Assembly (NCBI GenBank): GCA_965221955.1
Contig: CBDCTA010000004.1
Location: forward strand, 32,001 to 96,000
Reading direction: 5' to 3'
DNA: 64,000 nt
From: Gammaproteobacteria bacterium
GTDB taxonomy: Bacteria > Pseudomonadota > Gammaproteobacteria > UBA4575
Shown: piece by piece, positions 1-64,000 of the stretch
Layout: the number at the start of each line of letters is the position of its first letter
How positions within the stretch are numbered: position 1 is the stretch's first letter
Program-made: the position numbers and the translations under genes
The notes under the pieces: model-generated
The model's input: the letters and a program-made list of their open reading frames with translations, nothing else
The model's database searches: none
What the model was told of the DNA's origin: nothing

Positions 1-1
1 G

Positions 2-997
2 ATTGAATATCATGAAATTACGGAAGCCTTATCTGCAATGAATGATGAAATTGTGACGAAATTTCCTGAATATAGTAAGACTGTTTCAAAAGAAGTGGCA
101 AAAATTAATGGGCTGACCGATGTTCCTCGTTTTTTTGCTGGCTATAAAGGGGACGGCGTTGCCAAGAGAGAAAGCTATTTAACCACTGGTTTACCAGTTA
201 AAAAAGTAGAGTTTCTTCAAGGAGCCTTTAAATCTGTTTTTGGAATTGCGCCTTTAAAATCGACGTCTGAAAAAGGTACACACGATGTGACTTATAGTTC
301 TTTATTAAAACGCTATCATGATTTTGATAGACATGGTTATACAAAGGATGGTTCAAACAGAAAAGGCTACAAAAAAGGACGTGGCCCTCATTCAGTTGCC
401 TATAACCAAACAAAAGCTGCTGTTGATAGGTTAACAGGAAAAGACGGCTTAAATCGTTCCCCCATACCTAGCATCATTCCACCAAAGCTGCCTGGACCGG
501 GCAAAAAAGTAAAACGTGATTTCAGTGATGTGGAAGATTCTTGCTGGAATATTATGTCTCCATTACAAAATCTACCTTTAGATAAATACATTGGTACAGG
601 TTGTTTAGTGCCGGTCCCAAATGTATTTAATGCCTTATCTATTTATGAGCTCGAACAAGATTTTTTAACACAAGCTATTGGCGCAAGTTATTGGACGGAT
701 CCAAATGATTTAAGCATTTTATCTTATGTAGAACGTTCAAGAATGGGTGGTGAAATTCTTACAACTTATTTTAATACACCGGTGAAAGCAGAATTTGGTT
801 ACGCACAAGCAGAAATTTATAACGATAAACATCCAGACTTATATTCACAATATTGGCGTGCAGTTTTGCGGCCTAGCACACTTCTTGAGTCAGATAAGCG
901 TGATGATGCAATTTTGGCATCTCAAGACTTTACTGAGCTTAATACTTTTTTAAATACCTTCTCCAAACAACAACATGAGTATTTAAGTGCACACTAG
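2..997 (+). CDS. Tad-domain/TadG-like pilus accessory protein, C-terminal part (5' truncated by window)
   Basis: Frame is open from nt 2 through the ATG at 38. It lies directly upstream of and overlaps a TadE-like gene. The C-terminal AQAEIYN...DLYSQYWRAVL resembles ends of large Tad pseudopilins (recollection, not searched). Confidence 0.5.
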   Translation: MEYHEITEALSAMNDEIVTKFPEYSKTVSKEVAKINGLTDVPRFFAGYKGDGVAKRESYLTTGLPVKKVEFLQGAFKSVFGIAPLKSTSEKGTHDVTYSSLLKRYHDFDRHGYTKDGSNRKGYKKGRGPHSVAYNQTKAAVDRLTGKDGLNRSPIPSIIPPKLPGPGKKVKRDFSDVEDSCWNIMSPLQNLPLDKYIGTGCLVPVPNVFNALSIYELEQDFLTQAIGASYWTDPNDLSILSYVERSRMGGEILTTYFNTPVKAEFGYAQAEIYNDKHPDLYSQYWRAVLRPSTLLESDKRDDAILASQDFTELNTFLNTFSKQQHEYLSAH

Positions 998-1571
998 ATT
1001 TAAACAATATGGAATTGCGTCTGTAGAAGCAGTGTTTATTTTTCCTGTTCTACTTTTGCTCTTTTTAGTCATGTTGCATATTACGAAAGCAATGATGACA
1101 AATATTGATGTTATAAATGAATCAAGATTGTCCGCTTGGGGGGATGCGATCGGAATATTTGGCGATATTAGAATTTATAAGCCTGTAGCTAAGAGTGGGG
1201 CAACTATAGATACGTCGATATCAAGTGTTAACCCTCCTAACTCATCGAGTCTAATTGATGATATGAGATCGGCTGGCTCTAGAAAATACAATAATTCAAA
1301 TTCACTTACTAAAATTTTATATAACCAAGACCTTGGCATTAAGTTAGCAAGCTCTTCAACAAGTTATAACACAACGCGTGGTAAGTTAAATTGGTCTTTT
1401 GATGTTGAAAAAAGTTATGCAATAGTACCAACACCTATTTGGACTGCAGACGATATTCCATACGGTTATGATAAATACTTAAAGGATACATTGGATAGCA
1501 AATGTCTATTTACAAGAATGTTTCCTAAAGTGCCACCTTATCGAACACCAGATTGTAAGAAATGGTTATGA
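987..1571 (+). CDS. tadE: TadE-like pseudopilin
   Basis: N-terminal G|IASVEAVFIFPVLLLLF prepilin motif (Gly -1, Glu +5, hydrophobic helix); Tad operon context. Confidence 0.75.
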   Translation: MHTRFKQYGIASVEAVFIFPVLLLLFLVMLHITKAMMTNIDVINESRLSAWGDAIGIFGDIRIYKPVAKSGATIDTSISSVNPPNSSSLIDDMRSAGSRKYNNSNSLTKILYNQDLGIKLASSSTSYNTTRGKLNWSFDVEKSYAIVPTPIWTADDIPYGYDKYLKDTLDSKCLFTRMFPKVPPYRTPDCKKWL

Positions 1572-2383
1572 GACCGAAACATATTTGCTGTGCGAATCTA
1601 ATTGTTATTTTATTTGCATGCATTATATTAATGAGAGCGGACATTGTTAAAGCGGATGTCTATATGGATTTTTCTGAGAGTTTGCTTTCTACGGCTAGTT
1701 TGCTCAACGCAAATACTTCTGATTCTCAAGACAGGCACATTATCTTAAATGGTGTGCCGCTCACTACACGTATTTATAAAGTTAACATAAAGCATAATCG
1801 GGCAATTGAAAATGTCACAAATTATTTTCATAAGCCAAAACATTACGAAAAAGTTACACAAGACGAGATATCTCAGATACTTTCTGAGCCTACAGTGGTT
1901 GTGACCAAGGAGTGGTCTGCGCTATACAACATAAATCTTGATGACGCTCATGCGAGGTCAGATGTGAATTTTATTACCTTTGCTAAAAAAATCTCTCACA
2001 ATGAATCTCAAATCTTTGAACTGAAATTTGACAATGCTGAGGATATGAAAGACTTGTTATTTAAAATGCAAGGTGATGTTACATGTAATGAAGTTTTTTC
2101 AATACAGCGGATCCCAAATTCAAGGAGGAAGTTTTGTTTAACAGAACTTACTGAAAGCAAAATTCTTTTTCAAATTGTTATTTATGAAGGGAAGGGCAAC
2201 CCTGTAAATCGTGCTAATCACTATCAAATTGAGCTGCTTAATCAGGATTACCGTTTGGATATGATTGATACCCAATCACATGATAGAGCAATTATTTTTG
2301 CATCGAACGAGATTAGTAGGACGACTATCTTTACATATAAAATGAGTAACAAGGTACTAGATGTTGTTCAGTTTCAATTTTAA
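1562..2383 (+). CDS. Exported hypothetical protein of the Tad operon
   Basis: 273 aa with a hydrophobic N-terminus (VKA cleavage-like site); overlaps tadE and precedes cpaB. Confidence 0.6.
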   Translation: MVMRPKHICCANLIVILFACIILMRADIVKADVYMDFSESLLSTASLLNANTSDSQDRHIILNGVPLTTRIYKVNIKHNRAIENVTNYFHKPKHYEKVTQDEISQILSEPTVVVTKEWSALYNINLDDAHARSDVNFITFAKKISHNESQIFELKFDNAEDMKDLLFKMQGDVTCNEVFSIQRIPNSRRKFCLTELTESKILFQIVIYEGKGNPVNRANHYQIELLNQDYRLDMIDTQSHDRAIIFASNEISRTTIFTYKMSNKVLDVVQFQF

Positions 2384-2406
2384 AAAGTAAAACAATAAGG
2401 CTTCAT

Positions 2407-3198
2407 ATGAATAAGTTATTACTAGTAATTGGTTTGGTTCTTGGGCTTGTCACGGCATGGCTATTGTATAGCTATACCTCTAAGCTTGAGCGAGCACAAG
2501 TAAGTGCGCCCTTTATTAAATTAAGTTCATCTATTTCACTTTCTACTGGTGAAACTCTTGAATCTAATCACTTAGAATCAATTTCGTTACCCGAAAAGTT
2601 TGCTTCACTCGCAAGTTTTGCAATACCTGATAATCAAGATAATCGAAATTGGATAATAGGAAAGCGTGTAAATAAAGATGTTAAAGCAGGATCGCTATTG
2701 CAATATGATTTTTTTAGCGATGAGCCAGAAGAAAGATTTTCTGCAACAATTGAAAAAAATAAGCGTGCAATGACGATTCCCGTTAGCCCAAGCAGCTCAG
2801 TATCGTATTTTGTAGAACCAGGTAGTAGGGTTGATTTGGTCGGTACTCTACGATTAGATCTGAGTGAGGATGTACAAGTGCCTGTACCCTCCAGCATTCG
2901 TGACAATATCGCTACTGAAAGCACTACAATCCCTCAACTTGTATCAAGAAGTGTAACAAAGACTTTATTGCAGAATGTAAAAGTTTTAGCTGTAGGTAGA
3001 GCGACTACACGCGGAAGCTATTTAGGTGTCGCAGATGATGGATATAGGAATATTACACTTGAAGTTACACCATATCAGGCTGAAAAACTAATATTCGCAA
3101 TGTCTAATCTTGTTAGTGAACCGATTATTCTGCTAAGAAATCCTGTAGACGATACAGTTGAAGACATACCTGTTGTGAATTGGAAAGACTTAAACTAG
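2407..3198 (+). CDS. cpaB: Flp pilus assembly protein CpaB/RcpC
   Basis: N-terminal TM, SAF-like region, RAMTIPV...V(E)PGSRVDL, LLQNVKVLAVG, ITLEVTPYQAEKL and LLRNP motifs. Confidence 0.9.
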   Translation: MNKLLLVIGLVLGLVTAWLLYSYTSKLERAQVSAPFIKLSSSISLSTGETLESNHLESISLPEKFASLASFAIPDNQDNRNWIIGKRVNKDVKAGSLLQYDFFSDEPEERFSATIEKNKRAMTIPVSPSSSVSYFVEPGSRVDLVGTLRLDLSEDVQVPVPSSIRDNIATESTTIPQLVSRSVTKTLLQNVKVLAVGRATTRGSYLGVADDGYRNITLEVTPYQAEKLIFAMSNLVSEPIILLRNPVDDTVEDIPVVNWKDLN

Positions 3199-3207
3199 AA
3201 AATTGCG

Positions 3208-5109
3208 ATGGAACTTTCAATCTTTAATACATTAACGGGTGAGAAAAATACTCATCCGATTTTGTCGAAAGAGATACGGATCGGTCGAAATCCAAATCAA
3301 TCATCCGATACGAATGGTGAGGATGAGCTTGATGGCGTACAAAAAATTACATTGGCAAGCAAAATTGTTTCTAAGCATCACCTCACATTACATCATGCAG
3401 ATGATACTTGGTTGCTCAAGCATCTCGGCACTAATGATACGTTTATCAATGAACAAGAAGTATCTCATGGGCAAGTGCTTACGATAACAAGTGAAGATGA
3501 AATAAAGTTTGGAGAATTTTTATTAAATATTGCTAAAGACAAAATCAGTCAAGAGTTTGAGAGTCCTGAGCAAGAAACCAGATTGCTTGAGTTAGAGAAA
3601 TCAATTCATGAGCAATTATTATCGGCGTTAGATTTACGTAGAAGTGGAGCCAGTATTAATCTAGAGGATGAAGCGACAAAAAATAATATTGTAAAGTTTT
3701 TGAATGATATTGTAGCGAATCGATTAGAAGAAATAAGTGAAGATGAAATCAAAAATATTACAAGGACGGCCATACTTAGAAAATTAACTCATGAAGTAAC
3801 AGCAGTTGGTGGTAATACATCTAAGAACACTTGGGATTATGCAATATCGTTTGATAGTTCATCTTTAAATAAACAGCTCCATGATATGTTGAAATCCATT
3901 GCAAGCCAATTAGGTTTAGCAATGAATAAGAAATCTTTAGAAGAGGATTGCAAAAATATTGATCTAAATTTTGATGATATTTATAAAAATTATGAACTGG
4001 AGTTTTCACAAGGTGTAAAACGAGATATTGCTGAAAGTTTTATTAAAAAAAATATTCTCGATTTGATATTTGGATTAGGGCCTCTACAAGACTTGATGGA
4101 AATGGACAGTGTCTCAGAGGTGATGGTTGTATCGAAAGATAAGATCTTTATCGAAAAATTTGGAATTGTAGAGGATTCAAGACGAAAATTTATTTCTGAT
4201 GCGCTCTTACTAGCTACGATAGAAAGAATTGTATCTCCAATTGGTAGACGTATAGATAAGAGCTCTCCAATGGTCGATGCACATTTGCCTGATGGATCTA
4301 GGGTGAACGCCATAATTCCTCCTCTGGCGCTAAAAGGTCCATGTGTAACGATTCGCAAGTTTGCACAAGTTCCACTCACGATTGATGACTTAATTGGATT
4401 TGAAGCCTTAACAAATCAGGTTTCAAAATTTTTGCAAGCCAGTGTGGCAGGTGAAAAAAATATTGTAATTTCGGGTGGTACCGGCTCTGGTAAAACGACT
4501 TTACTCAATTGTGTGTCCGCTTTTATTCCGCGTAAAGATCGAATCGTTACTATTGAAGACACTGCAGAATTACAGTTGAAACAGGAACATGTCGTTTCCC
4601 TTGAATCTAGGCCCGCAAATATGGAAGGCAAGGGTGAAATAACCATTCGTGATTTAGTTAAAAATGCTTTACGAATGCGTCCAGATCGAATTGTAGTAGG
4701 TGAGTGCAGAGGTGCTGAAGCTTTAGACATGTTGCAAGCCATGAATACTGGTCACGATGGATCAATGACTACTGGCCATGCAAATTCACCTGAGGACATG
4801 ATGAGAAGGTTGGAAGTGATGGTGTTAACCGGTACAGATATGCCAATTTCTGCAATACGTGAACAAATTGTCTCTGCAGTTGATTTGGTTGTTCAGCTTA
4901 ATCGATTATCAGATGGCAGTAGAAAAATTACTTGCATATCAGAAGTTATAGGTATTGATGAAAACACGGGTGAAATCATTACAGAAGATATTTTCAAACT
5001 TAAACAAGTTTTTGGATCAACAAGCCAAATTTTTCATACAGGCTATATTCCAACTTTTGTGCAAGATTTACTAAATAAAGAAATCATGACGTTGGACACA
5101 TTTTTTTAA
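3208..5109 (+). CDS. cpaF: FHA domain-CpaF/TadA pilus ATPase fusion
   Basis: N-terminal FHA (IGR...VSKHH...GTNDTFIN); GLGPL, Walker [41 protein letters not shown]. Confidence 0.93.
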
Positions 5110-5958
5110 ATGAGTATTTTATTGCCAATATTGGGTTTTTTTGCTGTATTGCTACTAGCGTTGTCATTGCCAAGCGCTTTAGAATCGTTGGCAAAAAATT
5201 TAGCTTCTACGGCAAAAGAAAAAACAGGTATTGCAACGAATACACAAAGTGTATTAGGTATTCATCCTGATAAATTATTTCGTGTTATAGGTATTGTGGC
5301 TGTAGTTATTGCCATACTTGTTTGGCTTGTAACGAACAGCATACTGATAAGTCTGATATTTTTTGCCATCACATTTTTTATTCCAAAATTGATTCAAAGC
5401 TATAACCAAAGTATTCGTCTCATTGAGTTTGATGAGCGTTTGCCAGCCGCGTTGGATCAAATGAGCAGTTCTGCTAAAGCAGGTATGAGCTTGGCGCAAA
5501 CAATTGAAGAAGTCGGTTTAAATTCTCCTAAGCCTATTAATGAAGAATTTTTAACAATGCATCAAGAGCATAAATTAGGTACTGATCTGAGTCAGACTAT
5601 TATAAACGCACGTCAAAGGATAAAAAGCAAACCCTTTTCATTAGTTGCTTCCGCTCTGTTGGTAAATATTGACAAAGGTGGAAATCTTCCTGATGCATTA
5701 GAAACACTCTCTATTTCGTTAAAAGAAATTTGGCGTTTGGAACAAAAGCTTATTACTTCATCAGCTGAAGGTAGAAAAGCAATGTGGGTGATCAGTGCTG
5801 TTCCTATTTTTATCGCCTTGCTCGTGTTTGCGTTACAACCTGAACTAATTTCAGGGCTAACGGGGTCATTGTTGGGGATTACTATACTAGTAATTGCAAT
5901 ATTGACCTATGTTTTGGGTTTGTATTGGTTAAGAAACATACTTAACCAGGAAATATAA
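5110..5958 (+). CDS. tadB: TadB (T2SS F-family inner-membrane platform)
   Basis: FDERLPAALDQMSSSAKAG, GGNLPDAL, SAEGR motifs; TM helices; follows cpaF. Confidence 0.88.
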   Translation: MSILLPILGFFAVLLLALSLPSALESLAKNLASTAKEKTGIATNTQSVLGIHPDKLFRVIGIVAVVIAILVWLVTNSILISLIFFAITFFIPKLIQSYNQSIRLIEFDERLPAALDQMSSSAKAGMSLAQTIEEVGLNSPKPINEEFLTMHQEHKLGTDLSQTIINARQRIKSKPFSLVASALLVNIDKGGNLPDALETLSISLKEIWRLEQKLITSSAEGRKAMWVISAVPIFIALLVFALQPELISGLTGSLLGITILVIAILTYVLGLYWLRNILNQEI

Positions 5959-5960
5959 CG

Positions 5961-6845
5961 ATGTTATCTACACTACTTCCTATATTGGGCGGCATTTCAA
6001 TATTTTTGCTTAGTTTTGTATTGATAACATGGTTTTACCGTTATGCAATAGATGTTGAAGTAGATGAAATTAATAAGAATGTAATTTCTGGAACCTTCCT
6101 TGAGCCGATCGTCGCAAGATTAAGTAAGTTTAATCATTTTTTGCAGTTTGATAATTTAGCCAGTTCAATAGATCGAAAACTAGTTTTAGCAGGCAACCCT
6201 GGGAAAGGGTTAAATGGCTATGAGTATATTTCTATTACTCAACTCATAGGTCTTCTTGTATTTGTCATTTTTCTCTTAGCACTTATATCTATGGGCATGT
6301 TTTCTTCTTTTACATTTATTTTGGTGATGATTATTACCATAATCGTCATTTGGGTATCGTTTGAGTGGCTAAATAATCAAGTTTCTTTTAGAAGGAAAGA
6401 AATTTCTAGATTATTTCCTTATTTTCTCGATCTCAGCGTGATGACCATGGAAGCAGGCACGAGTTTTCTTGAGACAGTAGATATTTACATTCGTGATAAT
6501 CCTAAAAATGCATTAACAGAAGAACTAACCATGTTTGCATCTGAAGTTAATATGGGTACGACTTTTGAAGAAGCGTTAATTAATTTTGAACACCGTATCA
6601 GCGCAGAAGAGGTCCAAAACACCTTGCGAGCTATACGGCAAGGTCAAAAAATGGGCACACCTATGGCCAATATACTGCGTGATCAAGCTGAAACCGTTCG
6701 CTTTAAAAGAACTCAAAATGCTGAGAGAGCTGCAGAAGAAATGAAAGTAAAACTGCAAGGTCCAGCAATGTTACTAATGGTTTCTGTATTGTTAATAATT
6801 TTAGGCCCGGCATTGGTTGAAGTGATAAACAGTGGGGTTTTCTGA
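5961..6845 (+). CDS. tadC: TadC (T2SS F-family inner-membrane platform)
   Basis: FPYFLDLSVMTMEAG, QGQKMGTPMANILRDQA, AERAAEEMKVKLQGP. Confidence 0.88.
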   Translation: MLSTLLPILGGISIFLLSFVLITWFYRYAIDVEVDEINKNVISGTFLEPIVARLSKFNHFLQFDNLASSIDRKLVLAGNPGKGLNGYEYISITQLIGLLVFVIFLLALISMGMFSSFTFILVMIITIIVIWVSFEWLNNQVSFRRKEISRLFPYFLDLSVMTMEAGTSFLETVDIYIRDNPKNALTEELTMFASEVNMGTTFEEALINFEHRISAEEVQNTLRAIRQGQKMGTPMANILRDQAETVRFKRTQNAERAAEEMKVKLQGPAMLLMVSVLLIILGPALVEVINSGVF

Positions 6846-7681
6846 TGGCAGCAACAACAATTATTAATCCAACATTAATAGCCTTATCTGGCCCGCTTAA
6901 AAGAAAAAAGGTACTTGTATCAAAAGACAGCTTTGTTTTAGGCAACAATCACACTGCGGATTTAAAAGTACCTGGAGAACGTGTTGCTAAAATTCATGCT
7001 GTTATAGAAAAAGATCAATTTGGCACATGGCAAATAATCTCTAAGTCTGATGCTGGAGTTCTTGTAAACAAGCAACACGTTGAAAAAGCAACATTAAATA
7101 TTGGTGATTTAATTCAAGTTGGTGAAACGACGTTATTCAAATTTGAAGGTAAGGTAGCGAAAACAAGCAGAGATAGAAATAAAGAAGTTTTACAATCTTC
7201 TGAAGGTGTAAAAATTAAAAAACCAGTTTTATATCTTCTTGGAGCATATTTATTGTTAATGGCTGGTGTTGGTATATATCTATCATTAGATTTTTCAACA
7301 GAAACTGAGACAGGATTATCGAATGAATACGTTAGCAGTGTATTAGACTCTACAAAAGAGTATCTAATCAATTTAACACCTGACGCAAAAACTAATTCTT
7401 CTGATATTTTGTTTGATAAAAATAGAGATATTTCAGCTACTTATTACAATATTAAAAATTCAACGATTTCTGGCACAAAAAATAGTCTCGTGGATAGTTT
7501 GATTGCTGAATTAGAAAATTCATTTTTTAGAGCCTGGAAGTTAGAACGGACAAAAAATTATCAAGAAGCGTTAGCAGAATATCAAAGAATATTGAATCTT
7601 GTGCCTGACAATCAAGCAGTTACTACTAAAGTTGCAAGCTGGCGTATTAATGTTATTAAGGATAAGAGCCGTAAAAGATGA
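6845..7681 (+). CDS. FHA-domain membrane protein with periplasmic helical/TPR-like C-terminus
   Basis: FHA-like N-terminus (FVLG...VAKIHAVI...GVLVN...LNIGDLIQVG), one TM at about aa 128-148, C-terminal YQEALAEYQRIL. Confidence 0.75.
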   Translation: MAATTIINPTLIALSGPLKRKKVLVSKDSFVLGNNHTADLKVPGERVAKIHAVIEKDQFGTWQIISKSDAGVLVNKQHVEKATLNIGDLIQVGETTLFKFEGKVAKTSRDRNKEVLQSSEGVKIKKPVLYLLGAYLLLMAGVGIYLSLDFSTETETGLSNEYVSSVLDSTKEYLINLTPDAKTNSSDILFDKNRDISATYYNIKNSTISGTKNSLVDSLIAELENSFFRAWKLERTKNYQEALAEYQRILNLVPDNQAVTTKVASWRINVIKDKSRKR

Positions 7682-9849
7682 AAGAGAAAACACAATTAGG
7701 TAATCGATATTTAATTGAAGACACTAGGGTAGGTGGATACTCAATCGTTTATAAAGCTTTAGATGAAAAAATTAATCGAACTGTTGCTATAAAAACACCT
7801 AATGAGCTCGTTCTTAGTAGTGAAAAAAACTTAGAAAAGTTTATTGAAGAAGCAAAAAAACTCGCCAAAATTAATCACCCCAATGTAATTGAAGTTTTGC
7901 ATTTTTATGAAGCAGGTGAGCTTGATGATAAGTGTCATATTGTCATGGAATGGATTTCTCAGACATTGGCTGAGCGGATCCAAGATGATGCTTTAGATAT
8001 CGATACAAAGATTTCTATCATTAATAAAACGCTGCAAGGTCTTTTGCACATTCATCAGTTAGGGATTATTCATTCTGATCTTAAGCCAGCTAATATTTTT
8101 GTGAGTGATGACAATTCAAGAGTAAAAATCGGTGATTTGGGTATTGCTAGACATATTGATGAAGACCATACCAGCATGGCAACCTTTAAATATGGTGCGC
8201 CTGAGCATTATCGAACGGATGTAAACATAGATTCGCGGGCAGATATTTATTCAGCAGGTTTATTATTCTATGAGTTACTCGTTGGCGAGAGTAAATTTAA
8301 ACAAATCTTCCAAGATATTTATTCTGATGATAATAATAAGAAACAAGATACACGTTGGTTAAATTGGCATCTAGATAAAAGTCGTGTTTTGCCTCCACTT
8401 ACAGAAGTAACAACTGGTATAAGCGAAAAGTTCAGCGCAGTTATAGAAAAAATGACTGCTAAAGATCTAAACGAGCGCTATGAAAAAATTGAAGAAATCT
8501 TACAAGATTTAGATTTCGAACATCATGCTTCCATTACACCTATTCAACCTATTGAACTTGAATCTACAAAGAGCAAAAAAAATATCTGGTTAAGTCTAGC
8601 AATCGCTTTTGCAGTTATTTTTGTATCTGCAGGAGTTATATTTCTTTATTTGCCAGATGACAAACCAGCAATATCTGCTGAAGAAGTTGTAGCGATGGCA
8701 AAAATGGCTAAAGAAGCTAAGGAGGCTGCAATTGTTGCTGGTGCCAATGATCCAATGATAAACGAATTTTCACAGGGTAATAACTTTTATGATCAAGCAA
8801 AAGGTGCTTATGATAAAGGTGAAAATGAATCACCTCTTCAGTTGTTTACTTCTGCAAGAGATCACTACATAAAATCTGAGCAGCTTGCCTATCAACGTAC
8901 CTATAGTGAACTTCAAAACCACATCAATGTTTTAGAGGCAAAGGTGCAAATGTACAAACTCAATCATGAGAGTCAGCCATTAAAGTCAGGATATTTAATG
9001 TTAGAGCAAGCAGGAAAGCATTTTGAAAACCAACAATATTTAGAGGCTTCAAATTCTTTGGCGCAAGCTAAAGTTGCATTTGAAGAATCTATTACGACCA
9101 TGCCAAGAAAAATACAGGTTGGAAGTACAGCAGAACAAATTGATGCGGCATTAATTTTGTGTAAACGTTTTGATCAAGATTGTGTTCGTGAGTGGTATGA
9201 AACTGAGAAAGCAAAAGAAGTAGAGCTTGAACCATTTGAAATGGATGAGCATGAAGTTTCCTACGCTCAATTTCTAAAGTTTATCGATGCGACCGCTTAT
9301 CAAACAGATGCTGAGAGGAAAGGATTTTCTTACGTTTGGAATGGGTACAAATCAGTAAAAACAAAAGGTGTTAATTGGCGCAATGCAAATGCAGGTGGAA
9401 ATGAAAATTTTCCAGTGACTCACATTAGTTTTAATGATGCCAAACAATTCTGTGAATGGCGTGGGTCTCGTTTGCCTACAGAAGCCGAATGGGAATACGC
9501 TGCAAGGGGAATAGAAGGGAATACTTTTCCATGGGGTAACAATTGGGATCCAAGAAAGATTTATTGGCCAAACGAAAAACCAGAACAAGCTCGTATACAA
9601 AATATCAAATCTTATCCTGGAGCAATTTCAGGCTCAGGAGGCTATGATTTTTCAGGCAGTGTTTGGGAATGGGTTGAAAAAACTGAAGATCCCAACGATG
9701 GCTTATTAAAAGGAGGTTCAATATTTGAGACGAATCCAGCAAATTTGCGAACATCCACCCAAAGAATCAATGACTTAAATCTTTCCAATAACGACGATGG
9801 CTTTCGTTGTGTGAAATCTACACAAAAGTGGCCAGAGAGCTATAATTAA
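7678..9849 (+). CDS. Membrane Ser/Thr kinase fused to a periplasmic FGE/SUMF1 domain
   Basis: VAIK, HSDLKPANI, DLG and APE kinase motifs; one TM; C-terminal FPVTHISFNDA..FC.W...RLPTEAEWEYAARG...FPWG...GSVWEW...GFRC. Confidence 0.9.
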   Translation: MKEKTQLGNRYLIEDTRVGGYSIVYKALDEKINRTVAIKTPNELVLSSEKNLEKFIEEAKKLAKINHPNVIEVLHFYEAGELDDKCHIVMEWISQTLAERIQDDALDIDTKISIINKTLQGLLHIHQLGIIHSDLKPANIFVSDDNSRVKIGDLGIARHIDEDHTSMATFKYGAPEHYRTDVNIDSRADIYSAGLLFYELLVGESKFKQIFQDIYSDDNNKKQDTRWLNWHLDKSRVLPPLTEVTTGISEKFSAVIEKMTAKDLNERYEKIEEILQDLDFEHHASITPIQPIELESTKSKKNIWLSLAIAFAVIFVSAGVIFLYLPDDKPAISAEEVVAMAKMAKEAKEAAIVAGANDPMINEFSQGNNFYDQAKGAYDKGENESPLQLFTSARDHYIKSEQLAYQRTYSELQNHINVLEAKVQMYKLNHESQPLKSGYLMLEQAGKHFENQQYLEASNSLAQAKVAFEESITTMPRKIQVGSTAEQIDAALILCKRFDQDCVREWYETEKAKEVELEPFEMDEHEVSYAQFLKFIDATAYQTDAERKGFSYVWNGYKSVKTKGVNWRNANAGGNENFPVTHISFNDAKQFCEWRGSRLPTEAEWEYAARGIEGNTFPWGNNWDPRKIYWPNEKPEQARIQNIKSYPGAISGSGGYDFSGSVWEWVEKTEDPNDGLLKGGSIFETNPANLRTSTQRINDLNLSNNDDGFRCVKSTQKWPESYN

Positions 9850-9887
9850 AATAATAAATACAAGTACCAAGGATGAGGCGTGGGATT

Positions 9888-11168
9888 ATGAAACTACTTA
9901 AATTTTTCATCGTACTTTTGTTGGGGACTTCTTTTACACATGTCATTGCAAATGAAAAAATCGCATTAGTAATCGGTAACACCGATTATGAAGTGTCACC
10001 GTTGAGAACTGCGGTCAATGATGCCACGGCCTTTTCACAAGCATTGTCAGAAATAGGTTTTCAAGTCGATCTTCAAACCAATACTAATCAGCAAGAAATG
10101 GAAGCTGCAGTACAGTCATTTGGACGATCTATTCAATCAGGAGCAATCGGTTTATTTTATTATGCGGGTCATGCGGTACAGCACAATGGCGAGAACTATC
10201 TCGTACCGGTTAATGCAATTTCATCTATAACTGCACCTGAACATTTACGTTATAAAACTGTGCCGCTTGGTTATGTGCTTGGAGTGGTGAATCAATCGGC
10301 AAGTGATTTAAATGTTGTCATATTGGATTCCTGTCGTAATTCTCCATTTAAATCCTTTTCGCGTGATTTAACGAGAGGAATTACACGTATGCCAAGTTCT
10401 GAAGGGACACTCATAGCATATTCAACAGCTCCTGGAAAAGTAGCATTAGATGGTAGAGAAAATGATCAACATAGCCCTTACACGAAGTCCCTTTTAAAGC
10501 ATATCAAACAACCTGGACTAACAATTGAGCAGGTACTCAAAAAAGTTCGAGCAAGCGTGAAAAAAGAAACAAATGGACAACAAACACCTTGGTATGAAGC
10601 TTCCATTGATGGCGATTTTTATTTTATAAAAGATGAAGGAAGCGGGACTAAAAAAGTAATCAAAGTGGCTACCGTTGAACCTCCTAAAAAAGTTATTACG
10701 CCAGAAAAGGAAAAAAAAGTTATTAAACAAGAAACTCTTGAGTCAACCAAACAATTGTCCTATATCGATGTGGAAGGCGCTAACGAAGGCAAACGACTCA
10801 ATGCCGCGCAAACCAAACAATTAGTGATTGGAAATACCTTATATCCAACAAGCGGTTCTTTCAAAGGCGCTCATATTTATGTTGACCATGATGGACGTGC
10901 GTATTATCACTTTATTACTAAAGGAGAACGCGTCATTGAAGGTATTACTTCATGGACGTTTACAGGTGCAAAATTTTGTATCGATCTTCATAAAATGGGG
11001 ACTAATGCCAATCTGTCTGAAAAAGAGGTGTGTTATCGGTTTATTAAACAAGCCAATCAAGAGTACAAACTACAAATTACGCAAATTAAATTGTTCAGTT
11101 ATCATAGAGAATCGCCTGTAGGAAAGTATATTTTTACTAAAGTTATGAAAGGTCGTGAAGGTGTATAG
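9888..11168 (+). CDS. Exported caspase-family (peptidase C14) protease
   Basis: Signal peptide MKLLKFF...VIA; KIALVIGN, YYAGHAVQ (catalytic His), LDSCRN (catalytic Cys), IAYSTAPG, QQTPW. The ORF track starts at 9873. Confidence 0.88.
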   Translation: MKLLKFFIVLLLGTSFTHVIANEKIALVIGNTDYEVSPLRTAVNDATAFSQALSEIGFQVDLQTNTNQQEMEAAVQSFGRSIQSGAIGLFYYAGHAVQHNGENYLVPVNAISSITAPEHLRYKTVPLGYVLGVVNQSASDLNVVILDSCRNSPFKSFSRDLTRGITRMPSSEGTLIAYSTAPGKVALDGRENDQHSPYTKSLLKHIKQPGLTIEQVLKKVRASVKKETNGQQTPWYEASIDGDFYFIKDEGSGTKKVIKVATVEPPKKVITPEKEKKVIKQETLESTKQLSYIDVEGANEGKRLNAAQTKQLVIGNTLYPTSGSFKGAHIYVDHDGRAYYHFITKGERVIEGITSWTFTGAKFCIDLHKMGTNANLSEKEVCYRFIKQANQEYKLQITQIKLFSYHRESPVGKYIFTKVMKGREGV

Positions 11169-11182
11169 GAATGATGGTTTGA

Positions 11183-11485
11183 TCAATGTGTTGCTTTTAC
11201 CGAATCTTCCATAGCAGCTAAAAAAGAAGTTTGATAATTCGGCACGATATTCAGGTCGATTACAGCAAGTGCCACCTTATGATCTATTACATCAATATAG
11301 TGTAATATCCTCCTGAATTCATTGGGAGTAATAGGCTTCTGATCCCGCCATCCACAGAGCTCATCTTCGGCTCTTAAATTCTCAGGAAGATCGATTCTAA
11401 GAGCTAATCAAAGGGGTTGCAGCGCACCATAAAAATTGTGTTTTGCGCAATCCAGAATCCATTTAATCGCTTCAAATTTTTTCAT
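11183..11485 (-). pseudogene. Possible 100-codon ORF interrupted by one in-frame TGA (11408-11410)
   Basis: Hand translation: MKKFEAIKWILDCAKHNFYGALQPL*LALRIDLPENLRAEDELCGWRDQKPITPNEFRRILHYIDVIDHKVALAVIDLNIVPNYQTSFLAAMEDSVKATH*. No family recognised. Confidence 0.3.
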
Positions 11486-11591
11486 GACTGGGCATCATTT
11501 CTTATGCGATTAATCAAAAAAGACACTCGGCATAGGGCAGGGCAGAAACTTAATTCTCGTTCCAACTTATCTTGATTTAAGTTATAGGATT

Positions 11592-12068
11592 TTACTTTGC
11601 ATTATCTTGTACGTGCTTGCATACACATCTTTTAACTTTTTCCCATATTACAAGATCATCATTTGTAAGATAGGACTCAATATTCTCTAAAATGCCTATG
11701 TAATTCTTGTAGAGTTCTTGCGCAACTTGAGTGCCTTTTTTTGTGATTTTAAGTTGAATGACCCGACGATCATTCACATCATGATGACGGTTGATTAAAC
11801 CTTGTTTTTCTAGAGTATCTAAATGTCGAGTGATGGTCGTTGGATCTGCGTCAATTGTTTTAGAAATACGGCTGGGCGTATCTGCTCGTTTAAGATAGAT
11901 AATTTTTAGCACTAACCATTGAGTTAGGGTAAGTTTTGCTTGTTTTAAAGGCACTTTTAAATGAAGTTTTGCTTTATTTACTATGCTTAAACTTAGCAAT
12001 ACAGATGTTGCATTTATATCGATACATGCAGAAGATGTCGCATCGTGCTTTTTATCAATGTCTTCCAT
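11592..12068 (-). CDS. MarR-family transcriptional regulator
   Basis: LTLTQWLVL...TITRHLDTLEKQGLI.R...DRRV...TKKG winged-HTH signature. Confidence 0.9.
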   Translation of the reverse strand: MEDIDKKHDATSSACIDINATSVLLSLSIVNKAKLHLKVPLKQAKLTLTQWLVLKIIYLKRADTPSRISKTIDADPTTITRHLDTLEKQGLINRHHDVNDRRVIQLKITKKGTQVAQELYKNYIGILENIESYLTNDDLVIWEKVKRCVCKHVQDNAK

Positions 12069-12130
12069 GAAAAATATCCTTATTTGTTCATGTTGTATAT
12101 GGCTTTAAAGCTACTTAACAACTCAATACA

Positions 12131-12171
12131 TGCTTAGTTAATATTTGTAAATAACAAATATTAACTAAGCA
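12131..12171. promoter_or_regulatory. Perfect 18-bp inverted repeat, candidate MarR operator
   Basis: tgcttagttaatatttgt-aaata-acaaatattaactaagca, about 60 bp upstream of the marR start at 12068. Confidence 0.55.
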
Positions 12172-12481
12172 AAACAAGTTGTATTCTCTATTTCTAACTA
12201 CAAAAATTTAGCTATTAAACACTTTTGCAGGTGTATCTAGTCAAATAACCTTATATTTGACTAATTAGGCACATGTTGCCAAATACCATATAAAGCAATT
12301 TTGACTAATATCGCACTATTGACAAGAAAGGCTTAGGGTTAACAATCTTTAACAAGATAGAGTGTTCATGAAACATTTTTTAACATATTAAGGCCGCTGG
12401 ATCTTGATCTTTGGCTAATTAAATAACGAGTATTTAGAATTGAACTGATTTCTATATGGAAATAAGTAAATAGATATACAA

Positions 12482-12952
12482 TTATAAGGCATGTGTTTGT
12501 GCAAAATTCTCAAGTTTCTTCCATGCTATTTGTTGGTTTTCGTTTAGATACGAATCTAAATTTTGCAGAATACCTGTGTAACGCTTGTAAACCTGTTGTG
12601 CGACGCGTACACCTTCCTGAGTGAGTTGTAATTGAGTAACACGACGATCTTTTTGGTCATGCTTACGCTCAATTAAACCGCGAGCTTCTAAACTGTCTAG
12701 ATGTCGAGAAATCGTTGTAGGGTCGGCGTCAATGGATTTAGCTACACCAGTTGGTGTTTCTGCTCGCTTTAAATAAAGTATTTTTAACACTAGCCACTGA
12801 TTCATCGTAAGCTTAACAGTGCTGAGAGGTTCTTTTAGCTGTTGTTTAGCCTTATTAACAATGCTTAAACCAAGCAGGACGGCAGTGGCATTAAAATCTA
12901 GGCTGAATGATGCTTTGTTTATCTTGTTCATATCGGTTGAGTCTGATTGCAT
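12482..12952 (-). CDS. MarR-family transcriptional regulator (paralogue of 11592..12068)
   Basis: Same motifs; shares LSIVNKAK, QWLVLKI.YLKRA.TP and IDADPTTI.RHLD with its neighbour. Confidence 0.9.
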   Translation of the reverse strand: MQSDSTDMNKINKASFSLDFNATAVLLGLSIVNKAKQQLKEPLSTVKLTMNQWLVLKILYLKRAETPTGVAKSIDADPTTISRHLDSLEARGLIERKHDQKDRRVTQLQLTQEGVRVAQQVYKRYTGILQNLDSYLNENQQIAWKKLENFAQTHAL

Positions 12953-13366
12953 TTGTATTTTCCTAAATTGATAGATTGAGTTATTTCAAAACTGTCACAC
13001 ATTTATATTGAACATTCTTTCTAAAACTACATGTTAGTTATCAGTAAGAGAGTAAGAATCAACCTATATTTAAAGGTTGCGTTATAAACATGATGTTTAG
13101 TGTAAAGCCCGAGAATGTATACCGAGCCTACTTAGTTAGTTTCCACAATCTAGGTAGAAGAAAAGCTATATAAAAGTTTAAAAATGTTTCAAAAATGGTT
13201 TATTGATCAAGTATTTATAATCGTTAGTAATCAAGTTTGACAATCATTGCACTATGGGAGTATTAATCATAGTTTCATACAGTATTTAACATGTTAAATA
13301 TCGTGAGTTATTTCGGCTTTTAAAGCTTGAAATTGTTAATTGTTTGAATAGGTATGGGGATAAAAC

Positions 13367-14989
13367 TTGCAGTCTGAAACTTCTGAAAAGAATGATTTAC
13401 TCAAGCCAGAAGAGTTGGAGGTTCGCGCTCAACTCGAAAATATTTTACTTGGAGATGAATTTAGGCGTTCGCCAAAAATATCAAATTTTCTAAATTTCGT
13501 TGTAAACGAAACTCTAACTGGAAAACAGCAATACCTAAAAGCGCACTCTATTGCCATCGCTGTTTTTAATAAAGACGAGAGCTTTGATCCACAAACAGAC
13601 CCATTAGTACGTGTGAATGCTGTACGCTTGAGAAGAATGCTGCGCCATTACTATGTTTCTCAAGGGTTGAAGGACGAGGTCATTATTGATGTTCTTAAGG
13701 GCAGTTATGTGCCGCAATTTTATTATCGCAGCAAAGGCCCTATCTTATCAGTCAAAAGGGTTTCAGAAATAATAGAAGATCACTCCTTTCCTACTATTGC
13801 GGTTTTAACTTTTAAAAACTTAAGCCATAAGTTATCAGATGCAAATTTTTCTAATGGCATCACTCAGGAAATAGTCAGCCAATTAACTAAATTCAAAGAG
13901 CTAGTGGTTGTGGCTAGAAGTACAATGAACCTTTCTGAAGATAAACTGGTTAATTCAAAACGTTTAAATAAAATTTTAGATGTGCGCTATGTTTTAAGTG
14001 GGAGTGTACGTATTGATGAAGATAATGTTCGAATTAATGTGGAGCTTGATGACAGTGTTTCGCATGCCAATGTATGGACACAAACTTATAACGAAAAGTT
14101 AAGTGTTAAAAGCACATTGGCGATTCAAGATGAGATTGCTATGCATGTAGCGACAACAATTGCTCAACCTTACGGAGTCATTATTCGCAAAGAACTAGCA
14201 GGTCTTGAACGCAGTACTACAAATAATTTTTCTGCTTATGAGTTGTTTTTGCAATACTTTCAATTTATAAGGACCTTTTCGCCTACTGACCACTTTAAAG
14301 TGCGGGCTGCTCTAGAAAAAGCTATCAAAATTGATCCACAATTTTCTGATGCATGGGCAGCGCTTTCTATAATTTATTCTCAAGAGTATCAATTATCGAT
14401 GAATCAAGTAAAAAGAGATGTCGATGTAAGAAATCTTGCTTACCAAACTGCTCGACATGCATTAAAACTTGATCCTAGTAACTCGCGGTCTAGTTTTGCT
14501 ATTTCAATTGCTAAGTGGATTAATGGTGAAGTCGATGCAAGCAAGGAGGATGCGGTTAGAGCCTTAAAACTAAATCCTAACAATTCACTTATCTTGGCTC
14601 AATTAGGATTATTCTTAGCAATCTCTGGAGGCTGGGAAACGGGATTAGAGATGTTAGAGCAGGCAATGGTGATGAATCCTGCCCATCCAGATTTTTATCA
14701 TTTTCCTTTTGTTATCAATTTCTATCGTCAAGATTTGTTTGAACAAGCTTTACAGGAAGCCAATAACATCCATATGCCTGATTACTTTTGGACTCATTAC
14801 ATTAAAGCAGCCATCCATAGCGCGCTTGGCAATAAAAAACTCGCCAAGCAAGCAATCCATGAACTGCTCAAGTTGTATCCTGACATTGCAAGCAAAGCCC
14901 GTTTCGAGCTAGAAAAATGGAATATGCAGACAGAGCTAATTGAAAAATTCTTGCAGGATTTGAGAATCGCGGGTTTGGAAGTGGTTTAA
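13367..14989 (+). CDS. TolB-like/TPR regulatory protein (adenylate-cyclase-associated type, no cyclase domain seen)
   Basis: N-terminal FRRSPK...FDPQTDPLVRVNAVRLRRML..YY...KGSYVP; PTIAVLTFKNLS...GITQEI TolB-like domain; several TPRs (AIKIDPQFSDAWAAL, ALKLNPNN). Confidence 0.8.
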   Translation: MQSETSEKNDLLKPEELEVRAQLENILLGDEFRRSPKISNFLNFVVNETLTGKQQYLKAHSIAIAVFNKDESFDPQTDPLVRVNAVRLRRMLRHYYVSQGLKDEVIIDVLKGSYVPQFYYRSKGPILSVKRVSEIIEDHSFPTIAVLTFKNLSHKLSDANFSNGITQEIVSQLTKFKELVVVARSTMNLSEDKLVNSKRLNKILDVRYVLSGSVRIDEDNVRINVELDDSVSHANVWTQTYNEKLSVKSTLAIQDEIAMHVATTIAQPYGVIIRKELAGLERSTTNNFSAYELFLQYFQFIRTFSPTDHFKVRAALEKAIKIDPQFSDAWAALSIIYSQEYQLSMNQVKRDVDVRNLAYQTARHALKLDPSNSRSSFAISIAKWINGEVDASKEDAVRALKLNPNNSLILAQLGLFLAISGGWETGLEMLEQAMVMNPAHPDFYHFPFVINFYRQDLFEQALQEANNIHMPDYFWTHYIKAAIHSALGNKKLAKQAIHELLKLYPDIASKARFELEKWNMQTELIEKFLQDLRIAGLEVV

Positions 14990-15096
14990 GACAATGGTTA
15001 GAGGTCTTAAATCATGCATTACTTCTTTATAGTACTTTCCCGTTTGAGTAATGATTGCTAGTATTTACACATATTTTAGATTGAGTTTAACTATTC

Positions 15097-15126
15097 AAGC
15101 CTCGGATTTTATCCGGGGTTTTTTAT
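15097..15126 (+). terminator. Rho-independent terminator
   Basis: gcctcggat-ttt-atccggggt hairpin followed by a T tract. Confidence 0.7.
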
Positions 15127-15166
15127 TGGATGAGTCTCTAATACACTCATTAAACAAGATGTATAT

Positions 15167-15240
15167 GGCTAGGTGGTAGAGTGGTTATACAGCGGTTTGC
15201 AAAACCGTAGACACCGGTTCGATTCCGGTCCTAGCCTCCA
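15167..15240 (+). tRNA. tRNA-Cys (GCA)
   Basis: ggctagg...gcggtttGCAaaaccgt...ggttcgattcc...cctagcc-t-CCA cloverleaf, 74 nt. Confidence 0.96.
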
Positions 15241-15317
15241 CACATGCGCATGGGTATTATGCGCAAATTGATTATGACGAAGTCATACAGTCTGTAATCG
15301 TAAAACGATTCTACAAA

Positions 15318-15404
15318 GCCCGGGTGGCGAAATTGGTAGACGCAAGGGACTTAAAATCCCTCGGTAGATAATACCGTGCCGGTTCGACTCCGGCCCCGGC
15401 ACCA
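15318..15404 (+). tRNA. tRNA-Leu (TAA)
   Basis: gcccggg...gggactTAAaatccc, long variable arm, ggttcgactcc, ACCA end. The 3' acceptor strand is one G short (cccggc). Confidence 0.9.
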
Positions 15405-15943
15405 GTATTGGGAATTTTTTCACGCACATGCTTTACCTGCATGAGTACTTCTGATCCTGAGATTCTATGGGACCCTAAGATGAAAGGTGTAAATAAGCTC
15501 TAAAATCACCATTTAATTCCGAACGGTTTAATACAATGCGTATAGTACTGTTGTTATAAAAACAAAACCTTATAAAATCCTTCATATTCAATGGGGTAAA
15601 GCTATATAATTTATAATTATTGAGAAATATTCTTTATCTTATTGTTTTATAAGGAATTAAATTCCTTACATGACAAAAGTATAAGAACATCAATGTATTT
15701 AACCTCATATTTAATGTACCTCTTTTGGTTAAGCTGTGGTAATTTAACGGCTGGTGGTTCATTAATCTCATTACGTTGAGAGGCGAAATAGAGAATCCAG
15801 AAGGAGCAATAACTATAAAATAAATCTTCTGAAACCATCATTAGCCTTGCGTTAATACATTTAGCAGCCCTTTCTCCTCTAGTTGGGTTATCAATTAAAA
15901 CGTATAAACGCTAAAGTTGAATCGCAAAAGAAAGGCATATATC

Positions 15944-15973
15944 AACCCGCCCACCGTGGCGGGTTTTGTTTTT
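15944..15973 (+). terminator. Rho-independent terminator
   Basis: aacccgcc-caccgt-ggcgggtt plus T tract. Confidence 0.7.
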
Positions 15974-16028
15974 ACTGGGTACACTATTTCTCTAATATCA
16001 TTTCTTTGCTATCGCTAATACAATTTTC

Positions 16029-16403
16029 ATGAAACTGAGATTGAATTTCATACATCCACTATTGATATTGATGTTTTTTTGTTCGAGCACTGTAGCCTAT
16101 GCTGCTGATATGGGTGGACGTTATTTGGTATCGGGAGTAGGTAAGGATTCTTGTCGTAGCTTTGTAGATGCTGATGAGGTGGGAAAGTCATATTATCGAA
16201 CTTGGCTATCTGGCTATATTACTTCGCATAACTACTATGTCGAAGATACTTATAGTGTTGTGAACAAAAAGACTGTAGATGAATTGGAAGCTTGGTTACG
16301 TGGTTATTGCTTTTCGAATATGACACATACATTCGAGAAAGCTGTAAAGGCATTGATACGCAAACTTAAGTACTTTAAGAAGAAAAATTTTTACGATAAG
16401 TGA
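16029..16403 (+). CDS. Small exported hypothetical protein
   Basis: Signal peptide (AYA|AD); two Cys in the mature part (DSCRSF, RGYCF). Confidence 0.7.
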   Translation: MKLRLNFIHPLLILMFFCSSTVAYAADMGGRYLVSGVGKDSCRSFVDADEVGKSYYRTWLSGYITSHNYYVEDTYSVVNKKTVDELEAWLRGYCFSNMTHTFEKAVKALIRKLKYFKKKNFYDK

Positions 16404-16426
16404 TCAATAAAATTATTAGGTAAAAA

Positions 16427-16846
16427 GTGGAAAACCAAGACCTTAAACGAGCAGGGCTGAAAGTAACTTTGCCACGAATGAAAATATTAGAGATTCTTGA
16501 GAACTCTAATAAGAAACATATGAGTGCAGAGGATATTTATAAAGTATTGCTTGATGCAGGTGAAGAGATTGGTTTGGCAACCATTTATCGAGTGCTCACT
16601 CAGTTTGAGGGTGCAGGCCTCGTAATTCGCCACCATTTTGAAACCGGTCAGGCTGTTTTCGAGTTAGAAAGCGGTAAACATCATGATCATTTAATTTGCG
16701 TCAAGTGCGGTAAAATCGTCGAGTTCTTAGATGAAGCCATTGAAGCGAAGCAAAAAGAGATCGCTAAAAAAAATAACTTTCGTATATCTGATCATTCATT
16801 AATTATTTATGGCATTTGTGGTGACTCAAATTGCCAACAAAACTAG
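16427..16846 (+). CDS. fur: Ferric uptake regulator
   Basis: LKRAGLKVTLPRMKIL, IGLATIYRVLTQF, HHDHLICVKCG; GTG start. Confidence 0.97.
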   Translation: MENQDLKRAGLKVTLPRMKILEILENSNKKHMSAEDIYKVLLDAGEEIGLATIYRVLTQFEGAGLVIRHHFETGQAVFELESGKHHDHLICVKCGKIVEFLDEAIEAKQKEIAKKNNFRISDHSLIIYGICGDSNCQQN

Positions 16847-16870
16847 TTCGCATATCTTTAGAACAATTTA

Positions 16871-18241
16871 ATGCCGCAGCATAAATTTCCACCTGGGCCA
16901 GAAGGAGAAGGCAAGTTAGGTTGTTTGCCTGAAATGCGTGCGAATCCTATGGAATTTCTTGAGGAAGTTGCATCAAAGTATGGCGGTATCGCGCGTATCA
17001 ATATGGGCGCTTATCATTCCTATCTCGTATCAGATCCTAAGCTAATTAAAGAAGTACTAGTTGATAATTTTGAAAAGTACAAAAAAAATACACGCTACAA
17101 ACAAGTACGCATGGTTATTGGTGAGGGGTTATTACTGAGTGAAGGTGATGTATGGAAACATCAGCGTACTCATGCACAACCAAAATTCACGGCTAAATCG
17201 CTCGATCAACAAGTTGATTGGATTACTGATCTAGCAACAGACTTTCTCGATTCTTGGATTGTAAATGTAAATGAGGAAAAGCCAGTCGAACTGGAATACC
17301 AGTTTAATCTTCTTACGCAACTGTTAGCCGGTGTTTGGGTGATGGGGGAAGGTTTTAAGCCGCGTGCTCAAACTGTGTTTAATATATATAACCAGATTCG
17401 AATGAATTGGCCAGAAATGACAGATTTGCGTGCTTCTTTGCTTAAACCTAAAAACCTAAAAAAAGAGATTAATTTTAGAAAAGCCTTAAAAAGTCTAAAT
17501 AAAACAGTATATGAGCTGCTCGATGAGTATCCTGATGTCATCGAGGGTGATATGGGCTTCTTAAGGCATTTATTGCCAGATGAGGCATTAGGTAAGTCTG
17601 TCATTGCTAAGGCTATCAAAAAACAAAAGCGTAGTTTAAGAGACCAATTGCTTACTTTATTTGTAACTGCGTTTGAAACTACAGCGACATCGCTCTGTTG
17701 GACGATGTATGTGATTGATAAATATCCAGAAGTAAAGAAACGTATTTATGAGGAGGTGGATCAAGTCATCGGTATGCAAACACCGACTGCTGATACATTA
17801 AATAAGCTGGATTACACGGAAAAAGTAATTAAAGAATCATTGCGTCTTTATTCGTCAGTACACTCTTTCTCGCGAGTTGCGTTAGAAGACCATGACATAG
17901 GGGGGTATCGTGTACCTAAAGACATGACAGTAATTATCTCATCTTATGTTACGCATCGTTTACCTGAATATTGGGATGATCCTTACACCTTCGATCCCAG
18001 CCGCTTTGATAAAGAACGAACAGTTGGGCGATCGCGTTTTGCATATATTCCCTTTGCAGCTGGACATCGTAATTGCATCGGTTCTTATATGGCACTGATG
18101 CAAAGTAAACTTGTAGTTACATTAATCGCTCAACGTTATAACTTGAGTTTGTTTCCTGGGCATAAAGTCGAGAAACACGCTGCCACAACTATGCGGCCCA
18201 AGTATGGGATGAAAATGAACGTTGAACGCCTTGTGGCATAG
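16871..18241 (+). CDS. Cytochrome P450
   Basis: PPGP N-terminus, GLLLSEG, ETT I-helix, ESLR (ExxR), FDPSRF, heme motif FAAGHRNCIG. Confidence 0.93.
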   Translation: MPQHKFPPGPEGEGKLGCLPEMRANPMEFLEEVASKYGGIARINMGAYHSYLVSDPKLIKEVLVDNFEKYKKNTRYKQVRMVIGEGLLLSEGDVWKHQRTHAQPKFTAKSLDQQVDWITDLATDFLDSWIVNVNEEKPVELEYQFNLLTQLLAGVWVMGEGFKPRAQTVFNIYNQIRMNWPEMTDLRASLLKPKNLKKEINFRKALKSLNKTVYELLDEYPDVIEGDMGFLRHLLPDEALGKSVIAKAIKKQKRSLRDQLLTLFVTAFETTATSLCWTMYVIDKYPEVKKRIYEEVDQVIGMQTPTADTLNKLDYTEKVIKESLRLYSSVHSFSRVALEDHDIGGYRVPKDMTVIISSYVTHRLPEYWDDPYTFDPSRFDKERTVGRSRFAYIPFAAGHRNCIGSYMALMQSKLVVTLIAQRYNLSLFPGHKVEKHAATTMRPKYGMKMNVERLVA

Positions 18242-18273
18242 CGCTAAATTAAAATAATTATTTGTTTTAGGTT

Positions 18274-18429
18274 TTAGTAGCCAGCTTTTCGGGCACGATC
18301 ATCAAGTCGATCTTTATCATCTTCTTGATTTAAGGTGGTATTTTTATTTGAATTCGAATCTTGCTTTTTTACGACTCCGCGTCCCGCGTTTACTCTATCT
18401 TTTGAATTTTCTTCTATCTGCTCTTCCAT
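18274..18429 (-). CDS. Possible 51-aa hydrophilic small protein (not in ORF track)
   Basis: Hand translation MEEQIEENSKDRVNAGRGVVKKQDSNSNKNTTLNQEDDKDRLDDRARKAGY*; fills the intergenic gap; weak RBS. Confidence 0.35.
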   Translation of the reverse strand: MEEQIEENSKDRVNAGRGVVKKQDSNSNKNTTLNQEDDKDRLDDRARKAGY

Positions 18430-18694
18430 GATAATATACTTTGCAAATACAACAATTTAATTTCGATTAACCATAACGCTTTCTAATATTAGTTGACCGT
18501 GAACTAGATCATAAGACGTATTTTAAGTCCTTTAGGTTGGTTAATATATCGGGTGTTTTTGTGATATGCATCCCTAAGCGTGTAGGGAATTAGCCCTATA
18601 ATTTGTAGTTAAATAGTTCTGCAATAATTACTATATAAATTGTAATAAACATAAAGAGTTACGGAATATCACCTTTACTTAGGACAATACTAGG

Positions 18695-19984
18695 ATGTAT
18701 CTAAAACACTTTGGGCTTGAACGACAGCCATTTCAGCTGACACCGGATGCCGATTTTCTCTATTTGAGCAAGGCCCACAACCGTGCCAAGTCTTATATGG
18801 AATACACCGTATGGAATCGAGATGGATTTGTAGTGATTACAGGTGAAATTGGTTCGGGTAAGACTACTCTAATACAGCAACTGTTAAGAACAGTTGATGA
18901 AAATGTCCTAATTGCGCGCATTTATCAAACTCAACTAAATGAAATTGAATTTTTTCAGGCAATTTTGCATGAACTTGGCTTAGACCCATTCAAAGCTGGC
19001 AAAGTCGAGCTTATTAGTATGCTGAATGAATTTTTACTTGAGCAGTATGCTGAAGGAAGACAAGTAATATTAATTGTAGACGAGGCGCAAAATCTTAGTA
19101 AGCGGGTACTCGAAGAGCTTCGTATGTTAACAGGGATGGAGACTGACGAAGAAAGAATTTTAAATCTAATCTTGGTGGGGCAACCTGAACTTAAGAATTT
19201 ACTCGATGCCCCTGGAATGGAGCAATTATCACAACGAATTCGATTTAGATTTCATTTATCTGCACTTGATGAAGATGATATCCAAAATTATATTAACCAC
19301 AGGCTGGAAGTGGCGGGAATGCAGAAGAACAAGTCGTCTTCAATCCCTAAAGTTATAAAAGATGAATGTATACCCGTTATTTATCGATACACTGGCGGTA
19401 TTCCGCGTTTAATTAATTCACTATGCGATACAGCATTAATATGTGCGTTTGTTGAAAATAAGAAGACTGTTACAGCAAAAATTATAGAAGAAGCCGTTAA
19501 CGAGCTGCAGTGGGTGCCTTACCATGAGCGCGTGGGAATTAAGGCATTAAAAGGCAAACCAACAACTGCAGTTGAGTTTGATAGCCCAGCAAAATTGATT
19601 GACCTTATGCACGAAGATGACGTGCGTGAATACCCGTTAACTGAGGATACAACTACTATTGGTAGAATAGGTACTAATGATATTCGTTTATTAGATGAAA
19701 TGGTGAGTGGGCATCACGCAAAAATCATTCGTTTTCAAAACAACTACTTTATTGAAGATATCACTAGCACAAATGGTTCATTTGTAAATGGTAAGCGGAT
19801 TCGCAAATGTGTGCTAAAAGATGGCGATAAAATTGCTTTTGGTCCATACAAGATGATTTTCCATCTAGATGTTTCCGAGCTTACAAAAGATATTCCTACA
19901 CTTGATCAAGTTAATTCAAATGACACGATTGTTTCATCCGTTGAAGACACTGTGATTAGTGGCCCAGTTGTGGCAAATAGATAG
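18695..19984 (+). CDS. ExeA/GspA-family AAA ATPase with C-terminal FHA domain
   Basis: MYLKHFGL..PF..TPD, GEIGSGKTT, VDEAQNL, LVGQPEL, TGGIPRLIN; C-terminal IGRIGTND...VSGHHA...STNGSFVNG FHA. Confidence 0.9.
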   Translation: MYLKHFGLERQPFQLTPDADFLYLSKAHNRAKSYMEYTVWNRDGFVVITGEIGSGKTTLIQQLLRTVDENVLIARIYQTQLNEIEFFQAILHELGLDPFKAGKVELISMLNEFLLEQYAEGRQVILIVDEAQNLSKRVLEELRMLTGMETDEERILNLILVGQPELKNLLDAPGMEQLSQRIRFRFHLSALDEDDIQNYINHRLEVAGMQKNKSSSIPKVIKDECIPVIYRYTGGIPRLINSLCDTALICAFVENKKTVTAKIIEEAVNELQWVPYHERVGIKALKGKPTTAVEFDSPAKLIDLMHEDDVREYPLTEDTTTIGRIGTNDIRLLDEMVSGHHAKIIRFQNNYFIEDITSTNGSFVNGKRIRKCVLKDGDKIAFGPYKMIFHLDVSELTKDIPTLDQVNSNDTIVSSVEDTVISGPVVANR

Positions 19985-19987
19985 TAT

Positions 19988-20761
19988 TTAAGTTCGTATT
20001 CCTATGCCTTTATTTAACAAATGAAGGCAAATCAAAAATAGTATAACGAAAAACCCAAGCATAACAATCATTGCGGATTGTAAGCTTATATCAGTTATAC
20101 CTAAGATTCCGCTTCTAAAGCTGTTCACCATATAAAGTATCGGATTAGCAAGTGATACGTTTTGCCAAAATTTTGGAAGCATTTCTATACTGAAAAAGAC
20201 ACCGCCTAGATAGGTTAGAGGTGTAAGCACGAAGGTTGGAATGATTGAAATATCGTCAAAACTATTAGCATAAATCCCATTTATTATTCCTGCTAATGAA
20301 AATAACGCTGCGGTGAGAATGGTTGTAACAATTACTAAGCCGATATTGTGAATTTGCAAATGAGTAAAAAATAGTGCAACAACAGTCACAGCAACGCCAA
20401 CTATAATTCCGCGAGCGATGCCACCAAGCATGAAGCCAAGAATAATGATGTAGTTCGGCATGGGAGATACCAACATTTCCTCAATATGGCGTTGAAATTT
20501 AGAGCTATAAAAAGACGATACAGAATTTGCATAAGAGTTCGTGATGATTCCCATCATAATTAAACCTGGTGCAATGAATTCTATATATGAGTAACCTTGA
20601 ATAGCATTGATTTGTGAGCCAATAAACTTTCCCATAATAATAAAGTATAGGCTCATAGTGATCGCAGGCGGAAGAATAGTTTGGATCCAAATTCTCATGA
20701 ATCGTCGTATTTCTTTAACTACGATAGTACGCAATGCAATAATTTGTTTAATTGGCGACAT
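19988..20761 (-). CDS. yadH: ABC-2 transporter permease (YadH-like)
   Basis: KEIRRFMRIWIQT, FIAPGLIMM, PTFVLTPLTYLGGVF, NPILYMVN. Confidence 0.88.
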   Translation of the reverse strand: MSPIKQIIALRTIVVKEIRRFMRIWIQTILPPAITMSLYFIIMGKFIGSQINAIQGYSYIEFIAPGLIMMGIITNSYANSVSSFYSSKFQRHIEEMLVSPMPNYIIILGFMLGGIARGIIVGVAVTVVALFFTHLQIHNIGLVIVTTILTAALFSLAGIINGIYANSFDDISIIPTFVLTPLTYLGGVFFSIEMLPKFWQNVSLANPILYMVNSFRSGILGITDISLQSAMIVMLGFFVILFLICLHLLNKGIGIRT

Positions 20762-20766
20762 GCCGA

Positions 20767-21696
20767 TTACTGCCCTGATTTACTGGTTAACTTTAGAAAT
20801 AGCTCTTCTAAACGATTAGATTTATTTTTAATGCTTAAAATGGTAATACCTTGTTCATTTAGCGCGAAAAATAATTCATATAGTGATTGCTTATCAGACA
20901 TGGTAACTTCAAGTGTTTTATTATCAATGATGTGATGCTGATAATCATCTAACTTAAGTGGCTCGTGAATTGGGTGTTGCAAATACAAAATAAAACTTTC
21001 TTCACTTAGCTTTTCTAATAACTTACGCATTGTTGTATCAACTATGATCTTGCCATGATCGATGATAGCGATATTTTTGCAAAGACTTTCTGCTTCTTCT
21101 AAATAATGCGTAGTAAGAATAATCGTTTTGCCGTTTTCGTTAATTTCGGTTAATAATTTCCACATCGATCGGCGTATTTCAATATCAACTCCTGCTGTGG
21201 GTTCGTCTAGTATTAAAAGTTTAGGGTCATGCACTAAGGCACGCGCAATCATTAGTCTGCGTTTCATTCCTCCTGATAGTTCACGAGGAGTATGTTTGCG
21301 CTTTTCCCATAAATTTAATTTTTCTAAGCAATCTTCTGCAGCTTCCATTGCCATTTTCGAATCCATGCCATAGTAGCCTGCTTGGTTCTTTACAATCTCC
21401 ACTAATGGCTCAAAGCTATTAAAGTTAAATTCCTGTGGAACCAAGCCTATTTGACTTTTTGCTTTTGAAAAATCCGTGTCAATATCGTATCCCATGATAT
21501 GAACTTGGCCTGAGGTCTTGTTAATTAATGACGTTAGAATTCCAATTAACGTTGATTTACCCGCCCCATTAGGTCCCAATAGCGCGAAGAAATCACCCAT
21601 CTTCACATTGAGATCTATATTCTCCAAAGCAACCACCTTATTCTTATAAGTCTTGCTTAAGTTATGTATCGTTAAAGCATTCTCGCTCATATACAA
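20767..21696 (-). CDS. yadG: ABC transporter ATP-binding protein (YadG-like)
   Basis: GPNGAGKST, LSGGMKRR, ILDEPTAGVD, NRLEELF. Confidence 0.88.
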   Translation of the reverse strand: MYMSENALTIHNLSKTYKNKVVALENIDLNVKMGDFFALLGPNGAGKSTLIGILTSLINKTSGQVHIMGYDIDTDFSKAKSQIGLVPQEFNFNSFEPLVEIVKNQAGYYGMDSKMAMEAAEDCLEKLNLWEKRKHTPRELSGGMKRRLMIARALVHDPKLLILDEPTAGVDIEIRRSMWKLLTEINENGKTIILTTHYLEEAESLCKNIAIIDHGKIIVDTTMRKLLEKLSEESFILYLQHPIHEPLKLDDYQHHIIDNKTLEVTMSDKQSLYELFFALNEQGITILSIKNKSNRLEELFLKLTSKSGQ

Positions 21697-21750
21697 TTGA
21701 TATAATTTATTTTTGAACCCGTTATCAAATTGAGGAAGTGAATATCAAAT

Positions 21751-23127
21751 ATGGATGTAATGCAGTACTTTTATACCGATGAAGATACTAACAGTATTCC
21801 AATTAATGTCGTACATAAGTCTGAATTTAGTGCTTGGAAGAAAGCACAGTCACAAATATTACAAAATTGGTTAGAAACTACACAATTTAAGCCTAAACCA
21901 AGTGCAATATTATGTGTGCCTGGTGAACAAGGTAAATTAGATAGCGTTTTAGCTATCGCCAATAACGAAAATGCTACCTGGGCGTTAGGATCTTGCGCTA
22001 AAAGTCTTCCTTCTGGAAATTATCACCTTGCTACTCAACAAAAAACAGATCAACAAATCTACTTAGGTTGGGCTCTGGGTGCATATGAATTTAGCAATTA
22101 TAAAAAGTCAAAGAATAAAGAAATTAAGCTACAAATTAATGCTGAAATTGATCAAAACTATTTAAACGCTGCCTTAAAAGCTGTAACAATCGTTCGTGAT
22201 ATGGTGAATACTCCAGCAGCAGATATGATGCCGCAACATATTTCGCATGAATGTAAAAATATTGCAGAACAATTTAAGCAAGAAATATCTGAGTGCACTG
22301 GCGATGATTTGCTTACACAAAACTACCCTGTTATTCATGCAGTAGGGCGAGCAAGTGTCCATGCGCCACGTTTAATAGAAATTAATTGGGGTAATTCAAA
22401 ACATCCAAAAGTATGTTTAATAGGTAAAGGTGTCTCATTCGATAGCGGCGGCTTAGATATTAAATCTTCACAAGGTATGCGCTTGATGAAAAAAGACATG
22501 GGTGGCGCTGCTCATGTTATAGGAATTGCATATGCCGTCATGCAATTGAATTTACCTGTTCAATTACAAGTATTGGTGCCTGCTGTAGAAAACGCAATTT
22601 CAGGAGATGCTTTTCGACCTGGTGATGTGCTGACTTCAAGAAGTGGTAAAACCATTGAAATTGATAATACTGATGCAGAAGGGCGCCTTATTTTATGTGA
22701 TGCAATTAGTAAGGCTGTAGAAGATAAACCAGATTTAATAATCGATTTTGCGACTTTAACCGGTGCTGCAAGGATTGCACTTGGCACAGAAGTACCAGCA
22801 TTTTTCACGAATGATGATTCATTGGCAGCAGACTTATTGCATGCTTCTCAATCTATTAATGACCCCGTTTGGCAAATGCCTTTGCACGAATCATATCGAT
22901 ATATGCTGGATAGTACGATTGCAGATATTTGTAATTCTGCTTCTAGCGGTTATGGTGGCGCAATCACAGCAGCATTATTTCTAAAAGAATTTGTACCTGC
23001 AGAGACTAAATGGATTCATTTTGATGTGATGGCTTGGAATACAAGATCCAGAGCAGGGCGTCCTAAAGGTGGCGAAGGCATGGGCTTACGCACTGTAATT
23101 GAGTTTTTGCAACAACGTTATTCGTAA
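21751..23127 (+). CDS. M17 leucyl aminopeptidase (PepB-like)
   Basis: GKGVSFDSGG, MKKDMGGAA, NTDAEGRL, ATLTGA. Confidence 0.93.
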   Translation: MDVMQYFYTDEDTNSIPINVVHKSEFSAWKKAQSQILQNWLETTQFKPKPSAILCVPGEQGKLDSVLAIANNENATWALGSCAKSLPSGNYHLATQQKTDQQIYLGWALGAYEFSNYKKSKNKEIKLQINAEIDQNYLNAALKAVTIVRDMVNTPAADMMPQHISHECKNIAEQFKQEISECTGDDLLTQNYPVIHAVGRASVHAPRLIEINWGNSKHPKVCLIGKGVSFDSGGLDIKSSQGMRLMKKDMGGAAHVIGIAYAVMQLNLPVQLQVLVPAVENAISGDAFRPGDVLTSRSGKTIEIDNTDAEGRLILCDAISKAVEDKPDLIIDFATLTGAARIALGTEVPAFFTNDDSLAADLLHASQSINDPVWQMPLHESYRYMLDSTIADICNSASSGYGGAITAALFLKEFVPAETKWIHFDVMAWNTRSRAGRPKGGEGMGLRTVIEFLQQRYS

Positions 23128-23130
23128 TTC

Positions 23131-24129
23131 ATGACAATTGTGAATAAACATCGGTTTTGTGTTGCTCCTATGTTGCATTGCACAGATAGACATTATCGTT
23201 ATTTAGTACGATTGATGTCGAAGCACTGTTTTTTGTATACCGAAATGATCACTACGGGTGCATTAATCTATGGTGATCGAAATCGTTGGTTAAGTTTGTA
23301 TGATGAAGAGAATCCAGTAGCTTTACAGCTAGGAGGGAGTAATCCAAAAGAAATGGCTCAATGTGCAGAATTTGCTGAAAAATATAAATTTGATGAAGTA
23401 AATATTAATGTTGGTTGTCCTAGTGATCGAGTACAGGCAGGAAAATTCGGTGCTTGTTTAATGTTAGAACCAAAAATTGTTACTGACTGCATAAGAGCAA
23501 TGCAAAACGCATCTAATCTCGAAGTTACCGTAAAGACTCGTATTGGTGTAGACGATCAAGATAGCTATGATTTTTTATATCAATTTGTCGAAAGAATTGC
23601 TTTGGCTGGATGTAAAACGATTATTGTGCATGCACGTAAAGCGGTTCTATCTGGACTCACTCCAAGACAAAACAGAACCATCCCACCTTTACACTATGAA
23701 CATGTTTATCAACTTAAACAGGATTTTCCAGAATTAAACGTGATCATTAATGGTGGAATTAAAAATAAACTAGATATTTCTGAACATTTAAAGCAGGTTG
23801 ATGGAGTCATGATTGGGCGCGAGGCGTATGACGACCCATATTTCTTATCAGATATAGACGAGCTTATCTATGGTAATGAATCTAACTCAATTTCAAGATT
23901 TGAGGTCCTCGAAAAATATAAGATTTACATGCAATCTGAGTTGAATAAAGGAGTGCCTTTGAAAATACTTGCTCAACATATATTTGGGCTATTTAATGGA
24001 ATACCCGGTGCTAGGTCATGGAGACGATATTTAAGCGAACATATATATGCGAAAGAGGCTGGTTTAGAGGTTATTGATGAAGCATTAAAAACAGTTTCAG
24101 AATTTGAGCATATTGCGGTGGCTAGTTAA
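23131..24129 (+). CDS. dusA: tRNA-dihydrouridine(20/20a) synthase
   Basis: VAPM, QLGGS, NINVGCPSDRVQ.G.FGACLM, HARKA.L.GL.P.QNR.IPPL. Confidence 0.93.
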   Translation: MTIVNKHRFCVAPMLHCTDRHYRYLVRLMSKHCFLYTEMITTGALIYGDRNRWLSLYDEENPVALQLGGSNPKEMAQCAEFAEKYKFDEVNINVGCPSDRVQAGKFGACLMLEPKIVTDCIRAMQNASNLEVTVKTRIGVDDQDSYDFLYQFVERIALAGCKTIIVHARKAVLSGLTPRQNRTIPPLHYEHVYQLKQDFPELNVIINGGIKNKLDISEHLKQVDGVMIGREAYDDPYFLSDIDELIYGNESNSISRFEVLEKYKIYMQSELNKGVPLKILAQHIFGLFNGIPGARSWRRYLSEHIYAKEAGLEVIDEALKTVSEFEHIAVAS

Positions 24130-24751
24130 ATAAATATTGATATTTTTCATGCGTAGAAAAATATCGGTAATCTTCAAGTGTATCTAAATCACGCACTCTT
24201 GAAAGGGTGGCATATTTCCACCCAAGATTAGTAATTTTCTGTTGGGTGTATTGAAAAACTTGGTCTGTGCTCCATGTAATATTTTCAAAAATAGATTCGT
24301 CAACTTTACTAAGACCTATAAGCGCATATCCGCCGTCTTCGGTAGGCCCTAATACAATATCATTTCCTGTGTTCAATCTATTAAATGCTTCTTTAATATA
24401 ACTCGAATTAATTTCTAAGCAATCTGTACCAATTAATACAACATTCTTATTTTCATTTAAATGATGATTAATGGCTTGGTACATTTTATTTCCTAAATCG
24501 CCATTGGATTGGGCCCTTAATTCAAAATTAAATTTAGTTCCATATTGTCTTAAAACTGAATGGTTTGTATTTGGATAACAGTATAGATAGGTTTTTATTT
24601 TCGTGAGATGTACATTGGATAGGGTCTTATCAAGTAAGATACGATATATCTTTGCGGCATTTTTATCACCAAGATCTTGAGCCAATCTTGATTTAACAAG
24701 TCCCGCATCGGGCTGTTTACAAAAACATAAAATAATATTTTCGGTTTTCAA
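24122..24751 (-). CDS. TIGR04282/DUF2064 glycosyltransferase-like protein
   Basis: KQP..G.VKSRL, Q..GDLG.KM, LIGTDC, VLGPTEDGGYALIG, WST, DLDT.ED. Confidence 0.85.
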   Translation of the reverse strand: MKTENIILCFCKQPDAGLVKSRLAQDLGDKNAAKIYRILLDKTLSNVHLTKIKTYLYCYPNTNHSVLRQYGTKFNFELRAQSNGDLGNKMYQAINHHLNENKNVVLIGTDCLEINSSYIKEAFNRLNTGNDIVLGPTEDGGYALIGLSKVDESIFENITWSTDQVFQYTQQKITNLGWKYATLSRVRDLDTLEDYRYFSTHEKYQYLFN

Positions 24752-24763
24752 TTTATTGGATGA

Positions 24764-25447
24764 TTATTTTGAATAGTAGCGTTTTGCTAATTTTTCTGCT
24801 GGAACACCAACATAAAAAAGCAAACGTAAGTACCACATTAGTAAAATTGTTTTTAAAACGCCTTGTTGTTCCCATTTGCGACTTGATGTTATTACTTTTT
24901 CAGATAAGCAGACAGGTCGAGAATATTTTCTCAGTTTTTTGCTTAGCTCGATGTCTTCCATAATAGGAATATCAGAAAACCCGCCACTATTGAAATAAAT
25001 TTCGCGTTTCATGAAAAAAGTATGGTCTCCAGTAACAATTCCAGTCAGGCAACTACGTTTGTTCATGAACCATGCAATAACTTTAAAAACGAGCTTTTGA
25101 TTTGTAAATACGACATTAAATCGACCCCAATAGTTATTAGCCTTTTCCATGACGTTACGAATATTACCTAGGCCGGATGGAGGTAACAATGTATCTGCAT
25201 GCATAAATACTAATATTTGGTTGCTACTTTTTTTCGCACCGATATGTAGTTGGTGTCCGCGTGAAGGATTTGTTGAAATACAAATACAACCAATTTGTTC
25301 TGCAATAACAACTGACTGATCAGTGCTGCCTCCATCAACAACAATAACCTCATGTCCTTGTTCTAAGAGTGATGTAAAGATCTTAGTCTGCTCTACAAAA
25401 AACGATTCCTCGTTTAAAACAGGAATAATGAAGGAAAACTTTTGCAT
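24764..25447 (-). CDS. TIGR04283 GT2 glycosyltransferase
   Basis: IIPVLNE, VVDGGSTD, FMHADT, TGDH..F, P.MEDIE, TSSRKW; canonical partner of TIGR04282. Confidence 0.85.
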   Translation of the reverse strand: MQKFSFIIPVLNEESFFVEQTKIFTSLLEQGHEVIVVDGGSTDQSVVIAEQIGCICISTNPSRGHQLHIGAKKSSNQILVFMHADTLLPPSGLGNIRNVMEKANNYWGRFNVVFTNQKLVFKVIAWFMNKRSCLTGIVTGDHTFFMKREIYFNSGGFSDIPIMEDIELSKKLRKYSRPVCLSEKVITSSRKWEQQGVLKTILLMWYLRLLFYVGVPAEKLAKRYYSK

Positions 25448-25611
25448 TAAAAGATTATTTGTACAGTGCGAACGTGTAAATTATTGTAATTTTACATGTT
25501 AAATACTTGATTAGTATGAAAATATTGAATGCAGAAAATACTATATTATTGTTATAATGGCTTGCATAAGCGAATCATTTCAATATCAACAACAAGGGTT
25601 CTGCTTACAAA

Positions 25612-26931
25612 ATGGAGGAGTACATGAAGCTCAAAACTTGCTTATTACCTAAACTGCAATATCCACTTTTCACAATCCTGTTTTTCTTAATTTCTCCTAC
25701 TGTATTTGCTGCCGGTTTTCAGATAAGCGAGCAAAGTGGTACGGGGCTAGGGCGTGCTTTTGCAGGTTTTGGAGTAATTGGTGATGATCTCTCAATGGCG
25801 TTTTACAATCCTGCTGGATTAACACAACAAGAAGGCATGCAACTTCAAGCAACAGGATTCTTAATCGATGGAAGTTCTAGATTTTCTAATAGTGGGTCTA
25901 CATTTACACAAATTCCTGGTGGAACTGCTCTAAGTACAGGCAGCAATGAAGATGGTGGAACATTTGCGATAGTTCCAAATTTGTACTTCATCATGGATTT
26001 AACAGACCGTTTGAAATATGGTTTTGCGATTACTGCGCCATTTGGATTAAGAACAGACTATGATCGTGATTGGGTAGGGAGGTATCAAGCAAAAGAATCT
26101 GAACTAAAAGTTGTAAATATAAATCCTTCGCTAGCATATAAAATCAATGATTCTTTTTCAGTTGGTTTCGGCGTTAGTGCTGAGTATGCAGAGGCTACAC
26201 TTAGCCAAGCGGTATTTACAGTGCTTGGAGATGGTTTTGCGGAAGTAGAAGGTGATGATTGGGCTTATGGTTGGAATACAGGCTTCATGTATCATCCAAG
26301 CCCAACGTTTCGTGCAGCAGTAGGCTTTCGCTCAAAAATTAGTCATGAACTAAAAGGCGACTTAGATATTTCTGGTTTGGTTGGACCGTTTGCGGTGGGG
26401 AACGGTAGGACTAGTGCTAGTGCAAGAGCAACCTTACCAGAAACTGTACATGCTGGTATCTATAAAGAATTTAGTAAGTGGGGGTTATCACTTGGTTTTC
26501 GGTGGACACGATGGAATCGTTTCAAAGAATTAAGAATTAAAAGTACTGGTAACGCTGATGCTGTGACTGAACAGCGCTGGGATAATGTAATTTCTGCAAA
26601 TATTGGAGTTGATTATTTCTATTCTGATAAATTGACTTTGCGAGCCGGTTACATGTTTGATGAATCTCCTACCAGTGACGAATTTAGAACGCCAAGAATT
26701 CCTGACGAAGACAGAAATTGGTTCGCGGTAGGTGCAAGTTATAAATACAATAATCATTTACAACTTGATGCAGGATTCACGCATATTATTGTTGATGACG
26801 CAGATATAGATAAAACAGAAATAGTAGCAGGTCCACCAACTTCACCGGTAGTTGCTATAGATTCACTGGTAGGTGAATATGATGATTCAGATGTAAATAT
26901 TCTTAGTTTGCAGGCTGTTTATAAGTTTTAA
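25612..26931 (+). CDS. fadL: FadL/OmpP1 outer-membrane transporter
   Basis: FA|AGFQISEQS..GLGRAFAG, NPAG, PFGL.TDY, NINPSLAYK, RTPRIPD.DR.W, terminal YKF. Confidence 0.9.
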   Translation: MEEYMKLKTCLLPKLQYPLFTILFFLISPTVFAAGFQISEQSGTGLGRAFAGFGVIGDDLSMAFYNPAGLTQQEGMQLQATGFLIDGSSRFSNSGSTFTQIPGGTALSTGSNEDGGTFAIVPNLYFIMDLTDRLKYGFAITAPFGLRTDYDRDWVGRYQAKESELKVVNINPSLAYKINDSFSVGFGVSAEYAEATLSQAVFTVLGDGFAEVEGDDWAYGWNTGFMYHPSPTFRAAVGFRSKISHELKGDLDISGLVGPFAVGNGRTSASARATLPETVHAGIYKEFSKWGLSLGFRWTRWNRFKELRIKSTGNADAVTEQRWDNVISANIGVDYFYSDKLTLRAGYMFDESPTSDEFRTPRIPDEDRNWFAVGASYKYNNHLQLDAGFTHIIVDDADIDKTEIVAGPPTSPVVAIDSLVGEYDDSDVNILSLQAVYKF

Positions 26932-26963
26932 GCAAGCAAGATTAATCCTTCCGTTCTTCAATA

Positions 26964-27001
26964 CACTCAGTAGCAACATATTGGTAGTTACTGAGTGTTT
27001 T
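26964..27001. terminator. Hairpin between convergent genes, probable terminator
   Basis: acactcagtagc...gttactgagtgt followed by T residues. Confidence 0.5.
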
Positions 27002-27036
27002 AGTTTCAAGAAGCGAAATTTTCTTTCGACTAAGTA

Positions 27037-27684
27037 CTAAAGGTATTGTTTTAAATCATGAATCAGTGATGCCAATTTTTGATCCAGCATCACCACTGCA
27101 TTTTTCCATTTAGAGCGAGCATCGCAGTTATCTTTTATATTAGCTGCAGAGAGTTCCTTCTCGCGTATTAAAATACCAGATTGAGTAAGAAATACGGTAT
27201 ACAGAACATCTGGTAACATTTTTTCATAAGCAGAACTACCGTAGACAGTATCGACGGGTGGGAATCGATTGTCGTATTGTTCTGCGAGTTTGCTTAGATC
27301 AAGTGTAGAGTTGGTTTTTAATTCATGTGCGATATGAAGTTTTGAGTTTTCGTCGCTTATGTTCGCATACCGGCCAGATAATCTATCAAGGCGATACATT
27401 GCATCTAAACCAAATAAAGTAGCCCAAGACTTCCATTTTAGAAATTGGGAATCAATGCGCCATTCATCACCATAAATCTTATAGATATTTTCTTCACAAG
27501 AATTGCCCAACCTAAGTGTTGCATCAAATTCTTGATTGTTTATTTGCGAGAATGTGAGCTGAGCGATGGGTTTTTCTAGCGTTAATCTTTTATAGGTGTA
27601 CAGATTACCTAAAGTTAAAAAAGCTAAAACAAGCAAAACGAGAACAGACAGCTTGAGAAGCTTTTTTGTGATGAGTTTAAGCAT
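27037..27684 (-). CDS. Hypothetical membrane-anchored protein
   Basis: N-terminal TM; GDEWRID..FLKWK, YRLDRLSGRY, DT.YGSS motifs. Confidence 0.7.
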   Translation of the reverse strand: MLKLITKKLLKLSVLVLLVLAFLTLGNLYTYKRLTLEKPIAQLTFSQINNQEFDATLRLGNSCEENIYKIYGDEWRIDSQFLKWKSWATLFGLDAMYRLDRLSGRYANISDENSKLHIAHELKTNSTLDLSKLAEQYDNRFPPVDTVYGSSAYEKMLPDVLYTVFLTQSGILIREKELSAANIKDNCDARSKWKNAVVMLDQKLASLIHDLKQYL

Positions 27685-28123
27685 GTCAGAACTCTAGCAG
27701 TAATCTAATGAATCACTGAGCAAATCATTATGATAGGTAGTGTATTTATTAACTAATGGTGAGAGGGCTTGCTTCTATATATATATGAATAACTTACATA
27801 TATTATATTTAACATAATATATATTATGCGAAGTTATATATAGGGCTACTGCTTCCTGCTATAGCTCTTACCTTACAGAAATTAATCAATGAAACGCCTC
27901 CTTTCCATTCGTATATAGCTGTTGCTTGTATTGATTTATACAGTAAGTGCTATTCAAGACACTAACCGTATACTCCTCGAGTAATACGTAGATCTTACTT
28001 ATCCTATTGATATTTCAATATATTTCCCAAGTTTATCCATTAATTAATAATATTTAATGGTATAAGTATAAAATTATATTAGTATGTACTAATACTTTTA
28101 TTAATAAACAGGGGTAAGTTCCA

Positions 28124-28738
28124 ATGAAATCCTTTATCACTTCTTTTAAATACACGCTTGCAGCATTAGTAGCTGTACTTTTAATCAGTCTCTCAACGGT
28201 TGTTTTTGGAGAATCTAAAGATTCTGAAGAGCAAGCAATTACAGCAAATACTGAAGAATGCAAATTCAAAGCCTATACAGACCCACAAAAAATGGCGGCT
28301 GCAATGGCGAACCCAACTGAATTTATGCAGCTTGTAGCATTAATGAGCCAACCTCAGACCTACCAAAACATGATGGAATGTGGAATGGACACTGCACAAT
28401 GGAATGAAATTGTTGCCAACATGAGTAATCCAGCTACGTATATGGCTGCTTCTGGTCAATTCATGAACCCACAAATGTACATGAATTGGATGACCGCAAT
28501 GATGAACCCAGCTTTCTATACTGCTGCAATGACTCCTTACATGAACCCAGCACTTTATACACAGTGGATGACTGCGATGATGAACCCTGCGTTTTATCAA
28601 GCACCTATGCAAGCAATGGATCCTAAGTGGCAACAAGAAACCACTGCATGGATGATGGACCCTGCAAACTTCCAAAAGATGTTTGAAGGTATGACTGCTT
28701 ACGCACCCGTTGTAGCAGACGCTACACCGGCTAAGTAA
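28124..28738 (+). CDS. Exported Met-rich MNP-repeat protein (13-aa period)
   Basis: Signal peptide; MNPQMYMNWMTAM/MNPAFYTAAMTPY/MNPALYTQWMTAM/MNPAFYQAPMQAM repeats. Confidence 0.8.
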   Translation: MKSFITSFKYTLAALVAVLLISLSTVVFGESKDSEEQAITANTEECKFKAYTDPQKMAAAMANPTEFMQLVALMSQPQTYQNMMECGMDTAQWNEIVANMSNPATYMAASGQFMNPQMYMNWMTAMMNPAFYTAAMTPYMNPALYTQWMTAMMNPAFYQAPMQAMDPKWQQETTAWMMDPANFQKMFEGMTAYAPVVADATPAK

Positions 28739-28828
28739 GTTACAGGAAGTAAATTTAAATTTGCAGGAAGCAATCGGGATGTCATTGACTCTCAGGAACT
28801 AGAGTAGAAACTACACTCCCTTGTACTA

Positions 28829-28863
28829 AGCCTCGATGAAGTAATTTATCGGGGCTTTTTTAT
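28829..28863 (+). terminator. Rho-independent terminator
   Basis: aagcctcgat...atcggggctt plus T tract. Confidence 0.7.
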
Positions 28864-28893
28864 TTAATAACCTCAACCCGCAAATTAATAATT

Positions 28894-29559
28894 ATGAATA
28901 AAATTAAAGCCTATGTTTTCAACGCGTATGGAGCATTGTTAGACACCTACTTGCCCTTTGAAGAATATAAAGAAGAATTGGGTGAAAATGCACTTGTGAT
29001 TTATAAGCTTTGGCGTGCAAAACGTTTGCAGTATTCTTCACAACTTACATTAATGAATCAATTCACAAATTACGAAAAAATTCGTAAATATGCACTTGAT
29101 TTTGCATGTGCGGTATATGGTGTGGAAGACGAAGATATTAAGAAGAAAATTTTTGAAGCTCATTCAGAATTAGTTTGTTACCCCGATGTAAAAGATGTGC
29201 TGACCAAACTCAAAGAAAACAATGCGAAAATTGCCGTGTTATCTAACGGAACGCCACAAAATCTCAGCGCGGCCCTTAAACATGCCGGCATTAGTGATTT
29301 ACTTGATAGTGTGTATTCAACGGAGCAAGTGCGCAGTTATAAGCCCTCCCCTGCGGTGTATGAATATGTAGAAGAACAACTTGCTTTGCCCAGAAACAAA
29401 ATTTGTTTTGTTTCTTCTAATTCGTGGGATATTGCAGGTGCTGCATCCTATGGGTTTAGTTCCGTATGGATTAACCGTTACAACCGAACGCCAGAGAAGC
29501 TTCCCTTTGAGGCGGACTATGAAATCAAAGCGCTGTCTGAACTGCATTCGCTAGTCTAA
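28894..29559 (+). CDS. Haloacid dehalogenase type II-like HAD protein (motif I Asp replaced by Asn)
   Basis: FNAYGALLD, WR.K.LQYS, LSNG, YKPSP.VY, FVSSN.WD..GA..G...WINR. Confidence 0.85.
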   Translation: MNKIKAYVFNAYGALLDTYLPFEEYKEELGENALVIYKLWRAKRLQYSSQLTLMNQFTNYEKIRKYALDFACAVYGVEDEDIKKKIFEAHSELVCYPDVKDVLTKLKENNAKIAVLSNGTPQNLSAALKHAGISDLLDSVYSTEQVRSYKPSPAVYEYVEEQLALPRNKICFVSSNSWDIAGAASYGFSSVWINRYNRTPEKLPFEADYEIKALSELHSLV

Positions 29560-29582
29560 CTAATTAGCTTGAATGAATTGTT

Positions 29583-29602
29583 TTAGTGCAACGTTGCACT
29601 AA
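29583..29602. promoter_or_regulatory. Perfect 20-bp palindrome, candidate enhancer-binding-protein site
   Basis: ttagtgcaacgttgcactaa, about 75 bp upstream of a sigma54 consensus. Confidence 0.55.
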
Positions 29603-29672
29603 GTTTGCTCATGAGTAGTAGTTTTATTTTAAGTTTTTATGACAACATGCTGATTTAATAAAGACATAATAA

Positions 29673-29689
29673 TTGGCATGTATGTTGCT
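29673..29689 (+). promoter_or_regulatory. Sigma54 (-24/-12) promoter
   Basis: tTGGCATG-tatg-TTGCT, with GG (29675-6) and GC (29687-8) at canonical spacing, about 40 bp before the ATG at 29731. Confidence 0.65.
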
Positions 29690-29730
29690 AACTATTAATT
29701 ATCTAGATTTAAAACATAGGTTAGAGAGAA

Positions 29731-29922
29731 ATGAAAAACATTGAATTAAAATTTATTACACTTTTAGCGCTGCTTGGTTTAGCGGTCGTGGTTTATACTT
29801 CGACGCCTATTACAGCAACAGAAAAGTCGAATTCAACAGATCGTTATTTAATGACAGAACCCTTCTCTTCTGGTGCAATATTATCGTATTCTTCATTAGA
29901 AGATTCGCCCAATGAAAGTTAA
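29731..29922 (+). CDS. 63-aa membrane-anchored/exported small protein
   Basis: Hydrophobic N-terminus, purine-rich RBS, own sigma54 promoter. Confidence 0.6.
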   Translation: MKNIELKFITLLALLGLAVVVYTSTPITATEKSNSTDRYLMTEPFSSGAILSYSSLEDSPNES

Positions 29923-29936
29923 AGTTAAATAAGTAA

Positions 29937-30644
29937 TTAAGATTTGGTAATTGGAACTAATGCAATCTCAACTCTTCGATTGAGTGCTCGCCCTTCTTTG
30001 GTGCTGTTATCTGCAACAGGATAATTTTCACCATGACCATAAGTACCAAGCCTAAGTGGTTCAACGTCACGACTTTGAAAATAATTGGAGACACTTCTAG
30101 CACGTCGCTCAGATAATACTTGGTTATATTCATCACTACCTGTACTGTCTGTATGCCCCATAATTTCAATGAGTGTTTTATCGTATTCTTGTACTACTAA
30201 CGTTACAGAATCTAATACTGCAAAAAAATCACCATTAATGTCGGCACTATCTACAGCAAAGGTTATGTTCCCGGGCATATTCAGGATGATATTATCGCCT
30301 TGCCTGGTAACACTCACGCCTGTGCCTTCTAGCTTCTGACGTAACTTGGCTTCTTGTACATCCATGTAATAACCCACTGCACCGCCTGCTAGCGCACCTA
30401 GTCCAGCACCAATCAATGCATGTTTACGTCGCTCTCTACTATCGTCACCTGTAATAAGCCCAACTACTGCACCTACAGCTGCACCTGCACCCGCTCCAAT
30501 CACAGCTTTACTCACTTGCTTTTCACGAGTGTAAGGATTTGTCGTACTACAAGATGAGCTTAGGATCATTATTAGCAATACGGCAATACTCACGATTATT
30601 CTGCTAAACATTAGCGACCTTCCTTTTAGAGAAATTAGATTCAA
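29937..30644 (-). CDS. OmpA-family lipoprotein (YiaD-like)
   Basis: Lipobox Cys (SSCST), Gly zipper, YMD.QE..LR, LNMPGNITF, GHTDSTG...NQ.LSERRA, NRRVEI. The true start may be the second Met. Confidence 0.92.
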   Translation of the reverse strand: MNLISLKGRSLMFSRIIVSIAVLLIMILSSSCSTTNPYTREKQVSKAVIGAGAGAAVGAVVGLITGDDSRERRKHALIGAGLGALAGGAVGYYMDVQEAKLRQKLEGTGVSVTRQGDNIILNMPGNITFAVDSADINGDFFAVLDSVTLVVQEYDKTLIEIMGHTDSTGSDEYNQVLSERRARSVSNYFQSRDVEPLRLGTYGHGENYPVADNSTKEGRALNRRVEIALVPITKS

Positions 30645-30688
30645 TGAATAAAGATTACGGCTTTAATAAAAGCAGTCAACTTGTTTTA

Positions 30689-31027
30689 TTAAAGGTCAGT
30701 CAAATATTTATCTAACTGATTTGATCGGTATTGTTGTTCATCATTTTTATATAATCGTTCTTTTTCATGGCGTAGCCGGTCCTTTTCACGATGGATGTAT
30801 AATCTTTTTTCATTTAAACGAGTGAGTTCTCGCTGTAACAACGATTCCTTATGATTGATTTTTTCTAACTCGTAATTTAATCGCTCATATTGTTCATCAA
30901 TATAATTAACATGAGTTTGATACTCATCATTATAATGGTCATGATGAGGACAATATTCGTACTCACTGGCATATAGTTTTGAAAAAACTAAACATGCAAT
31001 AAGGCCAAAAAACAAAGTAATTTTCAT
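30689..31027 (-). CDS. Exported coiled-coil hypothetical protein
   Basis: Signal peptide (LYA|S), CPHHDH, charged heptad-like region; GGGGG RBS. Confidence 0.65.
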   Translation of the reverse strand: MKITLFFGLIACLVFSKLYASEYEYCPHHDHYNDEYQTHVNYIDEQYERLNYELEKINHKESLLQRELTRLNEKRLYIHREKDRLRHEKERLYKNDEQQYRSNQLDKYLTDL

Positions 31028-31061
31028 ATTAAACCCCCTAAGTTCTCATTTTCCCCTTTGA

Positions 31062-31391
31062 TCAATGATGACAATACTTGTGACCATAATCATGGTGATA
31101 ACTATGATGTGGTCTATAATGTGAGTGATAGCCTTTATAGTGATGACGTTTGTGATGCTTATGGTGTCCGCGACCTCTATGATACTTTGGCTTGTGATAA
31201 TAATGATGATGTTCTACATAATGAGGGCGTTTATACCTATGTCCGTAATCGTTATAACCAATTGAAATATTCCAAGGATAGTCATAAATTCCAATATTGC
31301 CGTACACACCTCCACTAGCGTGCGACGGAGTAGCTAAGGCTAAGATGGACAAACCAATTACACTAAAAAGAATTCGTTTATACACTTTCAT
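31062..31391 (-). CDS. Exported His/Tyr-rich low-complexity protein
   Basis: GGAG RBS, signal peptide (SHA|S), C-terminal half dominated by H, Y, K, R and G. Confidence 0.7.
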   Translation of the reverse strand: MKVYKRILFSVIGLSILALATPSHASGGVYGNIGIYDYPWNISIGYNDYGHRYKRPHYVEHHHYYHKPKYHRGRGHHKHHKRHHYKGYHSHYRPHHSYHHDYGHKYCHH

Positions 31392-31704
31392 ATCTATCTC
31401 CCAATTAGAAAAACATTACTGGTATAACTTATAACGTTGGTTTCTCAGAATAGGTTGACAAATGCATTACCTTTTAAAGGAATGATTATATAAGGTATTG
31501 ATATTTATAAAGTAATTGTTTTCACTCCAGGAACAAGAACTTTTCCCTATAGATTAATAGAGAGAGGAATATTTGAATGTCCGTTACAGGCAGTTAACGG
31601 TTATTCTGTCACTGGAAACTTGGATTTAGAAGCCAGGTTCGTTCTATCAAAACATCTGCTTTTTGCCGAAAGCAGAAAAATAAATTCGAAGATATTTTTT
31701 GTGT

Positions 31705-32400
31705 TTAAGCGGCTTTAATTTTTGCCTGTCCTTGCAAGATGTAACTTACCGCTTGATCTGCAGAGAGCACTGGACAAACAATTCTATTTAACCTGTTCAT
31801 GGTTGGAATATCATCCGCTGGATCTTGGCATGAACAGGCATCACCAATCACGATTGGCATATACCCTTCATCTCTCGCTGCACGCGAGTTTCCTTCAATA
31901 CACCAATCCAAGTGTATGCCACAGAATACAAGAGTTTTTATACCTGCTCGTTCAAGCATTAATTTTAATGGTGTGCCCACAAAAGAGCTTTGGTGGGCAT
32001 ATTCGAAAAACTCAGTATCTTCTGGTTGAGATATTTCTTTGAGTTCATCTGCTAATTCAGCATCCCATTTTTTATATTCTGCGGTTCTATTTTTTGAATC
32101 AAATACTTCGCTCCAGCTACCATATTGCGCGCGATCAAGCTCTGTCATGGGATAGTCTTCGCGAAACACATCATAGCCAATCCAAAAGAACTTCATATTC
32201 GCTTCGCGACATGCTTTTGCAACCTTAATGGTTTTCTCTAATGTGCCACGTTCCCACTGTTTTTCATTACCCTGTGCACCTTCCGATTTATAAAGACTGT
32301 TACATTGGCTAATTGAAATAAAAGCTGCTGGTTGAGCTAATATATTAACGAGATCAAGACTCTTCCATTGCTCAGGTAATTCAGGAACTTGTGACGTCAT
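31705..32400 (-). CDS. Isochorismatase/cysteine hydrolase family protein
   Basis: SSFVGT.L..ML...GIKTLVFCGIHLDWCIEGNSRAARDEGY.P.VIGDAC; GGAG RBS. Confidence 0.85.
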   Translation of the reverse strand: MTSQVPELPEQWKSLDLVNILAQPAAFISISQCNSLYKSEGAQGNEKQWERGTLEKTIKVAKACREANMKFFWIGYDVFREDYPMTELDRAQYGSWSEVFDSKNRTAEYKKWDAELADELKEISQPEDTEFFEYAHQSSFVGTPLKLMLERAGIKTLVFCGIHLDWCIEGNSRAARDEGYMPIVIGDACSCQDPADDIPTMNRLNRIVCPVLSADQAVSYILQGQAKIKAA

Positions 32401-32822
32401 AATTATTCTCCAGGCAAATTAATTCTTTATATAAATGGTATAACAAGCTTATTTCGTTGAATAATTAATATAGTAACTCTTAGAAATTAATTGGATCTAT
32501 AGAGCTCAGATATTTAGACAATGGTATATCGATTTGTAGCTCAAACCTCGCTATAGAAGCCAGGTTCGTGCTACCAAAAATACTCATTCTGAAAATGTCC
32601 GCTTTCGGCTAATAGCGGACATACAGCTCTAAATTATAAAGTAGCCTTGGGAACATAAAATGTAAGCTCATTCCGACTTCAAAAAACCTTCAATTTATTA
32701 GCATATTTTAGAAAATCACATTTTCCTGATCTAGATCAGAATATCTTCTCATTTGGTTTTGTAGCTTAATTTTCATTTTTAAATGAGGCTACCAGCATAG
32801 CAATTATTAGGAGGTTAAATTA

Positions 32823-33011
32823 ATGGACAATGTAAAAGAATTTGGGATTAAAGATCTTACAGCCGAAATGATCAAAGTGGTCAGAAAAGAAACCCGCGCA
32901 GGCACTATTGATTGCAGAGACGCACTAATTGAAAGTCACGGAGATACTATTAAAGCCATAGAAATTTTGAAAGAAAAAGGCATCGAAACTCCAAGAAAAG
33001 TATACGTGTAG
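32823..33011 (+). CDS. Stand-alone EF-Ts N-terminal (UBA-like) domain protein
   Basis: LTAEMIKVVRKETRAGTIDCRDALIESHGDTIKAIEILKEKG matches the EF-Ts pattern ITA..VKELR..TGAGMMDCK.AL.E..GD...AI..L...G; strong AGGAGG RBS. Confidence 0.75.
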   Translation: MDNVKEFGIKDLTAEMIKVVRKETRAGTIDCRDALIESHGDTIKAIEILKEKGIETPRKVYV

Positions 33012-33093
33012 GTGATTCTATCATCGCTTAAACGATGACTAAAGACAGCTAGTTAATTATCACAGTTTTAAAAATATAGTAGAGGAAATTTCA

Positions 33094-33399
33094 ATGACAC
33101 ATAATAGCCCTAACTATAAGCTGCTTCAGAAAATAGCTGATACGGAATCCTATCGCACTGATACGTCAACATTGCTGGCGTATGATGAGGAAAATAAACA
33201 ATATTTGTTTCGAGCTTTAAATTCCAATTACTTTCTTCAGCATGATGACTCTGAAAGTATAGAAGTTATGAGCATGGATGAAGCAGAAAACATGTATGAA
33301 CGCATGCCCATCAAACACATTACAAATATTGTTGCAGCATTTCCTAAATTTCATGGTGGGGTTGGAATGTGTACCCATACCAACCTCTATGATGATTAA
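33094..33399 (+). CDS. Hypothetical protein
   Basis: 101 aa, GAGG RBS, co-oriented with the EF-Ts-like gene. Confidence 0.6.
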   Translation: MTHNSPNYKLLQKIADTESYRTDTSTLLAYDEENKQYLFRALNSNYFLQHDDSESIEVMSMDEAENMYERMPIKHITNIVAAFPKFHGGVGMCTHTNLYDD

Positions 33400-33602
33400 G
33401 CTCTTATATATACGCTTTTTTAATTATTTAATATTCCAAGTATCGCTATATACATTTGGAACAAGCAGGTCTCGAGCAAACAGATATCCGCTTTCGGCCA
33501 GTAGCGGTCATATAATTATTTTTTAATTTGAAGATTAATAGACAGTATTAATCAAAGAATTTACATTGTGATAGTGTAGTGTTTTGGTATGAAGGAGGGG
33601 TT

Positions 33603-33701
33603 ATGGTTGAAATAATTGAGTGGACTATTTATATCATAATTGTTGGATTAGCTTTGACGATTTGGGCAGTAGTTGCCAAGAATAAAAAAGAAAAGAATTA
33701 G
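33603..33701 (+). CDS. 32-aa single-TM small protein (not in ORF track)
   Basis: AAGGAGG RBS then MVEIIEWTIYIIIVGLALTIWAVVAKNKKEKN*; lies between two family A palindromes. Confidence 0.6.
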   Translation: MVEIIEWTIYIIIVGLALTIWAVVAKNKKEKN

Positions 33702-34223
33702 TAAACCATAAATATAAAATTTCCGCTTTGGGTCGTTAGCAGTCGTTTTAGTTTTGTAAGTAAGTGATTCCAACCTAATTCGCCCTAATATAACTGCTTT
33801 CGGCCAATAGCGGTCATTTTGGTTTTCAAAAATTTTATAAAATTATCTCGCACCCTTACCTGCTACTGATCTAAAAATGTGTTTTTTGCCTCATCTCCCT
33901 ACATAAATAAGTATCTAAAATCCTATTTATTCAGACCTTGGTAGGCACAGGCCTGGATTGAATAGCCAGCTCCAACCTTGCTTATTTTTGTAATCCAGGT
34001 TTCGTGCTACCGCTTCTTTTTGAAATTCAGAATTACCGCTATAGTCTCATGTAAACATTTGTATAAAACAAGCTAATGTATTGATAAGTATCAAAAAAAT
34101 ATGAGCAAGAAAAGGAACTTACGTGATAAAATAGCGTCTTATTACATACACTATTTCAATCTTATTTATATAAATATTAGCTAGTTAGCGTAACTAGTTA
34201 ATTGAATAACTGACGAGGGATTC

Positions 34224-34673
34224 ATGAAGATATCCAGAAGAAATTTTTTAGAAAAAAGCTTTTATGTGGGACTGCTACCGGTAATTGGCATCCCTTCTAT
34301 TCTTTCAGCCGAGTGGCCGGCTGCAGCCTTTGATGAGACCGAATATGAGCCTGCATTGAAAGGCTTAATTGGTGATGAAGCACTCAATGAAGGTGGTGTA
34401 AATATAGATGCCCCTGAAATTGCAGAAAATGGTGCAACGGTTCCTGTAAAAGTTTCTACTGATTTAGCTAACGTTGAATGGATTAGCATTTTAGGCGATA
34501 AAAATCCTCGTCCTTGGATTTCACGCTTTTATTTCCATGGAAAATCCAAACCATTTGTATCCACTCGCATTAAGTTACGTGAGTCTTCAAACGTGGTCGC
34601 TATTGTTAAGGCAGATGGAAAACTTCACATTGGCAAATCAGCGGTTAAAGTAACTGCTGGTGGTTGTGTATAA
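34224..34673 (+). CDS. soxY: Thiosulfate oxidation carrier SoxY
   Basis: Tat motif SRRNFL, APEIAENGA.VP, KNP.P, STRIK, C-terminal VKVTAGGC. Confidence 0.93.
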   Translation: MKISRRNFLEKSFYVGLLPVIGIPSILSAEWPAAAFDETEYEPALKGLIGDEALNEGGVNIDAPEIAENGATVPVKVSTDLANVEWISILGDKNPRPWISRFYFHGKSKPFVSTRIKLRESSNVVAIVKADGKLHIGKSAVKVTAGGCV

Positions 34674-34691
34674 AGATAAAGGGAAAGAACT

Positions 34692-35009
34692 ATGGCTGAT
34701 AAAGAAATGAAAATTCGGGCGAAGCTAAAAGATGGCGTGACGACCGTTAAAGCGATTATGTACCATGAAATGGAGTCTGGTAGCCGAAAAGACAAAGAAA
34801 CAGGTGAATTGATTCCTGCACACTTTATTAAAGAAGTGAAAGCGGAGCTTAATGGTGAAGTGATTATTTCTGCTGAATGGGGTACGGGTGTTTCAAAGAA
34901 CCCTTATTGGTCTTTTGAGTTTGAAGGCGGTAACGCTGGAGACACCGTTAAGATTACTTGGGTGGATAATAAAGGTGAAACCGGTTCTGGAGAAGCAGTT
35001 ATTAAATAA
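34692..35009 (+). CDS. soxZ: SoxZ
   Basis: HEMESG.RKD..G.LIPAHFI, VSKNPY, WVDNKGE. Confidence 0.95.
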   Translation: MADKEMKIRAKLKDGVTTVKAIMYHEMESGSRKDKETGELIPAHFIKEVKAELNGEVIISAEWGTGVSKNPYWSFEFEGGNAGDTVKITWVDNKGETGSGEAVIK

Positions 35010-35082
35010 TCGTTGTTTTACAGATTTATCTGTCTAAGAAAATTATAATTTAGAAATATTCAGCAGTGATTGAATTGATTAA

Positions 35083-35472
35083 TTACTGCTGAATAGAGTC
35101 AAGATAAAGAATAAGTTCTAAGATCCTCCCGCGCACTATTTGCTCATCCACCTGACTACAACCTTCCCAAATCGTATCGGATAAAAACAAATCACCCCAT
35201 GTAGGCATGGCACGTGTACCATGTTCTTGCAACACTTCTCTGCCATCAATAATTGCATAGACTCTTGAAACCGGGAATTGCCCGTTATTTCTTTCTGATA
35301 TTAAAGTTAAATCTGGGGCACTTTTCCCTTTTGCATCTTCACCATGGCAGGACGCACATTTAGCATTAAAGGTTTGTTTTCCAGTAACTACGGGGTCATC
35401 CTGATCTGCGAAGAGATTTGTTGAGAGGGTAATAAAAAAGAAAAATATCAGACTTCGAAGAATTGAGGTCAT
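35083..35472 (-). CDS. Exported monoheme cytochrome c
   Basis: Signal peptide; CASCHG; APDLT.I..RN.G.FP; HG.RAMP.WG distal Met. Confidence 0.88.
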   Translation of the reverse strand: MTSILRSLIFFFFITLSTNLFADQDDPVVTGKQTFNAKCASCHGEDAKGKSAPDLTLISERNNGQFPVSRVYAIIDGREVLQEHGTRAMPTWGDLFLSDTIWEGCSQVDEQIVRGRILELILYLDSIQQ

Positions 35473-35514
35473 TTAGAAATACTCTATATTTAAATAATTA
35501 TTTGTATTTTTCGA

Positions 35515-36660
35515 TTAAGCTTCTTGTTTTTTCCAAGGTAGTAGCAATTCTGCTAGACCTGTACCTAACGCGCCAAAAAATCCTTTCTCATCTAACATGT
35601 GGTACTGTATTTTCATTGTTAGTGCGCTACCAAAAATGATCGAAACTAATGTCAGGATAGAGCCTATTGCTAACGTAGACATACCAGTTACACCTTGTCC
35701 TATTGTGCAACCAAATGAGAGCACACCACCAAAGCCCATCATTACCGCTCCGATTAAATGATTCACCATTTCTGACTTATTGCTAAAGGTTTCGATTCTG
35801 AAGTTTCCAGAAAAAATTGCGTATAAGAATGAACCGGTAATCATGCCGAAGACTATTGCAATGCCGAAGTTAATTTCAGCACCTGTAAACGTCATTAAAT
35901 AACTAATGCTATTACCTGTTGGCCCAATGAACGCCATGCCTTGCGGTGTGATGGGGTCAAAGTCATCTTGCCCTACAAAACCTGAAACATACCATGCGGC
36001 GACTACGCATAATCCGATGGCCACACCTGCCAAAACGTTATCAAAGCTTTTACGAAATTCTTCATGCTTAAATGCATAGGCAATAAAACCAAAAGCAACA
36101 ATAAAACCACCTACCTTATTAAGCCAACCGATATCTTCTAAATTTAATAATGAACCGATATAGCTGAATAGTCCTTGATCATTTAGACCCTGATTAGTGA
36201 GGTCTACATTTACTGCATAGATCCAATTCAATCGAAAGTTTGCGAAGATGCCTCGCATGGTCATGTAAGCCGTGATGCCTAAAACAAGCACGACGACAAG
36301 TGCTTTAAGATTGCCACCCCCTACTCTTACAAGATTTCTTTGTCCACAACCTGCTGCTAATGTCATGCCGACACCAAAAATTAGCCCGCCTAATATATAA
36401 CTGAGTACATATAGGTTTGGAGAGCGATATACAGACTCATCGATATCGACCATGCCTTGTATATATAAGAATTGAACACCTAAGATGGCTATACCTATAG
36501 CAAGAAACCACGCGCCGAGTCGTCCCTTGGCGCCCATATTCACGACATCACTTACCGCACCCATTGAACAAAAGTGTGTTTTGTTACCGACGAACCCAAA
36601 TACGATTGCAATTACAAAACCTAATAGGGCTACTAAGTGAAGGTTAGATAATTCTTCCAT
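35515..36660 (-). CDS. YeeE/YedE sulfur-compound (thiosulfate) transporter
   Basis: Multi-TM with three conserved Cys motifs: HFCSMGA, LAAGCGQR, FGCTIGQG. Confidence 0.88.
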   Translation of the reverse strand: MEELSNLHLVALLGFVIAIVFGFVGNKTHFCSMGAVSDVVNMGAKGRLGAWFLAIGIAILGVQFLYIQGMVDIDESVYRSPNLYVLSYILGGLIFGVGMTLAAGCGQRNLVRVGGGNLKALVVVLVLGITAYMTMRGIFANFRLNWIYAVNVDLTNQGLNDQGLFSYIGSLLNLEDIGWLNKVGGFIVAFGFIAYAFKHEEFRKSFDNVLAGVAIGLCVVAAWYVSGFVGQDDFDPITPQGMAFIGPTGNSISYLMTFTGAEINFGIAIVFGMITGSFLYAIFSGNFRIETFSNKSEMVNHLIGAVMMGFGGVLSFGCTIGQGVTGMSTLAIGSILTLVSIIFGSALTMKIQYHMLDEKGFFGALGTGLAELLLPWKKQEA

Positions 36661-36778
36661 GGCTATCTACAAATATATGTCTCGTTAGTTCTAAAGGTCG
36701 CGAATTATAGCAATGGTTTTGCTGTTGTACACGATCAATTCGTGAGCTATTAGTGAAATTCACAATGTTTATTAGAGG

Positions 36779-37276
36779 TTAGTTATTGGGCTTTTCTAGT
36801 TCTTGTTGTTGCTTGTACCATTCTTCATATTCATCGGGATGCATGGGTTGTTGTACTGGACGATGGAATTGATTAGGCGCCATCATATGGGGATTCATCC
36901 ATGCTGCTGGATTCATCATGTATGCAGGCATTGCCGCCATTTGCTGCATCATTTGTATCATCTGCATGTAGTTCGCCATATTCATCATCAATTGAAACCA
37001 AATAGCGGGGTTCATAGGGTTTTGCATTGCTGACGTTAGTGCAAATGGATCTTGGGCTGAAAAAGGCTCAATCATCGCAAATTGCTTTGATTCAACCACA
37101 TTTGGTGCATCAAAATCAGAATCAATCGAACGGTTGAATTGAGGGAATGTTGTGTGTGAAGCGGAGTTCAAAACTTCTGAAGTAGACGCTTTATTTTTAT
37201 GGTCAATAATTAAGGGAGCAACAATTAGCGCAATAATTGGGACGATAAAGAGTGCTTGTTGTACTACATTTTTCAT
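36779..37276 (-). CDS. Met-rich MNP-repeat protein (N-terminal membrane anchor/signal)
   Basis: MQNPMNPAIWFQLMMNM...MMNPAAWMNPHMM; C-terminal MHPDEYEEWYKQQ. Confidence 0.75.
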   Translation of the reverse strand: MKNVVQQALFIVPIIALIVAPLIIDHKNKASTSEVLNSASHTTFPQFNRSIDSDFDAPNVVESKQFAMIEPFSAQDPFALTSAMQNPMNPAIWFQLMMNMANYMQMIQMMQQMAAMPAYMMNPAAWMNPHMMAPNQFHRPVQQPMHPDEYEEWYKQQQELEKPNN

Positions 37277-37301
37277 TTAAATAAATTTTCTTAACTGAAT
37301 T

Positions 37302-37811
37302 TTATTTAGTAGAGGCTTGTCCTTGTTGCGTAAAATTTTGCATCATTTCAGTCCACTGGCTAAACCATTGTTCATATTGCTTTGGATCCATCATTTGTGC
37401 GCCAGGCATTTGATTCATAGGGTTTCCACCGTGTGAACCCATTCCAGGCATTCCCATACCCATGCCCATCATCGGATTCATCATTGGGCCCATCATGCCC
37501 ATCATGGGGTACATCATGTTCATACCCATCATAGGGTTCATCATGCCCATCATAGGACTCATCATCATGGTGGGGTTCATCATGCCCATCATGGGATTCA
37601 TCATCATGTTTGGATTCATCATGCCCGTCATTGGGGTCATCATGTGATTCATCATGTTCATATACATTGTTGGATTCATCATACCCATCATTGCATCCAT
37701 ATCTGGCATTGTAGATTGTTTTTTCTCTTCAGCATGCGTGAAAGAGACTCCTAGTACGAATAGGCAACTAGTAAATAAAACCAGTCGGAGTGATTTTTGT
37801 AGAGATTTCAT
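37302..37811 (-). CDS. Exported Met-rich MNP-repeat protein
   Basis: Signal peptide (THA|EE); MNPMMGM heptads (about 53 of 169 residues Met by hand count); C-terminal MMDPKQYEQWFSQWTEMM. Confidence 0.85.
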   Translation of the reverse strand: MKSLQKSLRLVLFTSCLFVLGVSFTHAEEKKQSTMPDMDAMMGMMNPTMYMNMMNHMMTPMTGMMNPNMMMNPMMGMMNPTMMMSPMMGMMNPMMGMNMMYPMMGMMGPMMNPMMGMGMGMPGMGSHGGNPMNQMPGAQMMDPKQYEQWFSQWTEMMQNFTQQGQASTK

Positions 37812-37852
37812 GTTTTCAGCCTCTTTATAGAATTAATCAAAGGTAACGTTAT

Positions 37853-38326
37853 TTATTGGTTCACTTGAGGGGTCATGTTTTTCATCATTTCAGTCCATTG
37901 ACTAAACCATTGCTCATATTGCTTTGGATCCATCATTTGGTTCATTGGGTTATAACTGCCATAGCTACCCATTCCACCCATCATCCCCATCGGATTCATC
38001 ATTGGAGTCATCATGCCCATCATGGGTCCCATCATGCTCATGTAGGCCATTGGATTCATCATTTGCATATAGTTTCCTGGATTCATCCAAACACCTGGAT
38101 GCATTAAAGACATATAGTTTCCTGGGTTCATCCACGTCATTGGATTCATCCACATCGCTGGATTGAACATGGGGTGATAAGTCCCCATCCCAGGATAGGT
38201 AGTTTGTCCCCAATTAGGGAAAGCAAACTGATTGTTAGTATTATTCTGGGCTTGTGTGTTAGAGATTCCAATAAAGCACAGGCAGCTTGTAATCAATACT
38301 ATTCGAATTAAATTTCGAAAAAACAT
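37853..38326 (-). CDS. Exported Met-rich MNP-repeat protein
   Basis: Start reassigned to the ATG at 38326 (GAGGA RBS, signal MFFRNLIR...TQA|Q); WMNP/MNPGNYM repeats; identical MMDPKQYEQWFSQWTEMM tail. Confidence 0.85.
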   Translation of the reverse strand: MFFRNLIRIVLITSCLCFIGISNTQAQNNTNNQFAFPNWGQTTYPGMGTYHPMFNPAMWMNPMTWMNPGNYMSLMHPGVWMNPGNYMQMMNPMAYMSMMGPMMGMMTPMMNPMGMMGGMGSYGSYNPMNQMMDPKQYEQWFSQWTEMMKNMTPQVNQ

Positions 38327-38363
38327 AGAGAGTTCCTCATAATTTTGGTCTGTAATTAAAAAT

Positions 38364-38963
38364 TTATTTTTTAGAATCCGTGTTACTCCACTGATTGAAC
38401 CATTGTTCATACTGTTTAGGATCCATCATTCCCATTGGGTTCATCATTGGAGCCATCATTGGGTTCATCATGCCCATCATAGGACTCATCATTGCACCGC
38501 TCATATCCATCATTGGGTTCACCATAGGGTTCATCATGCCCATTGCAGGTGCCATCATTGGGTTCATCATGCCCATCGTTGGGCCCATCATTCCCATCAT
38601 TGGATTCACCATGGGTGCCATCATTGGATACATCATGCCCATCATAGGATTCATCATACTCATCATTGGCTTCATAGCATCCATCATGGGACCGAAGTCT
38701 TTTTGATATCTCGCTACGTCTTCATCCGTATGGCATTCAGCGCATGATTCTATTGACATCAATTTATCGGGACTTGTCATCATCATATTCATCATGTTGT
38801 TCATAACCTTAGGGTCCATAGACTTTTGCATGGCTTGACTCATGTCACCCCAAGCAGGAGCTGCTTGCTTTGCTTCTTCTGCCTGTAGTGTTGCAGCGGT
38901 TGCTACAAACAAACAGATCGCTATGACAATTATTTGAGTAATTTTATTTTTCATTAACATCAC
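38364..38963 (-). CDS. Exported Met-rich MNP-repeat protein with a CXXCH heme-c motif
   Basis: GGAG RBS, signal (LQA|EE), SCAECHT, MNPMMGM repeats, MMDPKQYEQWFNQW tail. Confidence 0.85.
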   Translation of the reverse strand: MMLMKNKITQIIVIAICLFVATAATLQAEEAKQAAPAWGDMSQAMQKSMDPKVMNNMMNMMMTSPDKLMSIESCAECHTDEDVARYQKDFGPMMDAMKPMMSMMNPMMGMMYPMMAPMVNPMMGMMGPTMGMMNPMMAPAMGMMNPMVNPMMDMSGAMMSPMMGMMNPMMAPMMNPMGMMDPKQYEQWFNQWSNTDSKK

Positions 38964-38999
38964 TTGTTTATCTCCACTATTACTATTTAAATTTCAAAA

Positions 39000-40361
39000 T
39001 TAAAAATCGCCTGTTGCAGCACCTTCCATGATGTATTGAATATTTTCCCTTATTACTTTTGCATGCTCGCGTATATCTTTTGATAAATGACTGTTAGGGT
39101 TTTGTGCATAATCCAACCAACTGACATCCCAATCTAACGTCATTACCCATAACTTGCCTTCAGCATCTTCCATTAATGCAATTTTACAAGGCAAGAAAAC
39201 AATGAACTCTGGAACTTCATCCAGAATTTTGCGTGCCATTCTTGCATCACAAAAACGAAACATCTCAACTTTTGCTGAAGGTTGTTCAGTTTCAGCTTCG
39301 ATTTGCTTCCATAATGGGCTTGAACCCACAAATTTAAAATTTACTTCATTAGCACGTAGTTTCATGGCTTCTACGGCATCATCCCAGGAAACGCCCTCTT
39401 CTACTGGAATCTTTTCTGCCATCATGCTCACCATATTGCGCATGGATAACGGACTCATCGCCATCGCTGTTTGAAATGCATGCTGTTTTGCTTCGCGTGA
39501 AACGCTTGGAGAGACGGTATTTTTAGGCCAGTTTTCGTAGGTTTGTGTTGGAAGACCTGGAATCGTGATGACGGGGAGTTGCTCGGGTGTTTCCCCATTT
39601 TTATATGCTTCACTAGGTTGCCCAAACATTCCGAACATCATTTCTGGATCCATTGATTTCATCATGGCATTCATGTTTTGCGTTTGTGTCATGATGTTGA
39701 CCGGATGATTCATCATGGTCATAGGATTCATATAGATGTTTGGGTTCATCATGGTTCCCATCATGCTCATCATCATGGGTGTCATCATCACCATTGGGTT
39801 CATATACATCCCAGGATTCATCATGTTTGGATTCATCATTGGAGTCCCCATATTAGGATGCATAGTTTGCATCCAATTGGTGGCTACAGTTGTAGAATTT
39901 GATGGTGTAGCTTCGCTTGAATTACTTGCTTGGGAATTGTTTGTTTGGGTGGCTACTTCAGCATTTGAATCGATTTTTGCAATTTCTATTTCTGTATCGT
40001 CAGCTTCTTCGTCTAAATCTGATTCAGATACGCCAGTTTCATCATTAATTTCTATTGTTTGATTTGTTGTTACTTCTAAAGCGATTTCTTCCCCATCAAG
40101 TTTTTCAGTGGATGCTTCTTCTATTGCCTCATCTGAAGGTTCTAGAGCACTCTTTTCTTGTGGCTCGATTACTGCCTTATTAGTATCTAATTCTGCAAGT
40201 TGTACATTGGTAGTGGGCTGCTTTGTATCTTCTATAAGTTCAATATCCTCAACCTCAGGATGAATAAAGCTTGTCATTTTTGAATACACAGTCTGGTAAT
40301 TAGTAGCTAACAACCATCCAAGTAGACCAAATACAAATATAAATACGGTTTTCATTTTCAT
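39000..40361 (-). CDS. Membrane-anchored protein: acidic linker, Met-rich MNP block and C-terminal DUF302 domain
   Basis: N-terminal TM; D/E-rich spacer; MMNPNMMNPGMYMNP block; GVSWDDAVEAMKLRA...FRFCDA...FLPCKIA.MED..GK.W DUF302 signature. Confidence 0.8.
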   Translation of the reverse strand: MKMKTVFIFVFGLLGWLLATNYQTVYSKMTSFIHPEVEDIELIEDTKQPTTNVQLAELDTNKAVIEPQEKSALEPSDEAIEEASTEKLDGEEIALEVTTNQTIEINDETGVSESDLDEEADDTEIEIAKIDSNAEVATQTNNSQASNSSEATPSNSTTVATNWMQTMHPNMGTPMMNPNMMNPGMYMNPMVMMTPMMMSMMGTMMNPNIYMNPMTMMNHPVNIMTQTQNMNAMMKSMDPEMMFGMFGQPSEAYKNGETPEQLPVITIPGLPTQTYENWPKNTVSPSVSREAKQHAFQTAMAMSPLSMRNMVSMMAEKIPVEEGVSWDDAVEAMKLRANEVNFKFVGSSPLWKQIEAETEQPSAKVEMFRFCDARMARKILDEVPEFIVFLPCKIALMEDAEGKLWVMTLDWDVSWLDYAQNPNSHLSKDIREHAKVIRENIQYIMEGAATGDF

Positions 40362-40744
40362 ATTAGTTAGTGAGTACTTCTGATATAAATTTTATGTTTT
40401 ATACAAGCGCAAGTTTAGCGCGTGACTTTATATTAATATATTAATATATTCTAATTTTTTTTATTTATATGTTTATGATTTTGTTAATATCTCTTTTTAT
40501 TCAATAAGTTATTTACTGTATTTTAAGTAAATTATAGTCAAATAATATTGATATTGTTTAAAAATCACACACATTAAGCTTAATTATTCTTATCGTGAAA
40601 CTATTTTATTTTATAAAAACTACCAAAACAGAGGCTTGGTATGAATATGTCTGAATGGCACAATGTATCCATAAAATATGAGTGATAGCCCTTTACCCCT
40701 ACTCATAAAAATAAGTGTCTTAAATTAATCACGGTTGATCTTTA

Positions 40745-41266
40745 ATGAAATTGATTTCTGTTCTTTTTTTGCTAGCAATTGGATTTGCCATAGCTTTTGC
40801 TTCTTCAAAAACGCTCGAGTCTACTAATCAAACTGAGTTTTGTACTTCATGTCACTCTATGCAGTGGGTCAAACAAGAATGGATGGAGAGTATTCACTAT
40901 TCAAATATTTCAGGGGTAAGAGCTAATTGTTCGGACTGTCATGTGCCACATGATACTGGACCTAAATTGGTTGCAAAGTTACGAGCAGCAAAGGACGTTT
41001 GGCATGAAATTCTTGGCACTATTGATACTGAAGAAAAATTTGAACACCATCGTTGGCAAATGGCTAACGCTGTATGGGATAGAATGAAGGCAACAGACTC
41101 CCGAGAATGCAAATCATGTCATACGGTTGCCGCGATGGATCTTAAAGAACAAGATCGTTCAGCGCGCAAAAAGCATAAAAAGATTGCTAAAGGAGATAGC
41201 GAGAAAACTTGTATCGATTGCCACAAAGGTGTTGCTCATGAAGCACCTAGTGAACCAGAGGAATAA
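40745..41266 (+). CDS. NapC/NirT-family tetraheme cytochrome c
   Basis: Four CXXCH motifs (CTSCH, CSDCH, CKSCH, CIDCH); HYSN.SGVRA, KGVAH; N-terminal TM. Confidence 0.93.
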   Translation: MKLISVLFLLAIGFAIAFASSKTLESTNQTEFCTSCHSMQWVKQEWMESIHYSNISGVRANCSDCHVPHDTGPKLVAKLRAAKDVWHEILGTIDTEEKFEHHRWQMANAVWDRMKATDSRECKSCHTVAAMDLKEQDRSARKKHKKIAKGDSEKTCIDCHKGVAHEAPSEPEE

Positions 41267-41427
41267 GCAAAACCTGTAAATGATGATATAAATCAGCAAA
41301 TTTCTATATAAAAGCCCTAAATACTGGCAATTCAATGTGCTAAAGTTTCGAAAAGTTATGAACCTTTGTTTATGGCTTACTACTAATTAATAACAACCAT
41401 ATGGATCCAGGAATTAGGAGGAGTTCT

Positions 41428-42087
41428 ATGTTTAATCATCGCATCCTCGCGACTCTAATTACGCTTGTATTTGGAGTATGTTTTGTTTCACCCGCAGCAG
41501 CAGAAGGTGCCAGTGCTGAAATGCTGTCTAACACATGCCTTGGTTGCCATGGTCCTGGCGGAATTAGTAAAGGCCCAGCAACACCTACCATTTCAGGAAT
41601 GTCAGAGCTTTATATTATCGCTGCGATGTTAGCCTATAAATATGATAACGATGAAGACAAAATCGATGAGATTATTGAATCAGATCCTGATTTAGAGGAT
41701 GTTGAATATTTTGCAAGAACCTCAACCGTGATGAATCGTATCGCGAAAGGTTATTCCGAAGAAGAAATTAAAATTATTTCTAAACACTTTGCTGAGCTAC
41801 CTTTTGAGAGTGCTGCGCAAAGTGCAAATGCTGATCAAGCCAAGTCTGGTGCAAAGTTACACGAAGCACATTGTGAAAAATGTCATGAAGATGGAGGCAG
41901 TTCCGCAGAAGATGACGCGGGTGTGCTAGCTGGACAATGGGCTCCTTACCTTGAATACACCATGGCAGATTTTGCAAGTGGTGATCGGAAAATGCCTAAG
42001 AAAATGAAGAAACAGATGGAAGAAGCACATGCAGCAAATGAAGAAGCTATAAGAGATCTGATTCAGTTTTACATAAACCAAAAGTAA
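41428..42087 (+). CDS. fccA: Flavocytochrome c sulfide dehydrogenase, diheme cytochrome subunit
   Basis: AGGAGG RBS before the ATG at 41428; CLGCHG..G.S.GPATPTISG, ST.MNRIAKGY, CEKCH, LAGQW.PYL, R.MPKKM. Confidence 0.88.
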   Translation: MFNHRILATLITLVFGVCFVSPAAAEGASAEMLSNTCLGCHGPGGISKGPATPTISGMSELYIIAAMLAYKYDNDEDKIDEIIESDPDLEDVEYFARTSTVMNRIAKGYSEEEIKIISKHFAELPFESAAQSANADQAKSGAKLHEAHCEKCHEDGGSSAEDDAGVLAGQWAPYLEYTMADFASGDRKMPKKMKKQMEEAHAANEEAIRDLIQFYINQK

Positions 42088-42114
42088 CTATTGATTAGCT
42101 TAGGAGTTTAAAAA

Positions 42115-43392
42115 ATGACAAATATAAATCGAAGAAGTTTTTTAAAAGCCACTGGCGGTGCATTAGCTACTGGTGGTTTAGGTGTTCCATTTCTAGCCCA
42201 TGCAGCAAAGAAACGTGTTGTCGTTGTAGGTGGTGGAGTTGGCGGTTTAATTGCTGCTAAATATATTGCAAAAGGTGACTCATCAATAGAAGTTACGATT
42301 GTTGAGCCTAAAGCACATCACCACACGTGTTTTATGAGTAATGAAGTTATTGGTGGAGATCGTGATATTTCTACCATTAAATTTGGCTATGACAATCTTG
42401 CGAATCACGGCATCAAGCTGGTTCAAGACAAAGTCACTATGGTTGATGCGGAAGCACATAAAGTGAAGACTGCAGGTGGTACAACTTTAGAGTATGACCG
42501 TTGCGTAGTTTCTCCAGGAATTGCACTAAAGTTTGGTGCAATTGAAGGATATAGCGAAGAAGCTGCAGAAATAATGCCGCACTCTTGGATTGCAGGACAG
42601 CAAACTGCCCTACTTCGTAGCCAGCTTGAATCAATGGAAGATGGTGGCCTAGTCGTTATCGCGCCTCCTCAAAACCCTTTCCGTTGCCCTCCTGGTCCAT
42701 ATGAGCGTGCGGCACAAATTGCACATCATCTAAAACACAACAAACCTAAATCTAAACTTTTAATTTTAGATGCTAAAGATAAGTTTTCTAAGCAAGGCTT
42801 GTTCATGCAAGGTTATAAAGATGTGTATGGTGAAATGATTGAATGGGTTGCAGGTGCTGATACGGGTGGTGGTGTTAAGTCAGTAGATACTAAAGCCATG
42901 ACCGTGAGTACAGACTTTGATGACCATAAAGTGGCAGTCGCTAATATCATACCTCCACAACAGGCAGCACAAGTCGCACATGATTCAGATTTAGTGGACG
43001 ATTCTGGTTGGTGCCCGGTTGATCTAGGCACATTTGAATCAAAGAAACATAAAGATGTACATGTAATTGGTGATGCAAGCATCGCGAAAGGTATGCCGAA
43101 GTCTGGCTATGCAGCGAGTACTCAAGCAAAAGTATGCGCAGCAGCGGTTGTTAGCATGTTGCAAGGTAAAGATGCACCGGTAACATCATACGCTAATGCA
43201 TGTTATAGCTTAATTGCACCGGATTATGGTATTTCAGTCGTAGCGGTTTATGCCCTTGCAGAAGATCGTTCTGAAATCAAAAAACTTGGTGGTGGTTTAA
43301 CTCCCATGGATGCAACTGCTGAAGCGCGCGCACGTGAAGTGGAATATGCATATAGTTGGTTTAATAATATGACAGCAGAAATGTTTGGCTAA
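42115..43392 (+). CDS. fccB: Flavocytochrome c sulfide dehydrogenase, flavoprotein subunit
   Basis: Tat [54 protein letters not shown]. Confidence 0.93.
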
Positions 43393-43417
43393 AACTAACT
43401 AATTTGGCGAAATGATT

Positions 43418-43447
43418 AAAAAGGCTACCTTGTGTAGCCTTTTTTAT
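43418..43447 (+). terminator. Rho-independent terminator after fccB
   Basis: aaaaggctac-cttgt-gtagcctttttt. Confidence 0.8.
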
Positions 43448-43465
43448 TTCTTATAACCATATGAT

Positions 43466-43726
43466 ATGAATAGAAACTTAACGGATCTAAAAAATATTGG
43501 CGAAAAACTCGCTAAACGTTTACATGAGGTTGGTATTCGATCTGAAGCAGACTTACGAAAGGCAGGCTCAGCAAAAGCACATAAAATGATTAAGGCAAAA
43601 TATCCTAATGAAACACTTGCTGTTTGCTACTACTTATATTCTTTCGAAGGCGCTCTCGCAAATAAGCATTGGGATAAATTAAGCAAAAAAAGGAAGCAAG
43701 AATTGCGTAACGAAATTGAAAACTAA
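43466..43726 (+). CDS. TfoX C-terminal domain protein
   Basis: L.DLKNIG..LA.RL..VGI....L...G...A, LYSFEGAL...HW..L....K.EL. Confidence 0.8.
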   Translation: MNRNLTDLKNIGEKLAKRLHEVGIRSEADLRKAGSAKAHKMIKAKYPNETLAVCYYLYSFEGALANKHWDKLSKKRKQELRNEIEN

Positions 43727-43732
43727 TACTCG

Positions 43733-44299
43733 TTAAAGATTTATCTTAACTGTAAATGCACCCCGTATATCACCTGCTTGAAACCCGGTTGCTTGGTCTT
43801 CAGGATAAAGGTCATTAATTTTTTCAGCAATGACAGGAGCTAACTTTTTTCCATGGCACAACAAACAAGGTTCTTGCATGGGTATCGCTTTCATATAGCG
43901 AAAGATTTTTTCCCCATCTTCCTTTACAACTTCACTTATTTCTAGAGTTTTAATATCTACATTTAAATTTTTCTGAGATTCAAACCAGTGTAACTGTTTT
44001 GTTTCCCATGCATCCGCTTGATTAGTAGGATTGCGAAGTTTTAAAGATGTGCGCCCTACTTTGAGATTATTTTTAACAGAGATTTTTTTGCTGATTTCTA
44101 CAGCTTCAAGATTACAAATTGTAATTGCTGCTTCAGGTCCCTCTGATTGTATTGTGCTGACGAGTTTGTTTTTTAACTGTTTGCCTAGTTGTTTACTCGC
44201 GCTTTGACTTAAAGCCAATTCTTGTTCGGTATTAGGAGTACACGCAATATTTGTTAACGCAAATAAAGCGGCTATTAAAATAAAAACGAACTTGTTCAA
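43733..44299 (-). CDS. DUF3365 (Tll0287-like) heme-binding lipoprotein
   Basis: Lipobox (NIAC), AI.IC, RTSLKLRNP.N.AD.WE, RYMKAI....CLLCHG, YP.DQATGF..GDIRGAF. Confidence 0.85.
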   Translation of the reverse strand: MNKFVFILIAALFALTNIACTPNTEQELALSQSASKQLGKQLKNKLVSTIQSEGPEAAITICNLEAVEISKKISVKNNLKVGRTSLKLRNPTNQADAWETKQLHWFESQKNLNVDIKTLEISEVVKEDGEKIFRYMKAIPMQEPCLLCHGKKLAPVIAEKINDLYPEDQATGFQAGDIRGAFTVKINL

Positions 44300-44309
44300 A
44301 CTGAAGTGT

Positions 44310-44915
44310 TTAAATAAACAAGCAGATATCAGATTTTTGTGCAGCAGGTAAAAAGGATGCTGCCCCTACCCAATCACTCACATCATCAATAAATTGATCT
44401 TTCTCGTAACCAAATAAGTCTACTGTCATTTGGCATGCAACCAATTTCACTTCAGCTTCTACTGCAAGCTCACGTAGTTCTTCGACACTTGCTACACCTT
44501 TGTTTTTGAGTGTTTTAGACATCATAGTCGTTGCAAACTTTTCAAAACCAGGAATGTTACTGCTGAGTGCATTAGGAATATTCCATTCGATACTCTTAAA
44601 CCATTCTGGTCCAAATGGCATTTTCATAGGCATCGCGGGGTTACCTAAAGGTGAGATTTCTAAATCTAAATCTTTTTTTAATAAATTTAAGCCATAAAAT
44701 GTAAAGAAACAGGATACTTCCCAACCTAATGCTGCAGCGGTAGATGCAAGAATAAAAGGTGGATAAGCCATATCCATAGTGCCTTTCGTGGCAATTAAAG
44801 ATAGTTGAGGGATACGAGATTCTTCACGTTCTTGTAATTTTTGTTCTAGTCTTTCATCAAACCATTGATCTAACATTTCAGGAGTTAGATTTTGAGTATC
44901 AAGTGAATTCGCCAT
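44310..44915 (-). CDS. dsrE: DsrE2-like sulfurtransferase (DsrE/DsrF family)
   Basis: IATKGT.DMAYPPFILASTAAALG.EV..FFTFYGL.LL, LVACQMTVDLF, GAASFL. Confidence 0.88.
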   Translation of the reverse strand: MANSLDTQNLTPEMLDQWFDERLEQKLQEREESRIPQLSLIATKGTMDMAYPPFILASTAAALGWEVSCFFTFYGLNLLKKDLDLEISPLGNPAMPMKMPFGPEWFKSIEWNIPNALSSNIPGFEKFATTMMSKTLKNKGVASVEELRELAVEAEVKLVACQMTVDLFGYEKDQFIDDVSDWVGAASFLPAAQKSDICLFI

Positions 44916-45357
44916 GATGTGCTCCTGTAAACAACTTTTTTAAAGCTGACCTATATTACTATCTACTTATTTACTGATACTGTAGCAAATGTGCGCAATA
45001 AGAATGTACATCCAATGCGGGTAGTCTACTATGAGTAGCTTTCTTCATTTAGATATTTAAATTTTCATTAATTATTAACAGGTTAAGATAGTTATTTAAT
45101 CTAATTTCACTCGGATGATAAATAAATAATTTTTCTTAATTTATGACCTGAAAAATGAACGAGTACGTGCTTCATTTTGGTATCGCTAAAATTGGTTTTT
45201 TGTAAGAAATTAAACGACCAAATATAAGCTATTTACTACCCCTCATCAGAGCATTAGTATCTCAAGCTTGTATAAAACTCTATGTTTAATGAGTGAGTTA
45301 GAGTCGAGGATGTCTATTGAAATGAACTGTTACAAGCATAGCTTGAAGTCAGAGTTA

Positions 45358-45433
45358 TGGCGTCCCCAGGGGGATTCGAACCCCCGTTGCCGCCGTGAAA
45401 GGGCGATGTCCTAGGCCTCTAGACGATGGGGAC
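45358..45433 (-). tRNA. tRNA-Glu (TTC)
   Basis: Reverse complement gtccccatcgtctagaggcctagga...cccTTTCacgg...ggttcgaatccc...gacgCCA, 76 nt. Confidence 0.96.
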
Positions 45434-45607
45434 GGGATCAGACGACATAACTCTATTTTGATGAAATCTTCGTCATCAGAGCCGGCGCAAGTTACGCTAA
45501 CCTAGGTTTTGATGTCAAGTATATTTGCAGATTACTTACCAAGTCGTTTTGATGAACTTAAATATTTACATTCAGACTAATAGCGGATCATGAGCACCTA
45601 ATAGAGT

Positions 45608-46501
45608 ATGGATGCTGCAACACTGACAAATCTTTGGCCAAAGATTGAAATGAAGCTGCCTCGTTGGGTAAGCATTGCTTTGGTTGTATTGATTTTGATT
45701 ACTCTGGCTAAATTAGTTTGGGGATTTTTCGATAGTGGCTCTAATCAAGTGATTGCACCACCTGTTACTACACCTACAAATGTTAAACCGCAACCACGCG
45801 CTAACCATGATCGCAAGATTGCTCAATTGCACTTAATGGGTAAGCCAGCCCCTGTCGCTTCATCTTCGAAAAAAGTTGAAGATGCTCCCGATACAACATT
45901 GAACCTAAAGCTTTTAGGGGTGTTGGCGGGCGATAAAGATTACGGCTACGCCATTATTTCTAGTGGTGCGAATAAAATTAAGCACTATGGACTTGGGGAT
46001 GATATCCCTGGAGGTGCCGTATTACATGCGGTGTATTCGGATCGAGTTATCCTTGAACGTGATATCAGGATGGAAACGTTACGTTTACCTAGAGCCAATG
46101 CAAAAGGCTTCAATCAAAAGAAGTTCTCAAATACTAAGCCAAAAACTGCAACCCAATCGAAGGCTGCTGGAAATCTTAACAATTTTGAAACGCTTGGGCA
46201 GTTTCGCCAAGAAATTATGAAAAATCCTGTTCGTTTAACAGAGTTCATCAATGCGGCACCCGAAAACAACGAAGATGGGCAGTTTTTGGGTTATAAACTT
46301 ACGCCAAGCAAGAATACAGATATGTTCTATCAGCTCGGTTTACAACCTGGAGATGTTGTGACAAACATTAATGGAGTGACATTGGATGCGCCAAATAAAG
46401 GCCCTGAAGCCATGCAGTCTTTAGCCACGGCTTCTGAAGTCACCATGATTGTGATGCGCGAAGGTACTGAAATCACCTTATTTCAGGATTTGAGTCAATA
46501 A
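45608..46501 (+). CDS. gspC: T2SS protein C (with PDZ domain)
   Basis: APDTTLNLKLLGV, DRVIL...ETL.L, GLQPGDVV..ING; first gene of the gsp cluster. Confidence 0.88.
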   Translation: MDAATLTNLWPKIEMKLPRWVSIALVVLILITLAKLVWGFFDSGSNQVIAPPVTTPTNVKPQPRANHDRKIAQLHLMGKPAPVASSSKKVEDAPDTTLNLKLLGVLAGDKDYGYAIISSGANKIKHYGLGDDIPGGAVLHAVYSDRVILERDIRMETLRLPRANAKGFNQKKFSNTKPKTATQSKAAGNLNNFETLGQFRQEIMKNPVRLTEFINAAPENNEDGQFLGYKLTPSKNTDMFYQLGLQPGDVVTNINGVTLDAPNKGPEAMQSLATASEVTMIVMREGTEITLFQDLSQ

Positions 46502-46692
46502 TTGCTTGTGAGGGAGCAGGAAGCAAGTGAAGAAGCTTATCCATTAGTCCAGGAATAGCTAACACAGGGATAAATTTGACCAAGTAAAAATAGGATTTAG
46601 TGTATAAAAGTCAGGCAACTTCTATTCGATGTAGAAATATCCTGATAAGCTGAATGAACATATAATTTTTATTGAAAAAACTACATAACTAA

Positions 46693-48828
46693 ATGAAATA
46701 TAAGTCTAACTTTAGCCGAATTTTTAAAGCGTTGGGTGTTTATGTGGTGTTTGTTGCATTCATATGTCAGCTCGCTCTAGCCGAAACAGGTGTAACACTT
46801 AATCTGAAGGATGCGGATATTCGTTCGTTCATTGAAACGGTAGCTGACGCCACTGGCCGAAATTTTGTAGTAGATCCCCGTGTAAAAGCAAAAGTAACCG
46901 TGGTGTCCGCACGGCCAATGAACCGTGAAGAAGTGTATCAAGTATTCCTCTCTGTATTACAGGTGCATGGTTATGCTGCAGTGCAAGTTGGAGAAATTAT
47001 TAAAATTCTCCCGGATGTAAATGCGAAACAAGGGCCTGTAGTTACTGGAAGCGGTAGCGCAGATGCAATCGGTGATGAGCTGGTAACGCGTGTGGTACCA
47101 ATTAAAAATGTTCCTGCGGCGCAAATGGTACCTATACTAAGACCTTTAGTACCGCAACAAGGTCATTTAGCTGCATATCCGAATAGCAATGTTTTAGTAG
47201 TTTCGGATCGTGCTGCAAACATTCAAAGATTAATTTCAATTATTAATCGTATTGACCGTCCAGATAGTCAAGAAATTGAAATTGTACCTCTTCAACATGC
47301 ATCTGCTGCAGAAGTCGTTCGGATTATTAACTCCATGAACCGTCAAGATGCTCAAGGTCAGGTCCCAGGTGGCACAACCCTCGCAGCGGATGAACGATCA
47401 AACAGTGTCTTACTTTCTGGTGATAATGCAGCACGTCTTAGAATCCGAGGCATCATTGCCCATCTCGACACGCCTTTACAAGGTGGTGGAAATTCGCAAG
47501 TTGTGTTTTTGAAATATGCTAAAGCTGCAGAGTTGGCCCCTATTCTACTTGGTGTTTCACAATTTGAAGCGCAGGAAGGTCAGCAAGGTGGAAATGCAGC
47601 CGCCGCTGTAAATGGCTCTAATGAAGTAGATATACAAGCAGATGAAACTAATAACGCATTAATTATCACGGCAGCTCCGGCTAAGTTTGATAGTTTAAGA
47701 AGAATTATTAGTCAACTTGATGTACGTCGTGCACAAGTGTTAGTAGAAGCAGTGATAGCAGAAGTTTCAACCAACCTTGCTAAAGATTTAGGTGTTGAAT
47801 TTGCTTATGTACCCACCGATCGATCCTCTGGTACAACGCCAGCTTTTGGAACTTTACTACCGAATAGCGGAATTGATTTAACAGGTGTTCTTGGTGGTGA
47901 TGCAGCTAATGCAATAACAGCGGTTACAAGTGGTGCATTTGTTGGTGCAGCTAAACTAAGTGGCAAAGATCGATTTGCTGCTTTAATACGTGCGCTTGAA
48001 GGAGATTCTGCTACAAATATTTTATCTACCCCTCAGTTAATGACGCTAGATAATGAAGAAGCAGAGATCGTTGTAGCGCAAAATGTTCCTTTCATTACAG
48101 GTCAGTTCACTAATACAGGTTCTGGAACCGATTCTGCAGTAAACCCATTTCAAACAATTGAACGTGAAGACGTAGGTATAACACTACGTATAACACCTCA
48201 AATCAATGAAGGTGATAGCGTTAAATTGGATATAGAAACAGAGTCATCTTCTATTTCAACTTCTGCAGTAGCCAGTGATCTCATCACAAATAAACGCTCA
48301 ATTAGCACTAGTGTTTTAGCTAAGGATCAGCAAACGATTGTACTAGGTGGTTTGATTGAAGATTCGTTTAGAGACAATGTGCAAAAAGTACCGTTATTGG
48401 GCGATATTCCTTTGTTAGGTCATTTGTTTAAAGCAACATCTACAACAAATGACAAACAAAACTTAATGGTATTTATACATCCGGTAATTGTTCGCGATGC
48501 TGCGACTGGTAGCTATGCTACAAACTCTAAGTATAGTTTCTTACGTGCTAAACAAATTGAATCTGAAATAAATGACCGTGGCCTAATTAAAAATGGCGCG
48601 AGTTTATTGCCTGACTTGGATGAATTGGTAACCCAAATTCCTGGTGGTGGAACAGCATCTTCTACATCAGCTGTTTCAATAGATCAATTACTACAACAAT
48701 CACCAGGTGTTGAAACTACTGCTGCTGAAGAATTATCCGATATAGCCGTAGAAGAAATTCAAGCTGAAGATTTGCCTGCTGAAAATATTTCTATTGAAAC
48801 GGATTCAGACGTAATTATTCTGGAATAA
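46693..48828 (+). CDS. gspD: T2SS secretin
   Basis: LNLKDADI..FI, DPRVK.KV, LDVRRAQV.VEA.I.EV, ILSTP.LMTLDNEEA, KVPLLGDIP.LG.LF. Confidence 0.95.
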   Translation: MKYKSNFSRIFKALGVYVVFVAFICQLALAETGVTLNLKDADIRSFIETVADATGRNFVVDPRVKAKVTVVSARPMNREEVYQVFLSVLQVHGYAAVQVGEIIKILPDVNAKQGPVVTGSGSADAIGDELVTRVVPIKNVPAAQMVPILRPLVPQQGHLAAYPNSNVLVVSDRAANIQRLISIINRIDRPDSQEIEIVPLQHASAAEVVRIINSMNRQDAQGQVPGGTTLAADERSNSVLLSGDNAARLRIRGIIAHLDTPLQGGGNSQVVFLKYAKAAELAPILLGVSQFEAQEGQQGGNAAAAVNGSNEVDIQADETNNALIITAAPAKFDSLRRIISQLDVRRAQVLVEAVIAEVSTNLAKDLGVEFAYVPTDRSSGTTPAFGTLLPNSGIDLTGVLGGDAANAITAVTSGAFVGAAKLSGKDRFAALIRALEGDSATNILSTPQLMTLDNEEAEIVVAQNVPFITGQFTNTGSGTDSAVNPFQTIEREDVGITLRITPQINEGDSVKLDIETESSSISTSAVASDLITNKRSISTSVLAKDQQTIVLGGLIEDSFRDNVQKVPLLGDIPLLGHLFKATSTTNDKQNLMVFIHPVIVRDAATGSYATNSKYSFLRAKQIESEINDRGLIKNGASLLPDLDELVTQIPGGGTASSTSAVSIDQLLQQSPGVETTAAEELSDIAVEEIQAEDLPAENISIETDSDVIILE

Positions 48829-48834
48829 TTCCAA

Positions 48835-50361
48835 ATGGAAACTGAAAAGGCACAACCTTCATTAGCACCGCGAGAAATTCGTAGACCGCCGTTTAGCTTT
48901 GCTAAACGCCATGGCATTTTAATTGGTAATGAAATTAATGGCCGTGTGATGATTTTTCAACGCCCCGATGTAAAACCACCTTCGTTAGCTGAAGCGCGGC
49001 GCTTTGTTGGCAAACCGTTAAATATTCGTACCCTCTCGGATGATGAATTCGATGAGCTATTAACACAACTCTATGATGATAGTGCTACGGGTACATTGGC
49101 TTTGATGGAAGGTTTTGAAGATGATCTTGATTTAGCCAGTCTTGCAGAAGCCTTGCCTGAGCCACAAGATTTGATGGATGCAGATGATGATGCACCGATT
49201 ATTCGTTTAATAAATGCATTGCTTACTCAAGCGGTTAAAGAAGGTGCATCAGATATACATATTGAAACGTTTGAATCTAGATTATCCGTACGTATGCGCG
49301 TAGATGGTGTATTGCGTGAAGTGCTACAACCGCCCCGCAATTTAGGTGCGCTTGTTGTTTCACGTATTAAAGTGATGGCTGCGTTAGATATTGCAGAAAA
49401 ACGTTTACCGCAAGATGGACGTATATCTTTGCGAATAGCAGGCCGACCTGTAGATGTACGTGTTTCCACCCTTCCCTCTGGACATGGCGAACGTGTCGTA
49501 TTGCGTTTATTAGATAAGCAAGCGGGACGGCTAGATTTAGAACACTTAGGCTTGCACCCAGATCTTCATGATAAAATTAAACAAGCCATTGAAAAGCCTC
49601 ATGGCATTGTTTTAGTTACGGGTCCAACTGGTTCAGGTAAAACCACCACCTTATACGCTGCATTAAGCGAAATTAACGATAAGAAACGCAATATTCTTAC
49701 CGTTGAAGATCCAATTGAATATTTCATTGATGGCATTGGACAAACACAAGTCAATGGCAAAGTGGACATGACCTTTGCACGTGGTTTACGCGCCATTCTT
49801 CGTCAAGACCCTGATGTGGTGATGGTTGGTGAGATTCGTGACTTAGAAACTGCATCCATTGCAGTACAAGCTAGTTTGACAGGCCATATGGTGTTCTCTA
49901 CTTTGCATACCAACACTGCAGTAGGTGCTATTACACGTATGCGTGATATGGGTGTCGAACCTTTCTTGCTCGCATCTAGTTTGGTCGCAGTATTAGCACA
50001 ACGTTTAGTACGCGTTTTGTGCGAGGAATGCAAAGTTTCACATATCGCAAATGACGTTGAGCTAAAACAATTACGGTCGGATGGTAAAGATTTTAACCAG
50101 TCACCTAATATTTACTCACCTGGTTCTTGTAGCGCGTGTAACGGTACAGGTTATGCAGGTAGAACCGGTATTTACGAACTTGTCACGATTGATGAAAACA
50201 TGCGGCGCATGATTCATGATATTGGTGCTGAACAAGAACTAGAAAAATACGCACACCAACATACGGCGAGCATCCGTCAAGATGGAATTCGCTTAGTGCT
50301 TGAGGGAGTAACCACACTTGAAGAAGTCATGCGCGTGACTAAAGAAGATGTTGAATACTAA
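48835..50361 (+). CDS. gspE: T2SS ATPase
   Basis: [45 protein letters not shown], tetracysteine motif. Confidence 0.96.
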   Translation: METEKAQPSLAPREIRRPPFSFAKRHGILIGNEINGRVMIFQRPDVKPPSLAEARRFVGKPLNIRTLSDDEFDELLTQLYDDSATGTLALMEGFEDDLDLASLAEALPEPQDLMDADDDAPIIRLINALLTQAVKEGASDIHIETFESRLSVRMRVDGVLREVLQPPRNLGALVVSRIKVMAALDIAEKRLPQDGRISLRIAGRPVDVRVSTLPSGHGERVVLRLLDKQAGRLDLEHLGLHPDLHDKIKQAIEKPHGIVLVTGPTGSGKTTTLYAALSEINDKKRNILTVEDPIEYFIDGIGQTQVNGKVDMTFARGLRAILRQDPDVVMVGEIRDLETASIAVQASLTGHMVFSTLHTNTAVGAITRMRDMGVEPFLLASSLVAVLAQRLVRVLCEECKVSHIANDVELKQLRSDGKDFNQSPNIYSPGSCSACNGTGYAGRTGIYELVTIDENMRRMIHDIGAEQELEKYAHQHTASIRQDGIRLVLEGVTTLEEVMRVTKEDVEY

Positions 50362-50375
50362 ACCTCGAGCAATTT

Positions 50376-51593
50376 ATGCCTGCATTTGAATATACAGCAT
50401 TAGATACAGCTGGTCGTGAAAAACGCGGGGTTATTGAAGGCGATAGTCCACGAGCGGCACGACAGCAGTTACGTTCAAAAGGATTTGATCCTCTCGCAAT
50501 CAATCAAGTTAAAGATCGTAAAGAGAAATCTGCAGTAAAGGGGTTATTTTCTCGCGGTTTTAGTTCTACAGATCTTGCTTTATTTACACGTCAGTTATCT
50601 ACACTTGTACGTTCAGGCACACCGCTAGAAGAATCTTTACGTACAGTAGGAAACCATACTGAAAAACCTCGAGTTAAACGCACTATTATGGGTGTGAGAT
50701 CGCGTGTAACAGAAGGTTATTCATTGGAAAAAGCCATGGGTGAATTTCCTTCCGCATTTCCTGAAATGTACCGAGCCACCATTGCCGCAGGTGAAAAGTC
50801 AGGACATTTGGATGCAGTGCTAGATCGACTTGCAGATTACACAGAAACGAAACAAGAAACTACACAAAGTGTTGTGGGAGCTTTGGTCTACCCTATCGCG
50901 TTATTATTTATCGCAATTAGTGTAGTCGTCCTATTAGTTGTTGTCGTAGTGCCCAAAGTGGTTGGAATTTTTGCAGATTTGGGACAAGAATTACCATTAC
51001 TTACTCGCATTTTAATATCTTTTAGTAATTTTCTTGCTGCGTATGGAATTTATATACTCATTGCCATTATTGTTGGCGCGATTGCCTTTAGCCGCGCAAT
51101 GCGTAGCGAAATGTTCAAACAAAAAATGCATAAAATCTTTCTTGGCTTACCTATAGTGGGCAAGCTTACAAGAGGTGTAAATACTGCACGCTTTTCACGA
51201 ACTTTGAGCATTATGACTGCATCAGGTGTGCCTGTCTTAGATTCATTACGAATTGCCGCTGAAGTCATTATGAACCGTCCTATGCGGCAAGCCGTACAAG
51301 AAGCTGCGGTAAGTATTAGCGAAGGCGCAACCATACATTCCTCACTAGAACGTTCAGGGCATTTTCCGCCAATGACCTTGCACTTAATTGCCAGTGGTGA
51401 ACAAAGTGGTAATTTAGAAGAAATGTTAGACCGAGCTGCATCTCAGCAAGAGCGTGAATTGAATACTGTAATTAATACGACATTAAAATTACTTGAGCCT
51501 TTAATTATTGTAGGTATGGGTATTTTGGTATTAGGGATCGTGATGGCGATCTTAATGCCTATCTTTAATCTCAACCAATTAGTGGGACAATAG
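50376..51593 (+). CDS. gspF: T2SS inner-membrane protein F
   Basis: FTRQL.TL...G, AGEKSGHLD.VL.RLADY, GEQSG.LEEML, LLEP. Confidence 0.95.
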   Translation: MPAFEYTALDTAGREKRGVIEGDSPRAARQQLRSKGFDPLAINQVKDRKEKSAVKGLFSRGFSSTDLALFTRQLSTLVRSGTPLEESLRTVGNHTEKPRVKRTIMGVRSRVTEGYSLEKAMGEFPSAFPEMYRATIAAGEKSGHLDAVLDRLADYTETKQETTQSVVGALVYPIALLFIAISVVVLLVVVVVPKVVGIFADLGQELPLLTRILISFSNFLAAYGIYILIAIIVGAIAFSRAMRSEMFKQKMHKIFLGLPIVGKLTRGVNTARFSRTLSIMTASGVPVLDSLRIAAEVIMNRPMRQAVQEAAVSISEGATIHSSLERSGHFPPMTLHLIASGEQSGNLEEMLDRAASQQERELNTVINTTLKLLEPLIIVGMGILVLGIVMAILMPIFNLNQLVGQ

Positions 51594-51822
51594 TCGAGTG
51601 TTTTTAAAGCTAACTTACATTAAAAAATATTCTTAAGATCATGAAAAATATAAAACTATTAAATAATTTTCCTCATCGATCATGAGAACATCAGCACCGA
51701 TTATCTGTCTAAATTGACCGACAAAACTATCAATTCAATCTCGCTTACTACGGTTCTTGATACAATTTTATTATATTTACCCTTAATAATCAGCGAGTTA
51801 ATAAATGAGAGAGTGATTACAA

Positions 51823-52281
51823 ATGAAAAAACTCAAAAACTTTCAAAATAATAAAAGCCAGCGAGTGAAGGGCTTTACATTAATCGAGATCATCGTCGTG
51901 GTGGTCATTATTGGTTTATTAGCTGCAGTGATTGCCCCAAATATTTTTGGGCAAGTTGAAGAAGCACGTGTAAAGAAAGCATTAAGCGATATCCGTGCGA
52001 TTGAATCTGCTTTAAATCTTTATCGTTTAGATAATTTTAACTACCCCACAACAGAGCAAGGCATTCAAGCATTGGTCACTAAACCAAGCGGAGGTCCAGA
52101 AGCAAAGAATTGGCGTAAAGGTGGTTACTTACCTAGATTGCCTTTGGACCCTTGGGGTAGCGAATATCAGTATGCGAGCCCTGGCACCAGCGGTGAAATC
52201 GATTTATTTACTTTTGGTGCGGATGGCAAGCTAGGCGGCGAAGAAAACAATAAAGATTTATCTTTGGCAGATTTGAGATAA
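51823..52281 (+). CDS. gspG: Major pseudopilin
   Basis: GFTLIE, YRLDN..YPTTEQG..ALV, LP.DPWG..YQY..PG, GADG..GGE. Confidence 0.96.
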   Translation: MKKLKNFQNNKSQRVKGFTLIEIIVVVVIIGLLAAVIAPNIFGQVEEARVKKALSDIRAIESALNLYRLDNFNYPTTEQGIQALVTKPSGGPEAKNWRKGGYLPRLPLDPWGSEYQYASPGTSGEIDLFTFGADGKLGGEENNKDLSLADLR

Positions 52282-52290
52282 AAATTCTAA

Positions 52291-52890
52291 ATGCATAGCT
52301 TGGCAATAAATATGTTTTTACCTATAAATAAATTAGTTGAGCGTAATTGGAAAACAGGTACTTCTATAAAGAAAAATATTGCAGGTTTTACATTAATTGA
52401 ACTACTGGCTGTATTGCTAATTATTGGAATCGCTGTTTCTGCTGCCACACTTGCTTTTGGGGATAATCAAGCTGAGCGTATGGGTCGAAAATCTCAACAG
52501 CTTGCCGCATTGATTGATTTAGCAAAAGAACAAGCTATTTTTAATTCACAAGAGTTAGGCCTTTTGTTTACAGAAAATAGTTACTCTTTTTATACCTTGG
52601 TTTCAAGTATAGATAAGGAAAAACAAGAAAAGCTAAGTTGGGTGCTTATAGAACAAGATAAAGTATTAACAAAACGCACATTACCAGAAGGATTAGAATA
52701 CGAGCTTTTTCTTGAAGGTGTGAAAGTAAATTTTTCGGCAGCTAAGTTAAAAGATATTACCCCACATGTTTTCGTACTCTCCGATGGCACAGTAAGTCCT
52801 TTTGAGTTAAAGCTTACCGACCATATTGATCATACATTTAATATGAAATTTTCTGGTAATGGCGAGTATGAAATCGCTGAGCTTAATTAA
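52291..52890 (+). CDS. gspH: Minor pseudopilin H
   Basis: GFTLIELL prepilin motif, position after gspG, SDG..SPFEL; start uncertain. Confidence 0.85.
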   Translation: MHSLAINMFLPINKLVERNWKTGTSIKKNIAGFTLIELLAVLLIIGIAVSAATLAFGDNQAERMGRKSQQLAALIDLAKEQAIFNSQELGLLFTENSYSFYTLVSSIDKEKQEKLSWVLIEQDKVLTKRTLPEGLEYELFLEGVKVNFSAAKLKDITPHVFVLSDGTVSPFELKLTDHIDHTFNMKFSGNGEYEIAELN

Positions 52891-52893
52891 GTA

Positions 52894-53274
52894 ATGTTAC
52901 TTTTTCGAAGACACAAAGGATTTACTCTAGTAGAAGTTATGGTCGCTGTTGCCGTAATCGGGCTAGGTTTAGCGGCTGTGATTAAAACTGTGACTTCTAC
53001 AACGAATAACACAATTTATTTACGTGATAAAACATTTGCTTATTGGGTGGCACAAAATCAATTAGCTGAATTGGAAATCATCTCTGCAAAACCAAAAACT
53101 GGATTTACGGATGGTGAAGAAATGTTGGCCGGTTTAACCTGGCATTGGACGAGAAAAGTAGAAGGTACTGAAGACCCAGATACGAGTCGCGTGGAGATTA
53201 CTGTAAGAAAGGATAAAGACAAAAGCGCTCAAAACTATGCAACATTAATCACTTTGCTTTTTAACCCAAAATAG
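52894..53274 (+). CDS. gspI: Minor pseudopilin I
   Basis: GFTLVEVMVA, LRDKT.A.WVAQN.L.E. Confidence 0.9.
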   Translation: MLLFRRHKGFTLVEVMVAVAVIGLGLAAVIKTVTSTTNNTIYLRDKTFAYWVAQNQLAELEIISAKPKTGFTDGEEMLAGLTWHWTRKVEGTEDPDTSRVEITVRKDKDKSAQNYATLITLLFNPK

Positions 53275-53278
53275 AGCT

Positions 53279-53899
53279 ATGCATACACAAGACTATAGAT
53301 TTAAGCAACCCGGATTTACTTTGATAGAGGTCATGGTGGCTATCTTTGTTTTCAGTGTAATGTCCGTATTCGCATATGGTGGCTTGAATCAGGTGCTAAA
53401 AGGCCAGAATTACTTGCAAAGCTCTTCAGATCAACTAAAAGATTTACAACTTACCTTCCGCTATTTTGAAAAAGATATTAATCAATTAATCAATCGTGCT
53501 ATTCGTAATCAATATGCAGATCTGCAGCCGGCTTTTGTAGGCGATGAAGACAAAGCATTAAGCTTTACCCATGCAGGCTGGCGTAACCCTGCCAATTTAG
53601 TACGTAGCAAATTGCAACGTGTTACTTATGAACTGTCAGAAAATACATTAAAGCGTTATACCTGGGGTCAACTTGACGGCGCTATCGCAGAAGACTATTT
53701 CACTACAAACTTAATCAATGGTGTCGAATCCATTAAGCTGCGATATTTAGACGCAAATAACCAGTGGCATGCTACATGGCCACCTTTAAATAGTAATAGT
53801 TTTCAGCAAGTCGGCATTCCTCGTGCAATGGAGCTCACTATAAAGGTTGAACAAATGGAAGAAGTTAGGCGACTATTCTCTGCACCAGCTGCTTCATAG
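53279..53899 (+). CDS. gspJ: Minor pseudopilin J
   Basis: GFTLIEV, GWRNP....RS.LQRV.Y, W...WP, P.A.E. Confidence 0.9.
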   Translation: MHTQDYRFKQPGFTLIEVMVAIFVFSVMSVFAYGGLNQVLKGQNYLQSSSDQLKDLQLTFRYFEKDINQLINRAIRNQYADLQPAFVGDEDKALSFTHAGWRNPANLVRSKLQRVTYELSENTLKRYTWGQLDGAIAEDYFTTNLINGVESIKLRYLDANNQWHATWPPLNSNSFQQVGIPRAMELTIKVEQMEEVRRLFSAPAAS

Positions 53900-53907
53900 A
53901 GAACATC

Positions 53908-54864
53908 GTGATGAAGAGTAAAATAAATAAACAATCTGGAGTAGCTTTAATTACGGCTGTACTCATCATTGCATTAGCTGTAACAGCGGCTGTTACGATT
54001 GCAACGAACTATCAATTAAATTTTCATCGAACAGAAAATACATTCAATAGTGGGCAAGCATGGGCCTATGCTAAAGGCGCGGAAGAATGGGCCATGGCAA
54101 TCCTTGCGAGAGATCAAAAAGATAATACGCACGATGCTTATGACGTAGATAATGCTTGGTGGAATAACGGTGAGCCTTTAGTATTTCCACTGCCTAATGG
54201 TTTTATTGAAGGCCAATTAGAAGATGCTCAAGGAAAGCTAAATGTTAATTTACTAATGGATGGGAGATAAACCCGATCCACTTGTACGTAAGACATTTGA
54301 GATTCTATTTACAAATTTAAATATTAATCCAGGCTTAGTGTGTGCCATCATTGACTGGATTGATGCAGATGTAAACCCAGCCTGCCCTGATGGCGCTGAA
54401 GTTGATATCTATACAGGTTTAGAAGTGCCCTACTTGCCCTCTGACCAACCTATGCAAGATATTTCTGAACTACGATTAGTGCATGGCATCACAGATGATA
54501 TTTATACGAGTTTACTCCCTCATTTAACTGCATTGCCTGACAATAATGCTGTGTTAAACCTCAATACAGCCTCTGCACAAGTTCTAGAAAGTCTAGGGAA
54601 AAATATTTCGCCAGGCACTGGAGAAGAATTAGTAGAATATAGATCAGATAAGCCATTTAAAAATATAAATGATATTGAGAGCCATCCCTCAATGAGCGCA
54701 CAAATGGTGCAAAAATTGAATTTCCTAAGTATGGTTTTGCTACAAATCATTTTTTACTCAATACAAAATGCGTAATCGGTAAAAGCCAAGTAAGAATGGT
54801 AAGTACCATCTATCGTGGCGGTGGTAATAATTTGCAAGTGATTAAGCGTAGTCAAAAAATTTAA
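53908..54864 (+). pseudogene. gspK: gspK split by two apparent frameshifts (about 54262 and 54697); sequencing error or pseudogene
   Basis: Piece 1 GVALITAVL...DAQGKLNVN; piece 2 IIDWIDAD...SELRLV.G...LNLNTA; piece 3 in another frame ...ATNHFLLNTKCVIGKSQVRMVSTIYRGGGNNLQVIKRSQKI* ending at 54864. Confidence 0.8.
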
Positions 54865-54890
54865 AGAGAGTCGAAAAAGAGAGAAGATAA

Positions 54891-56144
54891 ATGGAAGAAA
54901 CTGTAATCATATATATTCAAAGTGATTTACTTGAAAATCTTGATATTGAGGACTCTCATTTTGTTAAGTGGATTAAGCTTGATGAAGAAGGTGTTCCAAT
55001 CACTAGAGGTGCGGAAGCACGATTAGAACAAGTCTCTTCTGTTACACAGAATGCAAATGTAATTGTGTTGTTACCTCTTGAGCAGATGCTACTCACTAGC
55101 GTTAACACACGTGCACGTAAACAAAAGCATTTACAAAAAGCAGTGCCTTTTGCGCTTGAAGATGAATTAGCGGATGACGTAGAAAATTTACATTTTGCAT
55201 TAGGACAACGCTATGGGGAAAATGACTTTCCTGTAGCTGTCATTGATAAACACACCTTAGATGTCATTATTGACGAACTTTCTGAAGCGGGTATCTATCC
55301 AGATATCATTACCGCAGATGTGTTTGGCTTACCTTTCAGAGAAGGTACTTGGACGCTATTAATTGAAAATGAACGCGCATTAGTGCGCACCCATCAGTAT
55401 CAAGGTTTCACCATTGATCTGCATAATTTGCAGCAAATGTTGACTTCTTCTTTGCGACAGGCAGAAGTGACCCCCGCAGAACTAAATGTTTATTGCTGTG
55501 ATGACCAACAAATAGGGATCAAGAAACTTAACTTACCCATTAGCACGAATGAATTAGATGATTGTCCTCCTAGTTTATTTGCCGATGGTTTAAATGAGAA
55601 CGAATGCATTAACTTATTGCAAACAAGTTATAAGAAAAAAGATAAAAAACATCGTCAATTTAGTGCCTGGAAAGTAGCAGCAATGTTATTTGGTGCTTGG
55701 TTAGCATTATCATTTGTATCTGTGTTTCTTGATCATGCTCGACTTAACAAACAAGAAAAAAACCTGAATAAACAAATTGTGCAAATCACCAAACAGATAT
55801 TTCCAGACATGCAAAATGTTACAGCTGATAGCGCACGCACAAAGATGGAAGCACGGCTTAAAAATTTCATGGATACGGCTAGTTCTCAGTCCAAGGCTGG
55901 GTTCATGGAACTCCTTGCAATGAGTGGAGAATCCATGAAACAAGCAGGAAAAGTTGATATCGATACGCTCAGTTATCGTGAAGGTAAATTAAATATGAGT
56001 GTTAAATCCTCTGATATACAAGTGCTTGATACCGTTAAACAAACTCTTAAGGGCAAGAACTACGCTACAGATATTCAGTCTGCTAATACGCAAGGTAACA
56101 CTATTGAAGCCAAGTTGGTGGTTGCTAAAGGAGAATTGAAATGA
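54891..56144 (+). CDS. gspL: T2SS protein L
   Basis: AVPFALEDELADDVE.LHFA, INLLQ..Y, one TM, cluster position. Confidence 0.9.
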   Translation: MEETVIIYIQSDLLENLDIEDSHFVKWIKLDEEGVPITRGAEARLEQVSSVTQNANVIVLLPLEQMLLTSVNTRARKQKHLQKAVPFALEDELADDVENLHFALGQRYGENDFPVAVIDKHTLDVIIDELSEAGIYPDIITADVFGLPFREGTWTLLIENERALVRTHQYQGFTIDLHNLQQMLTSSLRQAEVTPAELNVYCCDDQQIGIKKLNLPISTNELDDCPPSLFADGLNENECINLLQTSYKKKDKKHRQFSAWKVAAMLFGAWLALSFVSVFLDHARLNKQEKNLNKQIVQITKQIFPDMQNVTADSARTKMEARLKNFMDTASSQSKAGFMELLAMSGESMKQAGKVDIDTLSYREGKLNMSVKSSDIQVLDTVKQTLKGKNYATDIQSANTQGNTIEAKLVVAKGELK

Positions 56145-56626
56145 AAGATTGGTGGGAAACTCTTCAATTACGTGAGCGCTATATGGTGTTCGCAGCAGCA
56201 GTTTTAGTAAGCCTTGCGATACTCTACTTTGCAATATGGTCACCTATCACATCAAGCCGTGACAATAAACAAACTAGAGTCGAAGCTAAACGTGAAACCG
56301 TTACTTGGATGATGCAGAAGAAACAAGAAGTTGAGCACCTTAAACGCATTAACCCAAATATGTTCAACAGAACAAATGATAATCGTTCTTTGTTAGCAGT
56401 GGTGGATACGGGTGCGAAGCAAATGGGCATACGTCCTGCAATTACGAGAATTGAACCTAAAGGCGAAGATAGTGTACAACTTTGGTTAGAAAACATTGCA
56501 TTTGATTATCTAATTGTATTATTAGGTGAACTAGAGCGTAGAAATAATATTGAGGTTGCTAATGCAGCTTTTAATCGTTCAGAGCAGATCGGAAAAGTAA
56601 GTGGAAAAGTTACGCTAATTAGATAA
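56141..56626 (+). CDS. gspM: T2SS protein M
   Basis: WW..L..RER, TM, W.P, SL..VVD, VQLWLE...FD.L...L..L. Confidence 0.9.
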   Translation: MKDWWETLQLRERYMVFAAAVLVSLAILYFAIWSPITSSRDNKQTRVEAKRETVTWMMQKKQEVEHLKRINPNMFNRTNDNRSLLAVVDTGAKQMGIRPAITRIEPKGEDSVQLWLENIAFDYLIVLLGELERRNNIEVANAAFNRSEQIGKVSGKVTLIR

Positions 56627-56663
56627 ATTTGTCTGATTGAGTGCACTTATACAGTAATTTCAA

Positions 56664-57404
56664 ATGAAAATTTTCTTTAAGTTTTTTCTAGGTTTAATAA
56701 TCTTTATAGGCGCTGTGGCCTATTTTGCACCTGCTTCAATTATTGAGAAATATTTGCCTAGCAATATTTCAACAGCTGGAATGGGTGGAACCTTATGGAA
56801 CGGGAATGTGCAAAATATTGTTATTGATAGAATCGGCTTGCAAAATGCTAAGTGGTCAGCCAACCCTCTTAGTTTACTAACAGGCAAAGTGAGTGCTGAT
56901 GTATCGATTAATTCAAACAATCTTAAAGGTGATTTCGAGACTACAGTTGCAAGCTCTGAAGTTGTCAGTGAAAACATAAATTTAAATGGAGAATTAACTT
57001 TATTAAGCCCCTACTTCGAAAAACTGGGTCTAACAATAAGTGGTCAATTTGATGCTAAATTCGATAATTTGCACATTAAAAACGGCATTCCACATGATGC
57101 TAATGGCACGTTAAATACTTACAACACCAGCATACTTGGTTTTATTCCTTTGAATTTAGGTGAAGTGAATAGTGTATTTGCCCCTCAAGATAATGGTATT
57201 CAAGTATCTTTAGTAAATCAGAATGGTGAGTTAGATGTAAACGGAGTCATTAATATTGCTAACAATGGTGTCTATAACGCTGACTTAACCCTATCTAGAA
57301 ATTCTCGCACCCCCGATAATGTCTTAAAAACGGTTGAGATGATTGGCAATAAAATAAGCGAAGATACGATTAAAGTACTTCATCAAGGACAATTGAGAAT
57401 CTAG
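56664..57404 (+). CDS. gspN: T2SS protein N
   Basis: APAS, GTLWNG, W...PLSLLTG; last gene of the cluster. Confidence 0.85.
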   Translation: MKIFFKFFLGLIIFIGAVAYFAPASIIEKYLPSNISTAGMGGTLWNGNVQNIVIDRIGLQNAKWSANPLSLLTGKVSADVSINSNNLKGDFETTVASSEVVSENINLNGELTLLSPYFEKLGLTISGQFDAKFDNLHIKNGIPHDANGTLNTYNTSILGFIPLNLGEVNSVFAPQDNGIQVSLVNQNGELDVNGVINIANNGVYNADLTLSRNSRTPDNVLKTVEMIGNKISEDTIKVLHQGQLRI

Positions 57405-57407
57405 CTG

Positions 57408-57632
57408 TTAATTTTCATTTTCAGTCTTGTAATTAAACAAGACCTTAAATATTGAATTTTTAACACTCCACTCTTTAACAACTATATTTGAAATGCGTCG
57501 TTCAGGAATTGTGCGGCGATCGTTACGTATACATGTGCCTTGTGTAGTGATAATAGGAAATTGACTAGCGGACCCAGTGCTACGCCTATCTTGCTTGTTT
57601 CGTCGGTCATTAATGATTGGGTTTGCTGGCAT
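57408..57632 (-). CDS. Small hypothetical protein with DRR/ERR motifs
   Basis: DRRNKQDRR...DRRTIPERR; immediately downstream of tRNA-Ala. Confidence 0.5.
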   Translation of the reverse strand: MPANPIINDRRNKQDRRSTGSASQFPIITTQGTCIRNDRRTIPERRISNIVVKEWSVKNSIFKVLFNYKTENEN

Positions 57633-57666
57633 CGCTTTATTATAAACAAATAATGGTCGATAAGTT

Positions 57667-57742
<76 letters not shown>

Positions 57743-57766
57743 AAATTATCTATTTATAATGGCAAT

Positions 57767-59173
57767 CTAACCTGTCGTCGCAATATATTCAATTGCTTGA
57801 TCAATACGCTTTAATGTCTTTTTCTGGCCCAATAATTCCAGCGTTAAATCTATGGATGGAGAATCTGCACCGCCTGTTACCGCTAACCTTAATGGAGGTG
57901 CAACCTGACCCATTTTCAAATTAAGCTTATCAGCGGTTAACTTAATTTCTGCATGGATATTTTCTGCAACCCAATCCTGAATAGCGCCTAGTTTAGCTTT
58001 TAATATTTTCAAGGTTTCAGCACTTTCATGAGTGAAATTTTTCTTAGTAGATTTTGTGTCATATTCTTCAATATCCCGATACAAAAATTCACTTGCTTTA
58101 CAAAGTTCTTCTAAGGTTTTGTTACGGTCTTTTAATGCATCAAATAATTGCGCAGTATCGGGTTGCCCGTCTACTTTTATATCTAGCTCATGAAAGTATT
58201 CAGTTAAAGTGCGATTAATATCTTTTCCAGATATATTTTTCATATGCTGTTGATTTACCCACAACAATTTATCCATATCGAAGGTTGCAGCAGATTGTTG
58301 AATGTTTTGTAAGCTAAAGTTTTCGATCATTTGATTTAAGCTGAAAATTTCTTGGTCACCATATGACCATCCTAATCGTACTAGGTAGTTTAATAAGCCT
58401 TGTGGTAAAAAGCCTTGTTCGCGATATTGATTAACCGAAACTGCGCCATGTCTTTTAGATAAACGTTTTCCATCAGTACCGTGAATAAGTGGTATATGTG
58501 CATAGGTAGGCGCCTGCTGTCCAAGTGCTGAAAAAATATTATGCTGTCTGAAGGTATTATTTAGATGATCATCGCCACGTATAATATGGCTAATTTCTAA
58601 TTCAATATCATCTACTACTACCGTTAAGTGATAAGTTGCTGAGCCATCTGAACGCGCAAGAATTAAATCATCTAATTCAGAATTTTGTACAGTAACTTTT
58701 CCACGAACTTGATCGTTTATGGTTATTTTACCTTGTTGTGGGTTTTTAAGACGCACAACTGGCGAACCAGATGTGTTTGGCGGTTGAGTAAGATCACGAC
58801 AGGTACCATCATAACGTGGCTTTTGTTTATTTTTGATCTGCTCTTCTCGCATCGCATCTAACCGCTCTTTTGTACAATAACAGTGATATGCTTTTCCCTC
58901 ATCGAGTAATTTTTGAATGGCAAGTTGGTAGTTTTCAGTGCGTTTTGACTGGAATATAGGTTGGACATCCGAATTTATTCCTAGCCAAGACAAGCTATCT
59001 AAAATATCTTGAGTGTATTCAACTTTAGAGCGTTCTTTATCCGTATCTTCTACTCGTAATACATATTCACCTTCATGCTTTCTTGCATACAGCCAGTTGA
59101 ACAAAGCAGTACGTGCACCACCTATGTGTAAATATCCGGTAGGACTAGGGGCAAAACGCGTGCGTACTTTCAT
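57767..59173 (-). CDS. gltX: Glutamate--tRNA ligase
   Basis: RTRFAPSPTGYLHIGG, LRVEDTD, CYC Zn motif, IRGDDH, RLSKRHGA; start taken at MKVRT (59173). Confidence 0.96.
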   Translation of the reverse strand: MKVRTRFAPSPTGYLHIGGARTALFNWLYARKHEGEYVLRVEDTDKERSKVEYTQDILDSLSWLGINSDVQPIFQSKRTENYQLAIQKLLDEGKAYHCYCTKERLDAMREEQIKNKQKPRYDGTCRDLTQPPNTSGSPVVRLKNPQQGKITINDQVRGKVTVQNSELDDLILARSDGSATYHLTVVVDDIELEISHIIRGDDHLNNTFRQHNIFSALGQQAPTYAHIPLIHGTDGKRLSKRHGAVSVNQYREQGFLPQGLLNYLVRLGWSYGDQEIFSLNQMIENFSLQNIQQSAATFDMDKLLWVNQQHMKNISGKDINRTLTEYFHELDIKVDGQPDTAQLFDALKDRNKTLEELCKASEFLYRDIEEYDTKSTKKNFTHESAETLKILKAKLGAIQDWVAENIHAEIKLTADKLNLKMGQVAPPLRLAVTGGADSPSIDLTLELLGQKKTLKRIDQAIEYIATTG

Positions 59174-59264
59174 GAAGGCAAAACAATGCAATTACAATTA
59201 AATTCAATCATTGTACCTATTTCATATGAAATAGGCTCTATATTGAATTGGAGATTGTATTTAT

Positions 59265-60158
59265 TTAATGAGAGGCAAAGTGAATTAAGTCGTCAGAGCT
59301 ATGATCAACTATCGTTTTACCCAAGCTAATTTTACCTTCACCCCATAAAGGAAATTCTTCGCGACGAAGATAAATACTACGACCATCTTCGGTTTGTACA
59401 TACGTACCATTAGTGCTCTGATCTCTTATTAGAAACTTGCCTCGGCGGTATTCGATAACTGCATGTTGTCTCGATACTAAAGTACCTTCAACAACGATAC
59501 CACTGTTTAAATCACGACCAATGGTTAATGCAGGCATGTTGGCAAGTAACGCTATTTCAGTATCTTCAAAAGACAACTGCAGTTTGGATGACTTCATATT
59601 TTCTAATGTAGTCGTACCAGATAAAATTTGCGTAGAAGCTTCCCCTTCCCACATTACTTCGTAAATTATAGTTTGTTCTTGACGGCCTTTAATACGTGAA
59701 GTGTCGTATCGACGTGTGAAATGGGCAATTTCTGGCGGTATGTGTTCTACCATGGCATCAGTGGCAATAATTTGCCCACCTTTTGCTATATCACGCATCG
59801 CGGCAGATACATTTACTGAATCACCATACATATCCGTAGCTTCAACAATTGCTGAACCATAATGCATGCCAATGCGTAGCGCTAAACGCACACCATTTGG
59901 ATCTACCGTATCTTTAGCGGTTTCTTGAAGTTTAAAAGCTGCTTGGAATGCTAACTCAGGATCAGTTAAGTAGCAAAGGATCTCATCACCGATAAATTTT
60001 ACTACTGTACCTTTATGTCGTTTAATAATTTCTGACATTCGTATAAGGCAACGTGCAATACTATCTTGAGCCAGTGTGTCGCCATATTCTTGATATAAAC
60101 GAGTACTTCCCGCGATATCAACGAACATTATGGTAACGTCTTTACTGTCTTTAGCCAT
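59265..60158 (-). CDS. Class III adenylate/guanylate cyclase-FHA fusion
   Basis: FVDIAGST, VKFIGDE, RIGMHYG, GDSVN; C-terminal IGR...VSRQHA...DQSTNGT FHA. Confidence 0.88.
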   Translation of the reverse strand: MAKDSKDVTIMFVDIAGSTRLYQEYGDTLAQDSIARCLIRMSEIIKRHKGTVVKFIGDEILCYLTDPELAFQAAFKLQETAKDTVDPNGVRLALRIGMHYGSAIVEATDMYGDSVNVSAAMRDIAKGGQIIATDAMVEHIPPEIAHFTRRYDTSRIKGRQEQTIIYEVMWEGEASTQILSGTTTLENMKSSKLQLSFEDTEIALLANMPALTIGRDLNSGIVVEGTLVSRQHAVIEYRRGKFLIRDQSTNGTYVQTEDGRSIYLRREEFPLWGEGKISLGKTIVDHSSDDLIHFASH

Positions 60159-60203
60159 GTGTGTGTTCTACTTAAAAACCTTTCTGTATTAAGATTTTCT
60201 TCT

Positions 60204-60860
60204 TCAGAATTTCTCTTCTAGGCTCATCAATTGGCCTTCATTATTAATATTAAGACGCCCAAGATAAGACATGCCAAGTAATGGTGTATTAGGGCTGTTA
60301 CCTTCGATAATTACTGCATCGACATTTCTTAGCATAATCTCCCCAACTTTGACTTGATCCAAATCTACTGAGTAAGCTAATTCCCTGCCTGAGGCCGTAG
60401 CCACTACAGTTTCTTCACCTTTAAGTTTATATTGTATCCCAAGTCGTTTCGCTAAGGCAGAATTTAATGCGATAACACTTGCACCAGTATCTATAAGAAA
60501 ATCAACAGTATATCCATTGATTGAACCCACCGTTTTAAACATACCATTGCTATCACGATAGATATTAACTTTTTTCCTCTCTGCTTTTGTGTAGCTCGCT
60601 TGTACTCGATTACCTAAATTATATTTAGATTGTTTACCATTTATTTCTAAAATTGCGTACTTACTACTTGCTTTAATTAACTTAACTCCCAGAGTAGCCG
60701 GCTCACCTACTTTCAATAAATGTTGTTCATCATCTATATTCACCATGGCTTTATTTTTGAATAATGCCATTACTTCAATATGTGAAATTTCTTTATTTGC
60801 AGCGGTGCTTGCTATTGAACAAATTAACAAACTCGTGAGGATGCATAACCGCATGAACAT
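60204..60860 (-). CDS. Clan AA aspartic protease (TIGR02281-like)
   Basis: G.ING....FLIDTGAS.IAL, TASG, LLGMSYL; signal peptide. Confidence 0.9.
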   Translation of the reverse strand: MFMRLCILTSLLICSIASTAANKEISHIEVMALFKNKAMVNIDDEQHLLKVGEPATLGVKLIKASSKYAILEINGKQSKYNLGNRVQASYTKAERKKVNIYRDSNGMFKTVGSINGYTVDFLIDTGASVIALNSALAKRLGIQYKLKGEETVVATASGRELAYSVDLDQVKVGEIMLRNVDAVIIEGNSPNTPLLGMSYLGRLNINNEGQLMSLEEKF

Positions 60861-60869
60861 GATATAGGC

Positions 60870-61955
60870 TTAGTTTACAGCTTCAGATTTTTTGAGATAT
60901 TTCATGAACTGACTTTTATCATTAGCGGCTTCAAAAGCTGCTTCTGGCGTTATTTTCTCTTCCTCAAGTAGCTTCTTGATTGCGGTATCCATGCTTTGCA
61001 TACCAAAACTGCGACCACCTTGAATAGAGTTATCGATTTGATCTGTTTTTCCTTCGCGAATGATATTTGCCATTGCAGGTGTATTCACCATGATTTCAAC
61101 AGCTGCTGCTCGGCCATTGCCATCTTTTGTTTTAATAAGCTGTTGTGAAATAACAGCACGTAATGAAGTCGATAACATAGTTCGTATGTGGTCTTGTTTA
61201 TTAGTTGGGAAAGCATTAATGATTCGATCTACGGTAGATGCAGCACTGTTCGTATGTAAAGTACCTAATACCATAATCCCTGTTTCTGCTGCGGTAACTG
61301 CCAAGCTCATGGTTTCAAGATCACGCATCTCACCCACCAGAATAACGTCTGGGTCTTCACGTAAAGCTGAATGCAATGCACTTGCAAACGATTTTGCGTG
61401 TTGTCCAACTTCACGTTGACTCATTAAACAATTTTTTTGTTCATGCACAAATTCAACCGGATCTTCAATGGTTAAAACATGTCCCTTCAAAGAGTTATTA
61501 ATTTCATTAACCATTGCAGCTAACGTGGTGGACTTACCAGAACCTGTTTTACCTGTAACAAGTATCATTCCGGCTTTTTGCCGACTGATACTTGCTAAAA
61601 TTTCAGGCATTTTTAAATCTTCTAAAGAAGCGGTTTCAGCAGGGATAGAGCGAAAAATTGCACCTACTCCATTTAGATGCCTAAAAGCATTAACCCTAAA
61701 GCGTCCAGTACCTTCTATGCTATAAGCAAAATCAGCGTTATCCTCATTCTCAAATATCGTTTTAGAACGTGGCGGCATGATTTTTAACATAGGTTCAAGT
61801 AATTCTTTCGCACTAAGCGCATCTTCAGAAATTGCCTCTAAATCACCATATACCCGCATTCTTGGTGGATCATTGGAGACTAAATGTAAATCAGACCCTC
61901 CACGTGCAACTAACATTTCTAAAAGTGTATCAATATCAACCATGAATATACTCAA
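60870..61955 (-). CDS. PilT/PilU-family retraction ATPase
   Basis: SDLHL, RFRVN.F, GKTGSGKSTTLA, TIEDPVEF, LREDPDVILVGEMRD, TLHT. Confidence 0.92.
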   Translation of the reverse strand: MSIFMVDIDTLLEMLVARGGSDLHLVSNDPPRMRVYGDLEAISEDALSAKELLEPMLKIMPPRSKTIFENEDNADFAYSIEGTGRFRVNAFRHLNGVGAIFRSIPAETASLEDLKMPEILASISRQKAGMILVTGKTGSGKSTTLAAMVNEINNSLKGHVLTIEDPVEFVHEQKNCLMSQREVGQHAKSFASALHSALREDPDVILVGEMRDLETMSLAVTAAETGIMVLGTLHTNSAASTVDRIINAFPTNKQDHIRTMLSTSLRAVISQQLIKTKDGNGRAAAVEIMVNTPAMANIIREGKTDQIDNSIQGGRSFGMQSMDTAIKKLLEEEKITPEAAFEAANDKSQFMKYLKKSEAVN

Positions 61956-63034
61956 CCTGCTTTGGGTAATAAGTCAGGATCAGAAACAAACTGTTGAAAG
62001 AGTTTCTTGTCGTTAGCATGCAAATAGGCGTCATCTGGATCCACTTCTTTATTTTGTACTGCAGTAAGCAATGCTTGATCCTTTAACTGCATACCGATTG
62101 AACTTCCTGTTTGTATTTGATTCGGGATTTGGAAGGTTTTGTCAGACATGACCAAATTAGAAATTGCATTATTCATAATCATAATTTCTACAATTGCACG
62201 TCGACCTCTACCATCTACCGTTTTAACCAGCTCTTGGGTCACTACAGCATGTAAGTTTTGTGATAAAAATATTTTTCCTTGTCCTTGCTGTTCTGCAGGT
62301 AATGCATCAATGATACGGTCAATAGATTTAGTTGCTGAAGTAGTATGTAAAGTACCGAACACTAAATGACCCGTTTCAGCTGCAAGCATTGCCATACTAA
62401 TAGTTTCAGAATCTCGCATCTCACCCACTAGAATAATATCTGGGTCTTGGCGTAATGATGCACGCAAGCCATCACCAAAACTATTCAAGTGTGTTCCTAC
62501 TTCACGTTGAATAACTTGTGAATTCATGCTTGGATGAATAAATTCAATTGGGTCTTCAAGAGTAATAATATTTTCTTTGCGTGTATTATTGATATGGTGA
62601 ATAAGCGAAGCTAAAGTCGTAGACTTACCTGTGCCGGTTGAGCCCGTTACTAACACCATACCTTGTTTAAACTCTGCAAAGGTTTTAATTACAGGAGGTA
62701 GTTTTAATGACTCAAATGCAGGAATCTCTGTTGGTATATGTCGAAACGTAGCACCTATTCCAGATGTTTTTCTAAACAGATTGACACGAAAACGTCCTAC
62801 ACCTTCAGACATGTAGGAAAAATCTAAATCGTCTCCTTTACGAAATTTTTCCTTTTGTGATTTTGATAGTATTTCACTCATATATCCTTCTAGTTCGCTA
62901 TCACCAAGGTCACGGAATTTAATCGGCATAAGGTCTCCGTGCATACGAAACATAGGAGGCACCCCTACAGCTAGATGAATATCTGAGCAGCTTTGCTCGC
63001 GCCCCAATTTCAAGAATGCATCAATTCTAGCCAT
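61952..63034 (-). CDS. PilT/PilU-family retraction ATPase
   Basis: SDIHL, RFRVN.F, GSTGTGKSTTLA, TLEDPIEF, LRQDPDIILVGEMRD, ETGHLVFGTLHT. Confidence 0.92.
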   Translation of the reverse strand: MARIDAFLKLGREQSCSDIHLAVGVPPMFRMHGDLMPIKFRDLGDSELEGYMSEILSKSQKEKFRKGDDLDFSYMSEGVGRFRVNLFRKTSGIGATFRHIPTEIPAFESLKLPPVIKTFAEFKQGMVLVTGSTGTGKSTTLASLIHHINNTRKENIITLEDPIEFIHPSMNSQVIQREVGTHLNSFGDGLRASLRQDPDIILVGEMRDSETISMAMLAAETGHLVFGTLHTTSATKSIDRIIDALPAEQQGQGKIFLSQNLHAVVTQELVKTVDGRGRRAIVEIMIMNNAISNLVMSDKTFQIPNQIQTGSSIGMQLKDQALLTAVQNKEVDPDDAYLHANDKKLFQQFVSDPDLLPKAG

Positions 63035-64000
63035 TTATACTTCTGCCTGTTCAACTGCATTTTTAAATTCAGTCATATTTTGAAAACGATGTTCTGGTTT
63101 TACGCTCATCGCTTTAGATACTACATCACTAAGTTCTTGTGAAACTTCTTCATTCTTCTCGCATACCTTCGCTGCTTTGCCTTGTACATGCTGATACATA
63201 ATCGACATACTATCTTTACCAGAGTACGGAGGTTTCCCGGTTAACATTTCGTACATAATTGCACCTAAGCTGTAGATATCTGTACGCTCGTCTACTTCTT
63301 TTCCAAGTACTTGCTCAGGCGCCATATACGTCGGCGTGCCAACTAATAAGCCTGTTTTAGTTAATTTTGTATCTGTTGATTGCGTCGCTGCTGCTACACC
63401 AAAATCAACGATTTTTAAGTGATTATCTTCATTGATAAGAATATTGTTTGGTTTTAAATCACGATGCACAACATTTGCAGCATGAGCACTTTCCATTCCA
63501 CTACACACGTCGAAAGTAAATTTCTTAGCTCTTTCTATATCCATTGGTTTCTTATCTTTTACTTCGGCACTTAGGGTATGACTTCTAAAATATTCCATAG
63601 AAATAGCATGCGCTTTGCCAAACGACACCATGTCATAAATACGGATAACATTAGGATGAGTAATCTTACGTGCAAAACGGAGCTCGTAAATAAAGCGTTT
63701 AATAATGCTCTCATCAGTAACAAATTGAGTATTTAAAAACTTAAGGATAATCTCTTCACTAATCATCGTGTCCTCAACCAAGAACACTGAACCAAATGCG
63801 CCTTTACCAATTTTCTTAATGTAGCGATAACGATCTGCCAGCATATCATCAGGTTGCATATCATCTGGATTTACCGTCTTACTTTCTATAGAAGTGTCCC
63901 CACGAGTGATCTTACCTTTCATGGTGACGGTATCTTTGCTTATATCAATCTCATCAACTTCATCTTTGAATACTTCGATGGAAGAACTATCAGGTTCTTG
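63035..64000 (-). CDS. Ser/Thr protein kinase, C-terminal kinase domain (5' truncated by window)
   Basis: IGKGAFGSV, HRDLKPNN, DFG, TKTGLLVGTPTYMAPE, DIYSLG; frame stays open from 63922 to the window end. Confidence 0.92.
   Translation of the reverse strand, partial: QEPDSSSIEVFKDEVDEIDISKDTVTMKGKITRGDTSIESKTVNPDDMQPDDMLADRYRYIKKIGKGAFGSVFLVEDTMISEEIILKFLNTQFVTDESIIKRFIYELRFARKITHPNVIRIYDMVSFGKAHAISMEYFRSHTLSAEVKDKKPMDIERAKKFTFDVCSGMESAHAANVVHRDLKPNNILINEDNHLKIVDFGVAAATQSTDTKLTKTGLLVGTPTYMAPEQVLGKEVDERTDIYSLGAIMYEMLTGKPPYSGKDSMSIMYQHVQGKAAKVCEKNEEVSQELSDVVSKAMSVKPEHRFQNMTEFKNAVEQAEV

Follow-up and report, generated by a model that had tools for sequence, protein, structure and literature searches.

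The core of this locus is a conserved gene pair, a methionine-rich repeat protein and an exported DUF302 protein, for which a literature search found no published description. Within the window (the whole 64,000-nucleotide stretch of DNA that we analysed) this two-part periplasmic module has undergone a lineage-specific expansion into five genes, A to E (Table 1), and in this clade a single protein, A, joins a Met-rich segment to the DUF302 domain. Our best reading of the module, held tentatively and with somewhat less than even confidence, is that of a periplasmic carrier and hand-over system for zero-valent sulfur that would feed a YeeE importer.

The five co-oriented genes occupy 36779-40361 of the minus strand, and the ORF list places their limits exactly where an earlier note on this DNA had placed them. 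That note had described five tandem, exported or anchored Met-rich genes in a sulfur-oxidation locus, which is confirmed by the ORFs, by Met contents of 10-31% and by the Pfam assignments of the neighbours; its gene inventory was incomplete in that it missed the DUF302 domain of A, the CxxCH motif of B and a sixth paralogue at 28124-28738. The 53 window ORFs of at least 150 aa average 4.5% Met, and across the whole genome Met reaches at least 9% in 34 of 3,803 ORFs of at least 80 aa, with D, B and C ranking first, second and fourth. Every one of A to E begins with a hydrophobic signal or anchor, and the repeats are built of tandem units, 9-66 nt long, that are imperfect but keep the frame. The ATG at 38326 is the most likely start of C, given a GAGGA 8 nt upstream and a signal peptide after it, and this start would also remove the overlap with B.

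The C-terminal DUF302 domain of A (PF03625) scores 37.9 bits against a Pfam cut-off of 23, and the predicted structure of A (pLDDT 84.8) matches 1j3m, 1q9u and 7tj1 in Foldseek at E ~1e-7. The domain matches the fold of the DUF302/TT1751-like family (PDB 1J3M, 1Q9U), but differs from that family in being exported, in carrying a conserved N-terminal extension of ~60 residues and in being fused to a Met-rich segment (in A, where residues 164-245 are 38% Met) and paired with Met-rich proteins. Two of its cysteines, Cys371 and Cys392, are invariant in an alignment of 38 sequences (alignment columns C122 and C143); both also occur in a cytoplasmic DUF302 paralogue of the same genome, so the Cys pair is a family trait and not sulfur-specific. 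DUF302 genes in sox clusters, and adjoining YeeE, were noted earlier in passages of PMC5037610 and PMC11034169, and their presence in sox clusters also in a passage of PMC5248467; the passages of these three papers on sox-cluster DUF302 make no mention of a Met-rich partner.

Among the other members, B carries a haem motif, CAECH, at residues 74-78 (C74, C77, H78), and CxxCH is invariant in all 34 aligned B-type sequences. Its predicted structure is all helical (pLDDT 85.3) and gave no match to a known fold in a structure search, and its relatives amount to only 64 representative clusters at E ≤ 1e-3 among 1.84 billion proteins. D, which no other ORF of the genome exceeds in Met content, has only 149 relatives in 5.8 billion clusters, and the 120 of these that were listed include none with a Pfam domain or a name that is informative. 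Relatives of E are present in 11 syntenic loci, and three loci (L013, L008 and L011) encode an E-like protein with a CxxCH domain of its own. The sixth exported protein, M204, matches no Pfam family; its relatives, at 44-71% identity, are found close to soxYZ in 15 syntenic loci, and it is ~30% identical to the Met-rich partner of DUF302 in Rhodocyclaceae. Across 63 Met-rich partner ORFs, charged residues average 9.5% (maximum 17%) and His 1.2% (maximum 4.4%), and the tail motif is found in 35.

Table 1. Genes of the expanded module and their neighbours in the window.
Gene	Position	Strand	Length (aa)	Met (%)	Layout or family assignment
M204	28124-28738	+	204	13	Exported; MNPxxY repeats; 2 Cys
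soxY	34224-34673	+			PF13501, 109 bits
soxZ	34692-35009	+			PF08770, 127 bits
Cytochrome c	35083-35472	-	129		Exported monohaem; PF13442 and PF00034, NCBIfam cytochrome c matches
YeeE/SoxT-type sulfur channel	35515-36660	-	381		PF04143, 222.9 bits
E	36779-37276	-	165	11.5	N-terminal membrane anchor; Met/Gln-rich segment; related tail HPDEYEEWY
D	37302-37811	-	169	31.4	Signal peptide; MMGMMNP heptads; shares the tail motif
C, as listed	37853-38410	-	185	18.4	
C, most likely start	37853-38326	-	157	21	Signal peptide; WMNPGNYM and MMGMM repeats; MDPKQYEQWFSQWTEMMKN tail
B	38364-38963	-	199	28.1	Sec signal; small helical domain with CxxCH; MNPMMGM-type repeats; DPKQYEQWF tail
A	39000-40361	-	453	10.2	N-terminal hydrophobic anchor/signal; acidic spacer (~30-160); Met-rich segment; conserved linker; C-terminal DUF302
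napC/nirT-type tetrahaem cytochrome	40745-41266	+			217 bits, Pfam and NCBIfam; divergent from A-E
fccA	41401-42087	+			FCSD domain, Pfam and NCBIfam
fccB	42115-43392	+			FCSD domain, Pfam and NCBIfam
Tll0287-like protein	43733-44299	-			PF11845, 94 bits
DsrE2-type sulfurtransferase	44310-44915	-			PF13686, 164 bits

Three independent seeds recovered the pair, in 42/44, 34/34 and 52/53 loci. With DUF302 as the seed and a same-strand ORF of at least 100 aa and at least 12% Met within 4 kb as the criterion, a Met-rich ORF was present in 22/23, 13/14, 6/6 and 1/1 loci of the gamma, Rhodocyclaceae and Arenicellales groups and in 6/36 beta loci; further beta loci encode an MNP-repeat protein that is related but lower in Met, down to 3% in some. 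Seeding with the haem domain placed DUF302 directly upstream in every locus. When the Met-rich protein was the seed, DUF302 lay directly downstream in all loci except one at a contig edge, and YeeE upstream in 36/53. The hosts are Gamma-, Beta- and Alphaproteobacteria of 37-69% GC, and the retention of Met richness over this range argues for selection on Met. Alphaproteobacteria, including a cultured Rhodobacteraceae strain, have the pair with a single Met-rich gene, and in this class and some other hosts it is found among housekeeping genes (nrdR-ribD, bamD, a SurA-like PPIase). Given these contexts, and a YeeE gene no more than 3 kb away in just 36 of the 53 loci, the pair is not strictly dependent on YeeE.

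The surroundings of the block point to sulfur oxidation. Pfam bears out the neighbourhood that the earlier note had proposed, with YeeE and a cytochrome c following the block (the latter as the last gene in that direction), napC-fccAB divergent, and soxYZ, dsrE2 and a Tll0287-like gene, of the former DUF3365 family, on the flanks. Cys 31, 105 and 318 of YeeE are invariant in an alignment of 30 sequences, and the protein scores 114.6 with the TsuA models, under their cut-off of 400. The divergent napC-fccAB arrangement recurs in 23/23 syntenic loci, as does FccAB (23/23), together with DsrE2 (21/23), YeeE (20/23) and SoxY (19/23). In a second gamma clade, DUF302 and B diverge from soxXYZA-tusA-dsrE2-fadL-yeeE, and an Arenicellales MAG encodes soxXYZAB and a BigR-like ArsR regulator followed by the Met-rich protein, B, DUF302 and YeeE; SoxYZ, TusA, DsrE2, rhodanese and TsdA-like genes are recurring neighbours of the pair. 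In sulfur-oxidising Proteobacteria its usual companions are a YeeE/SoxT-type channel and SoxYZ.

At the organism level, a related DUF302 (E ≤ 1e-10) was found in 79 of 300 genomes sampled from the class of the host. SoxY is encoded by 72/79 carriers and 71/221 non-carriers (a tally that takes in one unpublished genome, G296, SoxY-positive and DUF302-negative) and DsrA by 58/79 and 31/221, figures that overstate independence because the sampled genomes are mutually related. SoxY is missing from seven carriers, and in two of these DsrA is missing as well, which leaves SoxY or DsrA in 77/79, and SoxY is present in all five genomes in which the pair has a non-sulfur local context. Relatives track sulfur oxidisers and not copper loci, as anticipated in the earlier note. 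The anti-correlation with soxCD that the note had also anticipated did not appear at the pre-set threshold, where DUF302 occurs in 17/35 SoxY-positive genomes with SoxC and 55/108 without; a difference (7/35 versus 49/108) emerges only at a stricter threshold chosen post hoc. The source genome has dsrA and gave no match to soxB or soxC in a genome search, and it must therefore rely on import of sulfane sulfur from the periplasm.

On the carrier reading, an exported, uncharged, His-poor repeat protein rich in Met, Pro, Asn and Gly and an exported DUF302 protein would together take charge of zero-valent (sulfane) sulfur on its way from periplasmic sources to the YeeE channel. Here FccAB and SoxYZ would be the sources, rDsr being encoded in the genome and SoxB and SoxCD undetected, and the channel would deliver to cytoplasmic DsrE2/TusA and rDsr. 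The data establish the genes, their domains and invariant residues, the gene pairing and the association with sulfur oxidation at the genome level; support for the reading itself is associative throughout. Flexible thioether-rich segments might hold hydrophobic S0 or polysulfide non-covalently, although we know of no chemistry for S0 binding by Met thioethers. The two invariant DUF302 cysteines could act as covalent acceptors of the sulfur or control its discharge at the membrane, B may contribute a redox step through its haem, and the shared DPxxYxxWF tail could dock the soluble members on a common partner. Of the parts named in the earlier note, the membrane tether could be A and E, the redox subunit B, through CxxCH, and the importer YeeE, all of them plausible from the sequences; the DUF302 partner, which that note missed, shifts the emphasis from a coat to carriage and hand-over.

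A DUF302-centred role not specific to sulfur import, with the Met-rich protein as client, substrate or scaffold in another envelope process and sulfur oxidisers merely the lineages that keep it, is the foremost alternative, and we consider it unlikely. The Met-rich protein is linked most tightly to DUF302 (34/34, 52/53) and not to YeeE (36/53), the Cys pair is family-wide, and the local context in Alphaproteobacteria is housekeeping. Such a role fits poorly with SoxY or DsrA in 77 of 79 carriers, with SoxY in 5/5 genomes where the local context is not sulfur-related, and with the recurrence of sulfur genes from SoxYZ to TsdA-like among the neighbours.

Copper binding is, like an oxidant sink, a weaker rival. 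In the copper-resistance proteins CueO, CopA, PcoE/SilE, CusF and Ctr1, Met-rich segments act as buffers or chaperones for soft metal ions, and Cu(I) sites made of Met alone are well established. The repeats here are dense in MxM and MxxM spacings and could serve periplasmic Cu(I) or Ag(I) in the same way. This likeness to PcoE/SilE, CusF and the CueO/CopA inserts lies in dense MxM/MxxM motifs in exported proteins; those proteins contain His, are charged and are encoded in metal-resistance loci, whereas the MNP-type proteins are poor in His (at most 4.4%) and charge and lie in sulfur loci. For methionine-rich periplasmic proteins, a full-text literature search listed copper papers alone (PMC9182242 and PMC8689200). 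However, no copper or metal-efflux family was detected among 26 window proteins, 66 proteins of 7 loci or 32 of 8 loci, and carriers track SoxY and DsrA. The genome also keeps a metal locus of its own on another contig (a two-component system, a MerR regulator and a P1B ATPase with HMA and YHS domains), whose Met-rich proteins are of a different type, with 7-9% His, ~30% charged residues and little Pro or Asn. We regard metal binding as quite improbable.

It is likewise quite improbable that the Met-rich proteins envelop periplasmic sulfur deposits or provide a phase-separated matrix for them, which would make them a new kind of globule protein, tethered to the membrane through A and E. The coat, storage and condensate roles put forward in the earlier note gained no support from the analysis, and a search found no RNA run that contains the stretch. 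The proteins are exported, low-complexity and charge-poor, several paralogues share one operon, the tail motif could mediate self-assembly, and the combination of FccAB and rDsr with no SoxCD match is also that of Allochromatium and other globule formers (passages of PMC10386293). SgpA-D of Allochromatium vinosum, as described there, resemble them in Sec export, in a host that oxidises sulfide with rDsr and in being small hydrophobic or repetitive paralogues, but are proven envelope components of visible globules, whereas the proteins here, from uncultured bacteria, would at most be candidates for such a role. A coat also sits uneasily with an obligate partner that is a small globular and not a structural protein, with the single Met-rich gene beside DUF302 in Alphaproteobacteria (the cultured strain included), and with wide variation in copy number and in Met, down to 3% in beta relatives. 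Sgp proteins are Gly/Tyr-rich and have no reported DUF302 partner, whereas the composition here is Met/Pro/Asn/Gly.

Very improbable, in our view, is a sink in which exposed Met scavenges periplasmic oxidants and is re-reduced by MsrPQ. The precedent is MrpX of Azospira suillum, according to passages of PMC4436054 an exported protein of 20% Met whose oxidation by hypochlorite is reversed by YedY, and the likeness extends to a natively unfolded chain with at least 20% Met; adjacent MsrP-like and MsrQ-like genes (PF00174 and PF01794) occur in this genome. MrpX, however, is 44% charged against at most 17% here, and those passages place it in a yedYZ-mrpX operon under SigF, whereas here the msrPQ pair is on another contig, with DUF302, YeeE and Sox as partners of the Met-rich proteins. 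A sink would leave the obligate DUF302, the haem motif and the YeeE and Sox neighbours unexplained.

That the genes are not real, the Met frames being ATG-rich repeat artefacts or the His-rich plus-strand ORFs over the repeats (74-114 aa, for example 38403-38747) the true genes, has a negligible probability: those ORFs mirror ATG-rich coding and the Met frame is the real one, since it has signal peptides, ribosome-binding sites, the invariant CxxCH domain and a conserved non-repeat tail, and is intact next to DUF302 in >120 loci of three classes at 37-69% GC.

The carrier and hand-over reading has its closest parallel in the SoxT1A and SoxT1B modules of Hyphomicrobium denitrificans, which, in passages of PMC11582611, share a Cys-conserved YeeE channel, SoxYZ-type oxidation and DsrE/TusA with the present locus, and the same proposed role of moving sulfane sulfur into the cytoplasm. 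These passages show sulfur import by the YeeE-like SoxT and leave the periplasmic donor open; the helpers proposed there are thioredoxin-like (DsbA-like, SoxS), whereas here they would be Met-rich proteins, a CxxCH protein and DUF302, and a term search of that paper returned no occurrence of either DUF302 or methionine. If the reading is true, sulfur-oxidising bacteria may use this gene set to take in sulfur that lies outside their cell membrane.

Genes A to E fill the interval 36779–40361 of the window as five co-oriented open reading frames, separated by gaps of 25–41 nt and with ribosome-binding sites ahead of B, C and D. Judging from the site before C, this gene starts at 38326, so that it no longer overlaps B and its product has 21% Met. 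Each of the five proteins begins with a Sec-type signal or a hydrophobic anchor, as read from the sequence, and Met reaches 31.4%, so that the earlier note's claim of five exported, Met-rich genes is borne out. By comparison, the mean Met content of the 53 ORFs of at least 150 aa in the window is 4.5%. Across the whole 2.69 Mb genome, only 34 of 3803 ORFs of at least 80 aa contain 9% Met or more; D has the highest share of all, B the second and C the fourth. Within A, residues 164–245 are 38% Met. The repeats are imperfect tandem units with periods that are multiples of three. Outside the repeats, B, C and D share the tail MDPKQYEQWF(S/N)QW, of which E carries a variant. A scan for promoters and terminators gave no useful signal, with 11 promoter-like sites found where 22.9 were expected.

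Coordinates of the Met-rich genes and of associated features (positions are those of the window unless another contig of the same genome, C, or a locus of a relative, L, is named; values for A to E are from the ORF listing)
Feature	Location	Strand	Description
A	39000–40361	-	453 aa, 10.2% Met
B	38364–38963	-	199 aa, 28.1% Met
C	37853–38410	-	185 aa, 18.4% Met as listed; start corrected to 38326
D	37302–37811	-	169 aa, 31.4% Met
E	36779–37276	-	165 aa, 11.5% Met
M204	28124–28738	+	204 aa, 13% Met, MNPxxY repeats, two Cys
M204 paralogue	C11:3899–4519		
His-rich ORF	38403–38747	+	opposite Met-rich repeats
His-rich ORF	37856–38107	+	opposite Met-rich repeats
His-rich ORF	39678–39902	+	opposite Met-rich repeats
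NapC/NirT-type cytochrome	40745–41266	+	membrane tetrahaem cytochrome
FadL/TodX-type channel	25612–26931	+	outer membrane, hydrophobic compounds
FadL/TodX relative	L023:2859–4373		second gamma clade
Tyr/His/Lys/Gly-rich protein	31062–31391	-	109 aa
Tyr/His/Lys/Gly-rich protein	C28:93923–94267	-	114 aa
gspC, D, E, F	45608–51593	+	type II secretion
Metal locus	C14:59600–67700 (L112:5641–13679)		
E-like protein with CxxCH domain	L013:9639–10289		
E-like protein with CxxCH domain	L008:13143–13778		
E-like protein with CxxCH domain	L011:15376–15981		
ArsR-type regulator and two DUF302 genes	L159:1046–2965		Hyphomicrobiales MAG

The earlier note was right about the exported Met-rich proteins but overlooked the DUF302 end of A, the CAECH motif of B and a sixth exported Met-rich protein, M204. 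The C-terminus of A matches DUF302 (PF03625) with 37.9 bits against the Pfam gathering cut-off of 23 (residues 359–410). Two cysteines, Cys371 and Cys392, which lie in xxC(D/N) and LPC motifs, are invariant in all 38 aligned relatives, and the same pair occupies the aligned positions of the cytoplasmic DUF302 paralogue encoded in this genome. The alignment profile of this domain returned only a chance-level match among PDB sequences, and a fold search was required: the AlphaFold model (pLDDT 84.8) was matched by Foldseek to 1j3m_A (E 7e-8), to 1q9u_A (E 1.2e-7, TM 0.82 on the target) and to 7tj1, which indicates a TT1751-like alpha/beta fold. In one Hyphomicrobiales MAG, two DUF302 genes, a long one of 500 aa and a canonical one of 128 aa, come after an ArsR-type regulator and directly precede the Met-rich protein.

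Protein B, which has a visible Sec-type signal, carries the haem-attachment motif CxxCH as CAECH, and all 34 aligned sequences retain C74, C77 and H78; the surrounding domain of ~65 residues is invariant or nearly so in this set as well. The domain is modelled as a confident small helical unit (pLDDT 85.3), for which Foldseek found no match among solved structures (best VIA-wide Z-score 3.4). Searches of Pfam and NCBIfam assigned no family to B–E or M204, the nearest models to B remaining below threshold (DUF1924, 20.2 bits against 22.5; SorU, E 0.059), and only 64 relatives of the haem domain were retrieved at E<=1e-3 from 1.84 billion representative proteins. B is a candidate c-type cytochrome with a new small CxxCH domain. 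In some relatives (for example L013, L008 and L011), an E-like anchored protein has its own B-type CxxCH domain, and the anchor, haem domain, repeats and tail therefore behave as shuffled modules.

To describe the conservation of the set, three scans were run with different seeds and one genome per species. Seeding with the DUF302 domain region of A gave 100 confirmed loci, of which 80 were kept. These contained a Met-rich ORF on the same strand, no more than 4 kb away, in 22/23 loci of the syntenic gammaproteobacterial clade and 13/14 of a second gamma clade, in all six Rhodocyclaceae loci and in the single Arenicellales locus. Among betaproteobacterial loci the count was 6 of 36; several more of the latter encode a related MNP-repeat protein with a signal peptide and lower Met. 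When the haem domain of B served as the seed, a DUF302 gene was found directly upstream in 34/34 loci. The third seed, a Rhodocyclaceae Met-rich protein without a DUF302 part, gave 53 loci, with DUF302 directly downstream in 52 (the sole miss is at a contig edge) and YeeE upstream in 36. Overall, the pairing of Met-rich protein and DUF302 is near-obligate, and in A the two are fused. The third set includes Sulfuricella, Methyloversatilis, Rubrivivax, Granulosicoccaceae, several Hyphomicrobiales and Marimonas lutisalis GH1-19, a cultured strain that carries the minimal pair (locus L164); with at least one cultured carrier, genetics is possible. Mean contents in the 63 Met-rich partners of DUF302 are 23% for Met, 1.2% for His (maximum 4.4%) and 9.5% for charged residues (maximum 17%). 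Since Met has a single codon, the retention of Met richness across 37 to 69% GC points to selection for Met itself.

The sulfur-oxidation neighbours named in the earlier note were confirmed with Pfam: YeeE, cytochrome c, NapC/NirT, FccA, FccB, SoxY, SoxZ and the Tll0287-like and DsrE2-type proteins. In the syntenic clade, FccAB is encoded in all 23 loci, DsrE2 in 21, YeeE in 20 and SoxY in 19, many of the misses being in loci truncated at the end of a contig. In the second gamma clade, soxX-Y-Z-A, tusA, dsrE2, a gene for a FadL-like porin and yeeE are divergent from DUF302 and B, and the Arenicellales MAG has the order soxXYZAB, BigR-like ArsR regulator, Met-rich protein, B-like protein, DUF302, YeeE. 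The YeeE protein of the window is a full-length match to PF04143 (222.9 bits, profile positions 2–309 of 310). With the NCBIfam TsuA equivalogs, whose cut-offs are 400 and 645 bits, it reaches only 114.6 and 70.2 bits, and by these scores is classified as a YeeE-family paralogue and not as TsuA proper. Cys 31, 105 and 318 of this YeeE are invariant in 30 of 30 aligned sequences and may be the counterparts of the three conserved cysteines needed for transport by TsuA. The genome (96.6% complete) contains dsrA and soxYZ, and no match to soxB or soxC was found in it. Thus, periplasmic sulfane sulfur, whether produced by FccAB or bound to SoxYZ, has to enter the cytoplasm, and SoxYZ may here act independently of the usual Sox enzymes.

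Several further genes around the locus were noted. The NapC/NirT-type gene lies directly upstream of fccAB in 23/23 syntenic loci, which suggests an electron path from flavocytochrome c through this cytochrome to the quinone pool. A FadL/TodX-type channel is encoded ~8 kb from soxYZ, and the second gamma clade has a weaker relative flanked by yeeE and dsrE2; hydrophobic sulfur might cross the outer membrane through such a channel. Relatives of M204 (44–71% identity) lie close to soxYZ in 15 syntenic loci. M204 itself, which has a paralogue on another contig, shares ~30% identity with the Met-rich protein that accompanies DUF302 in Rhodocyclaceae. Genes for type II secretion begin directly past the sulfur locus.

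At the level of organisms, we surveyed 300 genomes drawn from across the families of the class, a sample in which relatedness makes odds ratios overstate independence. DUF302 related to that of A was detected at E<=1e-10 in 79 genomes, only four of which have the full long form. SoxY was present in 72 of these 79 and in 71 of the 221 others (one unpublished genome, G296, is counted as SoxY-positive and DUF302-negative), and SoxY or DsrA was present in 77 of the 79. DsrA was found in 58/79 carriers against 31/221 non-carriers. SoxY is present even in five of five genomes examined for loci whose pair sits among housekeeping genes. The anti-correlation with soxCD expected in the earlier note did not appear at the pre-set E<=1e-10, at which related DUF302 occurs in 17 of 35 SoxY-positive genomes with SoxC and 55 of 108 without; it emerged only at a post-hoc E<=1e-20 (7/35 against 49/108, p 0.009), to which we give no weight.

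The reading that we favor, although we put its chances slightly below even, is that the module is a periplasmic sulfur carrier and hand-over set feeding YeeE. Uncharged, thioether-rich segments would hold S0 or polysulfide, the DUF302 cysteine pair would take or release sulfur, the haem of B could contribute a redox step, and the tail of B–D may act as a docking helix. Three points count against the carrier reading: we know of no chemistry by which Met binds S0, the pair can exist without a nearby YeeE, and the cytoplasmic DUF302 paralogue also has the cysteine pair. A bolder form, which we consider rather unlikely, is that the flexible Met-rich proteins represent a new class of non-covalent carriers or matrix for S0 and polysulfide, a thioether "solvent" that keeps S0 mobile and possibly forms a condensate or coat, from which sulfur passes via the DUF302 cysteine pair and the new haem domain to YeeE; this would provide the periplasmic step that is missing from sulfur import in oxidizers of the rDsr and sHdr types, and would be the first function for DUF302.

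It is similarly unlikely that the function is centered on DUF302 and is not specific to sulfur. Binding of Cu(I) or Ag(I), which the earlier note offered as an alternative, is improbable: MxM and MxxM motifs do run throughout the repeats, but no copper or metal-efflux family was found among the neighbors scanned (26 proteins of the window, 66 from seven loci and 32 from eight loci), and the genome has a separate metal locus on another contig. That locus encodes a two-component system, MerR, cytochrome c, a P1B ATPase with HMA and YHS domains and two His/Met-rich periplasmic proteins of 164 and 177 aa. The latter contain 7–9% His, with ~30% of their residues charged and Pro and Asn scarce, unlike the MNP-type proteins, with their means of 1.2% His and 9.5% charged.

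A globule coat or condensate is about as improbable, even though all five proteins have an export signal or anchor; the Sgp proteins, which are likewise exported by Sec signals, are proven globule envelope proteins (PMC10386293). A rough search for exported ORFs rich in Gly and Tyr, used as proxies for Sgp and not as a test of Sgp absence, yielded only two small Tyr/His/Lys-rich proteins. These are exported and also rich in Gly, have no Pfam family, and their composition recalls structural or metal-binding proteins; one is encoded between the M204 gene and soxYZ. Still less probable is an oxidant sink recycled by an unlinked MsrPQ pair. B (28% Met), C (21%) and D (31%) are exported and contain ~20% Met or above, but the charged Met-rich oxidant sink MrpX, encoded in a yedYZ operon, has 44% charged residues (PMC4436054), against a mean of 9.5% and a maximum of 17% in the 63 partner ORFs, and the sole PF00174 and PF01794 pair is on contig C2, with no such pair in the scanned neighborhoods. 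Finally, the chance that the Met-rich frames are an artefact is negligible; the His-rich plus-strand ORFs are a mirror of ATG-rich coding (CAT encodes His) and not the genes. These mirror ORFs could mislead gene callers.

On the route of periplasmic sulfane sulfur to rDsr or sHdr, import by the YeeE-like SoxT was demonstrated only recently, with the periplasmic donor left open (PMC11582611); a term search of that paper gave no mention of DUF302 or methionine. DUF302 genes inside sox clusters were noted in 2016–2017 (passages of PMC5037610 and PMC5248467), and DUF302 beside YeeE was noted in Sulfitobacter (passage of PMC11034169). In full-text searches of main articles, no description of Met-rich partners of DUF302, YeeE or Sox was found.

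Overall, this is a real, conserved and undescribed periplasmic protein set attached to a known pathway, and the locus, together with more than 120 related loci, provides a testable candidate set that comprises Met-rich repeat proteins, an exported DUF302 and a new small domain with CxxCH. The proposed function, if true, would give DUF302, so far a widespread domain of unknown function, a role and reveal an unusual use of methionine. It would also provide new marker genes of sulfur import for uncultured sulfur oxidizers of marine, sediment and symbiont origin.
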